Shown one piece after another: positions 1 to 64,000 of a stretch of 64,000 nt of DNA (the stretch's first letter is position 1; the number at the start of each line of letters is the position of its first letter). Origin of the DNA: Promethearchaeota archaeon (GTDB taxonomy: Archaea; Asgardarchaeota; Lokiarchaeia; Sigyniarchaeales; SOKP01); contig JAFGOA010000110.1 of assembly GCA_016926735.1 (NCBI GenBank), forward strand, positions 2,682 to 66,681, read 5' to 3'. The notes below the pieces were generated by a model that made no database searches, was not told where the DNA came from, and worked only from the letters and a program-made list of their open reading frames with translations. The translations under genes and the position numbers were made by a program.

Positions 1-426
1 TCTATAATATGTGGATTCTGGAAACTCAAAGATACTTTCAACTCCATTTTCATTCCAAAAAATATTAAAATTTATAGATGACAGATTATCTAATTGTGTA
101 ATATTATTAAAAATCATTTCAACTAACTCTTCATCAGATTTAGAAGTTAATAACTTATTATTTTTTAATTTGAGTTCTTTTTGTAATTTAATTATTTTTT
201 CTCAGACTATCTCTTCTATCTCCCACTGTCTTTCTTCTAAATTTGAAGTTAATGTTTCAAAATTAACTTGATTATCTAACCAAAATTCTTTTTCAAAAAG
301 ATCTATTTTATGTCTGATATTGTTTTCATTCAGATTTTTTTCTTTTTTAAACTCATTATAAATAATTTCAGCAATTTCTTTGTTTGAGTTATTTTTAAAT
401 ATATTAGGAATATCCATTTTTATCAT
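1..426 (-). pseudogene. Hypothetical protein interrupted by one in-frame TGA; runs off the left edge
   Basis: ORF 202..426 stops at TGA (204-202), but the frame stays open to position 1 (EEIV*EKIIKLQKELKLKNNKLLTSKSDEELVEMIFNN...STYYR). Confidence 0.6.
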
Positions 427-522
427 AAAAATTATTTCTTGAATATATTGTTATAAATTATAAGAGATAATTTTTATATATACCTTATATATCAAAAAAG
501 ACAAAAAAAAGAAGGTAATTAT

Positions 523-651
523 ATGGCAAAGGGAAAAGGTAAAATGTCTTCTAAAGCTGCAAGTAGGATCCAATCCCATTCAGATAAAACCGGAAGAAAT
601 CAAGGTTTTAAATCTAGAGCTCAAAGTGCAGCATCTAAAAACAAAAAATAA
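523..651 (+). CDS. 42-aa basic small protein, SMP/LEA-like ('AASRIQS...FKSRAQSAA') family
   Basis: Not in the ORF track. AAGGT SD, then MAKGKGKMSSKAASRIQSHSDKTGRNQGFKSRAQSAASKNKK*, then a T-tract. Confidence 0.75.
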   Translation: MAKGKGKMSSKAASRIQSHSDKTGRNQGFKSRAQSAASKNKK

Positions 652-655
652 TTCA

Positions 656-670
656 TTTTTTTTTTTATTT
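656..670 (+). terminator. Archaeal oligo-T terminator
   Basis: Long T-run immediately after the stop at 651. Confidence 0.5.
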
Positions 671-832
671 CTATAAAAAACTATATTATGTTCTATAAGG
701 AAAATAGAAGCTATGAATATATTCTACAAGTTCTATAAATTATATTTTATTTAAAACCTTAAAAAAAATAAAGACATAAATACATTTAAGTTCTTAAATA
801 ATAGAAGATAAAAATTTTAGGAGTAATGAAGA

Positions 833-1042
833 ATGGAAAATACTTTAAAAATAAAAGCTGGAGCAACTGCACTTGCTATTATTATCCTCTTTCTAATGTT
901 TAGCACTGTATTATCTTGGAGCGGACTTATGGATGGAAGTATTTCTGCAATAGGGAATAGTATTGTATTCTTTGAAATATGTACGATAATCGGTATGATT
1001 ATCATCGCAGTTACGTTTTATTATTTTATTTCTCAAAACTAG
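833..1042 (+). CDS. Small 2-TM membrane protein
   Basis: AGGAG upstream; two hydrophobic helices. Confidence 0.6.
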   Translation: MENTLKIKAGATALAIIILFLMFSTVLSWSGLMDGSISAIGNSIVFFEICTIIGMIIIAVTFYYFISQN

Positions 1043-1135
1043 ATTTATTTACTTTATTTTTAAAAATAGAATTCTTTTTTTTTTTTGATTTTTTCTTTTA
1101 TTTAAGTTAATCTAAGCAAATTTATTCAATTTTCT

Positions 1136-1180
1136 TTTTTTCACGATCTTTATTCATGACATCTTCATGAAGCGAAAAGA
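1136..1180. repeat. Palindromic intergenic repeat, copy 1 (complete)
   Basis: TTTTTTCACGATCTTTATTCATGACATCTTCATGAAGCGAAAAGA. Shares 20 bp exactly with 1709-1728 and 24 bp exactly with 2759-2782. Confidence 0.9.
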
Positions 1181-1216
1181 AATATTTATTGAATCCCTGA
1201 TATATTATTATCTAAT

Positions 1217-1693
1217 ATGAAATACATTAGTAATAGAATATTTTTTTTACATTTTCTTAAATTTATATTAATTTCTATCATTTCTCTTCTTCTCTCCATA
1301 ATATTTTATTTTATTTCTCTTCATTATTATAATGATTTCTTTTTCTATATCCTATTTTTTTTAATTCTTTGTTTTGGGGGTTCTATATTATATGCTTTTT
1401 TTCCTCCAGACTCAGAAACAGTAGATGCGGATAATCGGAGATTTTTAATAATACATATTATTAAATTCTTTTTAATTGCTGTTATTACTCTCCTTATTTC
1501 TATAATATTTTTTACAACGTCTCTATAATACTCCCATTCTCTTTTAATTTTATTTGGATTTGATTTTTTGTCTTGTTCTGTATTTTCTTTAATGCTAGTA
1601 ATAATAGATCCACGAATAAAGAAAAATAGGTGGCGAAGGACGATAAAGAAAGTGGAAAAGAAAGAGCTAAATGATATGTTGAAAAATTTATAA
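1217..1693 (+). pseudogene. 4-TM membrane protein with an internal duplication, interrupted by in-frame TAA at 1526-1528
   Basis: The frame continues after TAA: TSL*YSHSLLILFGFDFLSCSVFSLMLVIIDPRIKKNRWRR...LKNL*. It ends 15 bp before repeat copy 2. Confidence 0.65.
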
Positions 1694-1703
1694 ATATATC
1701 CTA

Positions 1704-1737
1704 ATTCTTTCATGACATCTTCATGAAGTGAAAGAAT
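1704..1737. repeat. Palindromic intergenic repeat, copy 2
   Basis: TTCATGACATCTTCATGAAG at 1709-1728, followed by TGAAAGAA. Confidence 0.9.
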
Positions 1738-1889
1738 AGTAGTAAATTTTAAGAGAGTTCGATTGGATTATACAGAGTTTTTCCAAGATATAGATAGATG
1801 GAATTCATAACTATAAATATATAAAATAGGAAATATAAAAAATAAATAAGAATAATATAATTTTCATTAAAATGAAAGGGTGAAAAAGA

Positions 1890-2186
1890 ATTAAAAAAAA
1901 AGAAAAAGTAGTTATCTCAATTCTAATTTCTATACCAATATCAATTATAGGATTAGTAATTGGTATCATAAATATCTCAGAATATATTTCAATAAATTTG
2001 ACAGCTATTTTAACTGCTATAGGATTTCTTATATTTGGTTTAGGATTGTCAATTCCTTTTATAGTGATATCTTTTTTTAAAAAGGATAATGAAGAATCAA
2101 GACAATTAAGGTTCTGTGTTAAATGTGGAAGATCTATTCAATGGGATACTAAGATCTGTTCTTATTGCAAATATGTTTATAATTAA
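1890..2186 (+). CDS. 2-TM membrane protein with C-terminal zinc ribbon (CxxC...CxxC)
   Basis: The frame is open upstream of 1998 to an ATT at 1890 that follows a GGGTGA SD, which adds the first TM helix. C-terminus is FCVKCG...ICSYC. Confidence 0.6.
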   Translation: MKKKEKVVISILISIPISIIGLVIGIINISEYISINLTAILTAIGFLIFGLGLSIPFIVISFFKKDNEESRQLRFCVKCGRSIQWDTKICSYCKYVYN

Positions 2187-2314
2187 TTTGGTTTAAATTC
2201 TTATAGTTTTTAATAAAACTAAATATAATCTTTTTTTCACAAATTGATTTTGTTATACTTTAGTAATATTTAAATCGTATAGAATGAGAAAAAGAGTAGA
2301 TTATAGGTGAAAAA

Positions 2315-2749
2315 ATGGGATATTATTTTTATGGGTGTAATGGTGATAAATTTTCTTGTAAAAAGATTATTAAGAGGTTTTCTGATTTAAAAATCGTTCA
2401 TCTTTACAATTCTATTTATATAGTTCCAATGAATTATAAATTTCTCGAAGATATAAATAGTGATAATGTATTAGCTCTATAAAATTATGAATATTTAACA
2501 GAAAATTTAAAAAATATATTGATAAATCTCTCTGAAGATTGTTTTTTTGCTTATTTAGAAGCCACTTACTTTGGAGGTGATGGTGATAAAAATTTAATTA
2601 TCTTTAGAAACTGTGAAATATTAAATGAATATTCTGGTGATAATGCATTTAATTTGGCACTTAAAGATTTTCGAATAAATAGAAAAAATAATTATGATGA
2701 ATTTGAAGAAGTTGGTTTTGGAAGACATAGAGATATCGAAGATTGGTAA
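2315..2749 (+). pseudogene. Conserved hypothetical protein (AYLEATYFGGxG...DEFEEVGFGRHR family), in-frame TAA at 2480-2482
   Basis: AGGTGA SD and ATG at 2315 are in the same frame as ORF 2519..2749; there is a single internal stop. Confidence 0.7.
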
Positions 2750-2758
2750 AAACGCCAA

Positions 2759-2782
2759 TTTTTTCACGATCTTTATTCATGA
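2759..2782. repeat. Intergenic repeat, copy 3 (left half only)
   Basis: TTTTTTCACGATCTTTATTCATGA is identical to 1136-1159; it starts 10 bp after the stop at 2749. Confidence 0.9.
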
Positions 2783-2897
2783 AAGGTTAATAATATGAAA
2801 TAGTATTGTGCAAATATTATTTTTAAAATCTATTTATAAGGATAGTCATATCTTATATATCATTTTTTAAAGTGTATATAATAAGAAAAAAAAGGAG

Positions 2898-3401
2898 TTA
2901 TTTATAAGTCATTATTAACAAAGAACAATCTTCTATAGAATTACCTATCATAGTACCCGTGACTACTGCTATTGTAATATTATAAGACCCAGTAGATAAA
3001 GACGCAATAGTATATTGTAGATTAAGTGAATGTCTTATTACACTACCTACACTAGCTCTATCAGCTATTTGTGTCCAAGATGCCGCAATTAGAGCATCAT
3101 TATTCATAACATGAATTGCTATATATTGACTGTTACCATCAGCTTGTAATACTGCTTGTGAGTTAAATGATACAAATACATTTTGTCCAGTCTCAATATT
3201 AATAATTATATCTAAATCAGGTATAGCAGTATATGAAGTTATTGGGGTGTAATTACTTCTAGCTTCGCTATACCATACATTATCTATTTTTGGATCTGCT
3301 GCTGGAAAGATATATGGTTGTATATAAGGAAACCCAGCAAGTAGAATACTTCCTAAAGCTAAAATTAAAGCAATAATTGCTAATCCTTTTCCATTTCCCA
3401 T
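2898..3401 (-). CDS. N-terminally anchored extracellular beta-sandwich protein
   Basis: GGTGA SD, N-terminal hydrophobic helix, beta-rich remainder. Confidence 0.7.
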   Translation of the reverse strand: MGNGKGLAIIALILALGSILLAGFPYIQPYIFPAADPKIDNVWYSEARSNYTPITSYTAIPDLDIIINIETGQNVFVSFNSQAVLQADGNSQYIAIHVMNNDALIAASWTQIADRASVGSVIRHSLNLQYTIASLSTGSYNITIAVVTGTMIGNSIEDCSLLIMTYK

Positions 3402-3716
3402 TTTATTTCACCATTAAAATTAATATAAATTTTAATATATGATATTCTATTCCTATTTATAGTTTTTTAATACAGATAATCCTAAAAAATTCAAACTATC
3501 TCAAAAATAAAAAAAAAGAGAAAGCTATCGTTATTTTAAAGATATTCTTTGAACATATTTAATAAATTCATAATATATAAATAATAACTCTATTATCAAT
3601 TGTATGTATTTAAAAAATAAAAATCAATCATCTTAAAAATAGAATATATCTTCATTCATAATTTATTATCTAGATTTAGTAGAAAAGAAATCTCTTATTA
3701 GAGTTTACTAATTAAT

Positions 3717-6455
3717 GTGGTTGTAACAATGAAAAAAAAGAATCTAAAAATCTGCGTTCTATTGGTTTGTTTCTTTTTCTCTAATTCATATGTGTTCCAA
3801 ATGAATACTAATAAAAAAAAAGAATTTGATTTTTATGATACCACATTAAAAAATATAAAGAATTCCCTAATTAGTTTTAATCTTACAGAAATAATATCTA
3901 TTGACTCTGTTGAAGACTCTAATGATCCTATTATACTTATAGATAATTTTGAGAATATTCATGTAACATGGATAGATAAGACAAATTATAGTGGATGCGG
4001 AAATGATTTTGATGTTGTCTATAAACAATGGAATAATTTAACAAAAGAATGGTCATTAGTAGAAGTTATATCAAATGATAGTATTGATAATTCTTATAGG
4101 CCTTCAATGGCAATAGATAGTTTAGGAGATATTCATATAGGATGGGAAGATACTGGAAATCTTACTGGAATAAATGATGATTATCTTAAGAGTGATATAT
4201 ACTATAAAAAAATGGATTTTTCTACAGGACAATGGAGTTGCGTTGAGCATATTTCTATTAATAGTACTCAATCTGCCTGCAATCCATCAATCACTACAGA
4301 TAGTCAAAATAATATTCATTTAGCATGGTATGATATAACTGATTATGATGGAGAGTATGATTATGATATCTTTTATAGACGATGGAATTATACCTCTAAA
4401 TTATGGACATCAATTGAAGTCTTATCAAACGAAAGTACAGGTGCTTCTCAAAATCAAATGTTAACCAATGATGAATACGATAATATTCATTTAGTATGGG
4501 AGGATTGGACAGATTATAATGGTTGTGGTAATGATTTTGATATTTTTTATAGAAAGTGGGATAATAACACGAAAGAATGGTCATCAATAGAAGTTATTTC
4601 AAATGAAAGTACGAGTGGTTCATATGATCCATCAGTAATCGTAGATAATTTTGATAATATTCATGTAACATGGGAAGATTGGACAGATTATAATGGATGT
4701 GGAAATGATCCTGATATCTTCTATAAACAATGGAATAATTTAACAAAAGAATGGTCATCATTAGAAGTTATATCAAATGAAAGTAACAATAATTCGCAAC
4801 GCCAATCATTAACTGCTGATCCTCTTGGAAATATCTATGTATCATGGCAAGATAATACAAATTATGATTATTCTGGTGATGATTATGATATCTTTTATAA
4901 AATATGGAATGTTACTTCTGAAACTTGGAGCTCTATGAATCTAATTTCTACAGAAAGTACTGAAAATTCCATTTCAGTTTCACTTACTACAGATAATAAG
5001 GGAAGGATATTTGTTGCATGGGAAGATTGGACAGATTATAATGGATGTGGAGATGATAGGGATATTTTTTATAAATATATAATTTCTAATGACAAACCAA
5101 TAATAACAAGTTTTACAAATAATATATTCACAAATGGATCTGGATTAGAAACAATCAATTGGACAATAAGTGATCAAATAGGAGGGGAAGGAATATATCA
5201 TATATTAGCAAATGATACAGAAAATCATATTTATGAATGGATATCGTGGAGTCAATGGAATAGTAACATAACGTTAAGTATTCCTATAAATCGTATTGCT
5301 CCTGAAACATATATATATACAATAGAATATTACGATAAATATCACCTAAAGGGATTGAATAGTTCAGTAATAGTTATTATAAATGATAGTGCTCCTATAG
5401 TTGAAGGCCCTAATGATCATGAAGTTTATAGAGGTACAACCTATCTTCTTACTTGGACAATAATAGATGATTTTGGCTGGATTTCATATAAAATCTATAA
5501 TAATGGTGCTGCTGAAAATTGGCATTTGTGGCCGATGACAGATCCAATTCCTTATTTACTGGATATTTCAAATTTAGGAACGTATAATATTACCATTGCA
5601 TATAATACCACTACGAGTCAAAATGATTTTTATACAACCTTAATAACAGTTGTACGATCACCTATGGAAATCTTCATTAATGATTATCTAATTTATCTTA
5701 TAATTCTGATTGTAGTTCTAATTGGAATTTCAATATATATTATTTTTAATAAAAATAAAAAAGTAAAGAAGGTAAGTGTTTGGAAAGCAAAAACCGAAGT
5801 TTTATTTGAGACATTGAATATTGATTCTCTCCTAATAATTCACAAAGAAACAAGTACAATTCTCTTAAATAAAAATTATTTTAAAAGAATTGAAGAACCA
5901 AGTTTGATTGGAGGATTTCTCCAAGCAATTACTTCATTTAAATATGTTTTAAAGGATCAAGATATAAAAGCAACATTACATTCTAAGGAAATGTTTTTAT
6001 TAGATTTTAGAGAATATAAAATACTTATCGAAGATGGTGAATTTATAAGAATTGCTTTAATAATTAATTTGATGCCTTCAGATTATATTATGAATGCGTC
6101 TACTAAATTTATCGAAGAATTTGAAGCTCGATATTATAAATATTTAACACATTTTTATGGAGAAGTATCTATTTTTGAACAATCAATGGATTTGATTGAT
6201 AAATATTTCAATATACACTTAATACATCCTCATATGATAAATCCTAATCCTCCCTCTCATCCTCTAACAAATTTTCAAGAAAGAGTATTAAATTATACAA
6301 AAGAATTCTATAGTAGTAATGGCCATTTCCATGTCACTCATTTATTAGAATTTTTAATTGTAAAAATTCCTCAAGAACCGAGAGATAAAATAATAGCAAC
6401 TATTTCAGATTTAATAAATTATGGATATATTAAACCAGTTAGGTTATCTCCTTAA
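3717..6455 (+). CDS. Single-pass membrane protein: ~7-blade beta-propeller + Ig-like domains + TM + cytoplasmic longin-like domain
   Basis: Signal peptide; ~58-aa repeats (NIHxxWEDWTDYNGCGNDxDIFY..W); TM at ~aa 655-678; tail with LLIIHKETS...LIGGFLQAITSF...ILIEDGEFIRIALI. The start is probably the ATG at 3729. Confidence 0.75.
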   Translation: MVVTMKKKNLKICVLLVCFFFSNSYVFQMNTNKKKEFDFYDTTLKNIKNSLISFNLTEIISIDSVEDSNDPIILIDNFENIHVTWIDKTNYSGCGNDFDVVYKQWNNLTKEWSLVEVISNDSIDNSYRPSMAIDSLGDIHIGWEDTGNLTGINDDYLKSDIYYKKMDFSTGQWSCVEHISINSTQSACNPSITTDSQNNIHLAWYDITDYDGEYDYDIFYRRWNYTSKLWTSIEVLSNESTGASQNQMLTNDEYDNIHLVWEDWTDYNGCGNDFDIFYRKWDNNTKEWSSIEVISNESTSGSYDPSVIVDNFDNIHVTWEDWTDYNGCGNDPDIFYKQWNNLTKEWSSLEVISNESNNNSQRQSLTADPLGNIYVSWQDNTNYDYSGDDYDIFYKIWNVTSETWSSMNLISTESTENSISVSLTTDNKGRIFVAWEDWTDYNGCGDDRDIFYKYIISNDKPIITSFTNNIFTNGSGLETINWTISDQIGGEGIYHILANDTENHIYEWISWSQWNSNITLSIPINRIAPETYIYTIEYYDKYHLKGLNSSVIVIINDSAPIVEGPNDHEVYRGTTYLLTWTIIDDFGWISYKIYNNGAAENWHLWPMTDPIPYLLDISNLGTYNITIAYNTTTSQNDFYTTLITVVRSPMEIFINDYLIYLIILIVVLIGISIYIIFNKNKKVKKVSVWKAKTEVLFETLNIDSLLIIHKETSTILLNKNYFKRIEEPSLIGGFLQAITSFKYVLKDQDIKATLHSKEMFLLDFREYKILIEDGEFIRIALIINLMPSDYIMNASTKFIEEFEARYYKYLTHFYGEVSIFEQSMDLIDKYFNIHLIHPHMINPNPPSHPLTNFQERVLNYTKEFYSSNGHFHVTHLLEFLIVKIPQEPRDKIIATISDLINYGYIKPVRLSP

Positions 6456-6578
6456 TTAAATTGTGATAGATCGAGAGATCTTTTATATTATATATTATTT
6501 TTTATTTGAGAAAAATGAGAATAATACTTAAAAAATCTCCATGAGCTATTTAAAAATAAAAAAAGATATGCTCTAGAT

Positions 6579-8054
6579 ATGAATAATCTAAAAAAAAAAA
6601 GTGTCATAATTATAATTATTGGAATTTTCTTTTCAAATTATCTTTCTCTGACTTATGCTAATAGATTAAATAAACCTGTAATTGAAAATGACAATATTAT
6701 AAAAAATCAAGAGTATCCAATTTTAACTTATGGTTGTGATTTTTCTAATTCCATATTAGAAACTATTGATGGAAACTTTATAGTCGCAGGATATTCTGAA
6801 TGTAAGATTGATGTTAAGACGGGTGGTATTCGTATTGATAATGATGCAATTCTATTAAAAATTGATAGGAATGGAACAATTATCTGGAATAAAGTCTTTC
6901 AAGATTTTAGGGCCTTTACTCAAATTATTCCAACTAATGACGGTAATTTTGCTATAATTGGTATTGAGAAACCTTATTGGGTTACTGAGGGGTTTTCAAA
7001 AAATGATTCTATATCTTCAAATAGTGAATTAAATGATAATACTCAGTTATATAAACTTGATGATAATGGAATACTCTTATGGAACAAAACATATAAAGGA
7101 TTAGTTGATGGAGCAGCTTTTTTTGCATCGTCCCTAATAGAAACCTCAGATTTAGGATTTCTAATAGCAGGAGACGTTATATATATGGACAATGATAGTA
7201 TTAATCCAAATATCTTTCTTGTCAAAACAGATAATAATGGTACAATTGAATGGACAAAAGAAATAAAAACATCAACATCTGACTACTTCAGTTCGATTAC
7301 AGAAACATTTGATGGGGGGTTTGTTATATTGGGAACTATATTTGAAAATAAAGATGCTTCAGCAGATATTTTGTTTAGCAAAATTGATTGTAATGGTAAT
7401 ATGCAATGGGAATATATATAAGAAATCGGATATACATATTTAGTTAATATACATTCTCTAATTGAAACAACAGATAATGGATTTGCAATTACTAGTTCAA
7501 TTATACCCTACGATGGAGATTTATCTTATGAAATTTATTTTATTAAAACAGATAGTTCTGGTATAATAGAATGGGAACACATTTATAATATCGGTCAAGA
7601 TAGCGTTTATGGATTTTCTTTAGGTCAAACAAATGATTTAGGTTATATTTTAACTGGACAATGCAATTACTTAAATCGAACAGTAATGTTTTTACTCAAG
7701 ATTAATCAAATAGGAGAAATTGAATGGAATCAATATTATATAAGCAAAGACATTAGTGGAGGTTTTAAAACAATACAGACTTCTGATGGCACTTACGTGA
7801 TCGTCGGATATAAGGATAATAAGAATAATGATCCTTATGCTTCTAAATATGCTTATAGATATATTTTAATTGTAAAAACAGATAAAGAAGGAAATCTAGA
7901 ATGGAATTTAACTTATGGAGTATCTCCATTCAGTATTATTCCAGAGAGTCCTGATCTTACTGACAAATTTCTCTTTCCAATATACATCTCTGGAGGACTA
8001 ATTACTATCTCATTAATTACTATAGTAATTATATTCTTTTTAAAAAAAAGATAA
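6579..8054 (+). pseudogene. Secreted beta-propeller protein with C-terminal TM anchor, split by one in-frame TAA (7419-7421)
   Basis: ORFs 6579..7421 and 7686..8054 are in the same frame. The gap translates without stops into the same repeat (LIETTDNGFAI...IKTDSSGIIEW). Confidence 0.85.
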
Positions 8055-8336
8055 AAAATTATTTGTTATGTTAATAATTTTATTTAAAATTTAACTAACA
8101 ATAAACCCTTTTTTTTATCTTCTTTCCATATTTAAATATATGACTAATTATTAAGAATAACTGTGAGATATAGGTTTTCTTCCTTTTAATTAAACAACAT
8201 ATCATTGGGATAGATACTTAATTTTTTACCATGACTGATATAAATAAAAAAAACCTATTGATATATTTGATAATGGATGGAACTATATGTTAAATTCAAA
8301 AAAAAAATCACATGAAAAATATAAGGATATGAAAAT

Positions 8337-10640
8337 ATGAAGTTTAAAAAGATAATAACAATAGTAGTTGGTTTTTTATTCTTAATACCTTTTAATTATT
8401 CTCTAGCTCAATCCAATGATATCCCAACAAGGACAAACACGGTTATATGTGAAGGATATCATAAATATATTATAGAGTATAATCCTTTTTCGGAAAATCC
8501 TTCATTTGGAATAGCATTAATGTATGAACCTTTATTTAATATAAATACAAAAGAAAATAAGTTAATTCCAGTAATAGGAACATTTTATAATTGGAGTTTA
8601 GATGGATCGAATATAACAATATTTCTTAATTCAAACGCAAAATGGTCTGATGGTCAGGATATAAATGCTGATGATGTTGTATATACCTATGAACTTGCGG
8701 GTAATCAATCAAAATACACAGGAGATTGGAATACACATGTAGATCAAATAGTTAAAATAGATAATAATACTGTTTGTATCAAAGTATTACCAAATTTTGA
8801 ATTTAGTAGTGTAGTTTTAGATTTCATTACGACAGATATTCCGATTTTACCTAAACATATTTGGGAAGAGATCGCTTTTTTATACCAGAATACAACTACA
8901 TATGCTTTGGGTGCTGAAGAATTTAAAAATGATGTATTTAATTACACTTTTAATGATGAATTTAATGTATTTTCTGGACCTTATAAACCATATGAACGAG
9001 ATATTGTATCAGATACTGGATTTGAGATATATCAATTGAGAGATGATTGGTGGGGCAAATATCTTATACATTTAGACCTTCCTAGTCATTTAAATGGTAC
9101 ATTTAATCCCCCTTCTTTTATAAAAAGTTATCTTTTTAGAACGGGTAATGTAAACGCATTTAACGCATTTTTAGGGGGTATAACAGATTCTTATTATGGT
9201 TTTGTAGATAATTTCGCGGAGGAAATGTCTACGCATCCTAAAATAGAATCATGGTATGGTAGAAATTATGAACAATATTATTTACCTCATTCCAATATTT
9301 ATGATATTGTACCAAATCATTTAAAATACCCATTAAATGAAACTTGGTTTCGTAAAGCTTTAGCGTATTCTATTGATTATAATAATATAATTTCTCAAGG
9401 GCAGGGATCATTATATTCGCGTGCCCGACAAGGGTTATTAGATGATCGGAGTCCTACTCAGCAAAAAGTATATAATCCACAAATTCAATTAGCATATGGT
9501 ATTTCATATAATTCAGATATTGTCAATTTACTTTTAGAAAAACATTGCTATAAAGTTAACAATACATGGTATACAAATGCTAATGAATCTATACCCGATA
9601 CTCCTCTTGGACCATATGAATTTTATTACCCATTAGGATGGGGGGATTATGAAGGCATAATACAATCTATAACTGAAACTTTTAATCAAAATAATATAGT
9701 GCTTACACCAATTGGATTACCTTCTGAAAATTTTGATCAATATGTTTCACTTATAGAAAATCATACATTCAATTTTATAATTAATAAGGGTTTAATAGGA
9801 ATCGATACAACTCCATATAATTTTTATAAAGCATACATAGGGAGTTCTAATTGGCAAAGAAATGCATCATATTGGACTAATAATACCTTTGTTAATTTAT
9901 ATAAAGATTTGGAATTCACATCAGCAAATTTAGATGCCCAAATAAATATTTGCTCTCAAATGCAAGAGATCTATGCAAGGGAAGTTCCAACAATTCCTCT
10001 CTACGTAATAGGTACACCCTATTTTTATAGAACTGATTATTGGGTAGGATGGTTGAATTATGATAATTATTATCAACAACCTACTAATCTATACTCTATA
10101 AAAGAAATAAGTATCAAGCAAAGATTATTTTTAAATTTAAAGCAAGTTCATGAAATAATTTTCCCTACGGCCTTAATATTGGTCATTGGAACAATTTTAC
10201 TCTTTATAGCATTTGGATCAATCGTTAGTTATCATTATATTCAAACATATATGAGAAATAATCGAATTATAGGTTCTGATTGGGAATCTTTTATCAATAT
10301 GTATAAAAATAACAATAAAAGTAAACATAAAAAAAACAATCATCCTATTAAAAAGATTCCTTTTTCAATAAAAATTGGAACTAAGGAACTAAAAATTCCA
10401 GATAAGATTAATAGAGATGAATTTCTTTCTATTTTTGATCAAGGATACTCCCTAAAGCAATTAAAAAAAATATTAAATAAAAAGGATATAGCTTTCTTGT
10501 CAGAAGATTATTTAGTTCAATTAAATTCTTTAGGTTGGGATGATGATTCAATCTCAGATTTTCTGAGAGAAATGTATTATTTTTCACCGAAAGAAAGAAA
10601 AGAAATACTCCAAGACATTATAGATAAATCTTTTGAATAA
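8337..10640 (+). CDS. Family 5 (Opp/Dpp-type) solute-binding protein fused to a TM helix and a cytoplasmic helical domain
   Basis: YEPLF, AKWSDGQDINADDVVYTY, LPKHIW, FRKALAYSID motifs; TM near aa 610-635; ~130-aa cytoplasmic tail. Confidence 0.85.
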   Translation: MKFKKIITIVVGFLFLIPFNYSLAQSNDIPTRTNTVICEGYHKYIIEYNPFSENPSFGIALMYEPLFNINTKENKLIPVIGTFYNWSLDGSNITIFLNSNAKWSDGQDINADDVVYTYELAGNQSKYTGDWNTHVDQIVKIDNNTVCIKVLPNFEFSSVVLDFITTDIPILPKHIWEEIAFLYQNTTTYALGAEEFKNDVFNYTFNDEFNVFSGPYKPYERDIVSDTGFEIYQLRDDWWGKYLIHLDLPSHLNGTFNPPSFIKSYLFRTGNVNAFNAFLGGITDSYYGFVDNFAEEMSTHPKIESWYGRNYEQYYLPHSNIYDIVPNHLKYPLNETWFRKALAYSIDYNNIISQGQGSLYSRARQGLLDDRSPTQQKVYNPQIQLAYGISYNSDIVNLLLEKHCYKVNNTWYTNANESIPDTPLGPYEFYYPLGWGDYEGIIQSITETFNQNNIVLTPIGLPSENFDQYVSLIENHTFNFIINKGLIGIDTTPYNFYKAYIGSSNWQRNASYWTNNTFVNLYKDLEFTSANLDAQINICSQMQEIYAREVPTIPLYVIGTPYFYRTDYWVGWLNYDNYYQQPTNLYSIKEISIKQRLFLNLKQVHEIIFPTALILVIGTILLFIAFGSIVSYHYIQTYMRNNRIIGSDWESFINMYKNNNKSKHKKNNHPIKKIPFSIKIGTKELKIPDKINRDEFLSIFDQGYSLKQLKKILNKKDIAFLSEDYLVQLNSLGWDDDSISDFLREMYYFSPKERKEILQDIIDKSFE

Positions 10641-11337
10641 AAAGGTGGAGAGATTTCTTAGTATGTCATCATTTTTAAACAATAAAAAAGAAATTATAAT
10701 GAACTATATTCAAAAATATATAGAGAAGGGAAGAAGTGTTGATTTTGACAAATTAATTCATTTTATAAGAAATAAATGTGCTAAAAACTCAATAAATATA
10801 AATAATCAAGGAATAAAATTAATTCTCAAATTACTTTTACAGGAAAGGATTATAGTCAATAGATCTACCTTATACAGGAATGAAATTTTAGAGAATCAAA
10901 ATAGAAAACAAATTTATGAAATTATTGTGAAAAATCCAGGTATTTATTTTTATAGAATTATAAAAGATTCAAATCTTAGTAATCGTATAGTAGCATGGCA
11001 TATCAATATATTACTTAAATTTAACTTTATAAGTAAAGAGAACATAGATAATCATGATGTCTATTTTGATAGTAATATGATTTTTCCAAATAAAGAATTA
11101 ATGTATTTATTAAAAAAGAAAAAATGTAATAGAATTTTACATAAATTGAATAAAGAAGGAGGATTAACCAAAACAAAACTCTCAAAAGATCTCAAAACTC
11201 ATTATAATATTATTTCTAAATATATTGATAAACTTGATGATATTGGGGTATTAATTAAAGAGAACTATCAAAATAAAACCATTTTTCATATCAATGAAAA
11301 GATAAAAGATAAAATCATTTTCTTTCTGGAGAGTTAA
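10633..11337 (+). CDS. Multi-winged-helix transcriptional regulator
   Basis: NRKQIYEIIVKNPGIYF...WHINILLKF and a second HTH; overlaps the upstream stop; paralogous to 25187..25906. Confidence 0.8.
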   Translation: MNKKVERFLSMSSFLNNKKEIIMNYIQKYIEKGRSVDFDKLIHFIRNKCAKNSININNQGIKLILKLLLQERIIVNRSTLYRNEILENQNRKQIYEIIVKNPGIYFYRIIKDSNLSNRIVAWHINILLKFNFISKENIDNHDVYFDSNMIFPNKELMYLLKKKKCNRILHKLNKEGGLTKTKLSKDLKTHYNIISKYIDKLDDIGVLIKENYQNKTIFHINEKIKDKIIFFLES

Positions 11338-11504
11338 TATTTTTATAGTAAAATACATAATATATCAGTTAGAGTGAAAGAATGTTAAAAACGTAATAAT
11401 TCCATATCGAAGACTTCAGGTCAAGAGTCAAATTATAAAAAATAAAAAAAAAAACCTGTCTAGAAAACTAGAACAGAATATTAATTATTATTGATAAAAA
11501 GCTA

Positions 11505-14500
11505 TTATACGATATCAGCATCTTTGTTATCATTAATTCTCCCGGTTATAAAAAAGACTATACAAAAAAGGAATAAAATTCCAGCAAATATAAATCCTTC
11601 CTTTCTATTTCTATTATCATTATTATTCTTTTGAGTTTTTTTCGGATCAGGAGGATCGGTAAATTCCATACCAGCAAGAATGACTCCAAAACCTTTTGAG
11701 ATAATTGAGAATAATGAAGCTAACATTTGAACAATTGCATTATCTGTAGAAAATATATCTTCAAAAAAATCTAAAAAACTACCTACTAAGATAAAAAGTA
11801 CTGTCTTTATCAAAGGTGCAGCTACTAAATCTGATTTTTTTGTTCCAATATACATACCAATACTAAATGAAATAAACATAATAAGAAAAGCAAATGCAGA
11901 ATTATAACATGCTTCTGAGGGATTTTTTTCATTATTAATAATATGTATTAAAGTACCGATACTTATCGCAATAAGGCCAGTACATATACTCCAATAGGTA
12001 ATAGAAGGCCATCGACAAGGATTATCTGTAGGATGATACTTAATCTGCGTAAGATTAGAGATGAATGCAATAGTAGTAGCAAGAGCTGAGATAAGTAAAC
12101 AAAAACTCGATAAATAGGGTGATTCTAGTTTATATAAATCATTAACAATTACTGTTTTTTCATCAGTTGTATAGATATTATTATCATATTGATCTCTAAG
12201 AGAAATATTCCACTTATACAGATTTTCTCTACTGAATTGAATTGTTTTTTCATAATATTTTTTATCTATACTATTCATCTCAAATTCATATAATTTCTTA
12301 TCTTGATCCCATATTTTTAGAATTATATTAGGTTCTACACTATCCGGTAAAATATCAGCACCTTTATAATTTACAGAATATACAATTTTATCATAAGTTG
12401 TACATTTATCTTTTGAAATTTCTACATTAGAGAAACATCTGTTTAAGTCTTCTCCATAAGTTAGAATGGGTCCTTGTTTTATTTCAGTACTATATAACTC
12501 TATAATCTCACTTTCATTTTTGAGAATCATTTTATAACTATGAATACCAGTGTGATATAGCTCTATGTCTCTATAATAATGAGATCCATCATCTGTTTGC
12601 ATTTCAACTTCTGTTTCAATACCCCTCGGGGAAGTTATTTTTATAGTGATGTCTGGGATTAGATTTGGTAAATTTACTGGATCATCAACAAAATCAACAG
12701 AAAATCTAAATTTATCTCCAGGTACTCCTGTTATTTTATCGACTTCACTATGTACTAAATATTCTGTATTTATTTCAGAATTCTTTATAGAGTTAGCTCT
12801 ATCTTCTACTATAGTTATATCATTAAGAATTTGAGACTTATTTGATTGTGAATCAGTTGTTGATTTGGTTAAATTATTTGAAGAATCTAAAAGAACAACT
12901 CCTCCTAAATCGTTTAATTCCATGTTATTAATCTGATCTTTGAGTATAATACCTTTCTCTGAATTCATTATTAAAGTACCAAAAGTATATTCTGAGACTA
13001 GAATTGGAATTGACATATTATAGTATTTAATTTCAATCCATTCAATCCAAGCTTTTAATTTTATTAATGAACCAAGAATTTCAAATTCAATAGACAAAAA
13101 TCCAATACTTGGAAATTTACCTGTGATAGGAACAAGTAATAGAGAAATAGCTAGGAATAGTATAAATGTTTGTATAAATGCAATTATATCAAGAGCTAAC
13201 GTAATATAAGCTAAAATTAATATTGCCGCTCGAATAAGAATCCACATTAAGTCTCCTAAATTAGATAATATTTCCATTGCAATATCTACTATTGCTTTAA
13301 TAATATGTTCAATAATTTGAGCAACTGCTTGTACAAAAGAAATAATAAGATTTCCAAGATTTTCTAGATTCTGAAGAATAGATTCCCATAGATTTTTAGG
13401 AGCATCTCCTTGTGGACTATTTTGATATAGTTCACCATTATAAGGTGAAATTCCTAGTACATCATTATTTACATTCATTTGTTCGATTGCAATATTATTG
13501 TATTTAGTTGAGATATACGTATTAAGAAGAGCAGTTTCACTGGTAGTATCATTAATGAGAACTTCTCTAAGTAAATTTAGTATCTCTAGAGCTTGTGCTG
13601 CAGTTAAGTCTTCTTGAATAACAACAAAATCAATATTTTCACAAGCAATATTTGATTCTCCAGAATCATCTCGTTCTATACTTGAAAATTCACATTCGGC
13701 TAAAGGAGTTGTGCTCAATTCTTCTTTTTGGAATTTAGCATTCAATTTTGTTTTCTCAAAGATTCTTGTAGGAATTAGTACTGTATTTAATCCTTTTACA
13801 AAAGGATTACCATATCCAATTGGTTCATCTTTAACATGTAATATTAAGACATTCATTTTTTCTTGACTTTCATAATGACCGCTAAAAGTCGAATTCTCTT
13901 CAAAAACAGCGATTGTATTAATTCTATTTAGTGGTATCGTTGAAACTTTAACATATAGTTTCCCAAAATTATAAGATGTCTCTGAATTTGGTTGTACAGT
14001 ATATCTACTATTCCATTCTCCTATTTTTGTATCAGGTAATTCAATTTTTATTGATCTGATAATCTCGATTATCTTATATACAATCTCAACAAGCCAACCA
14101 AATAAAAAATCTAAAATTTTGTTTTCAATCTTTATCTTTTTATATTGGATAATCTCTCTAAAATCAATATGATGCATATCATAGAGATAAAAGTTAAGAT
14201 CAATAGTTTTTCGATTATCATCAATATCAATATAGTATTGTCGTTGTAGGGTATTACTATTTATAGTATAAGGAGTCCAAATTGTTAAATCATTTCCTTG
14301 ATGTTTCAAATTAACACCTGCTTCGAGATGTGAACCACCATAGGCTTCACGGAAATCAATTTTAAGGATTACATTATGTAGTGGATCTACATCTTTATCA
14401 TCCCATACACCATCTCCATCTGTATCTTCGGATTGAGGATTATAACCATGTTCGATTTCATAACTATCAGAAAATCCATCTTTATCAGTACTCCATCTAG

Positions 14501-17500
14501 CAGGATCAGTAATCCACGCGGACCAATCATTAATACCCGCATAAATCCATGTGTTTATATCAAGAGAAAATTTAGAGATTGTGAAATTATCCGTTTTACT
14601 TTCTGTATTTATAAGAATTCTTAAAATATATTTTCCATAATATTCAGAAATAGCTCGACTGTTTAATAGATTCTTAAGGTTTAATTCAATATTATAATTA
14701 TAAACTTCATCAACAAGCAAGGGTTTATTGAATTCAGAAATAAGAACGGGGTCCTCAATCCTATTATCAATTTCATCCTTTACTAGTTCTATTGTAATAT
14801 CTCCGGATTCTGTCAAATGTTGTTCAGAGATAATTTCAAGGTCTAATAAGGCATCATCTACTATTCCAATTGATGGAATTTCAAGAATTATTTCATTATA
14901 ATATGGTTCTTCAGTACTATTTGTTGTAGTTAGATTATTAAGATACTTACTGCTAAAATCGATAGTATCCCAACCTTTAACAACCATTTGAGTCTCAACA
15001 CCATCTAATAAACCATCATTATCAAAATCACTATCATTTGGATCAAGATATCTAATAACTTCAATATTAAAATCTTCCAGCATGCATTTTGCGTTATAAT
15101 TATTTATCTCAATGTAATATCTTCCATAGTAATTGACATTTGTTGCGTTTTCAATAAGATCTTTAATATCTATTACTTGAGAAACATATCTTTCATTAAA
15201 TGAATAATTTTCATAGAGAATGAGGTTATCTTTCTTTATCTTAATTTTAAGATTTGGTATTGAATGATCACTAAAGCCATAATCCATAGTATCAGAGGAG
15301 CCATATTCTCCAAATGCAAGAGTAAAAGAAATTTGAGCTCCAATTGCTTCTTGAATTTGTTGATCAAAATGGATATAAATAGCTTGTGTAAATTCGACTC
15401 TTTCTGAACCAATGTATTTATTATTTGAATAATATTTTTTATTTGTCTTAGAAGTCATTATTTCAGAAGTATCTGAAAGTAAATCATGATCACTATCTTG
15501 AGATAATGGATTTGTTTTGAAATACCATCCATTTACTTCTTCACCATCACTCAATCCATCACCATCTGTATCAGCAACATCTAATGCAGTTCCTAAAGTA
15601 TATTCTTCAAAATCACTTAATCCATCGTTATCATAATCATAAGAAACAGGATAAGGATCAATTGTATCAGGGAATCCATCATTATCAGTATCGGAATTTT
15701 TTGGATCATATTTTAGCATATATTCTTCAAAATCAGATAATCCGTCTCCGTCAGTATCCTCTTCTTTAGGGTGAGAATAAACATGAACATCTAAAGAATT
15801 AATACTGATATTCCATCCATACACCTCAACACCATCGAGTAATCCATCACTATCAGTATCATCATTATTCTGATAGGTTCCATAAGTAAATTCACCTAAA
15901 CCTGTAGAAGGATCAATACCATCGTAGAGACCATCATTATCAGAATCTGGATTGGTTGGATCGGTAGGGAACACATTATCCTCAAGAATATCACTTATCC
16001 CATCGCCATCATCATCAGGAGCATCAAGAGGATTATCTATTCCATTTTCTCTCAATTGAGCTTCAAGTTCATCCGAAAAAGTATTCCCATTAGTATCAAT
16101 AAATGAATTAATATAAAAATCACATGTAGAGGCTCTATTATATTTATCTGTTGCTATTATTTGTCCCATATACATAATTGTATTCATACATACAAAAGTA
16201 ACTACTCCTGTTTTTGTACCATACCATATTATTCCATTTAATTGATCTAAATCATCATTTAGAATAGTCCATTCATAAGTGAAATCATTCTCCAAATACG
16301 AATCATACACATACACATGTAAATTAATTGAATTTCCTCGTGCTCCATGATACATATAAGAGCATGCATATGCGACTGGAGGAATATCTTCAATCTCTAT
16401 ATCGAAATCAATTATATTAGACATTCCTGAGGAATCAATTACTTTTAAGGAATATGTATAATTTCCACAGTCCAAGAAAATAACAGGTTTCTGATCATAT
16501 GAAAATGGATTTTTTCCATCTAACTCATCTTTTGGAACATTATACCATTCATATTGAAGATCCATCTCATCAAAGAAGGAATCTGAGACATCTATATTTA
16601 AAACAACTGCTTGTCCCTGAATCCCTGAAAATGTATAGGGTCCTGTAATTTCAGGAGCTTCTTCCTCAATTGTAATGGTATAATTATCAGTATATGAATT
16701 TCCAAAGCTATCTACTATTTTTAATGTTATGTTATATGTTCCTGCGATGTTCCAAGCATGAAGTGGGTTCTGTTCATAGGCATAATTACCATCACCAAAA
16801 GACCATTCAAATCGAGTTTCTTCAGCATATTTACCATAAAAGAATAGTTCAGAAGTTAACTGAATCTCCTCATCCTCAACAACTTCAGATTTTATAAAAC
16901 CAATTTTGGCATATGGTGGCATATCTAAGATTGTGATCTTACCACCTTTTCTAATGACACTATTTCCATCATCTGCAGTGATAATCACTAGATAGTCACC
17001 ATTTCTTGTAAAATTGGTTAAGCCATAATATACCCACTCATATTCATTGGATAAAAAGCCAAGAGATATAAAATCTCCAGAATTCATTGTATCTCCAAAT
17101 TGTCCCCATACTTCAGATATCTTATATATCATTGTAATATTCTCAACATAAAGCTTGAAAATATCCTCAGATGCACCTTCAAATCGAATTGTAAAAAGAC
17201 CAGCTGAATTAATGAAATCCGTTGAATTAACAATATAGTAATCTTCTGTGATTATATCTTCATAGATTAACATGTCATCTTTAATTAAAGACCAGCTATT
17301 TTCAGAATAATTATACAAAAAAATGTCAATATATTGAGTTAGATTTGAACTGAAAGAAAATTGAAGTATTCCTACTTGGAACTTTCTATATTGATCTAAA
17401 TCCTTTAATTTAAGAACAAAATCAATATAATTATCTGAAATTATGTACGTTGCGTATGGTTCTGAATCTTTTAATAGATTAAGTTCACTATATTTAATAT

Positions 17501-20500
17501 TATCACTGAGTATATAATGTGGTAAATATTCATAATCAATTCTAAATAAATCTAAATCCATTGAAAAAGGACTTATTTGATTGACTAATTCGAATTTGAT
17601 TAGAATTTCATTATTTAAATATAAATCGGATTGATTAATATCAAAGTTATAGGAGAAATCTGAGAACTCAATAGCTAAGAAAGTATCAATAAAAATCCAT
17701 TCATTTGAAGTGAAATTAAAAATGCTGAACTCCATATTTTGAGAGATATTGGTTCGGAAACTGAATAGACAACTAATTGAATCTATTTTATCATCAATTA
17801 AAGCATTATTAAGTGAAAATCCAGTTACATAGGATAAATTATACATATTTGTTTCTGTGTTATACGTTGAATTAAATATAGCATAATCATTATCCTTTGT
17901 ACTCAAATCACCTATCGCATATTCTAATCCCTCTTGTATGTAAATATCTCCATCTTCCTGGTTAGCAATATCAAATCCCTTGAATATAATCCTTTCAGAT
18001 TTATAATTTAAGATTCTTGAAGAGCTATACATGAGTTGGAGTTTATCTAAAAAGAAGTGGAAACTGTTTGTATCATTTAGAATCTCAAATCGTATATAAA
18101 TACGATTATCTATATCAAGATATCCTTGTTCAGGAATTGTATAACTAAAATGATAATAATCATTACTTATTAATGTAGATTCGATTAATTCCCAACTATT
18201 TTGATTGAAATTATAGATACTTATATTTACAATTTGAGAAGAATCAAGTTTCATATCTGCATTTAATTGAATGTAATTTCGAATCTGTTCATCTTGGAGA
18301 TCATCAAGATCAAGATATGAGGTAAAATCTAAATAATAATCTGATTCTCTGATATTTCTCATTGTAAAATTATCAAAAGATATGTTCTTATTAAAGAAAT
18401 CCAAAGAAGCAGTTGATCTATGATATAATCCAGTATGAGTTGGATTGATTTCAAGATTATCAATAATTTCCAATATATTCCAATTTTGATTATCAATGCT
18501 ATATTCAAAATAAAATCTATTATTCATTTTTCTTATTTTTAAATAAGTAGCATCTGAAGGACTTTCAATTACATCTATTTTATGACCGTTAACAATCTTT
18601 GATAATCTCATTGTTTCTTCATTAGACGCACCAAATAACCATACATTCTTCTCATTCTCATATAGTAATAATCCATAATTATGAAATCCAATTTGATCAT
18701 AATATGGATTTACTATTTCAACCATTACTTCCCAATTCTCCGTGGAAAAGAGAGAAAGAGGAATAGTACTATAGGGGGCATAAGCAGAGAAGAATATTGA
18801 CCAATCTTCCCAAATACCAAATTGATTAGTTTGTATATTAAGATATCCATTTTTTTCACTTATTAGACCAAATTTTATTATATGATCTTGCCAATTTGGA
18901 TCCCGAACACCATCATTAAAATCATCGAAAAATACAATATCTTCTGTAAAGGAGTGATCTGTGCTAAATTCAACATATTCATTATCATTATATTGTAAAT
19001 CCCCAAAAGTATTACAAATGCTACCATTTCTTATTGCAATATCTGTTGGTATAGAAGGAATATCATCCTCAATAATCTCTTGAATAATTGAAGTTTTTTC
19101 TGATTCTAATTGATCAAAATCGCTTACTTTTACAATAAAGCTAACTTCTGTATTAATAGTATCATTGTTAGGAATTGCGATCTCAAGTGAAGGTGAAAGG
19201 TTTTCAAATTCAAATATTGAATCAAACTTTATAATTTGAGTATTAGAACCATTATCATCATCTTGAGCATATGCATTGATTCTATTTGTGCCTACATTAT
19301 AATTGATGATATTAAGATTCTCTAGATTCATTGTCTCTATAAGAAATTCTTCTATATTAAAAATAGGATATATATCAAATGAAAAGTCAATTTGAGTTGG
19401 AAAGTCATTTTCATAGAAATTATTTTCATATACTTTCTGATTGGCTCTAATTTCAAAATATTTTTTCCCTTCTTCTTCAAATAATCTATAGGTTAAGGAA
19501 ACAGGTCCTAATTCTTTAGAAATTGTAATTGTTTCTGAGCAGGGGATAAAATTTGAACAACTTATCTCAACAAGCATTGTAGCATAATAGTTAATATCTA
19601 TAGTAATATCATCTGTACTTGGATCGAAAATATTTGCTAGCATAGTGATTGGATATTTAAAAGTATTATCAATCACATTTACCCAATATGGATTAAGATT
19701 TATTGATAAATCAACAGATTCTTCTCCATAGATCTTTCCTGATGTTATTGTTAATTGTTGTCCATCAAGAAATTCTAGATGGATATTAACTCTAAACCAA
19801 GAGAATTCGGGTAAATTTCCATCAGATAAAACATTAACTCTCCAATTATTTGATAAAGACATCATAGTTTCAACAGCAGTACTAGAAACAGATAATCCAT
19901 TTGTTTGATTTAACGATAATTCTTTTTTATATGCAAATAAATTATCAGCTACTAACTCAAAACTAAAATTTGCATGTTTATCAACATCACTTCGTACTAC
20001 TTCAAAGGATATATTTGAGATAATATACGCATCATAAATACTTATGAGAGGATCTACATTTTTAACTAATATTCTTCTTAAATCATAGTTATAATCTCCT
20101 TCTGAATCTTTGACCATAACTCCTAATTTACCAGAATAATCATCTTCATATAGATGAGATTGGCGCCATCCTCCTAGTATACTATCATCAAACGCATATA
20201 TAGAGTCTTCGGTTGTTTCAAATGACCAGTAATAATCCAAACTTGCAAAATCTGTAATATCATCCCAACTCTCTGCATTAAAGAAGATTGTTTCACCTTC
20301 ATTAATACAAAGAGATTCGAAAGAATTTCCAATCTCAATTTCAGGATAAGTATTATATATCTTTACTATTTGAGTAAAAGAGGTAGTTACTCCATTATTA
20401 TCTTTACAAATAAGAGTAATATTATAATTTCCTGAAGTTAAATAGTTATGAGAAATATATTTTCCATATCCGGAAGAATTATCTCCAAAATCCCAAAAGT

Positions 20501-23500
20501 ATTGTAATGAATCATAATCACTAATAGTATCTGTTGAATCTGCAGCTGAAAATTGAATATTTGTTTTTTCAGGATAAACAACATATGATATTTGGTTTTC
20601 ACCTAAATTGTAATTTTTATCCCAACTGTATCCAATTGCATCGAGTAGAAAAGTTCCTTTATTTTCTTTAAACGTTTCGAATCTTAATCTATCAATACCA
20701 TTAAATTCAACATTTTCTAAGACTATATATTCTGAATTGTTTACAGATATTTGAAAATGATTCAATGTACCATCAAAATTGATTTTTACAGGACACCATT
20801 GATATTCATTCGGAAGCTCAAGACCATTTATAGAGGATGATGTTATACCATCTAAAGAATATCTCCATTCATTATTATCTATGAATAATTTGAAGATTGT
20901 GCTTGTTCCTTCAAAAAAATTCAAAGACCATACAGAAGTAGAGACATTTGATGTTTGAAACCAAAATTCTAATGTTCCTTCATTTTGATATTCAATCTCG
21001 TTCTCCATCCATAAATTATTTAATGAACTTCTATCGCAAATTTGTATAACTTTTCCAAAATCATCTCCTGCATCAATATAAGATATATCTGAATGAATAC
21101 CATCAAAGAAATTTATTTCTTCCATGATAATCATCTCACCTCTTTCGAGTAATCCCCTTATCTCTATAGAACTCATATATATATCCTCTCTAATAGAAAG
21201 TGTGATTTTCTGTCTATTGAAGTTTGTATTTCCTTCTGGTGAGATAATATAATAATCTCTAATTCCAACGGGATCTACTACAACAAGACTTATTTCATGA
21301 GAAGAGCTTGTTATAAAATCAAACTCAATCTTAACACCTTTTCTTAAATATAAATCTTGAGATATTTCTGGTTCTATTATCAGTAATTGATCTGATTTTT
21401 CGCCTGCTACATAATGATATGTATTAGATGTTTTTTCAAATGTAATTGAATCAATCAATAAATATTCCTTATCGTAAAATACACCACCAATTTCAATATA
21501 ATCTATATAAATATCCTCTGAAATTGTAAAGGAAAGAGAATCCCAAGTTGGTGATACTTGGTTTAAATTAATAGATGTTGCCATTGGTGTTCCAGGTTCA
21601 ATAAGATCATAAGTTAATGCATTTCCATTAAAATCATACAGTTTTAATGTCAAAACATTTGATGTCCTTGAATCATATTTGATATTTATTTTATCTCCAT
21701 AATGAAGATAAGTATAGAGATTATTTGGAGACCGTAATCTTAATGTTTCAGTTTTATTAGTTTGGATATATATATATCCTTTCTCATTATTTTGATGTAT
21801 CTTAGAAATATTCATAGTATTATATATTAAAACTCCAAAATAATTGATACAATAAAGATGATCTTGATGAAATTTAATCCCTGAGATCTCTCGATCTGGA
21901 ATATTTGGATTCAGGGGATCAAGAGAGTATATGAAAACCTCCATTTGATCATTCACACCATCTTGATCTGTATCAGGATTATTCGGATCAGTATAATATA
22001 TATTAATTTCATCAATATCAGATAATTTATCTCCATCATTATCAGGCATAGTTAGATCATAAGGAGAACTATTTGGATCTAAAGGATTTGTACCTTGATA
22101 ATATTCTACAGAATCAAAAAATCCATCACCATCAGTATCAGGATTGTTTGGATCTGTTCTAGTATAACTAATTTCATAAAAATCCGTTAAATAATCAAAA
22201 TCACTATCACCAGTAAAACTTGAAGGATAAAATGATGATTCAATAAAATTCCAATTTTCATCATATTTAAGTATGTTATATGAACCTGTTTTATTTAAAA
22301 TATACCAGTATCCATCATAATAATCGAAATCATTTGTTATATCTGATTTTTTAATAATTTCTCCTAAATTATATGTTTCTATACAATGAGAAAAATCGGT
22401 TGTCCATTTGTATACTGTTTGATACCAATTAGACTCATCACCACTAACACCTAAAATATAACAGTAACCATCATGAAAACATAAAGCAGAAGGGTAATTT
22501 TCAATGGGACCATTTCCAATATCATTGATATCATAATAAATATTAGTATCTACCCAATTAAAATCATAAATATAGATACGATCATTATCAGTACAAAGAG
22601 CATACCAATAACCATCATAAAACCAAATATCTTCGAACAAAGCATCATCTCGGTAAATATTATAATGTTCTATATACTGTCCTCCTTTTTCGGGGTATTT
22701 AAAAATCATTTGACCACCAACTCCATAATGACAAAATATATACCAATAATCATCGTAAAAGAATGCACTTTTATACAAACCATCATTAACTCCCGAACAT
22801 AATTGACCAACATAACCTCCAAATTGATCTAAAGTATAATTTTCTTGTAGATAATTATATAATTCACCATGGAAGACAGTATTTTCATTATTATAAAGAT
22901 AATATTCTCTATCTCCTGAATCGAATTCCTCTCTATAGAGATAATTACTTAGATCTGGAGAAACGGGTGTTTCATGGTATATTTGGACCTCTTTTAATGA
23001 CATTATATCTGTATAAAAATATTGAATTAGTATTTGATTAACCTCTAAATCTTTATCTAATGTCATTGTTAGCGGTTGTGGAAGTACACCACTACTTTTG
23101 TAATTATAATAAAGATTGTATATATTAGAATAATCTACACCATTAAATTGTACCCGTATAACAATATAATACCCCTGATAACTTTCGTAGTTCGCTTGAT
23201 AATCACATTTTATAGAGAATGTATCATTTTCTTTTAATGATAAACCAAGATTTTCTGGACTTGCAATGACGTAATATCCTTCGCCTCCATGATATACCCA
23301 GTTATTTATAATGTCTTCACTATCTTGATAATATCGGAATTCTTTGTGGATGTAATCTTCTGTAAAGAAAGGGTTGGTTTCAAAGTCAGAGGCTACATCA
23401 TCATTATAAACTTCCCATCCATTTGGTTGGGATCCTATAATTCCTTCCCTCCAGTCGTAAGTTCCATAATATTCAGGTGAATATACATCAAAATTATCAC

Positions 23501-24887
23501 CAACATTGTAATAACTATCCCAACTATAACCTATTGAATCAATATATATTTTGCCAATAGTGTTACTAAAAGTACCTATTGAAAAAATAGATATTGGAGA
23601 ATCTAAAGATTCAAATGATCGTTTTACAAAGGGACTTCCATCAATATTCACTCTGAATTCATTATCACCCATTCCCCAATAACAACTATCTGATTTTATA
23701 TTTCTTTGATCTGTGCATATATCAATTCTCACATGATACCATACATTATTTTTAGGTGCAGGTAACGTTCCTAAAAGCAAAAAATTATCTCTTTTTCCAT
23801 CAAAACAATATTTCCAATTTCCATGATCAACAAAAATTGAAAATATTTCCTTCTTATCATTACATACTGCCATATAACCTGATGCATCTAATTGAGAGTC
23901 TTCGACAAGATAATGAAATTCGATTGTCCCAAAATCTTGAAAGTTAATATCATTAGTAAGATTATGGTCCGAAGTAGATATTGTTTCATTACTTATAATA
24001 CTCAAAACATTGCCATGAGAATTTTTTTCCTCAACGATTTCAAATGCATATTTACTATTTACAGATTCAGATAAATTCCATCCAAAAGGAATATCTCCTA
24101 TAATATCTTCTGAAAAGGAATAGGTTGCAGGGATTTCTGCACCTAATGAAAATTTAGGATTGGGAGCTTTATTTTTTATTTCCAAAAATCGAGTTCTCTG
24201 TGTTAAAGCACCCTGATCATCTTGGACGGTAACTGTAATAGGATAGACTCCTGCAGTGATCCATGTGTGTGTTACATAATTTTCATTTGAGACTAATTGT
24301 TCACCATCTCCTAAATCAAAAATATATGTGATATTTCCATTTTCTAAATCAAAATCACTGTCATTTATATTGACTGAAACCTGTATTATTTCATCCTCAT
24401 AAGGTCCATTTTGAGAATCCCATTGGAACTGGATATCATTTTGTTCAAATTGAGGTGGTCTATTAGATATCTCAATTAATATATCATCTCCATTAACATT
24501 AGTTATAGATTTCCAGATAGAATTTAATTTTCCCTCAAGTTGTCCGTATATGACTAATGTTGCATTGTAACTTCCTTCGAATTTATATACATACTCATAA
24601 TATCCCGCATTTATCTCTGATGATGATAAAAGAGTTTGATTTCCATCTCCAAAATTTAGAGAAACATAATCAGCAGGATCAAGATATAAAATATTCCATT
24701 GAAATCTTACTGTTTCTCCTACGTCTACTAACATGTCATCTGTATAGAAATATTCTATTTGAGTATCGTAAGTTAAAGCTAAAGACTGAGAAATGTCAGA
24801 TATTATTACAATAAATAATAAAGCAAGACTTATTCGCCATTTTTTAAATAATTTAGTTTTATTTTGCATAAAAATTTCCTTGTTCAT
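11505..24887 (-). CDS. Giant (4460 aa) surface protein: PKD domains, ConA/LamG-like modules, DxDxDG Ca-binding repeats, C-terminal multi-TM region
   Basis: Signal peptide; WDFGD/WSFGDG PKD motifs; many DPNNPDTDGDG-type repeats; hydrophobic helices near aa 3850-3960 and in the last ~200 aa. Confidence 0.85.
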   Translation of the reverse strand: MNKEIFMQNKTKLFKKWRISLALLFIVIISDISQSLALTYDTQIEYFYTDDMLVDVGETVRFQWNILYLDPADYVSLNFGDGNQTLLSSSEINAGYYEYVYKFEGSYNATLVIYGQLEGKLNSIWKSITNVNGDDILIEISNRPPQFEQNDIQFQWDSQNGPYEDEIIQVSVNINDSDFDLENGNITYIFDLGDGEQLVSNENYVTHTWITAGVYPITVTVQDDQGALTQRTRFLEIKNKAPNPKFSLGAEIPATYSFSEDIIGDIPFGWNLSESVNSKYAFEIVEEKNSHGNVLSIISNETISTSDHNLTNDINFQDFGTIEFHYLVEDSQLDASGYMAVCNDKKEIFSIFVDHGNWKYCFDGKRDNFLLLGTLPAPKNNVWYHVRIDICTDQRNIKSDSCYWGMGDNEFRVNIDGSPFVKRSFESLDSPISIFSIGTFSNTIGKIYIDSIGYSWDSYYNVGDNFDVYSPEYYGTYDWREGIIGSQPNGWEVYNDDVASDFETNPFFTEDYIHKEFRYYQDSEDIINNWVYHGGEGYYVIASPENLGLSLKENDTFSIKCDYQANYESYQGYYIVIRVQFNGVDYSNIYNLYYNYKSSGVLPQPLTMTLDKDLEVNQILIQYFYTDIMSLKEVQIYHETPVSPDLSNYLYREEFDSGDREYYLYNNENTVFHGELYNYLQENYTLDQFGGYVGQLCSGVNDGLYKSAFFYDDYWYIFCHYGVGGQMIFKYPEKGGQYIEHYNIYRDDALFEDIWFYDGYWYALCTDNDRIYIYDFNWVDTNIYYDINDIGNGPIENYPSALCFHDGYCYILGVSGDESNWYQTVYKWTTDFSHCIETYNLGEIIKKSDITNDFDYYDGYWYILNKTGSYNILKYDENWNFIESSFYPSSFTGDSDFDYLTDFYEISYTRTDPNNPDTDGDGFFDSVEYYQGTNPLDPNSSPYDLTMPDNDGDKLSDIDEINIYYTDPNNPDTDQDGVNDQMEVFIYSLDPLNPNIPDREISGIKFHQDHLYCINYFGVLIYNTMNISKIHQNNEKGYIYIQTNKTETLRLRSPNNLYTYLHYGDKINIKYDSRTSNVLTLKLYDFNGNALTYDLIEPGTPMATSINLNQVSPTWDSLSFTISEDIYIDYIEIGGVFYDKEYLLIDSITFEKTSNTYHYVAGEKSDQLLIIEPEISQDLYLRKGVKIEFDFITSSSHEISLVVVDPVGIRDYYIISPEGNTNFNRQKITLSIREDIYMSSIEIRGLLERGEMIIMEEINFFDGIHSDISYIDAGDDFGKVIQICDRSSLNNLWMENEIEYQNEGTLEFWFQTSNVSTSVWSLNFFEGTSTIFKLFIDNNEWRYSLDGITSSSINGLELPNEYQWCPVKINFDGTLNHFQISVNNSEYIVLENVEFNGIDRLRFETFKENKGTFLLDAIGYSWDKNYNLGENQISYVVYPEKTNIQFSAADSTDTISDYDSLQYFWDFGDNSSGYGKYISHNYLTSGNYNITLICKDNNGVTTSFTQIVKIYNTYPEIEIGNSFESLCINEGETIFFNAESWDDITDFASLDYYWSFETTEDSIYAFDDSILGGWRQSHLYEDDYSGKLGVMVKDSEGDYNYDLRRILVKNVDPLISIYDAYIISNISFEVVRSDVDKHANFSFELVADNLFAYKKELSLNQTNGLSVSSTAVETMMSLSNNWRVNVLSDGNLPEFSWFRVNIHLEFLDGQQLTITSGKIYGEESVDLSINLNPYWVNVIDNTFKYPITMLANIFDPSTDDITIDINYYATMLVEISCSNFIPCSETITISKELGPVSLTYRLFEEEGKKYFEIRANQKVYENNFYENDFPTQIDFSFDIYPIFNIEEFLIETMNLENLNIINYNVGTNRINAYAQDDDNGSNTQIIKFDSIFEFENLSPSLEIAIPNNDTINTEVSFIVKVSDFDQLESEKTSIIQEIIEDDIPSIPTDIAIRNGSICNTFGDLQYNDNEYVEFSTDHSFTEDIVFFDDFNDGVRDPNWQDHIIKFGLISEKNGYLNIQTNQFGIWEDWSIFFSAYAPYSTIPLSLFSTENWEVMVEIVNPYYDQIGFHNYGLLLYENEKNVWLFGASNEETMRLSKIVNGHKIDVIESPSDATYLKIRKMNNRFYFEYSIDNQNWNILEIIDNLEINPTHTGLYHRSTASLDFFNKNISFDNFTMRNIRESDYYLDFTSYLDLDDLQDEQIRNYIQLNADMKLDSSQIVNISIYNFNQNSWELIESTLISNDYYHFSYTIPEQGYLDIDNRIYIRFEILNDTNSFHFFLDKLQLMYSSSRILNYKSERIIFKGFDIANQEDGDIYIQEGLEYAIGDLSTKDNDYAIFNSTYNTETNMYNLSYVTGFSLNNALIDDKIDSISCLFSFRTNISQNMEFSIFNFTSNEWIFIDTFLAIEFSDFSYNFDINQSDLYLNNEILIKFELVNQISPFSMDLDLFRIDYEYLPHYILSDNIKYSELNLLKDSEPYATYIISDNYIDFVLKLKDLDQYRKFQVGILQFSFSSNLTQYIDIFLYNYSENSWSLIKDDMLIYEDIITEDYYIVNSTDFINSAGLFTIRFEGASEDIFKLYVENITMIYKISEVWGQFGDTMNSGDFISLGFLSNEYEWVYYGLTNFTRNGDYLVIITADDGNSVIRKGGKITILDMPPYAKIGFIKSEVVEDEEIQLTSELFFYGKYAEETRFEWSFGDGNYAYEQNPLHAWNIAGTYNITLKIVDSFGNSYTDNYTITIEEEAPEITGPYTFSGIQGQAVVLNIDVSDSFFDEMDLQYEWYNVPKDELDGKNPFSYDQKPVIFLDCGNYTYSLKVIDSSGMSNIIDFDIEIEDIPPVAYACSYMYHGARGNSINLHVYVYDSYLENDFTYEWTILNDDLDQLNGIIWYGTKTGVVTFVCMNTIMYMGQIIATDKYNRASTCDFYINSFIDTNGNTFSDELEAQLRENGIDNPLDAPDDDGDGISDILEDNVFPTDPTNPDSDNDGLYDGIDPSTGLGEFTYGTYQNNDDTDSDGLLDGVEVYGWNISINSLDVHVYSHPKEEDTDGDGLSDFEEYMLKYDPKNSDTDNDGFPDTIDPYPVSYDYDNDGLSDFEEYTLGTALDVADTDGDGLSDGEEVNGWYFKTNPLSQDSDHDLLSDTSEIMTSKTNKKYYSNNKYIGSERVEFTQAIYIHFDQQIQEAIGAQISFTLAFGEYGSSDTMDYGFSDHSIPNLKIKIKKDNLILYENYSFNERYVSQVIDIKDLIENATNVNYYGRYYIEINNYNAKCMLEDFNIEVIRYLDPNDSDFDNDGLLDGVETQMVVKGWDTIDFSSKYLNNLTTTNSTEEPYYNEIILEIPSIGIVDDALLDLEIISEQHLTESGDITIELVKDEIDNRIEDPVLISEFNKPLLVDEVYNYNIELNLKNLLNSRAISEYYGKYILRILINTESKTDNFTISKFSLDINTWIYAGINDWSAWITDPARWSTDKDGFSDSYEIEHGYNPQSEDTDGDGVWDDKDVDPLHNVILKIDFREAYGGSHLEAGVNLKHQGNDLTIWTPYTINSNTLQRQYYIDIDDNRKTIDLNFYLYDMHHIDFREIIQYKKIKIENKILDFLFGWLVEIVYKIIEIIRSIKIELPDTKIGEWNSRYTVQPNSETSYNFGKLYVKVSTIPLNRINTIAVFEENSTFSGHYESQEKMNVLILHVKDEPIGYGNPFVKGLNTVLIPTRIFEKTKLNAKFQKEELSTTPLAECEFSSIERDDSGESNIACENIDFVVIQEDLTAAQALEILNLLREVLINDTTSETALLNTYISTKYNNIAIEQMNVNNDVLGISPYNGELYQNSPQGDAPKNLWESILQNLENLGNLIISFVQAVAQIIEHIIKAIVDIAMEILSNLGDLMWILIRAAILILAYITLALDIIAFIQTFILFLAISLLLVPITGKFPSIGFLSIEFEILGSLIKLKAWIEWIEIKYYNMSIPILVSEYTFGTLIMNSEKGIILKDQINNMELNDLGGVVLLDSSNNLTKSTTDSQSNKSQILNDITIVEDRANSIKNSEINTEYLVHSEVDKITGVPGDKFRFSVDFVDDPVNLPNLIPDITIKITSPRGIETEVEMQTDDGSHYYRDIELYHTGIHSYKMILKNESEIIELYSTEIKQGPILTYGEDLNRCFSNVEISKDKCTTYDKIVYSVNYKGADILPDSVEPNIILKIWDQDKKLYEFEMNSIDKKYYEKTIQFSRENLYKWNISLRDQYDNNIYTTDEKTVIVNDLYKLESPYLSSFCLLISALATTIAFISNLTQIKYHPTDNPCRWPSITYWSICTGLIAISIGTLIHIINNEKNPSEACYNSAFAFLIMFISFSIGMYIGTKKSDLVAAPLIKTVLFILVGSFLDFFEDIFSTDNAIVQMLASLFSIISKGFGVILAGMEFTDPPDPKKTQKNNNDNRNRKEGFIFAGILFLFCIVFFITGRINDNKDADIV

Positions 24888-24983
24888 TTTTTATTTTCAT
24901 TTTTACAACTTTTATTTATTTTTTTTTAAATTCTAAGATTAAAAATAATCTAAATATGGTTTCTAATTATATTGTATAATTTA

Positions 24984-25052
24984 TAAATACCTTTTGGACC
25001 AAAATTTTACAGAAAACAAGATTTAAATACTTATTAGGACCAAAATTTTACA
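24984..25052. promoter_or_regulatory. Tandem 16-bp direct repeat (putative operator) between the divergent giant gene and wHTH gene
   Basis: GGACCAAAATTTTACA at 24996-25011 and 25037-25052, each preceded by TAAATAC. Confidence 0.6.
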
Positions 25053-25186
25053 AAATATTATTTTATTGTTGATTTTTTTTAAAAGTTTAAAAAAATATAT
25101 ATTAAATAATTGTAGGTTGAAAAAAAAGACTTATATACTAAAATATATTATAATATATCATAATATAAGAAAAAAACCCTAAAAAA

Positions 25187-25906
25187 ATGGCAATAGAAAT
25201 AGATAAGGATCGATTTAAACCTGATGAATATAAAATTAGGAAAGTCTTAGAAATTGCAAAAGATTTGAATAATAAAAATCAAGTGCTAAATCTCGAACTT
25301 ATTTATAAAACTATTAAAAAAAGATTAAAATTACCCAGAAAAGAGATTTTGAGGATAATAGAATATCTTTTCAATAATAATCTTTTAGTAGAAGGTAGAA
25401 AAAACACAAAAGAAACAGTTCTATTAAATTTATACAGAAGGAAAATCTATAACATCATTATTAAACACAATGGAGCTCATTTTTCCTTTATTAGAAAGAA
25501 AATATTTAAAAACTACACAACTAATTCAGGACAGCTTCTCTGGCATTTAAATATGTTACTTAGTTATGATTTTATAAAAAAAATCAAGATTGGGAACTTT
25601 ACAATTTTTCTTCCAATAAATATGAGCAATGATATAGGGACACTCTACTTTTTTCTAAAAGATAAGATTAATAAGAAAATATTTGAATTATTAAAATTAC
25701 AGGATAAAGTTAAGAAAACAGAAGTTTACAAGGAGATTAATGAAAATAGAGAGAAAGTGTATTATAGATTAAAAGTCTTAATTGAAAATGAGATTATATC
25801 ATATTCAAATAACGAAAATAATGAAGTTTTCCTTGTATCAAGATTTAAAAACATAGATAATAATAAAATAGAATTTGGAGAAAAAAAAAGATTGATTTAT
25901 GAGTGA
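25187..25906 (+). CDS. Multi-winged-helix transcriptional regulator
   Basis: YRRKIYNIIIKHNGAHFS...LLWHLNMLL; same architecture as 10633..11337. Confidence 0.8.
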   Translation: MAIEIDKDRFKPDEYKIRKVLEIAKDLNNKNQVLNLELIYKTIKKRLKLPRKEILRIIEYLFNNNLLVEGRKNTKETVLLNLYRRKIYNIIIKHNGAHFSFIRKKIFKNYTTNSGQLLWHLNMLLSYDFIKKIKIGNFTIFLPINMSNDIGTLYFFLKDKINKKIFELLKLQDKVKKTEVYKEINENREKVYYRLKVLIENEIISYSNNENNEVFLVSRFKNIDNNKIEFGEKKRLIYE

Positions 25907-27188
25907 AATAACTATTTTTGAGTTTGTACCGGGAATTATTTTGAGTATTGTTGCACTAATTACAACTATAGCAATGAATTCTGCTCCAAGAACAAGAAAT
26001 ATACCATCTCTATTTTATATCTGTATTTCAAATTATTTCTATGTTTTATTCAAATGCTTTGATAGCTTTTCAATCCTTTTAAATAATGAAATCTTAGCTC
26101 ATATTGCTGGATTGATGGTTTTTCCAGAAGCTTTTTTTTTAGTAATTGGAATAAATCTAACAATGAAAAACAAAATATCATCCTTTGGTTTATATATTAT
26201 TGTAGGTCTTGGATTTATTTTGATATTTTTAACATTTCAGCAAATTGGGAATACGATCTTAATTTCATATGAAGATCCCCTAACGACAGCTAAGGATATT
26301 TTATCAGATATCTCTATTTACTTCACAATAATAATTCTTCTTTACTATTTTTATTGGGGTGTAAAAACTTGGATTAATTCTCCCTTTTTGATAAAAAGAG
26401 AGGCATTGATTTTATTGATAGGAATTACTTTAATATCTGTTAATGCAATGATATTAGTTTTTCTGGGTATACTTTTTGGTTATTATCTTGTTTTTTCTTC
26501 ATATATTTCAACAACTTTAGGATTGATTCTTTTTATGATAGCAATTTTAAAGGAACCTAAGCTTTTGTATATTCTACCGTTTAAAGTATATAGATTGATA
26601 GTGAAAGATAAAAATGGATATCTATTATTCAGTTTTAATTGGTCCGAATCTTATATCAATAATATTATATTTACAGAATTTTTAAATCGAATTCAATTTA
26701 TGAGCGAAGAAATTATAGATAGAGGAGAATTATTGAATATTCATTTAAGAGATGGACTCCTAATCTTGAATGAATCCAAATATATCACAGTTGGTTTAAT
26801 TGCATCTAAATCTTCAAAATTATTAAGAACATCATTAAATAATTTTGCGACGGATTTTGAAGTATTATTTAAGAGATTATTAAAAAAATTTTGTATAGAC
26901 ATGGAGGAATATAAATCAAGTTATAGATTAATAGAAAAACACTTTTCAAATTTTCCATATAAAACTATAAAAAGTAAAAAACAGCCTCTTCTTTTAAATA
27001 TTGAAGAAAATGATATTCCTATAAATATAAAAAAGCAACTTGAGAATGTCTTTGATAATGAATCTGAATATAATTCTATTAAATCTGATATAATTGACTC
27101 CCCTAACTTTTTAATATCGAAATTTTTTGATTTTTACGATGAAATGAAACAAGAAATTGAAGATGATAATCTTAAAACAATAGAATAA
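25899..27188 (+). CDS. 7-TM membrane protein with cytoplasmic longin/roadblock-like domain
   Basis: About seven hydrophobic helices, then EPKLLYILPFKVYRLIV...ITVGLIASKSSKLLR; overlaps the upstream gene. Confidence 0.7.
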   Translation: MSEITIFEFVPGIILSIVALITTIAMNSAPRTRNIPSLFYICISNYFYVLFKCFDSFSILLNNEILAHIAGLMVFPEAFFLVIGINLTMKNKISSFGLYIIVGLGFILIFLTFQQIGNTILISYEDPLTTAKDILSDISIYFTIIILLYYFYWGVKTWINSPFLIKREALILLIGITLISVNAMILVFLGILFGYYLVFSSYISTTLGLILFMIAILKEPKLLYILPFKVYRLIVKDKNGYLLFSFNWSESYINNIIFTEFLNRIQFMSEEIIDRGELLNIHLRDGLLILNESKYITVGLIASKSSKLLRTSLNNFATDFEVLFKRLLKKFCIDMEEYKSSYRLIEKHFSNFPYKTIKSKKQPLLLNIEENDIPINIKKQLENVFDNESEYNSIKSDIIDSPNFLISKFFDFYDEMKQEIEDDNLKTIE

Positions 27189-27381
27189 TAAATAATTCAT
27201 TCAATTTTCTATGAATTTGAAAGACAACCTTTTTAAAGAGAGGAGTTTCTAATTAAAAAAACTTTTTTTAATCCTATACTAATCCTATAAAATGTTTTCC
27301 CTATATCTCTACTAAATTGATTAATTATTTTAGATAAATTTACTAGTAGTAATTATCAGACAGAGAAAAGAAGGAGATTAT

Positions 27382-28197
27382 ATGTCAAATAAAAATGACT
27401 TTATAGATAATAAATCTACAATAGATGAAGGCAATAACCATATATTAAAAATAAAAGATCTCAATTTTACTTATCCTAATTCAGGTATTCAAGCAATTAA
27501 TAATCTATCTCTTACTATTGAAAGTGGAGATTTTATAGGTCTTGTTGGTCCCAACGGTTCCGGAAAAACAACGCTATTATATTTATTAGCAGGGTTATAT
27601 AAACCAACTTCTGGAAAGATTTTATATAAAGAACAAAATATCGATACTCTCAATCAATATGATTAGGCTAAAAAAATAGGATTTATATTTCAGAATCCTG
27701 AAAATATGATCTTTAAGAGAACCATTGAAGATGAAATATTATATGCACCAAATAATTTTAATCTCCGAAAGGACATTAATAGGGAATATTTATTGAAACT
27801 AATATCTTTAATTGGAGATGAAGATCCTAAAAAAAATCCATTTAACCTAAGTTGGGGACAAAAACGTCGGTTAAATTTATCTTCAATTTTTGTATATAAT
27901 CCTGAAATTATTTTATTGGATGAACCCTTTATAGGTCAAGATCAAAAAACTATTGACTCAATTATCGAAACTCTTTTTATTGAAAATAAGCGAGGAAAAA
28001 CGATAATTATATCTTCACATGATTATCATTTACTCTTAAAATATACAAATCGAGTTATAGAATTAGATAAAAGTGGAAAATTGCAATTTTATAATAAAAG
28101 CTATGATTTTTTCCAAAAGCATCAAAATCTAGGTCCTATAAAATTATTGAATGAAATTGAAAAAAGAATTCATCAAATAGGATATAGTGGAAAATAA
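27382..28197 (+). pseudogene. ecfA: ECF transporter ATPase (EcfA/CbiO family) interrupted by in-frame TAG (27664-27666)
   Basis: Walker A GPNGSGKT, then D*AKKIGFIFQNPE (Q-loop), LSWGQKRR and LLDEP, all in one frame. Confidence 0.85.
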
Positions 28198-28240
28198 CAA
28201 ATGGAGTATCCAAATTCAATAATCATAAAAGTTCAATTTA

Positions 28241-28918
28241 TTATTGTATTTTTAACATTTGATTTCCTCCCTTCTGAAATTCATAAGGAACTTTTTCAAT
28301 TTTCGCTTTCTTTCCTAATTGGTATAAATCATCAATTATTTTACCTACATAAGGAGAAAAAACATTATTTACATTGAGGAGTGGAAAAATTCTTACTTCT
28401 TTTGCAACCCTACACATTTCAGAAATAGCTCTTAAATGAAAATCATAAGTTAAAATGTCAGTATAGAAAAAAAGAAGATGAGAGCTTAAACCTAAATCAA
28501 ATTCTTCATCTTGAAATGATAAATGAGGTAATTTAGCTTCTATATATCGTCCTTCTTTTTTTCCTTTTTTAAAATCAGAGAGAAATTTTTTCATTGAAGA
28601 CATTCTTAATTCACCAAGAGCCTCTACAGAAGAAATTCGTTCCCAAATGAATTTTTCTTGATTTTGATATGTTTGACCAATTACATTATCATATGTTTCT
28701 TTAATTCGCTCTTGAATTTGTTTTGCTGTAAATTGATAGAGAGGATCTATTGAGGTTACTTGATATCCAAGTTTTGTCATTTCATAATTAAAGCTAGCGG
28801 GGCCATCACCACATCCTAAAATCTTCAATTTAAGATTTTCGGGTGTAAGATTAAACATCCAAATGTATTCTTCCATAGAACGTCCCCATGGAACAACCTC
28901 ATCATATTTATAGGGCAT
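28241..28918 (-). CDS. Class I SAM-dependent methyltransferase-like protein
   Basis: GRSMEEY..MF, ILGCGDGPASF, FDLGLSSHLLF, EVRIFPL. Confidence 0.8.
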   Translation of the reverse strand: MPYKYDEVVPWGRSMEEYIWMFNLTPENLKLKILGCGDGPASFNYEMTKLGYQVTSIDPLYQFTAKQIQERIKETYDNVIGQTYQNQEKFIWERISSVEALGELRMSSMKKFLSDFKKGKKEGRYIEAKLPHLSFQDEEFDLGLSSHLLFFYTDILTYDFHLRAISEMCRVAKEVRIFPLLNVNNVFSPYVGKIIDDLYQLGKKAKIEKVPYEFQKGGNQMLKIQ

Positions 28919-28965
28919 AATAGAATATTAATATGTGATAAATTTTATATTTTAACATTATAGAT

Positions 28966-29775
28966 TTAAAAAGTCTTTCTTTGTATTTGATCCCCTAAAT
29001 TCTTTTCAAAATAGGAGCTTACTTTTAAGAAACATGTAATTCCTCCAAGAGAATCTATATAAATTCCTGAAGCATTCTCTGAGTTTATGATTTGTATTTT
29101 TATATTTCTATTTTGAACAATTTGTAAAAGTCGATTTAAACGGTTTTTTTGAGGATGGTTGCCAATATAATTTGTAGTGATTACAATATATTCTGGATTT
29201 AATTTTAAAGGTTTAAATCTTTTCTTTTTCTTTCCTCCTGCATATATTATTTTCTCAATCTCATCTAAAGTATAAAATACGCATCCATCATTTTTATGAT
29301 GTAATCTTTTTTGTAATATTTCAATAATTTGTCCATCTTCATGAATTTTAGCAGATTTCACTTCTTCAGAATATTGTTCCGAATCAATCATTTTAAGAAT
29401 TTCATAAGTATTCTTGATTGAACCTTTTAAGGATCTTATTACTATCGAATCTGGATTTTTCTCATCTATTAACCATTTTTGGTGTATTTTGATATGATTT
29501 AAAAAATCTTTATTATATTGCTTTTTAATTGGATTTATTAGAATAACACTCTTAATTCCGATTTGAATTATTTCTCGAAGTTTAGTTAGAATTTTTTCAA
29601 AATAATAATATAGTTCTTTTTTTTTCAAATATTCATAATTCTTGTTCCAACTATATGTAATAATTTTTTCTAACTTCTTACTATATACTTTCCAAATTGT
29701 TGCTTGTTTATTTTCAAAAGTGATTAAGACATTTTTAAGGAATCCTCTTCCTTTTTTATGTTTCTTCATTGTCAT
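28966..29775 (-). CDS. aeRF1/pelota-like protein (domains 2-3 only, divergent)
   Basis: C-terminal 'RLLQIVQNRNIKIQIINSENASGIYIDSLGGITCF' resembles eRF1 domain 3; no GGQ. Confidence 0.55.
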   Translation of the reverse strand: MTMKKHKKGRGFLKNVLITFENKQATIWKVYSKKLEKIITYSWNKNYEYLKKKELYYYFEKILTKLREIIQIGIKSVILINPIKKQYNKDFLNHIKIHQKWLIDEKNPDSIVIRSLKGSIKNTYEILKMIDSEQYSEEVKSAKIHEDGQIIEILQKRLHHKNDGCVFYTLDEIEKIIYAGGKKKKRFKPLKLNPEYIVITTNYIGNHPQKNRLNRLLQIVQNRNIKIQIINSENASGIYIDSLGGITCFLKVSSYFEKNLGDQIQRKTF

Positions 29776-29810
29776 AATTTTTCTTTTTTTTTTTTAAATC
29801 GATATTTTAG

Positions 29811-30947
29811 TTATCTCTTAAGATATATTGAGATTATATCTCCATCTTCGATAGTATGATCGAGATTTGTAAATTTTTGTCCGGGATGTTTAGCAGATTT
29901 ACCCCATACTAATGCATATCTATAATCTTTTACAAATCTCTTATGAATTTTATTGCAGAGTGTTTCGATCGTGTCTCCATGATGCATAATAATTGGATTT
30001 TCCATATCTGTCTTTTGTTTTGGAGGTTTTAGATAAATTCTTATTAGATCTAATTCATTAAAAATGTTGTGACGAAGAGAATCAATATTTTCTTTATTTT
30101 TTGCGGAGATCATTACCCAATGGTTATGACCAATTTTATCTGAAATCTCTTTGTTTGATATGGGTGAATTCATTAAATCTGATTTATTAATTACAACAAA
30201 CTCTTTCGTATATATACGATTTCCCATTATATAGTCTATTAAATCATCTGGTGTTGTCATTGGATCTGCAAAATAAACTCCAGCATTTCGAATTTTTAGA
30301 TCATTCATTAATGATTTAACATCATCAGTAGTCATGACCTGTTTTCCTTTATATGTGAAATGAATACCTCCTTTTGTTCTAGTTTTTATCTGAATTCGAG
30401 GGGGTTTTTTATTTAATCGAATGCCTGCATCATTTAACTCTTTTCTGATGATATCTAAATCTGAAAAATTAATAGAGCCATCTTCTTTAAAACAAATTAT
30501 AATAAGGATTAATTCTGCAGAGCGTACGGTCCCTAATACTTCTTTACCACGTCCTTTTCCCGCAGCAGCTCCAAGAATTATTCCAGGTAAATCAATTAAT
30601 TGTATATTTGCTTTTTCAATATAAAACATTCCAGGAATAGCTGTAAGTGTTGTAAATTCATAAGCCGCAACTTTAGAATGTGTTTTATCTTCAGTAAGCA
30701 GATTAAGTAAAGATGATTTTCCCACAGAAGGAAATCCAATGAAAGCTACTTGTGCATCTCCCGATTTCTTAACTCCAAACCCTCCTCCACCTCCTTTTTT
30801 AGAACTAACAATTGTTATTAACTCCTCGCGGAGTTTAGCAAGTTGAGCTTTAATGAAATTTATAGATCTCATAGTATGTTTATTTGGAATAGTGTTTGCT
30901 AATCTTTCCTCTAATTCTTTAATACGGTCTTCTACTTTTTCACTCAT
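29811..30947 (-). CDS. drg: DRG/Rbg family OBG-type GTPase with TGS domain
   Basis: GFPSVGKS, YEFTTLT, DLPG, NKSD, C-terminal TGS. Confidence 0.95.
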   Translation of the reverse strand: MSEKVEDRIKELEERLANTIPNKHTMRSINFIKAQLAKLREELITIVSSKKGGGGGFGVKKSGDAQVAFIGFPSVGKSSLLNLLTEDKTHSKVAAYEFTTLTAIPGMFYIEKANIQLIDLPGIILGAAAGKGRGKEVLGTVRSAELILIIICFKEDGSINFSDLDIIRKELNDAGIRLNKKPPRIQIKTRTKGGIHFTYKGKQVMTTDDVKSLMNDLKIRNAGVYFADPMTTPDDLIDYIMGNRIYTKEFVVINKSDLMNSPISNKEISDKIGHNHWVMISAKNKENIDSLRHNIFNELDLIRIYLKPPKQKTDMENPIIMHHGDTIETLCNKIHKRFVKDYRYALVWGKSAKHPGQKFTNLDHTIEDGDIISIYLKR

Positions 30948-31012
30948 GTCTATACTAGATTATGAACTAAAGTCAAAAAATTTTATTAGTTTTAAAATTC
31001 TATTTTATTGTC

Positions 31013-31837
31013 ATGATATTTTCAAAAGATTCTGTCTTTGAATTAAATAATGGTGTAAATATACCTATCATAGGATTAGGGACATGGAATATGTACGGAA
31101 AGGAAGCAATAAATTCAGTTAAATGGGCTTTAGAAATGGATTATAAATTAATTGATACAGCGTCATTTTATGATAATGAAACAGAAATAGGAAAAGCTAT
31201 TCAAGAAAGTAAAATTCCTCGTGAAGATATCTTTATTACTACAAAAGTATGGGATTCTGATCAAGGATATGATAGAACTTTAAAATCATTCGAAAAAAGC
31301 TTATCAAAACTGAAAATTAATTATATTGATTTATATCTGATTCATTGGCCAAGAATAAAAAGATTAGACACATGGAAAGCTATGGAAAAACTCTATAATG
31401 AGGGAAAAATTCAAGCTATAGGAGTTTGTAATTATAATATAACTCATTTAGATGAATTGATTAATAACTCAAATTATATGCCCGTAATAAACCAAGTGGA
31501 ATTTTCACCATTCTTATTTCAAAAAAAATTGTTAGAATTTTGTGATAATAAAAATATACGATTAGAAGCATATTGTCCATTAACTCGTGGGCAGAAATTT
31601 AATAATCCAACGCTACAATTAATTAGTAAAAAGTACCAAAAAACACCCTCTCAAATAATGTTAAAATGGGGGTTACAACATGGTATTATTGAAATTCCAA
31701 AATCAAGCAGTAAGACCCATCTCTCTGAAAATATCGATATTTTTAATTTTCAAATTGAGAATGATGATATGATATCTTTGGATATGTTAAATGAGAATTT
31801 TAGAATTGTAGATGATCCGTGTTTTTTTGAATTATAA
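31013..31837 (+). CDS. Aldo/keto reductase
   Basis: IDTASFY, FITTKVW, DLYLIHWP, NQVEFSP, IPKS. Confidence 0.95.
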   Translation: MIFSKDSVFELNNGVNIPIIGLGTWNMYGKEAINSVKWALEMDYKLIDTASFYDNETEIGKAIQESKIPREDIFITTKVWDSDQGYDRTLKSFEKSLSKLKINYIDLYLIHWPRIKRLDTWKAMEKLYNEGKIQAIGVCNYNITHLDELINNSNYMPVINQVEFSPFLFQKKLLEFCDNKNIRLEAYCPLTRGQKFNNPTLQLISKKYQKTPSQIMLKWGLQHGIIEIPKSSSKTHLSENIDIFNFQIENDDMISLDMLNENFRIVDDPCFFEL

Positions 31838-31975
31838 TGATAATCTTGAAAATCTTCAGTCTGTTCGAATTATTTTCATAGAATGAAATATATTAATTGG
31901 TTGATAAAGAAGAAATAATAAAAAATACGAATATTATAAATATAAATAAAAAAATTTAAGAGTTAAATATTAATT

Positions 31976-32527
31976 ATGGTAAAGAATTATGAATTAACAA
32001 CTTGTGGGTTAAGCTGTGATGTATGTGATGCCAATACAACAAAGATTCAAGACTCTGCTAATTATTTATTGGATGTATTTAAAGATCCTGTCTTTCCAAG
32101 TGTAATTTCTATGATTTCTCCTGAATTTAAATCTGAAAATGTTCCTATTTTTAAAGAAATATTAGAAATCCTTACGAAATATCCTCCTTGTCCGGGATGT
32201 AATGGAAGGGAAGACTGTACAATTAATCAATGCGCAAAAAATAAAAATATTGATAATTGTTCTAAGTGTAAATTATTAAATATTGATTTAAAATCTTGTA
32301 CTGAAGAATTAAAACCATCAGATAATGCTTTTATGATCCCAGCACCAGTTTTTTTCAATAAACTAGTTAAAAGATACAGAAATTGGAATATTGAAAATTT
32401 AAATGCAATAAAACAAGGGATGAAAGAAGAAATTAACAAGAAAATTGATAAAATGATTAAAGAAGGAAAAACAAATAGAGATGTTATAGATCTTTTAGTA
32501 AATATTTTTGAGCCTGATGAATTATAA
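31976..32527 (+). CDS. DUF3795-like Cys-rich protein
   Basis: CGLSCDVC, CPGC, C.INQCA..K.I.NCSKC. Confidence 0.75.
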   Translation: MVKNYELTTCGLSCDVCDANTTKIQDSANYLLDVFKDPVFPSVISMISPEFKSENVPIFKEILEILTKYPPCPGCNGREDCTINQCAKNKNIDNCSKCKLLNIDLKSCTEELKPSDNAFMIPAPVFFNKLVKRYRNWNIENLNAIKQGMKEEINKKIDKMIKEGKTNRDVIDLLVNIFEPDEL

Positions 32528-32648
32528 TATTCAGTTGAATAATTTATGTTTTCCAAAGATTTTTTATCAAAGATTAATGAAAATACTGAATGTATTAAAT
32601 TACTTTCAAATGATACATGATAATTTTTGATAGAATCAAATGGATTAT

Positions 32649-33518
32649 CTATAAAAGAGCATAAGCTAAAAGAAACGCGCCATATATCTCATCTAATTTT
32701 CCTACTCGTGAAGTATCTATTATTATTTTATCTAATCCCAGATAAATTGCACCATATGCTTTTCCCCCTCCAAGATGGACTAAGGTTCTATAAGCTAAAT
32801 TTCCCGAGATCCCATCAGGAGCGATTATTAAATTAGATTTTTTCTCAATTGCTTTTTCAATGCAAATTTCATCATGTGTGATTTCAATATTCGAATCAAT
32901 ATCTTTAAAATACTTGACAATACGTTCTGCTTCTTGTATAGTTTCTTTTACTTTTTCATCTCTTTCAGAATCATCCTTTCTTCCTCCACTTAAAACACTT
33001 ACTTTAGGAGATATTCTAAGACAATGAAATTGGTTTAAAGAATTACTAATATAATTTATTTTAGATTCATAATTATTTGATTCATCAATTCCTACAGGAC
33101 CATAAAAGTATTGATATCCATTAAATGTTTCTAATAAAGCAAGTCGATTAAGATAAGAAAGCTTGAATTTTTCTTTGATTAGATTCAAGAATTTAGATGA
33201 ATGAAATGATCCTCTAATTGCAGCATTAATCTCATATTTTTCCAAAGAATTTAATAATTCTATTTCGGGTTCTTGAGAATTTACAAGAAATATATTTTCA
33301 TTATATTTTTGATAACTAGAATTAGTTGAAATATCATTAATAAATTCATCCTTACCAAATAAAGAGATTTTAATGAAAGTGTTTTTTGTTATTGCATTTA
33401 AAAATTTAATACTTGCAAATAATATTTTATTGTTATGAAATCCAGATTCACCTAATCCAATTCCAATATTTGCGACTTTATCTTCTGTAGAAGTTATTAG
33501 ATTCTCTATAATCCCCAT
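32649..33518 (-). CDS. mtxX: Methanogenesis marker Mmp4/MtxX family protein
   Basis: AIRGS, GPVGIDE, VLSGGR, APDGISGNL..RTLVHLGGG..YGA, IDTSR. Confidence 0.85.
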   Translation of the reverse strand: MGIIENLITSTEDKVANIGIGLGESGFHNNKILFASIKFLNAITKNTFIKISLFGKDEFINDISTNSSYQKYNENIFLVNSQEPEIELLNSLEKYEINAAIRGSFHSSKFLNLIKEKFKLSYLNRLALLETFNGYQYFYGPVGIDESNNYESKINYISNSLNQFHCLRISPKVSVLSGGRKDDSERDEKVKETIQEAERIVKYFKDIDSNIEITHDEICIEKAIEKKSNLIIAPDGISGNLAYRTLVHLGGGKAYGAIYLGLDKIIIDTSRVGKLDEIYGAFLLAYALL

Positions 33519-33648
33519 AGATTTTCCACAATATTACATATTAATTATGATTTTTATAAATTCTATTTATTATATATATCCTAATTATAATTTAAAATTA
33601 TAATTATAAAATTATATGGATTTAATAAAAAATATTCAGCTGATTTAA

Positions 33649-35418
33649 TTAATGAGTGAAATAACAAAATAACCCATTTTCATCGTTTCTTATAGGATTT
33701 ACAAATCCATATCTTTCAAATTGTATTGTTTTGTTAAGAGGTATATCTTTTAAATTGATTTCTCCAAAACCATTATAAACAATGCCATCAGGTTTTAAGA
33801 TTGATACCTTAATATAATTTAATTTTGGAACCCATTGGATAATTGGAAAACTACGTTCTAATTCTTCACTATGAAATTCGGCTTTAATTATTTTTTCAGA
33901 TAAATTAATTGATTTGATCCGGGTATTCATTAAATCTTTTAACCTTATTAAATCGTCAATAGAAAACCTTTTCGAGTCAGTTTCAGAAATAAATATCTCT
34001 ATTTGTTGATTTTCAGATGTACATCTTATCTTTCTATTTCCTTTTTTTGGATTATTAGGTAAGATTAAAGGTTCAGCAATTTTTTCCTTAAAAGGTACTT
34101 TATTAATAATAATTTTCACAGGATTTTCAACATAAAAATATCTGTGTGAATATTCATCAATTATTTCTTGATTTTTCGAATATAGCCAAGTTACAGAAAA
34201 TTTTATCCCAGTCATTGACATTCCCAAATCTAATAAAGTTTGTTTTAACGCTTCTGGTTTGATACCTCTTTTCCTGAGTGATTGAAGACTCCATGTTCGA
34301 GGATCATCCCAACTATCATACGTTCCATCCTGTATTTTATTTCTTGCTTCTGTTTTGCTTAGTTTCATATCTGAAAATTTAATTCTCCCATAATGAAGGA
34401 ATTCTGCTTTTTTCCATTTATAATGATCCCAAATAAAATTCTCTATAAAATCTTCTTTTATTAGATCAGCTCCACGTATAATATGGGTAACTCCGATTAG
34501 ATGATCATCAATAGCCCATGAAAATTCCAACATTGGCCAAATGACATATTTTTCTCCTACTCTTGGATGACGTGCTTCTGAAATTCGCATTATTATTTGA
34601 TCCCTTAAGGCAGGATCTTTTTGATCCATCCCAGTCTTTAATCTTACAACAGCTTCTGTTTCTCGGTATTTTTTATCGAGCATATTTTTCCATTCATTAA
34701 GATTTTCCTCTATTGATGCATTTCTATGGGGACAATCTTTTTTTTTATTCTTAAATTTCTCCTTAAAATCACTAGCTGAGCAGAAACACACATATGCGAT
34801 ATTGTCTTTAATTAATTTTTCACAATATTCGTAATAAATTTCCAAACGATCACTTTTATAATAAATTTTGGAGTATTTTACTCCTAACCATTTTAATCCA
34901 TCCTCAATTAAATCATAAGCTTCTGGAAGGACATATTTAGCTTTTGGAGTATCTCTTAATGATTTAGGACTTCCTATTGTATCATCAAAAAATAAAATGA
35001 GTTCTCCATTATGTTTTTTTATATATTGATCATTCAATACAATCATTCTTGCATTTCCAATATGTAAAGCACCACTTGGATAGGGTGCTAATCTCATAAC
35101 AAGTTTATTATAATTTTCAAGATTTGGTAATTCTGGTAATATCTTTATCTCTTTTTCTGATTTTTCTTTATCTAAAGCATTTGGATCTAATTTTAATAAT
35201 GTATCTTTTTGTTCTTCTAAACTAAGTTCATTTATTTTTTTGATAATTTCATCCAATAGGGGATTTATTTTTTGTACCAATAAACGTAAATCCTTACTTT
35301 GAGCCATTAATTTTCCCATTATTGCTTTTCTATTTGGTTTTCCATTAAAAGAAACAGCATTTTTTAATCCGCTCAACCACAGAATATTCTTTATCTCTTC
35401 GTCATCCATATTGAACAC
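33649..35418 (-). CDS. gltX: Glutamate--tRNA ligase (archaeal)
   Basis: RLAPYPSGALHIGN (HIGH), IDDHLIGVTHIIRG, LSKT, WDDPR. Confidence 0.95.
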   Translation of the reverse strand: MFNMDDEEIKNILWLSGLKNAVSFNGKPNRKAIMGKLMAQSKDLRLLVQKINPLLDEIIKKINELSLEEQKDTLLKLDPNALDKEKSEKEIKILPELPNLENYNKLVMRLAPYPSGALHIGNARMIVLNDQYIKKHNGELILFFDDTIGSPKSLRDTPKAKYVLPEAYDLIEDGLKWLGVKYSKIYYKSDRLEIYYEYCEKLIKDNIAYVCFCSASDFKEKFKNKKKDCPHRNASIEENLNEWKNMLDKKYRETEAVVRLKTGMDQKDPALRDQIIMRISEARHPRVGEKYVIWPMLEFSWAIDDHLIGVTHIIRGADLIKEDFIENFIWDHYKWKKAEFLHYGRIKFSDMKLSKTEARNKIQDGTYDSWDDPRTWSLQSLRKRGIKPEALKQTLLDLGMSMTGIKFSVTWLYSKNQEIIDEYSHRYFYVENPVKIIINKVPFKEKIAEPLILPNNPKKGNRKIRCTSENQQIEIFISETDSKRFSIDDLIRLKDLMNTRIKSINLSEKIIKAEFHSEELERSFPIIQWVPKLNYIKVSILKPDGIVYNGFGEINLKDIPLNKTIQFERYGFVNPIRNDENGLFCYFTH

Positions 35419-35573
35419 CTTGTAATATAGATTATTTCTTTATAATTAATGAATATAACAATAAGGATAATTTTTTCTAATAAAAAAAATAATTTATTAT
35501 TAAGAATTTTTAAATGAATTTGTTTAACTCTTATATATAAATTAGTAGAAATATTTTGAATAAGTGATATTAA

Positions 35574-35858
35574 ATGACATATTATAGAGGATATATCTTA
35601 ATAAGATTAAAGATTGTAGGAAAAGAATGGAATGTTGTTGATAAATTAAAAGATTTACACTCAAAGGAAAATGGAGAGGATTGGATGGTCACATACGCTA
35701 CTCCTGTTTATGGAGGGTGGGACATTATTGTAGAATGTAGTTTCAGCAATTTAAATGAACTTGATAAAATAGTGACTTTTTGTAGAGTTGATGACGAACT
35801 ATCTCAATGGATAGAAGAGACAACAACTTTAATGGGAACAAAAAATGATTATAAATAA
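35574..35858 (+). CDS. Lrp/AsnC ligand-binding (RAM) domain protein
   Basis: YILI...GKEWNV, VYGGWDIIVE, EETTTL. Confidence 0.8.
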   Translation: MTYYRGYILIRLKIVGKEWNVVDKLKDLHSKENGEDWMVTYATPVYGGWDIIVECSFSNLNELDKIVTFCRVDDELSQWIEETTTLMGTKNDYK

Positions 35859-36038
35859 ATAAAACAAGAAAATTTTCTTTTATCTTTACTTTATTTTTAA
35901 AAAGATTTAAAATGTGGACTTCCCTTCATATTTTTTGCAGATATTTGATTTTAGATATAATTTAAATAAATTCTATCAATATTTTTTATCATAATTGCTT
36001 TTGCTATACATAATTATTAATAATAGGATATTTTCTTT

Positions 36039-38489
36039 ATGAAAATAATTGATTTAAGCGGTATTTGGAATTTATATCTTGATGATATGAAAGAGAAAAT
36101 TTCATTTGAAGTACCTGGTGATATCTTTTATGCATTAATTCAAGCAAAAAAGATACCTCATCCATATTTTGGCACTAATGAATTAGATGTTTTATGGTTA
36201 AATAAAAAAGATTGGACTTGTTTTCGGTCTTTTATAGTTTCTAATGAAATGCTTCAAGAAAAAGAGATATTTCTCAATATTAATTCTTTAGATACAATAG
36301 GGATCATTGAAATAAATGAACTAGAAGTATGCAAAACAGATAATATGTTTAAAAGAATTCGAATAAATATTAAAGATTATCTTATAGAAGGGAAAAATAT
36401 AATCACAATTTATTTTTTTTCTGCAGAAAATAAAGCTCTAGAATTAAGTAAAGATCTTAATATGCCATTACCTCATACGATTCATCCAACTCAATCAATG
36501 CATAAAAATCTTATAAGAAAAGTGCAATGTCACTCAGGATGGGATTGGGGACCATGTTTAATGGTAAGTGGAATATATGGAGATATATATATCGGTGGAC
36601 ATAGTCATGCTCGAATAGAATATATTCATACTTCCCAAGAATATAAACAAAATAATTGTGAAATCACAATTTTTATTGAATTATTTTCTCCATATGAAAG
36701 AAAAGAACAAATTAAGATTCTTTTTGGTAATGAAAAAAAGATATTTGATAGTAAATTAACTAAGGGAATAAATTTAATTAGAGAAAAGATTTTAATCCAA
36801 AACCCTAAATTATGGTGGCCTTTTGGATATGGAGACCAATATCTATATCATTTTGAGATTCAATTACTTGAAGATACTTATTCAAAAAAAATTGGATTAA
36901 GAAAATTAAGATTAATAAATGAAAAGGATCAATTTGGAGAAAGTTTTACTATTGAAATAAATAATAAGAAGATATTTTGTAAAGGAGCAAATTGGATTCC
37001 TATAGATGCTTTACCATCATTACAAACACCAAAAAGATATAAGGACCTACTAGAAGATGTTATTGATGCAAATATGAATACTATTCGAGTCTGGGGAGGA
37101 GGTCAATATGAAAATGAATTATTTTATCAATTATGTGATGAGAAAGGCATTTTAGTATGGCAAGATTTTATGTTTGCTTGTTCCACATATCCTAGTACAA
37201 AAGAGTTTTTGGATAATGTTGAACAAGAAATAATCTATCAAATTAAAAGATTGAAGGATCATCCTTCAATTGTAATATGGTGTGGGGATAATGAAAATGT
37301 AGGATCAATAAGTTGGTTCCCAATAACAAAAAAACATCGAGAATTCTATATTGAAAATTATCTTAAATTGAATCATCTTATTAGGGATAAAGTTAAAGAA
37401 TTAGATCCTCAAAGAATTTGGTGGCCTAGTTCACCATGTGCTGGACAAGATAATTTTACAGATAATTGGCACAGTGATAAAAAGGGGGATATGCATTATT
37501 GGAGCGTATGGCATGAAGAAAAACCTTTTGAAGCATATTATGATGTAATACCTCGATTTTGTTCTGAATTTGGTTATCAATCGTATCCCTCTTTAACCAC
37601 AGTAAAATCCTTTACAAATGACACGGATCTTAGATTAGAATCAAAAGATATGGAACATCATCAAAAAAATAAGAGAGGTAATAAAATAATATTTAACTCT
37701 ATCAGAAATTACTTTAAGGATCCTAATTCATTTAAAGCAATTCTAATTTTAAGTCAAATTCAACAAGTTTATGGTATAAAGATAGCAATTGAGTTTTGGA
37801 GAAGCCAGAGAAATAGATGTATGGGAATTATGTATTGGCAATTAAATGATAATTGGCCTGTTAGTTCTTGGTCTTCAATTGAATATAATGGAAATTGGAA
37901 ATTATTACATTATGCAATAAAAGAATGTTACCGACCAATCCATATTTTAGCATATTCAAAAGATAATAAAAAAATAGAAATTTGGGCTATAAATGATACA
38001 ACTCAAAAAGATCATGGCTGCCTAAATATGAAATATATGAATTATTCTGGAGAAATCATATATGAAAAAATTATTGATATTATCCTTGATCCTGAATCCT
38101 CTAAAAAAGTATTTGAAAAAAAAATAGAACCAATACAATTTGATAAGTCAAATCATTTTATCTTTTTATCATATAAGAATAATGAAATAGAGATTTTTAA
38201 TGATTTTCTTCTTACAATACCTAAAGATTCTAATTTACAACATCCTAAATTTATTTTAAGTAAGACTAAAATTGATAAAAAAATAATAAAAATAAAACTG
38301 AATTCTGATAAACCTGCTTTTTTTGTAACCTTATCTATTGATGATATTAGGGGACATTTTAGTGAGAATTGTTTTACAATTATCCCTCATCAAGAAAAGG
38401 AGATATTTTTTATAACAAAAGAAGAATTAAAGATTGATATTGATAAAATTAAATTTGATATAACACATTTAAGAGCAACTTATGATTAA
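36039..38489 (+). CDS. Beta-mannosidase, GH2
   Basis: GWDWGP, KGANWIP, RVWGGG.YE, WQDFMFAC, WCGDNE, GDMHYW, SEFGYQS, YWQLNDNWP. Confidence 0.95.
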   Translation: MKIIDLSGIWNLYLDDMKEKISFEVPGDIFYALIQAKKIPHPYFGTNELDVLWLNKKDWTCFRSFIVSNEMLQEKEIFLNINSLDTIGIIEINELEVCKTDNMFKRIRINIKDYLIEGKNIITIYFFSAENKALELSKDLNMPLPHTIHPTQSMHKNLIRKVQCHSGWDWGPCLMVSGIYGDIYIGGHSHARIEYIHTSQEYKQNNCEITIFIELFSPYERKEQIKILFGNEKKIFDSKLTKGINLIREKILIQNPKLWWPFGYGDQYLYHFEIQLLEDTYSKKIGLRKLRLINEKDQFGESFTIEINNKKIFCKGANWIPIDALPSLQTPKRYKDLLEDVIDANMNTIRVWGGGQYENELFYQLCDEKGILVWQDFMFACSTYPSTKEFLDNVEQEIIYQIKRLKDHPSIVIWCGDNENVGSISWFPITKKHREFYIENYLKLNHLIRDKVKELDPQRIWWPSSPCAGQDNFTDNWHSDKKGDMHYWSVWHEEKPFEAYYDVIPRFCSEFGYQSYPSLTTVKSFTNDTDLRLESKDMEHHQKNKRGNKIIFNSIRNYFKDPNSFKAILILSQIQQVYGIKIAIEFWRSQRNRCMGIMYWQLNDNWPVSSWSSIEYNGNWKLLHYAIKECYRPIHILAYSKDNKKIEIWAINDTTQKDHGCLNMKYMNYSGEIIYEKIIDIILDPESSKKVFEKKIEPIQFDKSNHFIFLSYKNNEIEIFNDFLLTIPKDSNLQHPKFILSKTKIDKKIIKIKLNSDKPAFFVTLSIDDIRGHFSENCFTIIPHQEKEIFFITKEELKIDIDKIKFDITHLRATYD

Positions 38490-38583
38490 TAGAAATAATA
38501 AATATGATTGATTATTATTATTTATTTATTATAAGATATCTTTAAGAATATAATTTTTTTCTATATTAATAGGGCGAGTAGAA

Positions 38584-39714
38584 ATGGAAGTAAGAAAAAG
38601 CGAAGATAATATGATTTTTTGTGGAGTTACTCCTGGATTAGTAAAAATGAATCGGATATATAATGCGTTTTCTGTTTTTATGAAAGCAAAACAGGAAGTG
38701 GATATTTCAGATAGATTTAATTTTATAATCTTCCAGAATCAAGGTCCTAGTTACTTAGATCATTTTATATTTGAGCCAAAGTATATTATAGATTCCATAA
38801 AAGCTTCAGAAAAAAGAATTGTTAAATCAAATATCGCCGGAGGAATATTTGTAGCAATCACATTTATTATTGATGTATATAAGAAAATTTCCGATAAAGT
38901 ATTTAGACTAATAATATTAACAGATGATGGAGCACATAAAATTCCTTCTCAATATATTACGATATTAGAAGATTTAATAGATAAAGTGAAAGATATGCCA
39001 TTTATAATTGACATAGTAAGATTAAATTCCTATGATACTCAAGAAAAAGAAAAATTGATAAAATTAGTTCAATTAACAAAGGGTAAATTTTATGAAATAG
39101 ATAATATAAAACAACTAAATTCGACTTTTTCCTCTTTATCAAAAAAAAAATTAGTAACTGTACCAGGATATTTTGATAAGGAAAATGCAAAAAGAATTTC
39201 TGAAAGAAATATTCCTTTTTATGTAAATTTAGCAGATGATTTTATTAATTATAAAGGCAATGCAGCTTGCGCTATTTGTTTTCAAAAAGATAATGATGAA
39301 AAGATTAAATGTCCTTCTTGCGATATAATTATTCATAAAAGATGTGGAGCATTTTGGGCTGAAATGACAAGTATAGGTATTTCTTATGTTTTTAGATGTC
39401 ATAATTGCTTTAATCTTATAAAATTGGATGAACAATTTGTATACGATGTTCAAACGGGTAGAATTCATATGGATACAATACCTGAAGAATTTACTATCGG
39501 AGATATGCTAAATTATTTAACAGAATTAGAAAAAAAGAGAAAACCTAAAATAATTCAAGTCAATGATCCAATGGCAATAGAGGAAGAAACAGAAGAAAAA
39601 GAACAGAATGAGTATAAGACGAATAAAAAGGAAAAAAAGATAATATGTTCTAATTGTGGCAATATAACCACTTCAACGAACAAACAATGCCCTAAATGTT
39701 TTTTTCCTTTATAA
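38584..39714 (+). CDS. Degenerate vWA domain + C4HC3 (PHD/RING-variant) finger + C-terminal zinc ribbon
   Basis: DRFNFIIF, LIILTDD; CAIC..CPSC..HKRC..CHNC; CSNC..CPKC. Confidence 0.75.
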   Translation: MEVRKSEDNMIFCGVTPGLVKMNRIYNAFSVFMKAKQEVDISDRFNFIIFQNQGPSYLDHFIFEPKYIIDSIKASEKRIVKSNIAGGIFVAITFIIDVYKKISDKVFRLIILTDDGAHKIPSQYITILEDLIDKVKDMPFIIDIVRLNSYDTQEKEKLIKLVQLTKGKFYEIDNIKQLNSTFSSLSKKKLVTVPGYFDKENAKRISERNIPFYVNLADDFINYKGNAACAICFQKDNDEKIKCPSCDIIIHKRCGAFWAEMTSIGISYVFRCHNCFNLIKLDEQFVYDVQTGRIHMDTIPEEFTIGDMLNYLTELEKKRKPKIIQVNDPMAIEEETEEKEQNEYKTNKKEKKIICSNCGNITTSTNKQCPKCFFPL

Positions 39715-39730
39715 TAATATTTGAAAAACA

Positions 39731-40402
39731 TTAGATTGAATAATTCGAGCTTACTATCTTTTTTACTGCTTCTTTAAAAATCACAGATGCCATTTGATAA
39801 TATCCTTTAACTGTAAAATGAATCCCATCGGGATTTGCGTATTCCTTTTTTAAATCTCCAACTGCATCTGCCATACCATTATCTAGATCTGCATATGGGA
39901 TATTATATTCTATAAAATATCCTTTTAACTTTTGATTCAATTGACTTTTCTTTTTATTATATCCTTTCATGAAATTTTCGCCTCGAATTGGAGGAATTGT
40001 TGCTCCTATTGAAATTATACCATTATTTCTTGAAATTATATGTAATTGTTTGATATTGTTAAATATTTTATCAACATCAGAATTCCATCCTAAATCATTT
40101 GATCCCCCTAAAATAATTGAATAACTGGGTTTAGGGATATAGTGAATAAGATCAGTATCAATCCTTCGAAATAAATCATCAGTTAATTCTCCAGGAATAC
40201 CTTTATTAACAAATTCTATATTAACCTTAGAATTTTCATTGAGTTTTAAAAATTCATTATTTAAATAATCTAAACAAAATTCCTTTAACCAATATTCATA
40301 TTGAGATTGAGGATTCCCATATCCTTCACTAATTCCGTCAATTGAAGGCGAATATCCGGGATACCCAGATGTTAATGAGTTACCTAAACAAAGAAAGATC
40401 AT
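39731..40402 (-). CDS. SGNH/GDSL hydrolase
   Basis: GNSLT, NKGIPG, GGSND, DGIHF. Confidence 0.9.
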   Translation of the reverse strand: MIFLCLGNSLTSGYPGYSPSIDGISEGYGNPQSQYEYWLKEFCLDYLNNEFLKLNENSKVNIEFVNKGIPGELTDDLFRRIDTDLIHYIPKPSYSIILGGSNDLGWNSDVDKIFNNIKQLHIISRNNGIISIGATIPPIRGENFMKGYNKKKSQLNQKLKGYFIEYNIPYADLDNGMADAVGDLKKEYANPDGIHFTVKGYYQMASVIFKEAVKKIVSSNYSI

Positions 40403-40423
40403 TTTTTATCTTTATTAAATAAT

Positions 40424-41083
40424 TTATATTTTAATTAATTGTATTATATCATTTGAATCTATATCTAATAAGCTATTGATAATCAGATCTGCTTGAGTAA
40501 GTTTAGATCTTTCATGTGTAGTTGTTAATGCAATACATTTCATTCTTGCCTTTTTTGCAGCTTCAATTCCTACTGGAGCATCTTCAATAACAACACAGTT
40601 TTTTGGAGGAATTTGTAATGCTTTTGATATTAACAAAAAAATATCTGGAGCAGGTTTTCCTCTTTTTATATCTGCCGCTGTTTTTACGTTATCAAAAAAT
40701 TCTTGAATATTTAAAGTCTTCAATAAAAGATATGTATTTTCAGGTGGACCACTAGTCGCTATAGCTAGTTTAAACGAGTTTTTTTTTAATTCATTAATTA
40801 AATTAATAACCCCTGGTGAGGCTTTTAAATTATCTCTCAACATTTCTCTATAGTAAATTTCCTTTAATTCCACCCATTCATGTATTTGTTTATCAGTTAT
40901 ATTTTTTTCTACCAATTTTTTCAACGTTGGAGCACCTTGCATTCCAAAAGAATCTTTAAAATATTTTTCTGTGAAAGGAACGTTAATTTCATCAGCAAGT
41001 TTTTTCCAACTTTGATAATGAATAGGACCAGAATCAATTAAAACACCATCAACATCAAAAATAACTAAATAATTTTTATACAT
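40424..41083 (-). CDS. HAD family phosphatase (beta-PGM-like)
   Basis: FDVDGVLIDS, ATS, GKPAPD, IEDAPVG. The start is probably the ATG at 41083. Confidence 0.9.
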   Translation of the reverse strand: MYKNYLVIFDVDGVLIDSGPIHYQSWKKLADEINVPFTEKYFKDSFGMQGAPTLKKLVEKNITDKQIHEWVELKEIYYREMLRDNLKASPGVINLINELKKNSFKLAIATSGPPENTYLLLKTLNIQEFFDNVKTAADIKRGKPAPDIFLLISKALQIPPKNCVVIEDAPVGIEAAKKARMKCIALTTTHERSKLTQADLIINSLLDIDSNDIIQLIKI

Positions 41084-41089
41084 ATAGAA

Positions 41090-41418
41090 AACCAAAGGGG
41101 TCAAACGTATAAATACTTATAAAAAATTAAATATAATGTATGAAAACTGGAGAGGTGATAATGAACCAATAGGGAAACATGATAAATATATGGATAACCG
41201 AATCTAACGAGGATTATTTCAATCGAGTAAAGGGATTAAAATCAATGCGGACGTGAATGCCGTAATGTATATCCTAAGAAAAGTAGTTCCCATAGCCTTT
41301 ATTGGTAAGGGAATAGAGGTGATGGTGTTATCGCCACGAATTGTCATAATTAGTTGATCTTATCTCAATTATATACAATTCTTAATAGAACGTTATAGGT
41401 TATACTAGTTCTAATAAC
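41090..41418 (+). mobile_element. Non-autonomous IS200/IS605-family derivative: tnpB 3' remnant plus right-end hairpins
   Basis: 41157-41357 translates to DNEPIGKHDKYMDNRI*RGLFQSSKGIKINADVNAVMYILRKVVPIAFIGKGIEVMVLSPRI, a TnpB C-terminus with the RuvC-III ADxNA motif. Hairpins at 41338-41381 and 41386-41413. Ends are approximate. Confidence 0.75.
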
Positions 41419-41595
41419 ATAGTTCTGTATCATATTTATTAATTCAATAATCTTAAAGAAGTAAGAAAAAAAACTTTATTCTTAATTTAGGGATTTTAGA
41501 TAAAGAATAATATTATTTTTTTAATTTTTTGGAATTACAATATAAAGAATAAAAGACTTTATCAAATATAGATCATTTTTTATTTTTAACTATAT

Positions 41596-41759
41596 AGCCC
41601 AGTAGTCTAGTTTGGATCATTATAGGTATTAGATCTTACGAAAATAAATAGGGCGCCTGCTTGCGGTCATCATACATTAAGTAGATGGTAAACAGCAGGA
41701 TATCGGGGGTTCAAATTTTCGGAAAATTATTCTTAAAAGAGAAAATCCCCTCTGGGCTA
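41596..41759 (+). tRNA. tRNA-Arg(GCG) with three introns (D-loop, canonical 37/38, T-loop ~59/60)
   Basis: Acceptor AGCCCAG/CTGGGCT; anticodon arm CCTGC-TTGCGG|A-GCAGG with a BHB intron at 41667-41693; T arm GGGGG-TTCAAA|T-CCCCT with ~30-nt insert; ~30-nt D-loop insert. Confidence 0.9.
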
Positions 41760-42017
41760 TTTTTTTTCTTCTTTATTTATACTAAATAGTTTGTTAATAG
41801 TATTGGAATTGGATTAGCAAAGAAAAGATCAATTATAAAATAAAAAAGATACCTTTTTTTCATTTCTTCTTTAATTTAATACTATAAAAATTAAAACCTC
41901 TAAAGCCCTAAATTGTTTTTTTTTAGTATATTATACATAAAAATACCTAAATTCTTTATCCAAACAAAAAAAATAATTTAAAAAAATAATGAATTACTAG
42001 AATATTATAAGAATTTC

Positions 42018-42563
42018 ATGGAGATTTTATTTAAAATGTCGATAGATAAATGGTTATCAGATCCAAAATATATAGAAAATCAGAAAAAAAGAAATGAACT
42101 ATTTGAAAATTTATCTCAAGAGAAGAAAAAAACATTAAAAGAAAAAGGTCTAAAAAAAATATTAAAAAAAGAAGAACCCATTTCAGAAATTCCTGATGAT
42201 TTTTTAGATAAAATTATTGAATTCAAAGAATGGTTGAATAATAGAACGTACCTAAAAGGGGATAAAGATAAAATTGAAGTTTGGATATCTAATCTATATC
42301 GAATAAATCAAATAAAAATTAAACAAAGAGAAAAAATTTCATCTAAAGAACAAAAAGAGGATTTGATTAAAAAGTTTAGAAGAATACCAATAAATCTATT
42401 AGATGAAAAGATTAGAATGGCAATTACTAAAAAACTTCATGGTTATGAAAGAACTCGTACAGACAATTATTACTTAAGTAAATTCAAGAATATAATTCAC
42501 GAAAAGTTAAAAGAATTAAAATATTATGAAATTTTGGAAACAATAATAGAATTAAAAATATAA
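42018..42563 (+). CDS. Conserved hypothetical helical protein
   Basis: Long ORF directly upstream of the nucleotidyltransferase; the start is probably MSIDKW at 42036. Confidence 0.7.
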   Translation: MEILFKMSIDKWLSDPKYIENQKKRNELFENLSQEKKKTLKEKGLKKILKKEEPISEIPDDFLDKIIEFKEWLNNRTYLKGDKDKIEVWISNLYRINQIKIKQREKISSKEQKEDLIKKFRRIPINLLDEKIRMAITKKLHGYERTRTDNYYLSKFKNIIHEKLKELKYYEILETIIELKI

Positions 42564-42568
42564 AAAAA

Positions 42569-43657
42569 ATGTGGATTGTTTGTCCTATAGCAGGAGTAGG
42601 AAAAAAATTACAGCCTTTCACCTATTCTAAACCAAAGGCTTTCTTAAAAGTTGCTGGAAAAAGACTGATAGATCATATTCTTATTAAATTAAAAAGAACA
42701 TTTCCAAAAGGTTCCAATCTTCTTTTTATTATTGGATATAAGAAGAGACAAATTTCAGAATATTTAATAAAAAATTATTCTGATTATTTTAATCTTCAAT
42801 TTAGAGAACAGAAACCCATAGGATATGAATCTGAAACACCTTATTTTTCAGGTTTAGGTGATGCAATTCTTTTAGCAAAGGAATTTGTTAAAAATGATGA
42901 TATGTTTATTTTTTTAAGCGACAGACTTCCAATGGAGGATTATACTTCAATATTATTGAATTTTCATCAAAATGAATGTGATGGTATAATTAATGTTAAG
43001 AGAGTTCCCAATCCTCAATTTTACGGAGTATTAACAATAGATAAAAATGGCTATCTAAATAAAATAGTTGAAAAACCTCAAGAATATTTTTCAGATTATG
43101 CCGTTTCAGGAGCTTATTTATTTGGAAAACATATTATTCCAAGATTATTTGAAATTTTACAAGAGCAACAAAAAAAAAAAATCTCAAATGGAGAAGAGCA
43201 TCAATTGACTTCAGCTATTCAACAATTAATTAACGATGGAAAGAAAATAATAATAAATGAAATGAAAACTGAGATTTTAGATTTTGGAAGATTTGAAAGT
43301 TTATTTGAAGGAAATCGTTCATTATTATCTGAAATAAAAATTAAAGATCCCCTCTATGAAGATCTAAAAGATACAGGAAATATAGAGGATTCGAAAATAA
43401 TTCCTCCAGTCTTTATTGGTCAAAATGTTAAATTAAAAAATTCAATTATCGGACCAAATGTTTCAATTGGAGATGATGTTATATTAGAAAAATGCATTTT
43501 ATATGAATCTGTTATAGGAGATGGTGCTAATCTAAAAAAAATAATTTCTTCAGATAGTATTATAGGAGATTTTTCTACTTTAGAAGATCTTATTAAAAAA
43601 AAAATTACAATTGGAGACTCTGCTTATATCACAACCTCTAATTTACGATTTTTTTAA
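42569..43657 (+). CDS. Sugar-phosphate nucleotidyltransferase (long form, with left-handed beta-helix)
   Basis: AGVGKKLQPFTYSKPK, IVEKP, C-terminal hexapeptide repeats. Confidence 0.9.
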   Translation: MWIVCPIAGVGKKLQPFTYSKPKAFLKVAGKRLIDHILIKLKRTFPKGSNLLFIIGYKKRQISEYLIKNYSDYFNLQFREQKPIGYESETPYFSGLGDAILLAKEFVKNDDMFIFLSDRLPMEDYTSILLNFHQNECDGIINVKRVPNPQFYGVLTIDKNGYLNKIVEKPQEYFSDYAVSGAYLFGKHIIPRLFEILQEQQKKKISNGEEHQLTSAIQQLINDGKKIIINEMKTEILDFGRFESLFEGNRSLLSEIKIKDPLYEDLKDTGNIEDSKIIPPVFIGQNVKLKNSIIGPNVSIGDDVILEKCILYESVIGDGANLKKIISSDSIIGDFSTLEDLIKKKITIGDSAYITTSNLRFF

Positions 43658-43738
43658 TTTTAATTAATGTCATATACATTTGTATTAAAAAAAAAAAGAA
43701 TAAGGTTTTATTCGCTTATTTAATGTTTAAATTTACTA

Positions 43739-45196
43739 TTAAATTACCACTAAATCGATTGAAAATTCGTTAATCGGAATTTCTTCTCCAGGACGAATAT
43801 ATTCCATATAAAAATTATATTCTGTAGTTGCAATTGTTTTAAGTGTGATTATTCGTGTACCTGGTGCTCCAGGGATTATATCTTCAGGTGGGATATAATT
43901 ATCTGAAATCAACTCTAAGAGGCCCTCAGGAAGACTATATTCCCATCTATACCCTGTAGAAGGATTTTCTTCTAAAGTAATTCTTAAACATGTTCCTAGA
44001 TTAACCTCTAAGATAGAATTGTCATCAAAAATATCCAATTGAACCACATTTGGATTAGTTCTTAATTGTAAAACTTCTAATTCATAATAAGAATTACCAG
44101 TTATATCTGTTCTAATTGTTCTATATCCTAATATATCAACCATATCACCAATCTTAGGAGAGCTCCCCTTCCACTCAGGATTTTCTTCACTCCAATACCA
44201 TGAATTATTATTTGTTAATATATAATTTTTATCAGCAATTAGACCATAAACCATTCCTGGTATAGCGGGACTTGTAAGAGGGGGATTGGGAATAAGTTGA
44301 TATTCTCCCAAAATTCTAACAACTCTCGAAAAAACTGAAGGATTACTAGATTCGGCCAATGGAAGTTCCGTTTCCATATTAGAATCATCATAAATAAAAA
44401 TATTTTCTATTCCGAGTTCTCTTAAATCAATTCCTTTAATAATGTATTTGGATCTATCTTGATATGGAGGACCTAAATTATTGATAATAAGACTTCCAAC
44501 ACCTAATACTTCATTATCAATTTCAGAGATTATTGTGATTTGATTACCAATTCTCTTAATTGTTATAAATTCTTCACCAATCACATTACCTTGCCAATTA
44601 TAATGTTGTAGGAACCAACTACCTTCAATTAAAGGAATATTATCACATGGAAATCTCGGAAGGATTGCAATATAGTATTGTACAATTAATAAAGCATCCA
44701 AAATATCAATTTTTCCATCTAAATTTAGATCAGCGTATCTAGGATCAAATGCTATAGGAGCTAATCCTACATAATATTGAGCGATCAATAAAGCATCTAT
44801 TATATTAATATCTCCATCATTATTAACATCTCCAAATTTTTGAATGCTTGTATCTGTGATAAATTCTATTATCTCAGAGATTTCTATGATAATTCCCCAC
44901 ATGTATATTGATGCTAAATCGCTTCTTATTTTCGCAATAATGTGGATTGATAATTCATCTTTTTGTAGGTCAATTGGTAAATTAATAACTTCGTACTGTT
45001 CTTCTGTATTTGAAACAATCCCAAAAAATCCTCCTTCAAGTTCAACATATACAACTATTCCATATATTTCAACAATTTCAAATTCATCACTTTCTTGACT
45101 ATTTGTAATCATTATTGGATTGAAAAAGAATACTGAAATAGACAAGATTAGAAATATTTTTCTTTTAATTTGCCCTTTGTAAATGCTATTTTTCAT
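43739..45196 (-). CDS. Secreted multidomain protein with type I dockerin and C-terminal I42 (chagasin) protease-inhibitor domain
   Basis: GDVNNDGDINIIDALLIAQYY / ADLNLDGKIDILDALL; LEENPSTGYRW...PGAPG...YIRPGE. Confidence 0.85.
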   Translation of the reverse strand: MKNSIYKGQIKRKIFLILSISVFFFNPIMITNSQESDEFEIVEIYGIVVYVELEGGFFGIVSNTEEQYEVINLPIDLQKDELSIHIIAKIRSDLASIYMWGIIIEISEIIEFITDTSIQKFGDVNNDGDINIIDALLIAQYYVGLAPIAFDPRYADLNLDGKIDILDALLIVQYYIAILPRFPCDNIPLIEGSWFLQHYNWQGNVIGEEFITIKRIGNQITIISEIDNEVLGVGSLIINNLGPPYQDRSKYIIKGIDLRELGIENIFIYDDSNMETELPLAESSNPSVFSRVVRILGEYQLIPNPPLTSPAIPGMVYGLIADKNYILTNNNSWYWSEENPEWKGSSPKIGDMVDILGYRTIRTDITGNSYYELEVLQLRTNPNVVQLDIFDDNSILEVNLGTCLRITLEENPSTGYRWEYSLPEGLLELISDNYIPPEDIIPGAPGTRIITLKTIATTEYNFYMEYIRPGEEIPINEFSIDLVVI

Positions 45197-45433
45197 TTAT
45201 TTCACCATAAATATCTGATTAGTCTATTTATCAGAAATTTCTGTTTGAAATGTCTGGGTTTTTTATTATTATTTAATAAAAAAAATATATCGTTAGATAT
45301 TAAGAATAGTGTAAATTTAAAGATTATTGGTTTTATAAGACTATAATATATATTCATTAAGTCTAAATTATAGGCTAAATTAAGACAATATAATAAGCGT
45401 AAACAATAATTATAAGATTAAGTTGTTATTTAG

Positions 45434-47134
45434 ATGGAAAATTATAAGCTTAAAAAGTTAGAACATTTCTCTGGAAGAGAAGGACCTTTAGTATTAATCA
45501 TAATGGATGGTATAGGGATTGCTGAAAAAAAGGATACTAATGCATTTTACCTTGCAAATACTCCTTTTTTAGATAAATTACAATCGGAAAAAAAATTATA
45601 TCTTGAAATTAAAGCTCATGGTACTGCTGTTGGATTACCTACTGATAATGAAATGGGTAATAGTGAAGTTGGTCATAATGCTTTTGGAGCAGGGAAAATT
45701 CCTAAACAAAGAGCTACTCTTGCAAAAGAAGCTATTGAATCAAAATCTTTATTTGATAGTGATAAATGGAAAACATTCAGTAATATTATCAATCAAAATA
45801 ATAAAAAGGTACACCTCATTGGTTTATTATCAGATGGTTATGTACATAGTCATATATCTCATCTAATTGGCATATTATATGGTGCTAAAGATTCTGGAAT
45901 TAAGAAAATTAGAATTCATACACTTTTAGATGGTAGGGATGTCCCTCCAAAATCTGCTTTAGAATACATCAACAAATTGGAAAATGAATTAACAAAGATA
46001 AATAAATCAGGTGATTTTGACTATCGTATTGCTTCGGGAGGAGGACGAATGCGAGTTACTATGGATAGATATAATTCAGATTGGAATGTTGTAAAAAGAG
46101 GATGGGATGCACATGTATGTGCTATACCAGATCAATTTTTAGGATATAATGGCTTTTTCAGTTCTGCTAAAGAAGCAATAGAAAAAGCTAGAACATTAGA
46201 TCCTGATTTAACAGATCAATATCTCCCTTCATTTGTTATAATAGATGAAAATAATATACCATTAGGAAAAATGGAAGATGGTGATGGGGTAATCTATTTC
46301 AATTATAGAGGAGATAGAGCAATTCAAATTTCTAGAGCTTTTGATGAAGGAACTGAATTTAAAGATTTTGAAAAAAAATGTAATCCAAATGTAATTTATT
46401 ACGGATTGCTTCAATATGATGAGAAAGAACACATTCCAAAACGATTTTTTATTGATCCTCCAAAAATAGACGTAACATTTATCGATTTTCTAAGTACAGA
46501 AAAGATACCTATGTTTGCTACAAGTGAAACTTTTAAGATAGGTCATTTATGTTATTTTTTTTGGGGAAATCGTGATTTGATTACAAAAACAGATTATATT
46601 AAAAAAGAGAATTATGATATAAGAGTATCTAAAAGTAGTTTTAATGAGGATATTATTGAAATTGTGTCATTTAAGTCTGAATTAATTGAGAAAAATCCCA
46701 AAATGAAAGTTTTGGAGATTAAAAATGAATTATTAGATGCAATTAGATCCAATAAATATAAGTTCCTAAGAGTTAATTTAACAAATGGCGATATGGTCGG
46801 CCATACAGGAAATATAGCCTCTGCAATGGTTGCTGCTGAGACTGTAGATACATGTGTAAGAGAAATAGTAGATTTAGTTAATAAAATAAACGGAATTGTT
46901 ATTGTAACTGCAGATCATGGTAATCTTGAAGATATGAGTAAAGAATGGCAGACTTCGCATACATGCAATCCGGTAATGTTTAATATCATTGATTCTCAAT
47001 ATAATAACGAATATACGATAAATAATGAAATTAAGGAACCAAGTTTAGGTAATGTTGCTGGAACCATCATAAATCTATTAGGATATGAGAATCCAAATAA
47101 TTTCATGGAATCCTTGATTAAATTCAAAAAATAA
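45434..47134 (+). CDS. gpmI: 2,3-bisphosphoglycerate-independent phosphoglycerate mutase
   Basis: IIMDG.G, MGNSEVGH, DGRD, GGRM, NYRGDR, NGDMVGHTG, TADHGN. Confidence 0.95.
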   Translation: MENYKLKKLEHFSGREGPLVLIIMDGIGIAEKKDTNAFYLANTPFLDKLQSEKKLYLEIKAHGTAVGLPTDNEMGNSEVGHNAFGAGKIPKQRATLAKEAIESKSLFDSDKWKTFSNIINQNNKKVHLIGLLSDGYVHSHISHLIGILYGAKDSGIKKIRIHTLLDGRDVPPKSALEYINKLENELTKINKSGDFDYRIASGGGRMRVTMDRYNSDWNVVKRGWDAHVCAIPDQFLGYNGFFSSAKEAIEKARTLDPDLTDQYLPSFVIIDENNIPLGKMEDGDGVIYFNYRGDRAIQISRAFDEGTEFKDFEKKCNPNVIYYGLLQYDEKEHIPKRFFIDPPKIDVTFIDFLSTEKIPMFATSETFKIGHLCYFFWGNRDLITKTDYIKKENYDIRVSKSSFNEDIIEIVSFKSELIEKNPKMKVLEIKNELLDAIRSNKYKFLRVNLTNGDMVGHTGNIASAMVAAETVDTCVREIVDLVNKINGIVIVTADHGNLEDMSKEWQTSHTCNPVMFNIIDSQYNNEYTINNEIKEPSLGNVAGTIINLLGYENPNNFMESLIKFKK

Positions 47135-47145
47135 TTTTCTTTTTC

Positions 47146-49884
47146 TTATTTTTCAAAATACTTTTCCCAAGGAATTTTTTTAAAATTAATAGATTTTAGA
47201 TATAATTTAATTTCATTGAATAGAATATCAGGAGAAAAAATCCAAGCTCCCTTATTATTAAAACTCACACATAAAATTTTCTCAATTTTAAACTCTTCTC
47301 TAATTAAATACGCATATGATGCTAATTGTGGTATTGATTTTAAAAAATGACCCTCTAGTGGTGATTCATCGGGTTTATAATCTGCAACAATAAGAGTTCT
47401 ATTATATATCAGTAGCAAATCAATATGACCCGTTAAAAACGTATCTTTATATGGTTTCCAAACATTTAATTCAATTCCTATTGCATTATCAACCATATCT
47501 AAGATTTTTAAAAGTAATTTATTGTGTTCTGGTCCCTGATGACTTTGCATCAGTTCATTTTTATTATAATGATGAGTTTGCGCTAAATCAATTAATTTTT
47601 GGACTATAAATTCTATATTATTTTTAGACCTTATATCCTGATTTTTATTTATCACAACAATTTTTTTTTCCGATATTAGTTTATTTGATAATTCCAATCT
47701 TAGGTGTCTATTCTCACGGTTATTATTTCCAAGAGATATTAATTTAAAATTAGAAATTCTTAGACATTTACCATATTTTGTAATAATATAATCTGGAAAT
47801 CCACTTATTTTGGTAATTTCCTCCAAATGGTAGAGTAATTTTTTTGGATAATTTTTGAGTTTAGATTTGATATTTTTTGATAATTTTGGACAAATCCGAT
47901 TTTGGATTTTTTTGTTAGATTTAATTAATTTTTTAGTATGAACCAGTTCACTCATATCTTTCATTCCTAAATTTGAGATAATTTCTCTATATCCAATAGA
48001 TTTTCTCTGTGTATAATTTCTATCTATGATAAATTGTCTATACTCAGGAAAATGTTTTTGAATCTGATTAAACATCGGAGCATAACCCTTTACTATTCTT
48101 TCTTTCGTATTCACTTTAGGAAAGATATCATATTTAAAAATATGAGCTATTACAATGATAAAGTCTTCATCTTTTACAATCCTCAATAAATCAAATATTT
48201 TTTTTTTAAAGAAGCTTTTTTGAATTGGTTTAATTATTTGATTAAATTTATTTAAAAAATTGTTTTGATGATATTCTTTATTGATTTGATTCGATAAAAT
48301 AGAAGAAATAAAGACTAATGCTGCTGAAATAGCTACACTAAATTTATAATAATCATGTAAAGCTTTAGAATCCCACCAAATATTAAAAATATCATCTAAT
48401 AATATATTTGATCTATGTAGATTTTTACTATTATAATTCAAAGCTTTATTTAATATATTAATATAATTTTTTACTTGATTTAGGGACTCTTTCTTATAAA
48501 TATCCTTTAATTTTTGAAATTTATTGTAAATTGAATTAAAATTCTTGATAGATAATATATTTTTTATCTTATCTTGAATTGAATTAACATCCTCGTAATT
48601 ATACTCACAATAAAAAATAATACTAAAATAAATTGATGATGCTGCTAAATTTCTAACTTCTAGAGTCTTTATTTCATATTCGGAGCAATTTAAAGAAATA
48701 ATAAGATCTCTGGCAAAATTTATACAAATTTTAGGAATCTTTAGAATATTTCCTAAATCCTCTAAATTAATAATTGTCTTTTCTAAATTAGAATTAGTCG
48801 AAAGAATTTTTAATTTTAATATATCAAAATTTTCATGATCTAAATAAGGAATAAGATTTCCTATATAATCAGTAAAAAGTTGAGCAATATAATATGAATT
48901 ATTAAGATTAGTATTTATAATACTAAATTCATGATTTTTATCTCTCTTTTGTAATTCATTACAGACCTCCATTAAAATATATATTATTCCTCCAGCAACA
49001 AGACGATTTTTTTTATTCTTTAATCTCTCATCATTTTTTATATTGTTTAATAGTAATTTTGCAACGTCTCGAGCATAATTTGGAATATTTAATGTTTTTA
49101 AAAATTGAAATAAAAGGCTATTTGTGCTTTCTTCTATTAAATGATTAAATTCAGTTCTAAAATATTTTCGATAATAATTTCCCAAACTTTTTGATTGTTT
49201 ATAGCCTAATTTTTCACTTATTTTACTAAAACTTATATTTTTCCGTAGAGACTTGCTATAAATATAAAATATTGAACCTGCGATTAATTTAGGTATAGGT
49301 TTGCTTGGAAATATAATTTTGTCAATTCTAATTAATTTAAATATAATTTCAAAAGATTTCCATATTTCTTTTATTTTTATAGATTTATTTAAAAAAAGAA
49401 TATAACTAATAACTTTTAAAAAGAGATTTCCTTCTTTACTATTTTGATTTTTAATAATCTTACTATTTTTATTATTAAGGATTGGAATATATAAAATAGG
49501 AATTATAAGTATTGAATCATCTTCAGAAAGTTCATGTTGTTCAAACCAATTATTAATAATTAAATTCTCTTGTATTGGAATTTGCACTCCATTTAAGGTA
49601 AAAAAAGCTATTTTTGTATTAATTTTGAAATGATTCATAATTACTTTCATTAATTCATATGTAGAGTATTCTTTTTCAGTAAAATATCCTGATTTATTTC
49701 TTTTTACTAAGTTTAAATCATAAATAATATCATCATGATTATAAGGTCCTTTACCTATTAATTCTGGATTATTTTGTTTGACGCCACATAATATAAATTT
49801 CATATTACAATTCATTCCTCTATTATAGATTTTCTTTAATTTACTCATTAAAATAAAATCTCTAAAGATATTGTGAATTTTCAA
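47146..49884 (-). CDS. Putative ubiquitin-like domain + repeated TFIIB/cyclin-like boxes + C-terminal PD-(D/E)xK nuclease
   Basis: C-terminus has IELNVW..TGHIDLL..IVADYKP..PQLASYA. The middle has LIAGSIFY, LVAGGIIY, LAASSIY and ISAALVF motifs. The N-terminus has FTLNGVQIP...HELSEDDSILIIP. The true start may be 49803-49815. Confidence 0.65.
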   Translation of the reverse strand: MKIHNIFRDFILMSKLKKIYNRGMNCNMKFILCGVKQNNPELIGKGPYNHDDIIYDLNLVKRNKSGYFTEKEYSTYELMKVIMNHFKINTKIAFFTLNGVQIPIQENLIINNWFEQHELSEDDSILIIPILYIPILNNKNSKIIKNQNSKEGNLFLKVISYILFLNKSIKIKEIWKSFEIIFKLIRIDKIIFPSKPIPKLIAGSIFYIYSKSLRKNISFSKISEKLGYKQSKSLGNYYRKYFRTEFNHLIEESTNSLLFQFLKTLNIPNYARDVAKLLLNNIKNDERLKNKKNRLVAGGIIYILMEVCNELQKRDKNHEFSIINTNLNNSYYIAQLFTDYIGNLIPYLDHENFDILKLKILSTNSNLEKTIINLEDLGNILKIPKICINFARDLIISLNCSEYEIKTLEVRNLAASSIYFSIIFYCEYNYEDVNSIQDKIKNILSIKNFNSIYNKFQKLKDIYKKESLNQVKNYINILNKALNYNSKNLHRSNILLDDIFNIWWDSKALHDYYKFSVAISAALVFISSILSNQINKEYHQNNFLNKFNQIIKPIQKSFFKKKIFDLLRIVKDEDFIIVIAHIFKYDIFPKVNTKERIVKGYAPMFNQIQKHFPEYRQFIIDRNYTQRKSIGYREIISNLGMKDMSELVHTKKLIKSNKKIQNRICPKLSKNIKSKLKNYPKKLLYHLEEITKISGFPDYIITKYGKCLRISNFKLISLGNNNRENRHLRLELSNKLISEKKIVVINKNQDIRSKNNIEFIVQKLIDLAQTHHYNKNELMQSHQGPEHNKLLLKILDMVDNAIGIELNVWKPYKDTFLTGHIDLLLIYNRTLIVADYKPDESPLEGHFLKSIPQLASYAYLIREEFKIEKILCVSFNNKGAWIFSPDILFNEIKLYLKSINFKKIPWEKYFEK

Positions 49885-49888
49885 TAAT

Positions 49889-50164
49889 TTAAATCAATTT
49901 ATGAATTGCTCTTGCTTTAAAATTGAAATAATTAAATTGATATATCCTTATTTTGCTAAATTCTTTTTTGACTATGATCTTTATTTTTACAAGATAGTTG
50001 AGATGTTTTTTAATAATCTGATGATTTAATTTGGAAAGTAGAATAATTTCAGATAAGGTGAGCTCTCCTTTTAAAGCAAGAAGTTTTAAGATTACTGTTT
50101 TCTCTCTTGAATCAAAAAGATCCTCAATTAGAATTATTCCTTCAAATTCATTATCATCAATCAT
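49889..50164 (-). CDS. ArsR-like winged-helix protein
   Basis: EDLFDSREKTVILKLLALKGELTLSEI...HLNYL. Confidence 0.8.
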   Translation of the reverse strand: MIDDNEFEGIILIEDLFDSREKTVILKLLALKGELTLSEIILLSKLNHQIIKKHLNYLVKIKIIVKKEFSKIRIYQFNYFNFKARAIHKLI

Positions 50165-50201
50165 CTTCTTTTTAGATTCTATTTTACTTAATTAAAATAT
50201 A

Positions 50202-50263
50202 ATGATCACAATATAAAAAATAAGTGGGTGTGATGATTTATGATGGATCATAAGTGATCATAA
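50202..50263. promoter_or_regulatory. Cluster of ATCAT/ATGAT palindromes between divergent regulators
   Basis: TTATGATGGATCATAA (50238-50253); ATGATCAC (50202) inverted with GTGATCAT (50254). Confidence 0.45.
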
Positions 50264-50430
50264 TCAATATACCGATTATCTTAATTATCTTAATATTTTC
50301 TTTTTTGATTTTTTTAATATTTTCTATTATTTTTAATAGATTTTATGATAAGACTAATAGATAAAATTATATTTATAGAGAAATAATAAATATAATTAGA
50401 GAATTTTAATATAGAATTAATTAAAAAAAA

Positions 50431-50697
50431 ATGAAAGATATAGTATTACTTTCTGAAACAGGAGGAACCCTTGGATTTTCAATTCAACCAATGATCATTG
50501 ATAATTTAGAATTAGAACTAGGAAATCCAATTGAAATTGAGATTTTTAAAGAAATCAATAATAAAACTTCCTATACAATGACAAGACCACTAAGATTAAT
50601 AGGAAGTTCAAAAGGAGTGTCTATCAGATATTTTGTAGCTGAAAAATTGAATCTCAAATCAGGAGATATAATTGAAGTAGATATAAGGAAAATATAG
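50431..50697 (+). CDS. Tandem AbrB/MazE-like DNA-binding protein
   Basis: Two repeats: GGTLGFSI..IIDNLELELGNPIEI and GSSKGVSI..VAEKLNLKSGDIIEV. Confidence 0.75.
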   Translation: MKDIVLLSETGGTLGFSIQPMIIDNLELELGNPIEIEIFKEINNKTSYTMTRPLRLIGSSKGVSIRYFVAEKLNLKSGDIIEVDIRKI

Positions 50698-50759
50698 AAT
50701 TTTAAGTGGATAATTTATTATTATTAATAATTATTAGTTTCTAAAGTGATTTTTATAGA

Positions 50760-51575
50760 TTATACCAGAAATTTACTAAAAATTTCTCCAATTTCAGTAA
50801 GATTAAATATAACATCTTTTCCTCTTTTTGACTTTTTGATGACTCCATAATCAATAATTTTTGTTAAAGCATAAGATAGTTTGGATCTAAAAGATCTCTC
50901 TTTAATTTGATCTTTTTTGAGATTATTCATTAAATCTTGCATTTTTATTTTGTTTCCATGTGAAATTATCACTTTTAATATATTTCTTTGAAAATTTGTA
51001 AATTCTCTAAAAGGAAGAGCTGGAATTAAATTAATTTGATAATCACCTTTAGTCCATCCATTTTTTTCAAAATCTTCTTTAATAGTGTTGAGTTTTTTCA
51101 TAAATTCTTCTCTATTTTTTTTTAACTCTTCATCTTTAAGTATATCAATAATTTCTTGTATAAGGTAATTTGTGGTTTTTACATAAAATGGTATTATTAA
51201 ATTAGGGTATAATCCTGCAATATATATTGATGCAATCGCGAAAATTTTTGATGATGTACTTATATTGATATAAATTTTATTAACATTATTCTCACATTCT
51301 TTAGTGACAATTCTCTTTAATAGGCTTAAGCATGATTTTAAGTCTGTTATATTTGTTTCTTTAATTGAAACAAAATTCATTATTTTTTCAAGATATTCTT
51401 TAATTTCTTGAGCAAATTTTCTTACATTATCAGCGAGTGGTTTTTCAGAATTTTGTTTTGGTTCACTTTGAATTAAATATACATCTGTTACTCCAAATTT
51501 TTTAAATCCTGCCAAAACTCTATCTTTTTCTAAACCTACTGGGGCTATCATTACTAATCTATTTTGTATATTCAA
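50760..51575 (-). CDS. CARF-wHTH transcriptional regulator (DUF6293/Csa3-like)
   Basis: IAPVGLEKDRV, VYLI, IYINISTSSKIFAIA, C-terminal wHTH (LTEIGEIF). Confidence 0.8.
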   Translation of the reverse strand: MNIQNRLVMIAPVGLEKDRVLAGFKKFGVTDVYLIQSEPKQNSEKPLADNVRKFAQEIKEYLEKIMNFVSIKETNITDLKSCLSLLKRIVTKECENNVNKIYINISTSSKIFAIASIYIAGLYPNLIIPFYVKTTNYLIQEIIDILKDEELKKNREEFMKKLNTIKEDFEKNGWTKGDYQINLIPALPFREFTNFQRNILKVIISHGNKIKMQDLMNNLKKDQIKERSFRSKLSYALTKIIDYGVIKKSKRGKDVIFNLTEIGEIFSKFLV

Positions 51576-51781
51576 AATAATTCACTCTTATTTTTTATAT
51601 AATTAATTGTTTTTAATCAAATTAATAATTATTGATCTAGATTAAGCATTAGGTCGACAATATTTCTATCATAATGATTTGTATATACACAAGAAGTTTT
51701 TTAAATAATGGGGACTTAATGCATCACAAAACACTAGAATTTTGTGGATATCAAATATAGTGATTCAACTAGAGGTTTTGG

Positions 51782-52855
51782 TTGATGGAAATAAAGATTC
51801 AAAGTAGCGCGATAAAAAACTCAGTGATGTTTACTAAGAGTGAAATTTGTCCTTATCTAAGACTATGTAAATATTGTAATTCCATTCAAAAAAAAAGGTG
51901 CTGTCTCCATCATAGTGTTTCAAATAATGATATGATTATGTGTTATAACCTTGAATGTGTAAATTCTCATGACTGTATTGATGCAATAGAAAATATATTA
52001 AAACCAATCCAAATTCCATCCATTAAAGATATCATATCAAACAATTTTACAGTAAAAAAACCACTTTTAGATTTAAAAACAAATTTTATCCCAAGAATCG
52101 ATTTATTCTCCTCAAAAAAAAGAAATGAACAAATAAAAATTATCGAGAGAAATAACATACCAATTTTAGCAATAAGCTTACAAAATTTATTGTCCTCCAA
52201 AAAAGATCAGATTTTAAAAAATAATTTTAATAAAGATATTCATGATATAATAGATTTCAATGGAAAAATATTATTAGTTACAAATATCTCTGATCATTTC
52301 TGCGAAAAATTACTTTCAAATATCGATCAATATATTTCTGCATTAAAAATACTTAAACCTGATATAATAACCACTTTTGATGCTAATTTTTATTTAACAC
52401 AACCTATATTTATAACAAAATATCAACTTAATCAAATATTAATAGCAAATAATAGAATTAAAGATCTTAATATTTATCAAATTGGACTAGTTCCTCCAGT
52501 TCAAGTGAAATATTTTGAAATAATACTTGACCGGATGCTAAATAATAACTATAAAGTGATTGGAATCCCATTTTTAGAGATAAATCGGGATAAAAAAAGA
52601 AAATTAAAACAGAATTACATTGATATTCTGAATAAATTCAAACAAAAATATGATTTCAAATTTATTTTGATCTCTACAAATCCTGATAAGAAAATTATGT
52701 CAGATTGTTATATTAGCCAATCTTGGGTGAAAATTAAAAATTCTAGAAATCTTAATCTTCAAGAAAAAATAAAGTTATGGGATGTTAGAATTAAAAAAAA
52801 TTTGAAGGATTCAAATGAATCAAATAAAATTAAATCAATTTACCAATGGATGTGA
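51782..52855 (+). CDS. Cys-rich N-terminus + DUF4417-like (putative TIM-barrel) domain
   Basis: CPYLRLCKYC..CC..C...C....C; LKPDIITTFDANFYLTQP resembles the D..xxPDFSxYxDxP motif as I recall it for DUF4417. Confidence 0.45.
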   Translation: MMEIKIQSSAIKNSVMFTKSEICPYLRLCKYCNSIQKKRCCLHHSVSNNDMIMCYNLECVNSHDCIDAIENILKPIQIPSIKDIISNNFTVKKPLLDLKTNFIPRIDLFSSKKRNEQIKIIERNNIPILAISLQNLLSSKKDQILKNNFNKDIHDIIDFNGKILLVTNISDHFCEKLLSNIDQYISALKILKPDIITTFDANFYLTQPIFITKYQLNQILIANNRIKDLNIYQIGLVPPVQVKYFEIILDRMLNNNYKVIGIPFLEINRDKKRKLKQNYIDILNKFKQKYDFKFILISTNPDKKIMSDCYISQSWVKIKNSRNLNLQEKIKLWDVRIKKNLKDSNESNKIKSIYQWM

Positions 52856-53385
52856 TTAATATGGGTACTGGAATAAAAATACCTAAAGCTAAGCAACCCC
52901 CCACAAGAAGAATATCTGAAGATAACAAAAAAGTATTAATTATTCATGATAATAGAATTAAAGAATATACTGAAAAAGCACATAAAATAGGAGAAATGAT
53001 AGATAAAATAGATGGTTATGAAGCTGTGATAGATAAAGATCACTGGAATCCTGGTGAAAAAACTTCTGATACAGAAACGAATAATCGAGAAAAAGAAATG
53101 GTTAAAAAGTCTGATATTGCATATAGATTTATCCCTCCTACTTCAATAACAAAAGAAGAACGTCATGATGGATCTATTCGGGAAGTCAGAAAGGTCATAA
53201 AAGCAAGTAAACCACTAGTTGAACACTATTATCAAGACGCTAAAGATAGTCCAAACCGATCATTATCTGAAAAGAATTACAAAAAAAGGGAAACAATTCG
53301 AACAAAGAAAGGAGAACATATTCAAAGTAAAATAAAAGAGACTTTAGATAAAGTAAGTAAAGAAAATAATAAAAATGCAGATTAA
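52846..53385 (+). CDS. TIR/nucleoside 2-deoxyribosyltransferase-like protein
   Basis: KVLIIH...MVKKSDIAYRF...GSIREVRKVIKASKPLV, with Glu at the catalytic position; overlaps the upstream gene. Confidence 0.55.
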   Translation: MDVINMGTGIKIPKAKQPPTRRISEDNKKVLIIHDNRIKEYTEKAHKIGEMIDKIDGYEAVIDKDHWNPGEKTSDTETNNREKEMVKKSDIAYRFIPPTSITKEERHDGSIREVRKVIKASKPLVEHYYQDAKDSPNRSLSEKNYKKRETIRTKKGEHIQSKIKETLDKVSKENNKNAD

Positions 53386-53483
53386 ATTTTTTAGAGTTAA
53401 ATCAGAATCTAATATAGAGAGAGACATTTATATTAATAGAATGGAGATATATATCATCTTATAAAAAAGGGTTTGAAATAAAT

Positions 53484-54143
53484 ATGGTATATAAGAAAAG
53501 AATTTTTGTTTTAATGCCGCATAATGATGATTTTAATAGGATCTATGAAGAAAACATAAAAAAACCATTATCTTCATCAACAGTAGATATTAAAAGGGAT
53601 TATGATATAAATGAATCATCAAATATTCTTAATGATATAATTGATTCAATTAGGAGATCAGATATTATCATCGCTGATTTATCTACTCATAATGCAAATG
53701 TATTCTATGAACTTGGAAGAACCCATCAAATGAATAAATATACAATTCAAATTATACAAAATGGTGAAAATATACCTTTTGATCTTGCTCAAATAAGGAC
53801 TATTAGATATACTATTGAATTCAATGGACTAAAAAAATTAACAGAAAGATTAAATGATTATATCAATAATTATGATTATATTGATTATTTAAATGAACTT
53901 ATTGATGTATTTAGAGATAGTAGAGATTTTTGGCAAGCAATAGATAATGCAAATGTATTATTAAATCATGATCCTCTCCCTAAAGAACAATTAATTAAGA
54001 TAGTAGAAGCAATAATGAGTAATGCTCAACTAAGTAAATCATGGAGAGTAAAAGATATACTTAGCCCTATATTAAAAAAAGAAAAAGCTATTCTTCCAAA
54101 TCATTTAAAGGATTATTTAAAAAATATTGAATGGATTATATAG
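53484..54143 (+). CDS. Nucleoside 2-deoxyribosyltransferase/TIR-like domain + helical C-terminal domain
   Basis: IFVLMP...IRRSDIIIADLSTHNANVFYELG...IPFDLAQIRTIRY. Confidence 0.85.
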   Translation: MVYKKRIFVLMPHNDDFNRIYEENIKKPLSSSTVDIKRDYDINESSNILNDIIDSIRRSDIIIADLSTHNANVFYELGRTHQMNKYTIQIIQNGENIPFDLAQIRTIRYTIEFNGLKKLTERLNDYINNYDYIDYLNELIDVFRDSRDFWQAIDNANVLLNHDPLPKEQLIKIVEAIMSNAQLSKSWRVKDILSPILKKEKAILPNHLKDYLKNIEWII

Positions 54144-54152
54144 GTTTCTTAA

Positions 54153-54599
54153 TTATGGATTAATCAATAGATATACTAAAATGGATAATAGTGCAATAAT
54201 TAATGGAAGATAAAATAATAATTCTGATTTTGAAATTACAATTCTCAGTGTATGTTTTTCATCTTTTTCATATTTTTTATATTCCATATCAAATAATTTC
54301 ATAATTTTCCGTTTAGATTTATCATTAAATTCTTCAACTTTAGAATCATATAATCTCCTATATAGTTTCTCAAGTCTTAAATAATAAGAATCTAATATCC
54401 AAAAAGTAGAAAGCACGATTAATAAAACAAAGATTATCAGTATATTAATAATTGATAAGGTTAATACTATAATTGAAGCTAAAAGAGTGATTGACCAAGC
54501 TTTTATTAAAAAAGAATTATGAGCCATTCTCGTTATAACATTTTGAATAATTTCAAAATATTTACCAATTACATCATTATTAATATTATTTTCAGTCAT
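54153..54599 (-). CDS. TIR-associated 3-TM membrane protein (candidate effector)
   Basis: IIQNVITRMAHNSFLIKAW...FWILDSYYLRLEKLYRRLYD; three TM helices; divergent from the ThsB-like TIR. Confidence 0.7.
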   Translation of the reverse strand: MTENNINNDVIGKYFEIIQNVITRMAHNSFLIKAWSITLLASIIVLTLSIINILIIFVLLIVLSTFWILDSYYLRLEKLYRRLYDSKVEEFNDKSKRKIMKLFDMEYKKYEKDEKHTLRIVISKSELLFYLPLIIALLSILVYLLINP

Positions 54600-54685
54600 G
54601 CTTAAAGTATAAATATATAAGGAAAGTTATTAAGTTTTATTTAATAAATTCAAACTGAAAAGACATAAAATTTAGAGGAATAGAA

Positions 54686-55072
54686 ATGATAATTTTCTTA
54701 AGTTATAAATACGAAGATAAGAGTTATGCTGATGGAATGGATGGTTTTTTAAATAATCCAAATAACAAATACAGAAATTTAACTGAACGAGAAGAAAAAG
54801 ATTTACGTCCAAGAGGAGAAAATGTTTGGAAAAATTATTTAAAAGATAAAATAAGAAGATGTAATGCTTTAATATGTTTAATTGGAAATAATACACACAA
54901 TGCTCAAGGAGTAATATATGAACTTGAAGTAGCAAATTCTTTAAAGAAGAGAATAATACCAGTAAGAATACCTGACACTACAGGAGCAGCACCTCAAATT
55001 ATCAAAAAAAGAAAAATTATCTCATATAATGCTAGAGAAATAAATAATGAACTTAGTAAAAAAAAGTCTTAA
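54686..55072 (+). CDS. ThsB-like TIR domain protein (MTH538/DUF1863)
   Basis: IFLSY..ED, LICLIGNNTH, VIYELEVA..LKKRIIPV. Confidence 0.88.
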   Translation: MIIFLSYKYEDKSYADGMDGFLNNPNNKYRNLTEREEKDLRPRGENVWKNYLKDKIRRCNALICLIGNNTHNAQGVIYELEVANSLKKRIIPVRIPDTTGAAPQIIKKRKIISYNAREINNELSKKKS

Positions 55073-55189
55073 TATATAGTCTAAAATTAAGAAGTATTCA
55101 ATAAGATTTTTAAAAAAACTTATAATTGTTTCATACAATATATTCTTCAATTAAACGGTATTATATATCTTCCAAAAGATAAATTAAAA

Positions 55190-56152
55190 ATGATATTGAA
55201 CCCCCAGAGTTTATGGAGATATGTTCTTCTAAAAGAAGTTGATAGAATATTTGATAGATCTTTAACTCCCACATTGATTTATTTTGTTGAAAAAGTATTT
55301 CCGGAAAGTTATACTAAGGAAAATATTTTAAATGATTTGAAAGATTGTAAGATTAAATGGAAAGAAACAATAGATAACGTAGAATTTTATTTTAACCTTG
55401 TGGTTTATAGAATTGATATTTCAAAGAGACATAAAAATACTTGGAAAATTAATGTTCTTCATTTAGTTAAGAAAGAAAAATCAGGGATAAATTTCTTAAT
55501 TTCACCAACTTCACCTTGTATTTATGCTAATGAAGCTGTTGCTCATGCATTTGGAAAAACATATTTTAAAGATAGTAAAGATCTTTATCCTTTTGCAGGA
55601 ATAATCACTGATTTATTTATAAATATTGAATTAAGGAAACTTTTGAAAAAAGAAGAAAAAATAATACAGCATACGTTTAGAGAATCAGAGGGAATTATTG
55701 AGGATAAGAAAGTTAAAGAAATTGATCTACCAATAAAATCTTATCAAGGAAATGATCCATATATTTTCATTAGCTACTCTCATAAAGATAAAAAGCTAAT
55801 TTATTCACAAATTAAATGGCTTAATGATAAAGGGTTTAATATTTGGTTTGATGAGGGAATTATGCCAATGAGATCATGGGAAAAAGTTATACCTGAAAAA
55901 ATTTTTGATTCATCAATATTCATAGTCTTCATCTCAAAAAATTCAGTTACAAGTGATAATGTAAAGAGAGAAATAAGCTATGCAATTAGACATAAAACAG
56001 GACATATTCTCCCAATATACATCGAAGATACTGAGCTTAGTAAAGATTTAGATTTTAATTTAAAGCCAATTCAAGGAATAATGAAGTATCAATTTTCAGA
56101 TGAAAATTATAAATTGAAAGTGATCGATACTTTAAAAAAGAAAATTTATTGA
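55190..56152 (+). CDS. Unknown N-terminal domain + C-terminal TIR domain
   Basis: YQGNDPYIFISYSHKD, IWFDEGI, FISKNSVTSDNVKREISYA. Confidence 0.9.
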   Translation: MILNPQSLWRYVLLKEVDRIFDRSLTPTLIYFVEKVFPESYTKENILNDLKDCKIKWKETIDNVEFYFNLVVYRIDISKRHKNTWKINVLHLVKKEKSGINFLISPTSPCIYANEAVAHAFGKTYFKDSKDLYPFAGIITDLFINIELRKLLKKEEKIIQHTFRESEGIIEDKKVKEIDLPIKSYQGNDPYIFISYSHKDKKLIYSQIKWLNDKGFNIWFDEGIMPMRSWEKVIPEKIFDSSIFIVFISKNSVTSDNVKREISYAIRHKTGHILPIYIEDTELSKDLDFNLKPIQGIMKYQFSDENYKLKVIDTLKKKIY

Positions 56153-56235
56153 AATCTTTTTTTTATTTTTATATATTCTATTTTGCACTTTTTTTTTGCA
56201 TAAAATCCAGATAATAATTCTTTATTTTGTTTAAA

Positions 56236-56772
56236 TTCTATTTCTTCAATGGAAATAGAGAAGGGTACATAAATTCTGCTTGTGAAAAATATGTTGAAAT
56301 AAAATCAGATCCTTCAGAAATGATTGAAGATAATCCTAAAATGAAAGCATATGAAGTAACGGAAGAAGTTATAAAAGCGATTAATTCTGAACACTATAAG
56401 TTTATTCGAGTTAATCTTGCGAACGGAGATATGGTAGGACATACAGGAAATATTAAATCTGCAATAATCGCTGCGGAGACTGTAAACGAATGTGTAAATA
56501 AAATCGTGGATTCAGTAATTAATAATAATGGAATTGCTATCGTTACTGCGGATCATGGTAATCTTGAGGATATGAGTTTAGAATGGCAAACTTCACATAC
56601 ATGTAATCCTGTTATGTTTAATATTATAGATCCTCAATATAAGGAAGAATATAATATAAATTATGAATTAAACAATCCTGGATTAGGAAATATTGCCGCT
56701 ACAATCTTAAATTTACTTGGATTTGAAAAGCCAGAAGGCTATAAAAAATCTTTGATTAAATTTGTAATTTAA
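56236..56772 (+). pseudogene. gpmI: Stranded 3' third of a second gpmI allele
   Basis: Begins abruptly at YFFNGNR; NGDMVGHTG, TADHGNLEDM and WQTSHTCNPV are colinear with the C-terminus of 45434..47134; no SD and no N-terminal domains. Confidence 0.9.
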
Positions 56773-56908
56773 ATTCATAAATAAATAAAATTATTTTTAA
56801 TCTTTTAGCTTAATCTCCTATTTTTTTATTACAATATATTGAATCATTTTAATTATAAGAAAAATATTAATTAACTAATTTTTAAACATAAAATTAAATT
56901 GATGAAAT

Positions 56909-57331
56909 ATGAGATTTTTATCATTTCATGTTGAATATTTTAAGTATAAAGTAACAAAGAAGGGCCGTTCTAAAGTTATTGAAGAGATCACAGATGAAAA
57001 TAAAGAAAACCAAAGTCAAGATGCTTTAGTACTTTTTATTAGTATGGAAAAGCAGGATGAAATGAATTCAGAAGTAATAAAAAAAGGGATTATAGAGATA
57101 GAAAAAATAATAGATCAATTAAAAATAAATAATATCGTCATTATACCATTTGCTCATCTTTTTGGAAAACTTAGCAGTTTAGAATTTGCATTTAAATCAT
57201 TTAAAGAAATTGAAGCAATATTAAAGTTAAAAGACTATTCGGTACTTCGCCTTCCTTTTGGTTGGTTTAATGAATTAGAAATGAAAAGTAAAGGACATCC
57301 TCTTTCTAGGATATCGAGGATAATAGAATAA
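56909..57331 (+). CDS. Stand-alone archaeal threonyl-tRNA synthetase editing domain
   Basis: MRFLSFH, IPFAHL, PFGWF, KGHPLS. Confidence 0.9.
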   Translation: MRFLSFHVEYFKYKVTKKGRSKVIEEITDENKENQSQDALVLFISMEKQDEMNSEVIKKGIIEIEKIIDQLKINNIVIIPFAHLFGKLSSLEFAFKSFKEIEAILKLKDYSVLRLPFGWFNELEMKSKGHPLSRISRIIE

Positions 57332-58005
57332 AAAAAAAATATAATTTCAGAATGTGTTGATGAATATCTAAAAGAAATAGTAGAGCTAATTAAGAAGAAT
57401 GTTATAATTTCTTTTCTTAACATGTAGAAATTCTTTTTATTCAACACGATATCAATGATTTTGTATAATAGACTTAATATCATCTATTTTAATAATACTT
57501 ATATATTGGTTATATTATATATATGCCGAAGCGTTTATATATACAAATGACTATAATATAATTAAAGCAAAAAAATATAGTTCTTATGAGGTGATAAAAT
57601 AGAAAAAAAGAAGAAAAATGAGGATTTAAAAACTGAATTCATTAATATATTCTACCATATTAAAAAATAGAATAAAAAAACAAAAAAAAGAGGTGAAAAA
57701 TAAAAAAAAAGAGGATTATGAAATAAAAATAAAATCAAAAAAAATTTAATTTTTTTATATTAACAAAATTCTTTATTGATGATTAAAAAATCTTAAAATC
57801 ACAAAAAGAATGATTAATCATTGAGAAATATAATATTTTCTTCTGAGAAGATAACACAAATTAGAATTATTGATATTTTAAAACACTACTCCTATGTTCT
57901 TTTTTATATTAATAGATAAATTTACTGATAATTAACATATTGAACAAATATATCTTTTAATTCCTTTTTTTAAAGTACAGTATTGAAAAGAGAAAAAAAG
58001 TGGTT

Positions 58006-58986
58006 TTAACACGTTTGGTTTCCAATAATTTGTTTCTTTACTCTAATTATTAAAAAGCATACTATGAGTGCTAAAGGAAACACTAAAGAATATAGTGGAA
58101 TTCCAATTCCAGATGAATTAGATTCTGGACTTACTAACCACTGAACCACTTGTTTTAACAATTCCCAATCAGATTCTACATCAGACATATCTACCCATGG
58201 TGCAAGACCATCTCTATCAGAATCTTCTTCAAATTCAGGATGTGGTCCTGAAATAAACACTTTTCCATTTCCATATTCAAAACATAACATTGCTGGTTTA
58301 TTTATTTCATTAAAAATTCCTAAGATAGTAACATCCGCATTTATATTTGGTTCAAGATAAGGGCCTCCTTCATAATAAATTGTCATTGATTCTGGTAATG
58401 AATGAGTAATCATGTGTTCTTGATTTTCAATGTCGATTTGAGTCATTGCCGAACCAGGAAATTCTGAAATTTCATAAATAGGACCAGTTCCTACTCCATC
58501 AAATAGATCTAAGAATTCATCTTTGTCCTCCGGTAATGGATCTGCGCCCTCAAAGGGATACCAGACAGTAGAGAAACACGCATAAAAAGCTCCTGCACAA
58601 AATCCCATATATCCTCCACCATTATTTATAAAGTCTCTGATAATATCTCTTCCTTCTATTCCTAAATCTGACCAATATATATTATTACCTCCAGGAAAAA
58701 TAATAATATCCATATTATTTAGGACACCTGCTTTAACATCATCACTTTCCACTAATGTCAAATTACAGCCAATCCACGGAATTAAATAAGAAAAAGCAGT
58801 GATATCAATTTCCCAAGGAATACTACTTTTATAAAGAGCAACATTAAATTCACTGAAATCAATTTCTTGGTTATTATCAGCAGTTAAACCTATCCCAACA
58901 ACAAATTGTATATTTATTATCATAGAAATTAATAAAAATATACCAAATACCCGATTTTTAATATTAAAACTCATTACTCTAAACAT
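58006..58986 (-). CDS. Secreted, membrane-anchored BPL-N (class I glutamine amidotransferase-like) protein
   Basis: FPGG, GGGYMGFCAGAFYA, YYEGGP, GPHPE; signal peptide and C-terminal TM. Confidence 0.85.
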   Translation of the reverse strand: MFRVMSFNIKNRVFGIFLLISMIINIQFVVGIGLTADNNQEIDFSEFNVALYKSSIPWEIDITAFSYLIPWIGCNLTLVESDDVKAGVLNNMDIIIFPGGNNIYWSDLGIEGRDIIRDFINNGGGYMGFCAGAFYACFSTVWYPFEGADPLPEDKDEFLDLFDGVGTGPIYEISEFPGSAMTQIDIENQEHMITHSLPESMTIYYEGGPYLEPNINADVTILGIFNEINKPAMLCFEYGNGKVFISGPHPEFEEDSDRDGLAPWVDMSDVESDWELLKQVVQWLVSPESNSSGIGIPLYSLVFPLALIVCFLIIRVKKQIIGNQTC

Positions 58987-59285
58987 CTTTAAAATTTTCT
59001 TTCTAATTTACATCTTGGAATTAAATTTGTATTATATAGATTGAATATAAAATTACATTATTACATAATTAGTATTATAATACTATTATTTTAATTACTG
59101 TTTCTTAACAATGAATAATATTTCATTCAATTTCGTATATTTAGAATTTTGAGACCTTTCTTCCATAGTCTTTTTTATATGACCTTTTTACTGCTTTTAA
59201 AAATGTATTTAGACAAATTAAAACTTAGTTTAAATTTAGAATTTAAAAGATAAAATCAAAAATATCAGATGATAATGATTTTAAT

Positions 59286-60137
59286 TTAGAGATCTCGAAT
59301 TTCTTTTAGTAGATCTCCAGCGTTTTTAAAATTTTTTTCAATAATATTCCGAATCTCTATTTTTTTCTCATCATCTAATTTTTCATTTTCCTTAATTAGA
59401 TGGTAAGAACTTTCAATTATTTGTAGAATATTCCCTAGATCATGAGAATACATGTCTTTTAAGTCTCTCTTTTGCCCAAATGAAATATTATATTCTACAT
59501 GAATCATAAAAGCTATAAGCAAAATGGTGGTTAAAATAATAGGAATATAAGATAAAATAATGATATCAATTTTTTCACTACTATATAATCCATATGATTC
59601 GTCGATTATTGAAAGAATTATCGATAAGGGGATATAATAGATTATTGAAATGCAGGATAAAAAATACCATCGAATACTTTTACCAATCTTTTTCTTGAAA
59701 TCTTTAAATTTAAAAATTGGTAAAAGGAAAAAATTAAGATATGATGAAAAAGTCAAAATCCGATTAATATAATATACAAAATTTAATCCTAATGTGAAAA
59801 AAATAATTAAAGGAAATAATAACAATGATAGTAATGTTCCTAAAACCATATAATGTTTTATTTCAAGGTAATAAGAAGCTAATCCAGTAAGTATAAATAA
59901 CATTGCTATTGGCCCAGAAATATAATTGATAAGTAGAAAAAAATCTACTAAATCTGGAGATAATTCAATTCCAATAAAGATATAAAAGACTAAAGATATT
60001 ACCCATGAATTCCATCCAAAAAAAAAATATACATATGTTTTAGATTTAGACTCATAATAAAATTCAATTGAAACTATAACTCCAATTAACCGTATAATAA
60101 TTAATATAATAATACTGAAAAAAACTAGCTCATGCAT
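59286..60137 (-). CDS. 7-TM protein with HisKA-like H-box but no ATPase domain
   Basis: About seven TM helices, then YSHDLGNILQ and a stop ~50 aa later. Confidence 0.7.
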   Translation of the reverse strand: MHELVFFSIIILIIIRLIGVIVSIEFYYESKSKTYVYFFFGWNSWVISLVFYIFIGIELSPDLVDFFLLINYISGPIAMLFILTGLASYYLEIKHYMVLGTLLSLLLFPLIIFFTLGLNFVYYINRILTFSSYLNFFLLPIFKFKDFKKKIGKSIRWYFLSCISIIYYIPLSIILSIIDESYGLYSSEKIDIIILSYIPIILTTILLIAFMIHVEYNISFGQKRDLKDMYSHDLGNILQIIESSYHLIKENEKLDDEKKIEIRNIIEKNFKNAGDLLKEIRDL

Positions 60138-60387
60138 TCAGTCTATCTAGATTCTCTAATTTTTAAAACGATAATATGAATGTAATAAAAATATGCTTGA
60201 ATTTATTATTAAATATATCTATAAAAATCTATAAAAACATTAGATTTCATGATAATATAAAAAACAAAAACAATAAAATTAGCTTATAATAATATATTAT
60301 TTTGTAAGATAACGATAATTTTATTGATTTTAAAAATAAAGATATAGATTATGGAAAATTCATTTAACAAAAAAAAAGCTTATTAAG

Positions 60388-62424
60388 ATGTCTATAAGTA
60401 TTTTAAAAAAAAAAATGAATGATGATCAAATTGAAAAATATGTAAATGATATTATCTCTAAGCTATCTTTAAAGGAGAAAGTTTATGTCTTGTCTGGCCA
60501 TCAATTTTTTAAAATAATCATAAAAGATCGCGCCGTAGGAAAGCATCCTTATTCTGGTGGAGGAGTTAAACGTTTTAATATCCCACCATTTTTATTTACT
60601 GACGGTTCAAGAGGAGTAATTATGCCAAATTCTACTTGTTTTCCCGTATCTATGGCTCGTGCTGCTACGTGGGATGTCCATCTAGAAGAAGAAGTAGGAA
60701 ACATTATTGGAAAAGAATGTAGAGATCACGGTGCTAATTTATTTGGAGGTGTATGTATTAATCTCCTCCGTCATCCTGCTTGGGGAAGAGCACAAGAAAC
60801 ATATGGAGAAGATTCCTTTCTTTTGGGTGAAATGGGTGCCTCACTTATACGTGGAGTACAAAAACATAATGTAATGGGAACTGTAAAACATTTTGCATTA
60901 AATAATATAGAATTTTCACGACATAGAGTAAATATCCTAATTGAAGAGCGAACCTTACGAGAAGTATATTTACCTCATTTTAAACGTTGTATTGATCAGG
61001 GGTGTGCTACCGTGATGACTGCCTATAATAAAGTGCGTGGAGAGTATTGTGGACAAAATTATTATCTATTAAGAAAAATTTTAAAGGAAGAATGGAAATT
61101 TAAAGGATTTATACACTCAGATTGGATGCATGGTCTTTATGATGGTGTAAAAGGCATTACGGCAGGATTAGATGTGGAAATGCCCAGAGCAAAATATTAT
61201 GGAAATAATTTAATAAAAAAAGTAAAAAAAGGACTTGTCGCTCTTGATTTAATAAACGATTCTGTAAGAAGAATTATCTATACCGTATTAAAATTTATAA
61301 ATATGAAAGATCCTGAAAATTATGATAAGAAAATTATTGGAAGTAGTAAACATATAGAATTATCGAGAAAAGTTGCAGAAAATAGTATGGTTTTACTTAA
61401 AAATGACAGAAAAATTCTACCATTAGATTTAAAAAAGATAAAAAAAATAGCTGTTTTAGGAAAATTATCTAACATTAAAAATACAGGAGATCATGGCAGT
61501 AGTAATGTAAAGCAAAAAAATATTATTACTCCGCTTCAAGGGATCAAAAATTATGTAGGAGATTCTGTTGAGATTATTTATAGAAAAAAAATAAAACCAG
61601 CAATTAAAATTGCTAAGGAAGTTGATGTGAATATTATCGTTGTAGGATATACTTATAAAGATGAAGGTGAATACATTAAGCAAAAACTAAGAAAGGTTGG
61701 AGATCGATTAGATCTCGGACTTAAACCAAAAGAAGTTCTATTAATAAAAACTATTTCGAAGATAAATCCGAATTGTATTGTTATTCTTGTAGGTGGTAGT
61801 GCTATATTAATGGAAGAATGGAGACATACGGTTCCAGCTATTTTAATGGTATGGTATTCTGGAATGGAAGGGGGAAATGCTTTAGCTAATATTATTTTTG
61901 GATCTGTAAATCCAAGTGGAAAATTACCGTTGACAATTCCAAGAAGGATCTGTGATTTACCCTTTTTTGATTCTAAAGCAGATGAAATTGAATATGGATA
62001 TTATCATGGATATTGCAAATTTGATAAAGAAAGATTAGATCCTGCTTTTTATTTTGGTTTTGGACTGAGTTATACAGAATATGAATATAAAAATTTAAAT
62101 GTGGAACTAAATAAAGATAAAATTATCCTCAGTGTTGATGTTAAAAATATAGGAAAAAGAAGTGGAGAAGAAATAGTGCAAATGTATGTAGGATTTGAAA
62201 ATTCAGAAGTTGATCGCCCACTTAAATTATTAAGAGGCTTTAAAAAGATTAGATTAGGATCAGATGAAGTTAAGAAAGTGCAAATGGATTTAATGAAAAA
62301 AGATCTAGCATGGTATAATCCAAAATCTAAATCTTGGGAGATTGAAAAGATGGAATATTCAATCTATGTTGGATCGTCCTCTAAATTTGAAGATCTTTTA
62401 AAGAAAAAAATTATTATTAGTTAA
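60388..62424 (+). CDS. Beta-glucosidase, GH3 with Fn3-like C-terminus
   Basis: GRAQETYGED, KHFALNN, SDW, GEEIVQMY, LRGFKK. Confidence 0.95.
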   Translation: MSISILKKKMNDDQIEKYVNDIISKLSLKEKVYVLSGHQFFKIIIKDRAVGKHPYSGGGVKRFNIPPFLFTDGSRGVIMPNSTCFPVSMARAATWDVHLEEEVGNIIGKECRDHGANLFGGVCINLLRHPAWGRAQETYGEDSFLLGEMGASLIRGVQKHNVMGTVKHFALNNIEFSRHRVNILIEERTLREVYLPHFKRCIDQGCATVMTAYNKVRGEYCGQNYYLLRKILKEEWKFKGFIHSDWMHGLYDGVKGITAGLDVEMPRAKYYGNNLIKKVKKGLVALDLINDSVRRIIYTVLKFINMKDPENYDKKIIGSSKHIELSRKVAENSMVLLKNDRKILPLDLKKIKKIAVLGKLSNIKNTGDHGSSNVKQKNIITPLQGIKNYVGDSVEIIYRKKIKPAIKIAKEVDVNIIVVGYTYKDEGEYIKQKLRKVGDRLDLGLKPKEVLLIKTISKINPNCIVILVGGSAILMEEWRHTVPAILMVWYSGMEGGNALANIIFGSVNPSGKLPLTIPRRICDLPFFDSKADEIEYGYYHGYCKFDKERLDPAFYFGFGLSYTEYEYKNLNVELNKDKIILSVDVKNIGKRSGEEIVQMYVGFENSEVDRPLKLLRGFKKIRLGSDEVKKVQMDLMKKDLAWYNPKSKSWEIEKMEYSIYVGSSSKFEDLLKKKIIIS

Positions 62425-62448
62425 TAAAGAAAATACTAAGATATTTCT

Positions 62449-63627
62449 ATGAAGATATATGATTTTGAAGATATTAATTATTTAATTTTAGAAAAACAGA
62501 ATCTTTTAAATAAAAAGTCAAATAATATCTTGGAGATTGTAAATAATCTCTGTGGTTTACATGCTACAGGAACACTTGAACCATATTTACAATTATTCGT
62601 TAGAATGAATCAATTTTATAAAAAAGACCTTGATAGAGAATTGTATAAAATAAAAACATTAGGACGAGTTCGGGGAATGCGCAAAACTCTTTTTATTCTA
62701 ACAATAGAACAAATACCAATTGTATATAATGCAACAAAATATTTATGGCAGAAAAATCTAGATAAATATCTTGAAAATCTTCAATTATCCAAAGAAGAAT
62801 ATAAAAAGATAAAAATAAAAATCCTACAGTTAGTAAATAATAAGGAAATAACTACAAACGATATAAAGATTTCTCTTAATGCTCAAATCCCTATTTCTCA
62901 AATAATTAATTTAATGTGTGACGAATATATCCTAATTCGAGGACCTCCTATTAAGAGTTGGAGAGATAGAAGACTATATTATGCGAATTTTAATAATCAT
63001 TTTCCCAATCTAGATTTAAATATATATAATGAACAAGATTCATTAAATCACCTTATTGTAAAATACATTGATTCATATGGACCTGTATCACTAGATGATA
63101 TTGCTTGGTGGTCAGGAATAGGTAAAAACAAAATTATTCCTGTAATTTCGAGTCTCTATAATAAAATAGAGCGTATAAAAATATCTCATTTAACATATGA
63201 ATATTTTATCTCTATAAAAGATGAAATTAAGCTTAAAGAATTTAATAATAATAAGAATAGAAATCAAATAATCAATTTTTTACCGCTTCTTGATCCTTAT
63301 ATGATGGGTTATAAAATTAGAGAAAGATATATTTCTTCAAAAGATTATAATTATGTTTATGATCGTGCTGGTAATGCAACATCGACAATATTATTAAATG
63401 GAAATGTTATTGGTGTTTGGGAATTTAATGAAAATTTTAATTATCCTCTGAAATACTATTTATTTGAGGATATCAATTCTAAACTTTTAAATTTAATTCA
63501 TAAACAAGGAGGAGAAATAGGAAAATTTCTCAACGGTACTGAAGTAAAAATGAGGAAATGTAATTTTATGGAAAAATTAACAGAGAGGAATGCAGGTGGG
63601 TTTATGTCACCTTTGCAAAATCAATAG
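62449..63627 (+). CDS. AlkZ/YcaQ-like winged-helix DNA glycosylase
   Basis: GLHAT, MRKTLF, YGPVSLDDIAWWSG, LPLLDPY, GNVIGVW. Confidence 0.8.
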   Translation: MKIYDFEDINYLILEKQNLLNKKSNNILEIVNNLCGLHATGTLEPYLQLFVRMNQFYKKDLDRELYKIKTLGRVRGMRKTLFILTIEQIPIVYNATKYLWQKNLDKYLENLQLSKEEYKKIKIKILQLVNNKEITTNDIKISLNAQIPISQIINLMCDEYILIRGPPIKSWRDRRLYYANFNNHFPNLDLNIYNEQDSLNHLIVKYIDSYGPVSLDDIAWWSGIGKNKIIPVISSLYNKIERIKISHLTYEYFISIKDEIKLKEFNNNKNRNQIINFLPLLDPYMMGYKIRERYISSKDYNYVYDRAGNATSTILLNGNVIGVWEFNENFNYPLKYYLFEDINSKLLNLIHKQGGEIGKFLNGTEVKMRKCNFMEKLTERNAGGFMSPLQNQ

Positions 63628-64000
63628 TTTTATTTATAGTTAAATAGGTGAGAAAGCTGATTTTACGATATTATAAAATATAATTTACTAAAATAGTAGA
63701 GAATTAAAAGAATTCCAAAGATGATCATATAAATAGATTTTAAAAAATACTGATTCATTAATACCCAAAATGTCTTATGAGTTATTTAAATGAATCTTTT
63801 GATGCTAAATTTTTTTCATATATTTTACTGAAGAGAAGTATTATGTTCACTCTTTAGGAAGAATTATGTCTTAAAGTGAACAATTCTTAATTAATTATAA
63901 TAAAGCTAAACATTTATATATTCTTATACACTGAGAATAATAATAATGTTAAGGAAATATAATCTTATTCTAAAAATACTTCATAATTGATTCTATAAAA

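Follow-up and report, generated by a model that had tools for sequence, protein, structure and literature searches.

The 912-aa protein encoded at positions 47146..49884 (minus strand) of the 64,000-nucleotide stretch of DNA analysed here, referred to below as the window, is in our reading (probability about 0.55) the nuclease of a homing element similar to the WHO elements of yeasts, predicted to cut the native allele of a phosphoglycerate mutase gene (pgm) and to bring a resistant replacement for it. The protein comprises a ubiquitin-like domain, four TFB/cyclin-fold repeats and a RecB/Cas4-type PD-(D/E)xK domain. Its gene is convergent with a chimeric pgm, from the end of which it is separated by 12 bp; the displaced native 3' end of pgm lies beyond it, and the same layout recurs at other genes. 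Since the nuclease gene sits between the chimeric pgm and the displaced 3' end, as in the layout of WHO elements, a selfish gene-targeting nuclease is more likely than the antiviral decoy suggested by an earlier note on this DNA, made from the sequence alone.

The intact pgm (45434..47134, plus strand; Pfam iPGM_N and Metalloenzyme) encodes a 2,3-bisphosphoglycerate-independent phosphoglycerate mutase of 566 aa, with a native 5' part and a foreign 3' part. Its DNA is 83% identical to that of the same-genus genome G031 up to position 46459, but only 51% identical over 46460-46552 and 60% over 46553-46754. The recoded block recognised by this comparison (46460..46754, plus strand; codons ~343-440) changes a conserved metal-binding stretch, adds 15-16 residues and is the candidate resistant allele. 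The displaced 3' end begins at codon 374 and lies on the plus strand at 56239..56772, 9.1 kb away, beyond defence-type cargo. It was identified by its DNA and amino acid identity to G031 (90% at the amino acid level), and 93 bp at the start of the recoded block are missing from it; its DNA identity to the intact copy is 73%. Over the recoded block, the DNA identity of this remnant is 88% to G031 and 58% to the intact copy of the window. As the remnant is 88% identical to G031 and the intact copy 51-60%, the native sequence is that of the remnant, and the foreign block is in the intact gene. The identity to G031 falls from 86% in the 5' part of pgm to below 50% in its 3' part, and the two parts give discordant trees. 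Of the two reciprocal constraints, one is rejected (p-AU 0.001), whereas the other, which holds the genus together in the tree of aa 343-440, is not (p-AU 0.10).

The chimeric pgm recurs in the genome G030, where the nuclease gene is 92-95% identical but broken, with a stop near codon 73 and one additional base in a run of A. The broken gene is joined directly to a shorter pgm remnant, which is followed by a gene of 277 aa and by a second remnant, an arrangement resembling decaying WHO clusters. The recoded pgm allele is present also in G029, where no nuclease gene occurs in the 2.8 kb that remain to the contig end. A same-strand pgm remnant was found at none of 20 other pgm loci of the family within the DNA examined. 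At one locus (L064:5962-6330; G034:C93) about 90 bases of the pgm 3' end recur as an inverted repeat directly after the gene, which may be an assembly artefact.

The layout was scored at 24 loci of fusion nucleases, hand-picked from long frames among the matches listed in the nuclease search (all but 23 of its matches) and in the search with a second clade of TFB repeats. The gene scored was the first one past the stop of the nuclease gene, and a locus was positive if a partial copy of this gene (at least 55% identity, 30 aa, less than 70% of the gene) lay within 20 kb across the nuclease. Such a copy is present at 6 of the 24 loci. Half of the loci have at least 8 kb of DNA on the 5' side, and in these the layout occurs in 6 of 12 cases (5 of 11 without the window), the other six failing the rule; the remaining 12 loci have less than 8 kb. 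By comparison, such a copy exists for 3 of 314 other genes in the same loci and for 7 of 2476 genes of the source genome of the window (G000), pgm included. Four targets are represented, namely pgm, a polyferredoxin gene (in three genomes), a fucose-isomerase-like gene (with two stacked 5' fragments) and a CxxCxxCC gene, and three of the positive loci are one element. The 3' end of the nuclease gene always faces the intact copy in layout-positive loci, and the displaced fragments at fusion loci terminate at conserved motifs. There were three near misses: an Nre gene cut by a contig end, a fragment of 51% identity and an inverted case. Four other partial duplications of G000 (C190:7219-10839, C194:1906-7292, C222:25655-41056 and C41:56710-58716) have cargo between their copies and enclose no nuclease recognisable by eye, and therefore the layout either arises without the nuclease or outlives it.

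One more locus, that of the homolog P0002, was examined after the idea of homing had been formed. An intact VTT-domain gene, convergent with the nuclease gene, is located there 17 bp from the stop of the latter, and one GPP34-like cargo gene is followed by a piece of the VTT gene (aa 183-276) at 67% identity. The same neighbour gene occurs at locus L164, where the sequence ends on the 5' side. In L043 (G056:C115) the polyferredoxin gene occurs in three forms: a 5' piece reaching to aa ~190, a complete copy located behind the nuclease, and a 3' piece that starts at aa ~196, the pieces being 11.5 kb apart. Stacked remnants are present in G064:C30, as in G030.

The PD-(D/E)xK unit (aa ~660-912; 47149..47907, minus strand) consists of a helical cap and a RecB-type core, assigned by motifs and by a model with pLDDT mostly of 70-91, and its conserved catalytic residues (H787, E805, D822, D835, K837, Q853 and Y857) are all intact. 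The nearest solved folds are those of Cas4, Exo5, MGME1, RecE and AdnAB, which are mostly exo- or single-strand nucleases and not site-specific double-strand cutters. The unit shares its fold and the motif order E, D, D-x-K, Q-x-x-x-Y with the RecB/Cas4/Exo5/MGME1-type nucleases (PF12705). It differs from them in having no helicase and no four-cysteine iron-sulfur staple such as that of Cas4, as it contains only C665, C707 and C872, of which only C872 is conserved, and in belonging to a Lokiarchaeia family that has no name and includes a conserved stand-alone member.

This family is large: 177 relatives of the unit were found among cluster representatives, and the unit occurs in 121 of 135 family genomes. 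The named members of the homolog clusters are hypothetical proteins of Lokiarchaeia/Promethearchaeota. At 26 of the 29 best loci the relative is a stand-alone gene of ~240 aa in constant synteny with two others, one for a small membrane protein and one for a large helical one; the stand-alone genes form one clade (support 99), and that of G000 is located at C212:775-1482 (plus strand). It matches no NCBIfam family and is a conserved, unnamed Lokiarchaeia nuclease. The remaining relatives are fusion proteins whose N-termini are of five or more unrelated kinds, including giant-protein tails, a ThiS domain, other repeats and the second TFB-repeat clade (hhalign E 2e-5; 11 of 135 genomes). The ThiS protein (P0065, 733 aa), in which a true ThiS domain ending in diglycine is joined to the same nuclease, is a second, independent beta-grasp fusion. 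The middle region of the window protein is rare; among the matches listed (150 of the 177) it is broadly covered only by P0001, the G030 ortholog, and P0002, and among 400 genomes of the phylum it occurs only in G000 and G030, with P0002, P0006 and L164 as additional cases.

Results of our analysis indicate that aa ~150-580 form four degenerate TFB/cyclin-fold repeats, of which two are fairly well supported and two (1 and 4) more weakly; all of them score below the Pfam cut-off of PF00382. Repeat 1 (aa ~150-248; 49141..49437, minus strand) retains a TFB-like helix-turn-helix and gives weak matches (hhalign E 0.03; 6.7 bits in the G030 ortholog). Repeat 2 (aa ~250-345; 48850..49137, minus strand; hhalign E 3e-4, Pfam TFIIB E 0.1) scores 9.5 bits with an HMM of the TFB repeats of its own genome, which exceeds the scores of all 300 local shuffles. 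Repeat 3 (aa ~365-460; 48505..48792, minus strand; hhalign E 5e-3) is modelled as five helices at pLDDT 48-68, and the corresponding repeat of P0002 scores 14.5 bits. For repeat 4 (aa ~462-580; 48145..48501, minus strand), 15 of the 16 top structure rows obtained with the AlphaFold model (mean pLDDT 50) are entries of TFIIB, Brf and cyclins, where the chains in complexes were named from entry titles and such Z values may be generic for helical bundles. The five-helix cyclin-fold repeats and the L-x-L-P and AA-x-x-Y signatures are shared with the archaeal TFB/TFIIB/Brf core (PF00382; PDB 1AIS, 3H4C). That core comprises two repeats, whereas the window protein has four degenerate ones with a nuclease fused to them, has no B-ribbon (N-terminal zinc ribbon), only C26 and C33 being present before residue 300, and does not retain the G-R/K-x-x-x-G loop typical of TFB repeats.

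The ubiquitin-like beta-grasp domain (aa 28-135; 49480..49803, minus strand), which has an insert of ~25 aa, was not matched in family searches and was recognised by profile searches. A four-row profile of this module has 14 hits, spread over 9 of 135 family genomes. The 13-row profile built from these hits can be aligned over its full length to one of 26 Asgard PF00240 proteins; the score is 30.6-36.1 (E 4e-5 to 2e-6), compared with no more than 16.7 for 100 column shuffles. This indicates the beta-grasp fold on sequence evidence, the structure model having pLDDT below 40 across the domain. No diglycine follows it, and the sole GG of the 912-aa protein is at 298, within repeat 2. The closest TFB-repeat homolog, P0002, lacks the domain, so the domain is not a constant part of such proteins.

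Apart from that of the G030 ortholog, homologs of the module are located in long ORFs, four of them of 11,241-13,858 aa, and in these proteins of 11-14 thousand residues the module precedes a variable C-terminal part. The giant of G000 (C69:34024-68145, plus strand; 11,373 aa) carries it at aa ~10,464, ~900 aa before the end, ahead of a helical region and of a different, HNH-like tail (labelled by eye); similar ORFs with differing tails, within the same size range, are present in G084, G112 and G120. Giants of this type look like a polymorphic nuclease-toxin system. A single tail in G034:C65 holds both the module and this PD-(D/E)xK nuclease, and the ubiquitin-like domain of the window protein begins exactly where the conserved DP motif of the giants stops. 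Both the ubiquitin-like module and the nuclease domain are found in tails of very large Asgard proteins, a size class for which the aloposon Otus/Ephialtes and others have been described (PMC8813620); the accessible part of that source does not mention a nuclease tail. The window itself contains, at 11505-24887 (minus strand), a 4460-aa ORF with PKD domains and bacterial TSP3 repeats.

The three domain calls of the earlier note thus stand: the C-terminal RecB/Cas4-like set (E, D, D/E-x-K and Q-x-x-x-Y motifs) goes together with the core fold, the approximately four TFIIB-like repeats agree with HMM, hhalign and structure searches, and the N-terminus aligns with a profile of ubiquitin-family proteins. 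The ORF is present in the window and real; contigs from four runs, including perhaps the run behind the window itself, support its reading frame. The architecture, which the note did not recognise as a known one, is without annotation, with no NCBIfam family matched and no family among the PADLOC 2023 models at E 0.01, i.e., no match to a catalogued defence system, and the gene does sit in an island. No account of the architecture or of such archaeal elements was found in the titles and the beginnings of abstracts of a literature collection with few of the subscription journals. What the analysis adds is the ubiquitin-like module with its link to the tails of giant proteins, pgm and the VTT gene as targets, and a measured background.

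In the yeast WHO elements, according to the accessible parts of two sources (Coughlan et al. 2020, PMC7282813; bioRxiv 10.64898/2026.08.13.744650), the native FBA1 allele is cut, a resistant 3' half is installed and the old half is displaced downstream. The likeness to them includes a free-standing nuclease gene that directly follows a full-length glycolysis gene whose 3' part has been replaced, a duplicated 3' fragment displaced beyond the nuclease, clusters with stacked fragments and pseudogenes, discordant histories of the 5' and 3' parts, and occurrence in either orientation. Unlike WHO proteins, which combine LAGLIDADG and a zinc finger, the window protein has a PD-(D/E)xK domain, TFB-like repeats and a ubiquitin-like domain; the element is archaeal, carries 6 kb of cargo, its cleavage is a prediction, and relatives of its nuclease affect a wide range of genes, replacing either the 5' or the 3' part. 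With PD-(D/E)xK and cyclin-fold repeats in place of LAGLIDADG and zinc finger, it would work like a WHO and is not a member of the WHO family, nor is it a Cas4, TFB or ubiquitin-modifier family member. The intronless homing of free-standing phage endonucleases (PMC2988022, accessible in part) similarly involves a modular intergenic nuclease, the predicted cut being in a conserved neighbour hundreds of bases away; those enzymes are of GIY-YIG/HNH families, and in that part of the source co-conversion replaces the allele and a displaced gene end is not described.

The unit of the proposed element is the recoded 3' part of pgm with the nuclease gene and hitch-hiking cargo. The TFB-derived repeats would read, via their helix-turn-helix faces, a conserved native pgm stretch near codon 374, and the PD-(D/E)xK domain would cut or nick the native allele, probably at or just 5' of this codon. 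Repair from element-bearing DNA would install the resistant 3' part, followed by the nuclease gene, and displace the old 3' end downstream. The ubiquitin-like domain, in a weaker proposal, may be a module from a giant-protein tail that sets the half-life of the nuclease or is a relic.

The nuclease gene is preceded, at a distance of 4 bp from its start, by a gene of a 91-aa winged-helix protein (49889..50164, minus strand; Pfam HTH_9 E 2.5e-5), a possible regulator, which has no homolog in 37 stretches around other nuclease genes. An AbrB-like protein of 88 aa (50431..50697, plus strand) matches TIGR02609 below cut-off (E 0.006). The cargo (50760..56152), not found in G029, G030 or G031, encodes a CARF-wHTH protein (271 aa), proteins of 357 and 179 aa without assignment, a TIR/nucleoside-deoxyribosyltransferase-like protein (219 aa), a PDC-M50A-like protein (148 aa), a TIR protein (128 aa) and a TIR-fused protein (320 aa). 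The CARF-wHTH gene (HFX_2341-like) is divergent from the 357-aa gene, whose product has an N-terminal cysteine cluster; together with the 179-aa gene they form, at 50760-52855, a possible uncatalogued defence or signalling unit. At 53484-56152, the PDC-M50A-like membrane protein is encoded amid three TIR-like genes, of which the 128-aa TIR weakly matches PDC-M50B too. No integrase or recombinase was found among the 10 island ORFs, two of which have no annotation, nor was an att repeat found, and the island ends share only the pgm duplication.

The links to giant proteins could also mean that the gene is an orphan nuclease-toxin module, a toxic detached tail held in check by the winged-helix protein. 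This tail would keep the island stable or act as a cassette for swapping, and the pgm duplication would be only a recombination scar. The occurrence of the module in giant tails of four genomes, its combination with this nuclease in G034:C65, the start of the window domain at the end of the DP motif and the coincidence in G030 of upstream-region loss with a broken nuclease gene agree with this. We nevertheless consider it unlikely, as no giant-protein gene of that kind lies near the window gene, P0002 and the second TFB-repeat clade have the target layout but not the module, and no homolog of the winged-helix gene was found in the 37 stretches around other nuclease genes. More doubtful still is that the nuclease is a passenger, the donor's next gene, which arrived with foreign DNA through a single homologous crossover within pgm combined with a single illegitimate join, the two events that make up homology-facilitated illegitimate recombination. 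Such an origin would fit the lack of an integrase or att repeat, the four nuclease-free duplications of G000 and the 93 bp missing from the remnant, but it leaves unexplained the stacked remnants of G030 and G064:C30 and the fact that in 6 of 12 loci and in L163, against a background of ~0.3-1%, the neighbour is a nuclease gene whose 3' end always adjoins the intact copy.

The least likely of the explanations is that of the earlier note, in which the protein mimics TFB as a decoy, or binds promoters as a sensor, and sets off an abortive nuclease upon viral infection. The architecture given in the note was confirmed, and the gene lies in an island; the proposed function obtained no direct support. 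In its favour, the TFB-like repeats are real, the neighbours are of defence type (TIR, CARF, PDC-M50), the source genome (3.88 Mb, AT-rich, with ubiquitin-family genes) has nine canonical TFB genes, and TFB is encoded by Asgard viruses (PMC13700489, accessible in part). Against it are the lack of a PADLOC match, the absence of the B-ribbon and of the TFB loop, the many unrelated N-termini taken by the same nuclease domain, and the setting of the relatives, which mostly occur among housekeeping genes and adjoin split or replaced ones, with no constant defence setting; the G030 ortholog, too, is without defence cargo. The absence of a ubiquitin-like domain from P0002 and the missing terminal diglycine likewise speak against the proposed function. 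Homing itself has to be weighed against the exo- or single-strand activity of most of the nearest folds, the nuclease-free duplications of G000, the six well-covered loci that fail the rule, the G029 allele with no nuclease in 2.8 kb, the unrejected unity of the genus in the aa 343-440 tree, the three positives that are one element and the hand-picking of loci.

Beyond the pgm locus we propose, tentatively and with less confidence than for the homing nuclease itself, that Lokiarchaeia host a large class of WHO-like elements, in which one PD-(D/E)xK cutter is combined with exchangeable DNA-reading arrays, including TFB cyclin folds as modular readers. Cassettes marked by the ubiquitin-like module may be exchanged with the tails of proteins of 11-14 thousand residues, which could deliver them between cells, and the elements, needing no integrase, may alter housekeeping genes and carry defence cargo along. 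In the accessible parts of the two sources (PMC7282813; bioRxiv 10.64898/2026.08.13.744650), WHO elements are described only from yeasts, and a prokaryotic counterpart with an unrelated nuclease would mean that homing by replacement of a gene end evolved more than once. The pgm locus supplies both alleles and the break point to within ~100 bp. If the proposal is true, TFB-fold arrays that read sequence would put a domain of a basal transcription factor to a new use and might serve as a scaffold for programmable nucleases, Asgard archaea would gain an integrase-free route to defence islands, and some of their housekeeping genes would be mosaics that yield misleading gene trees.
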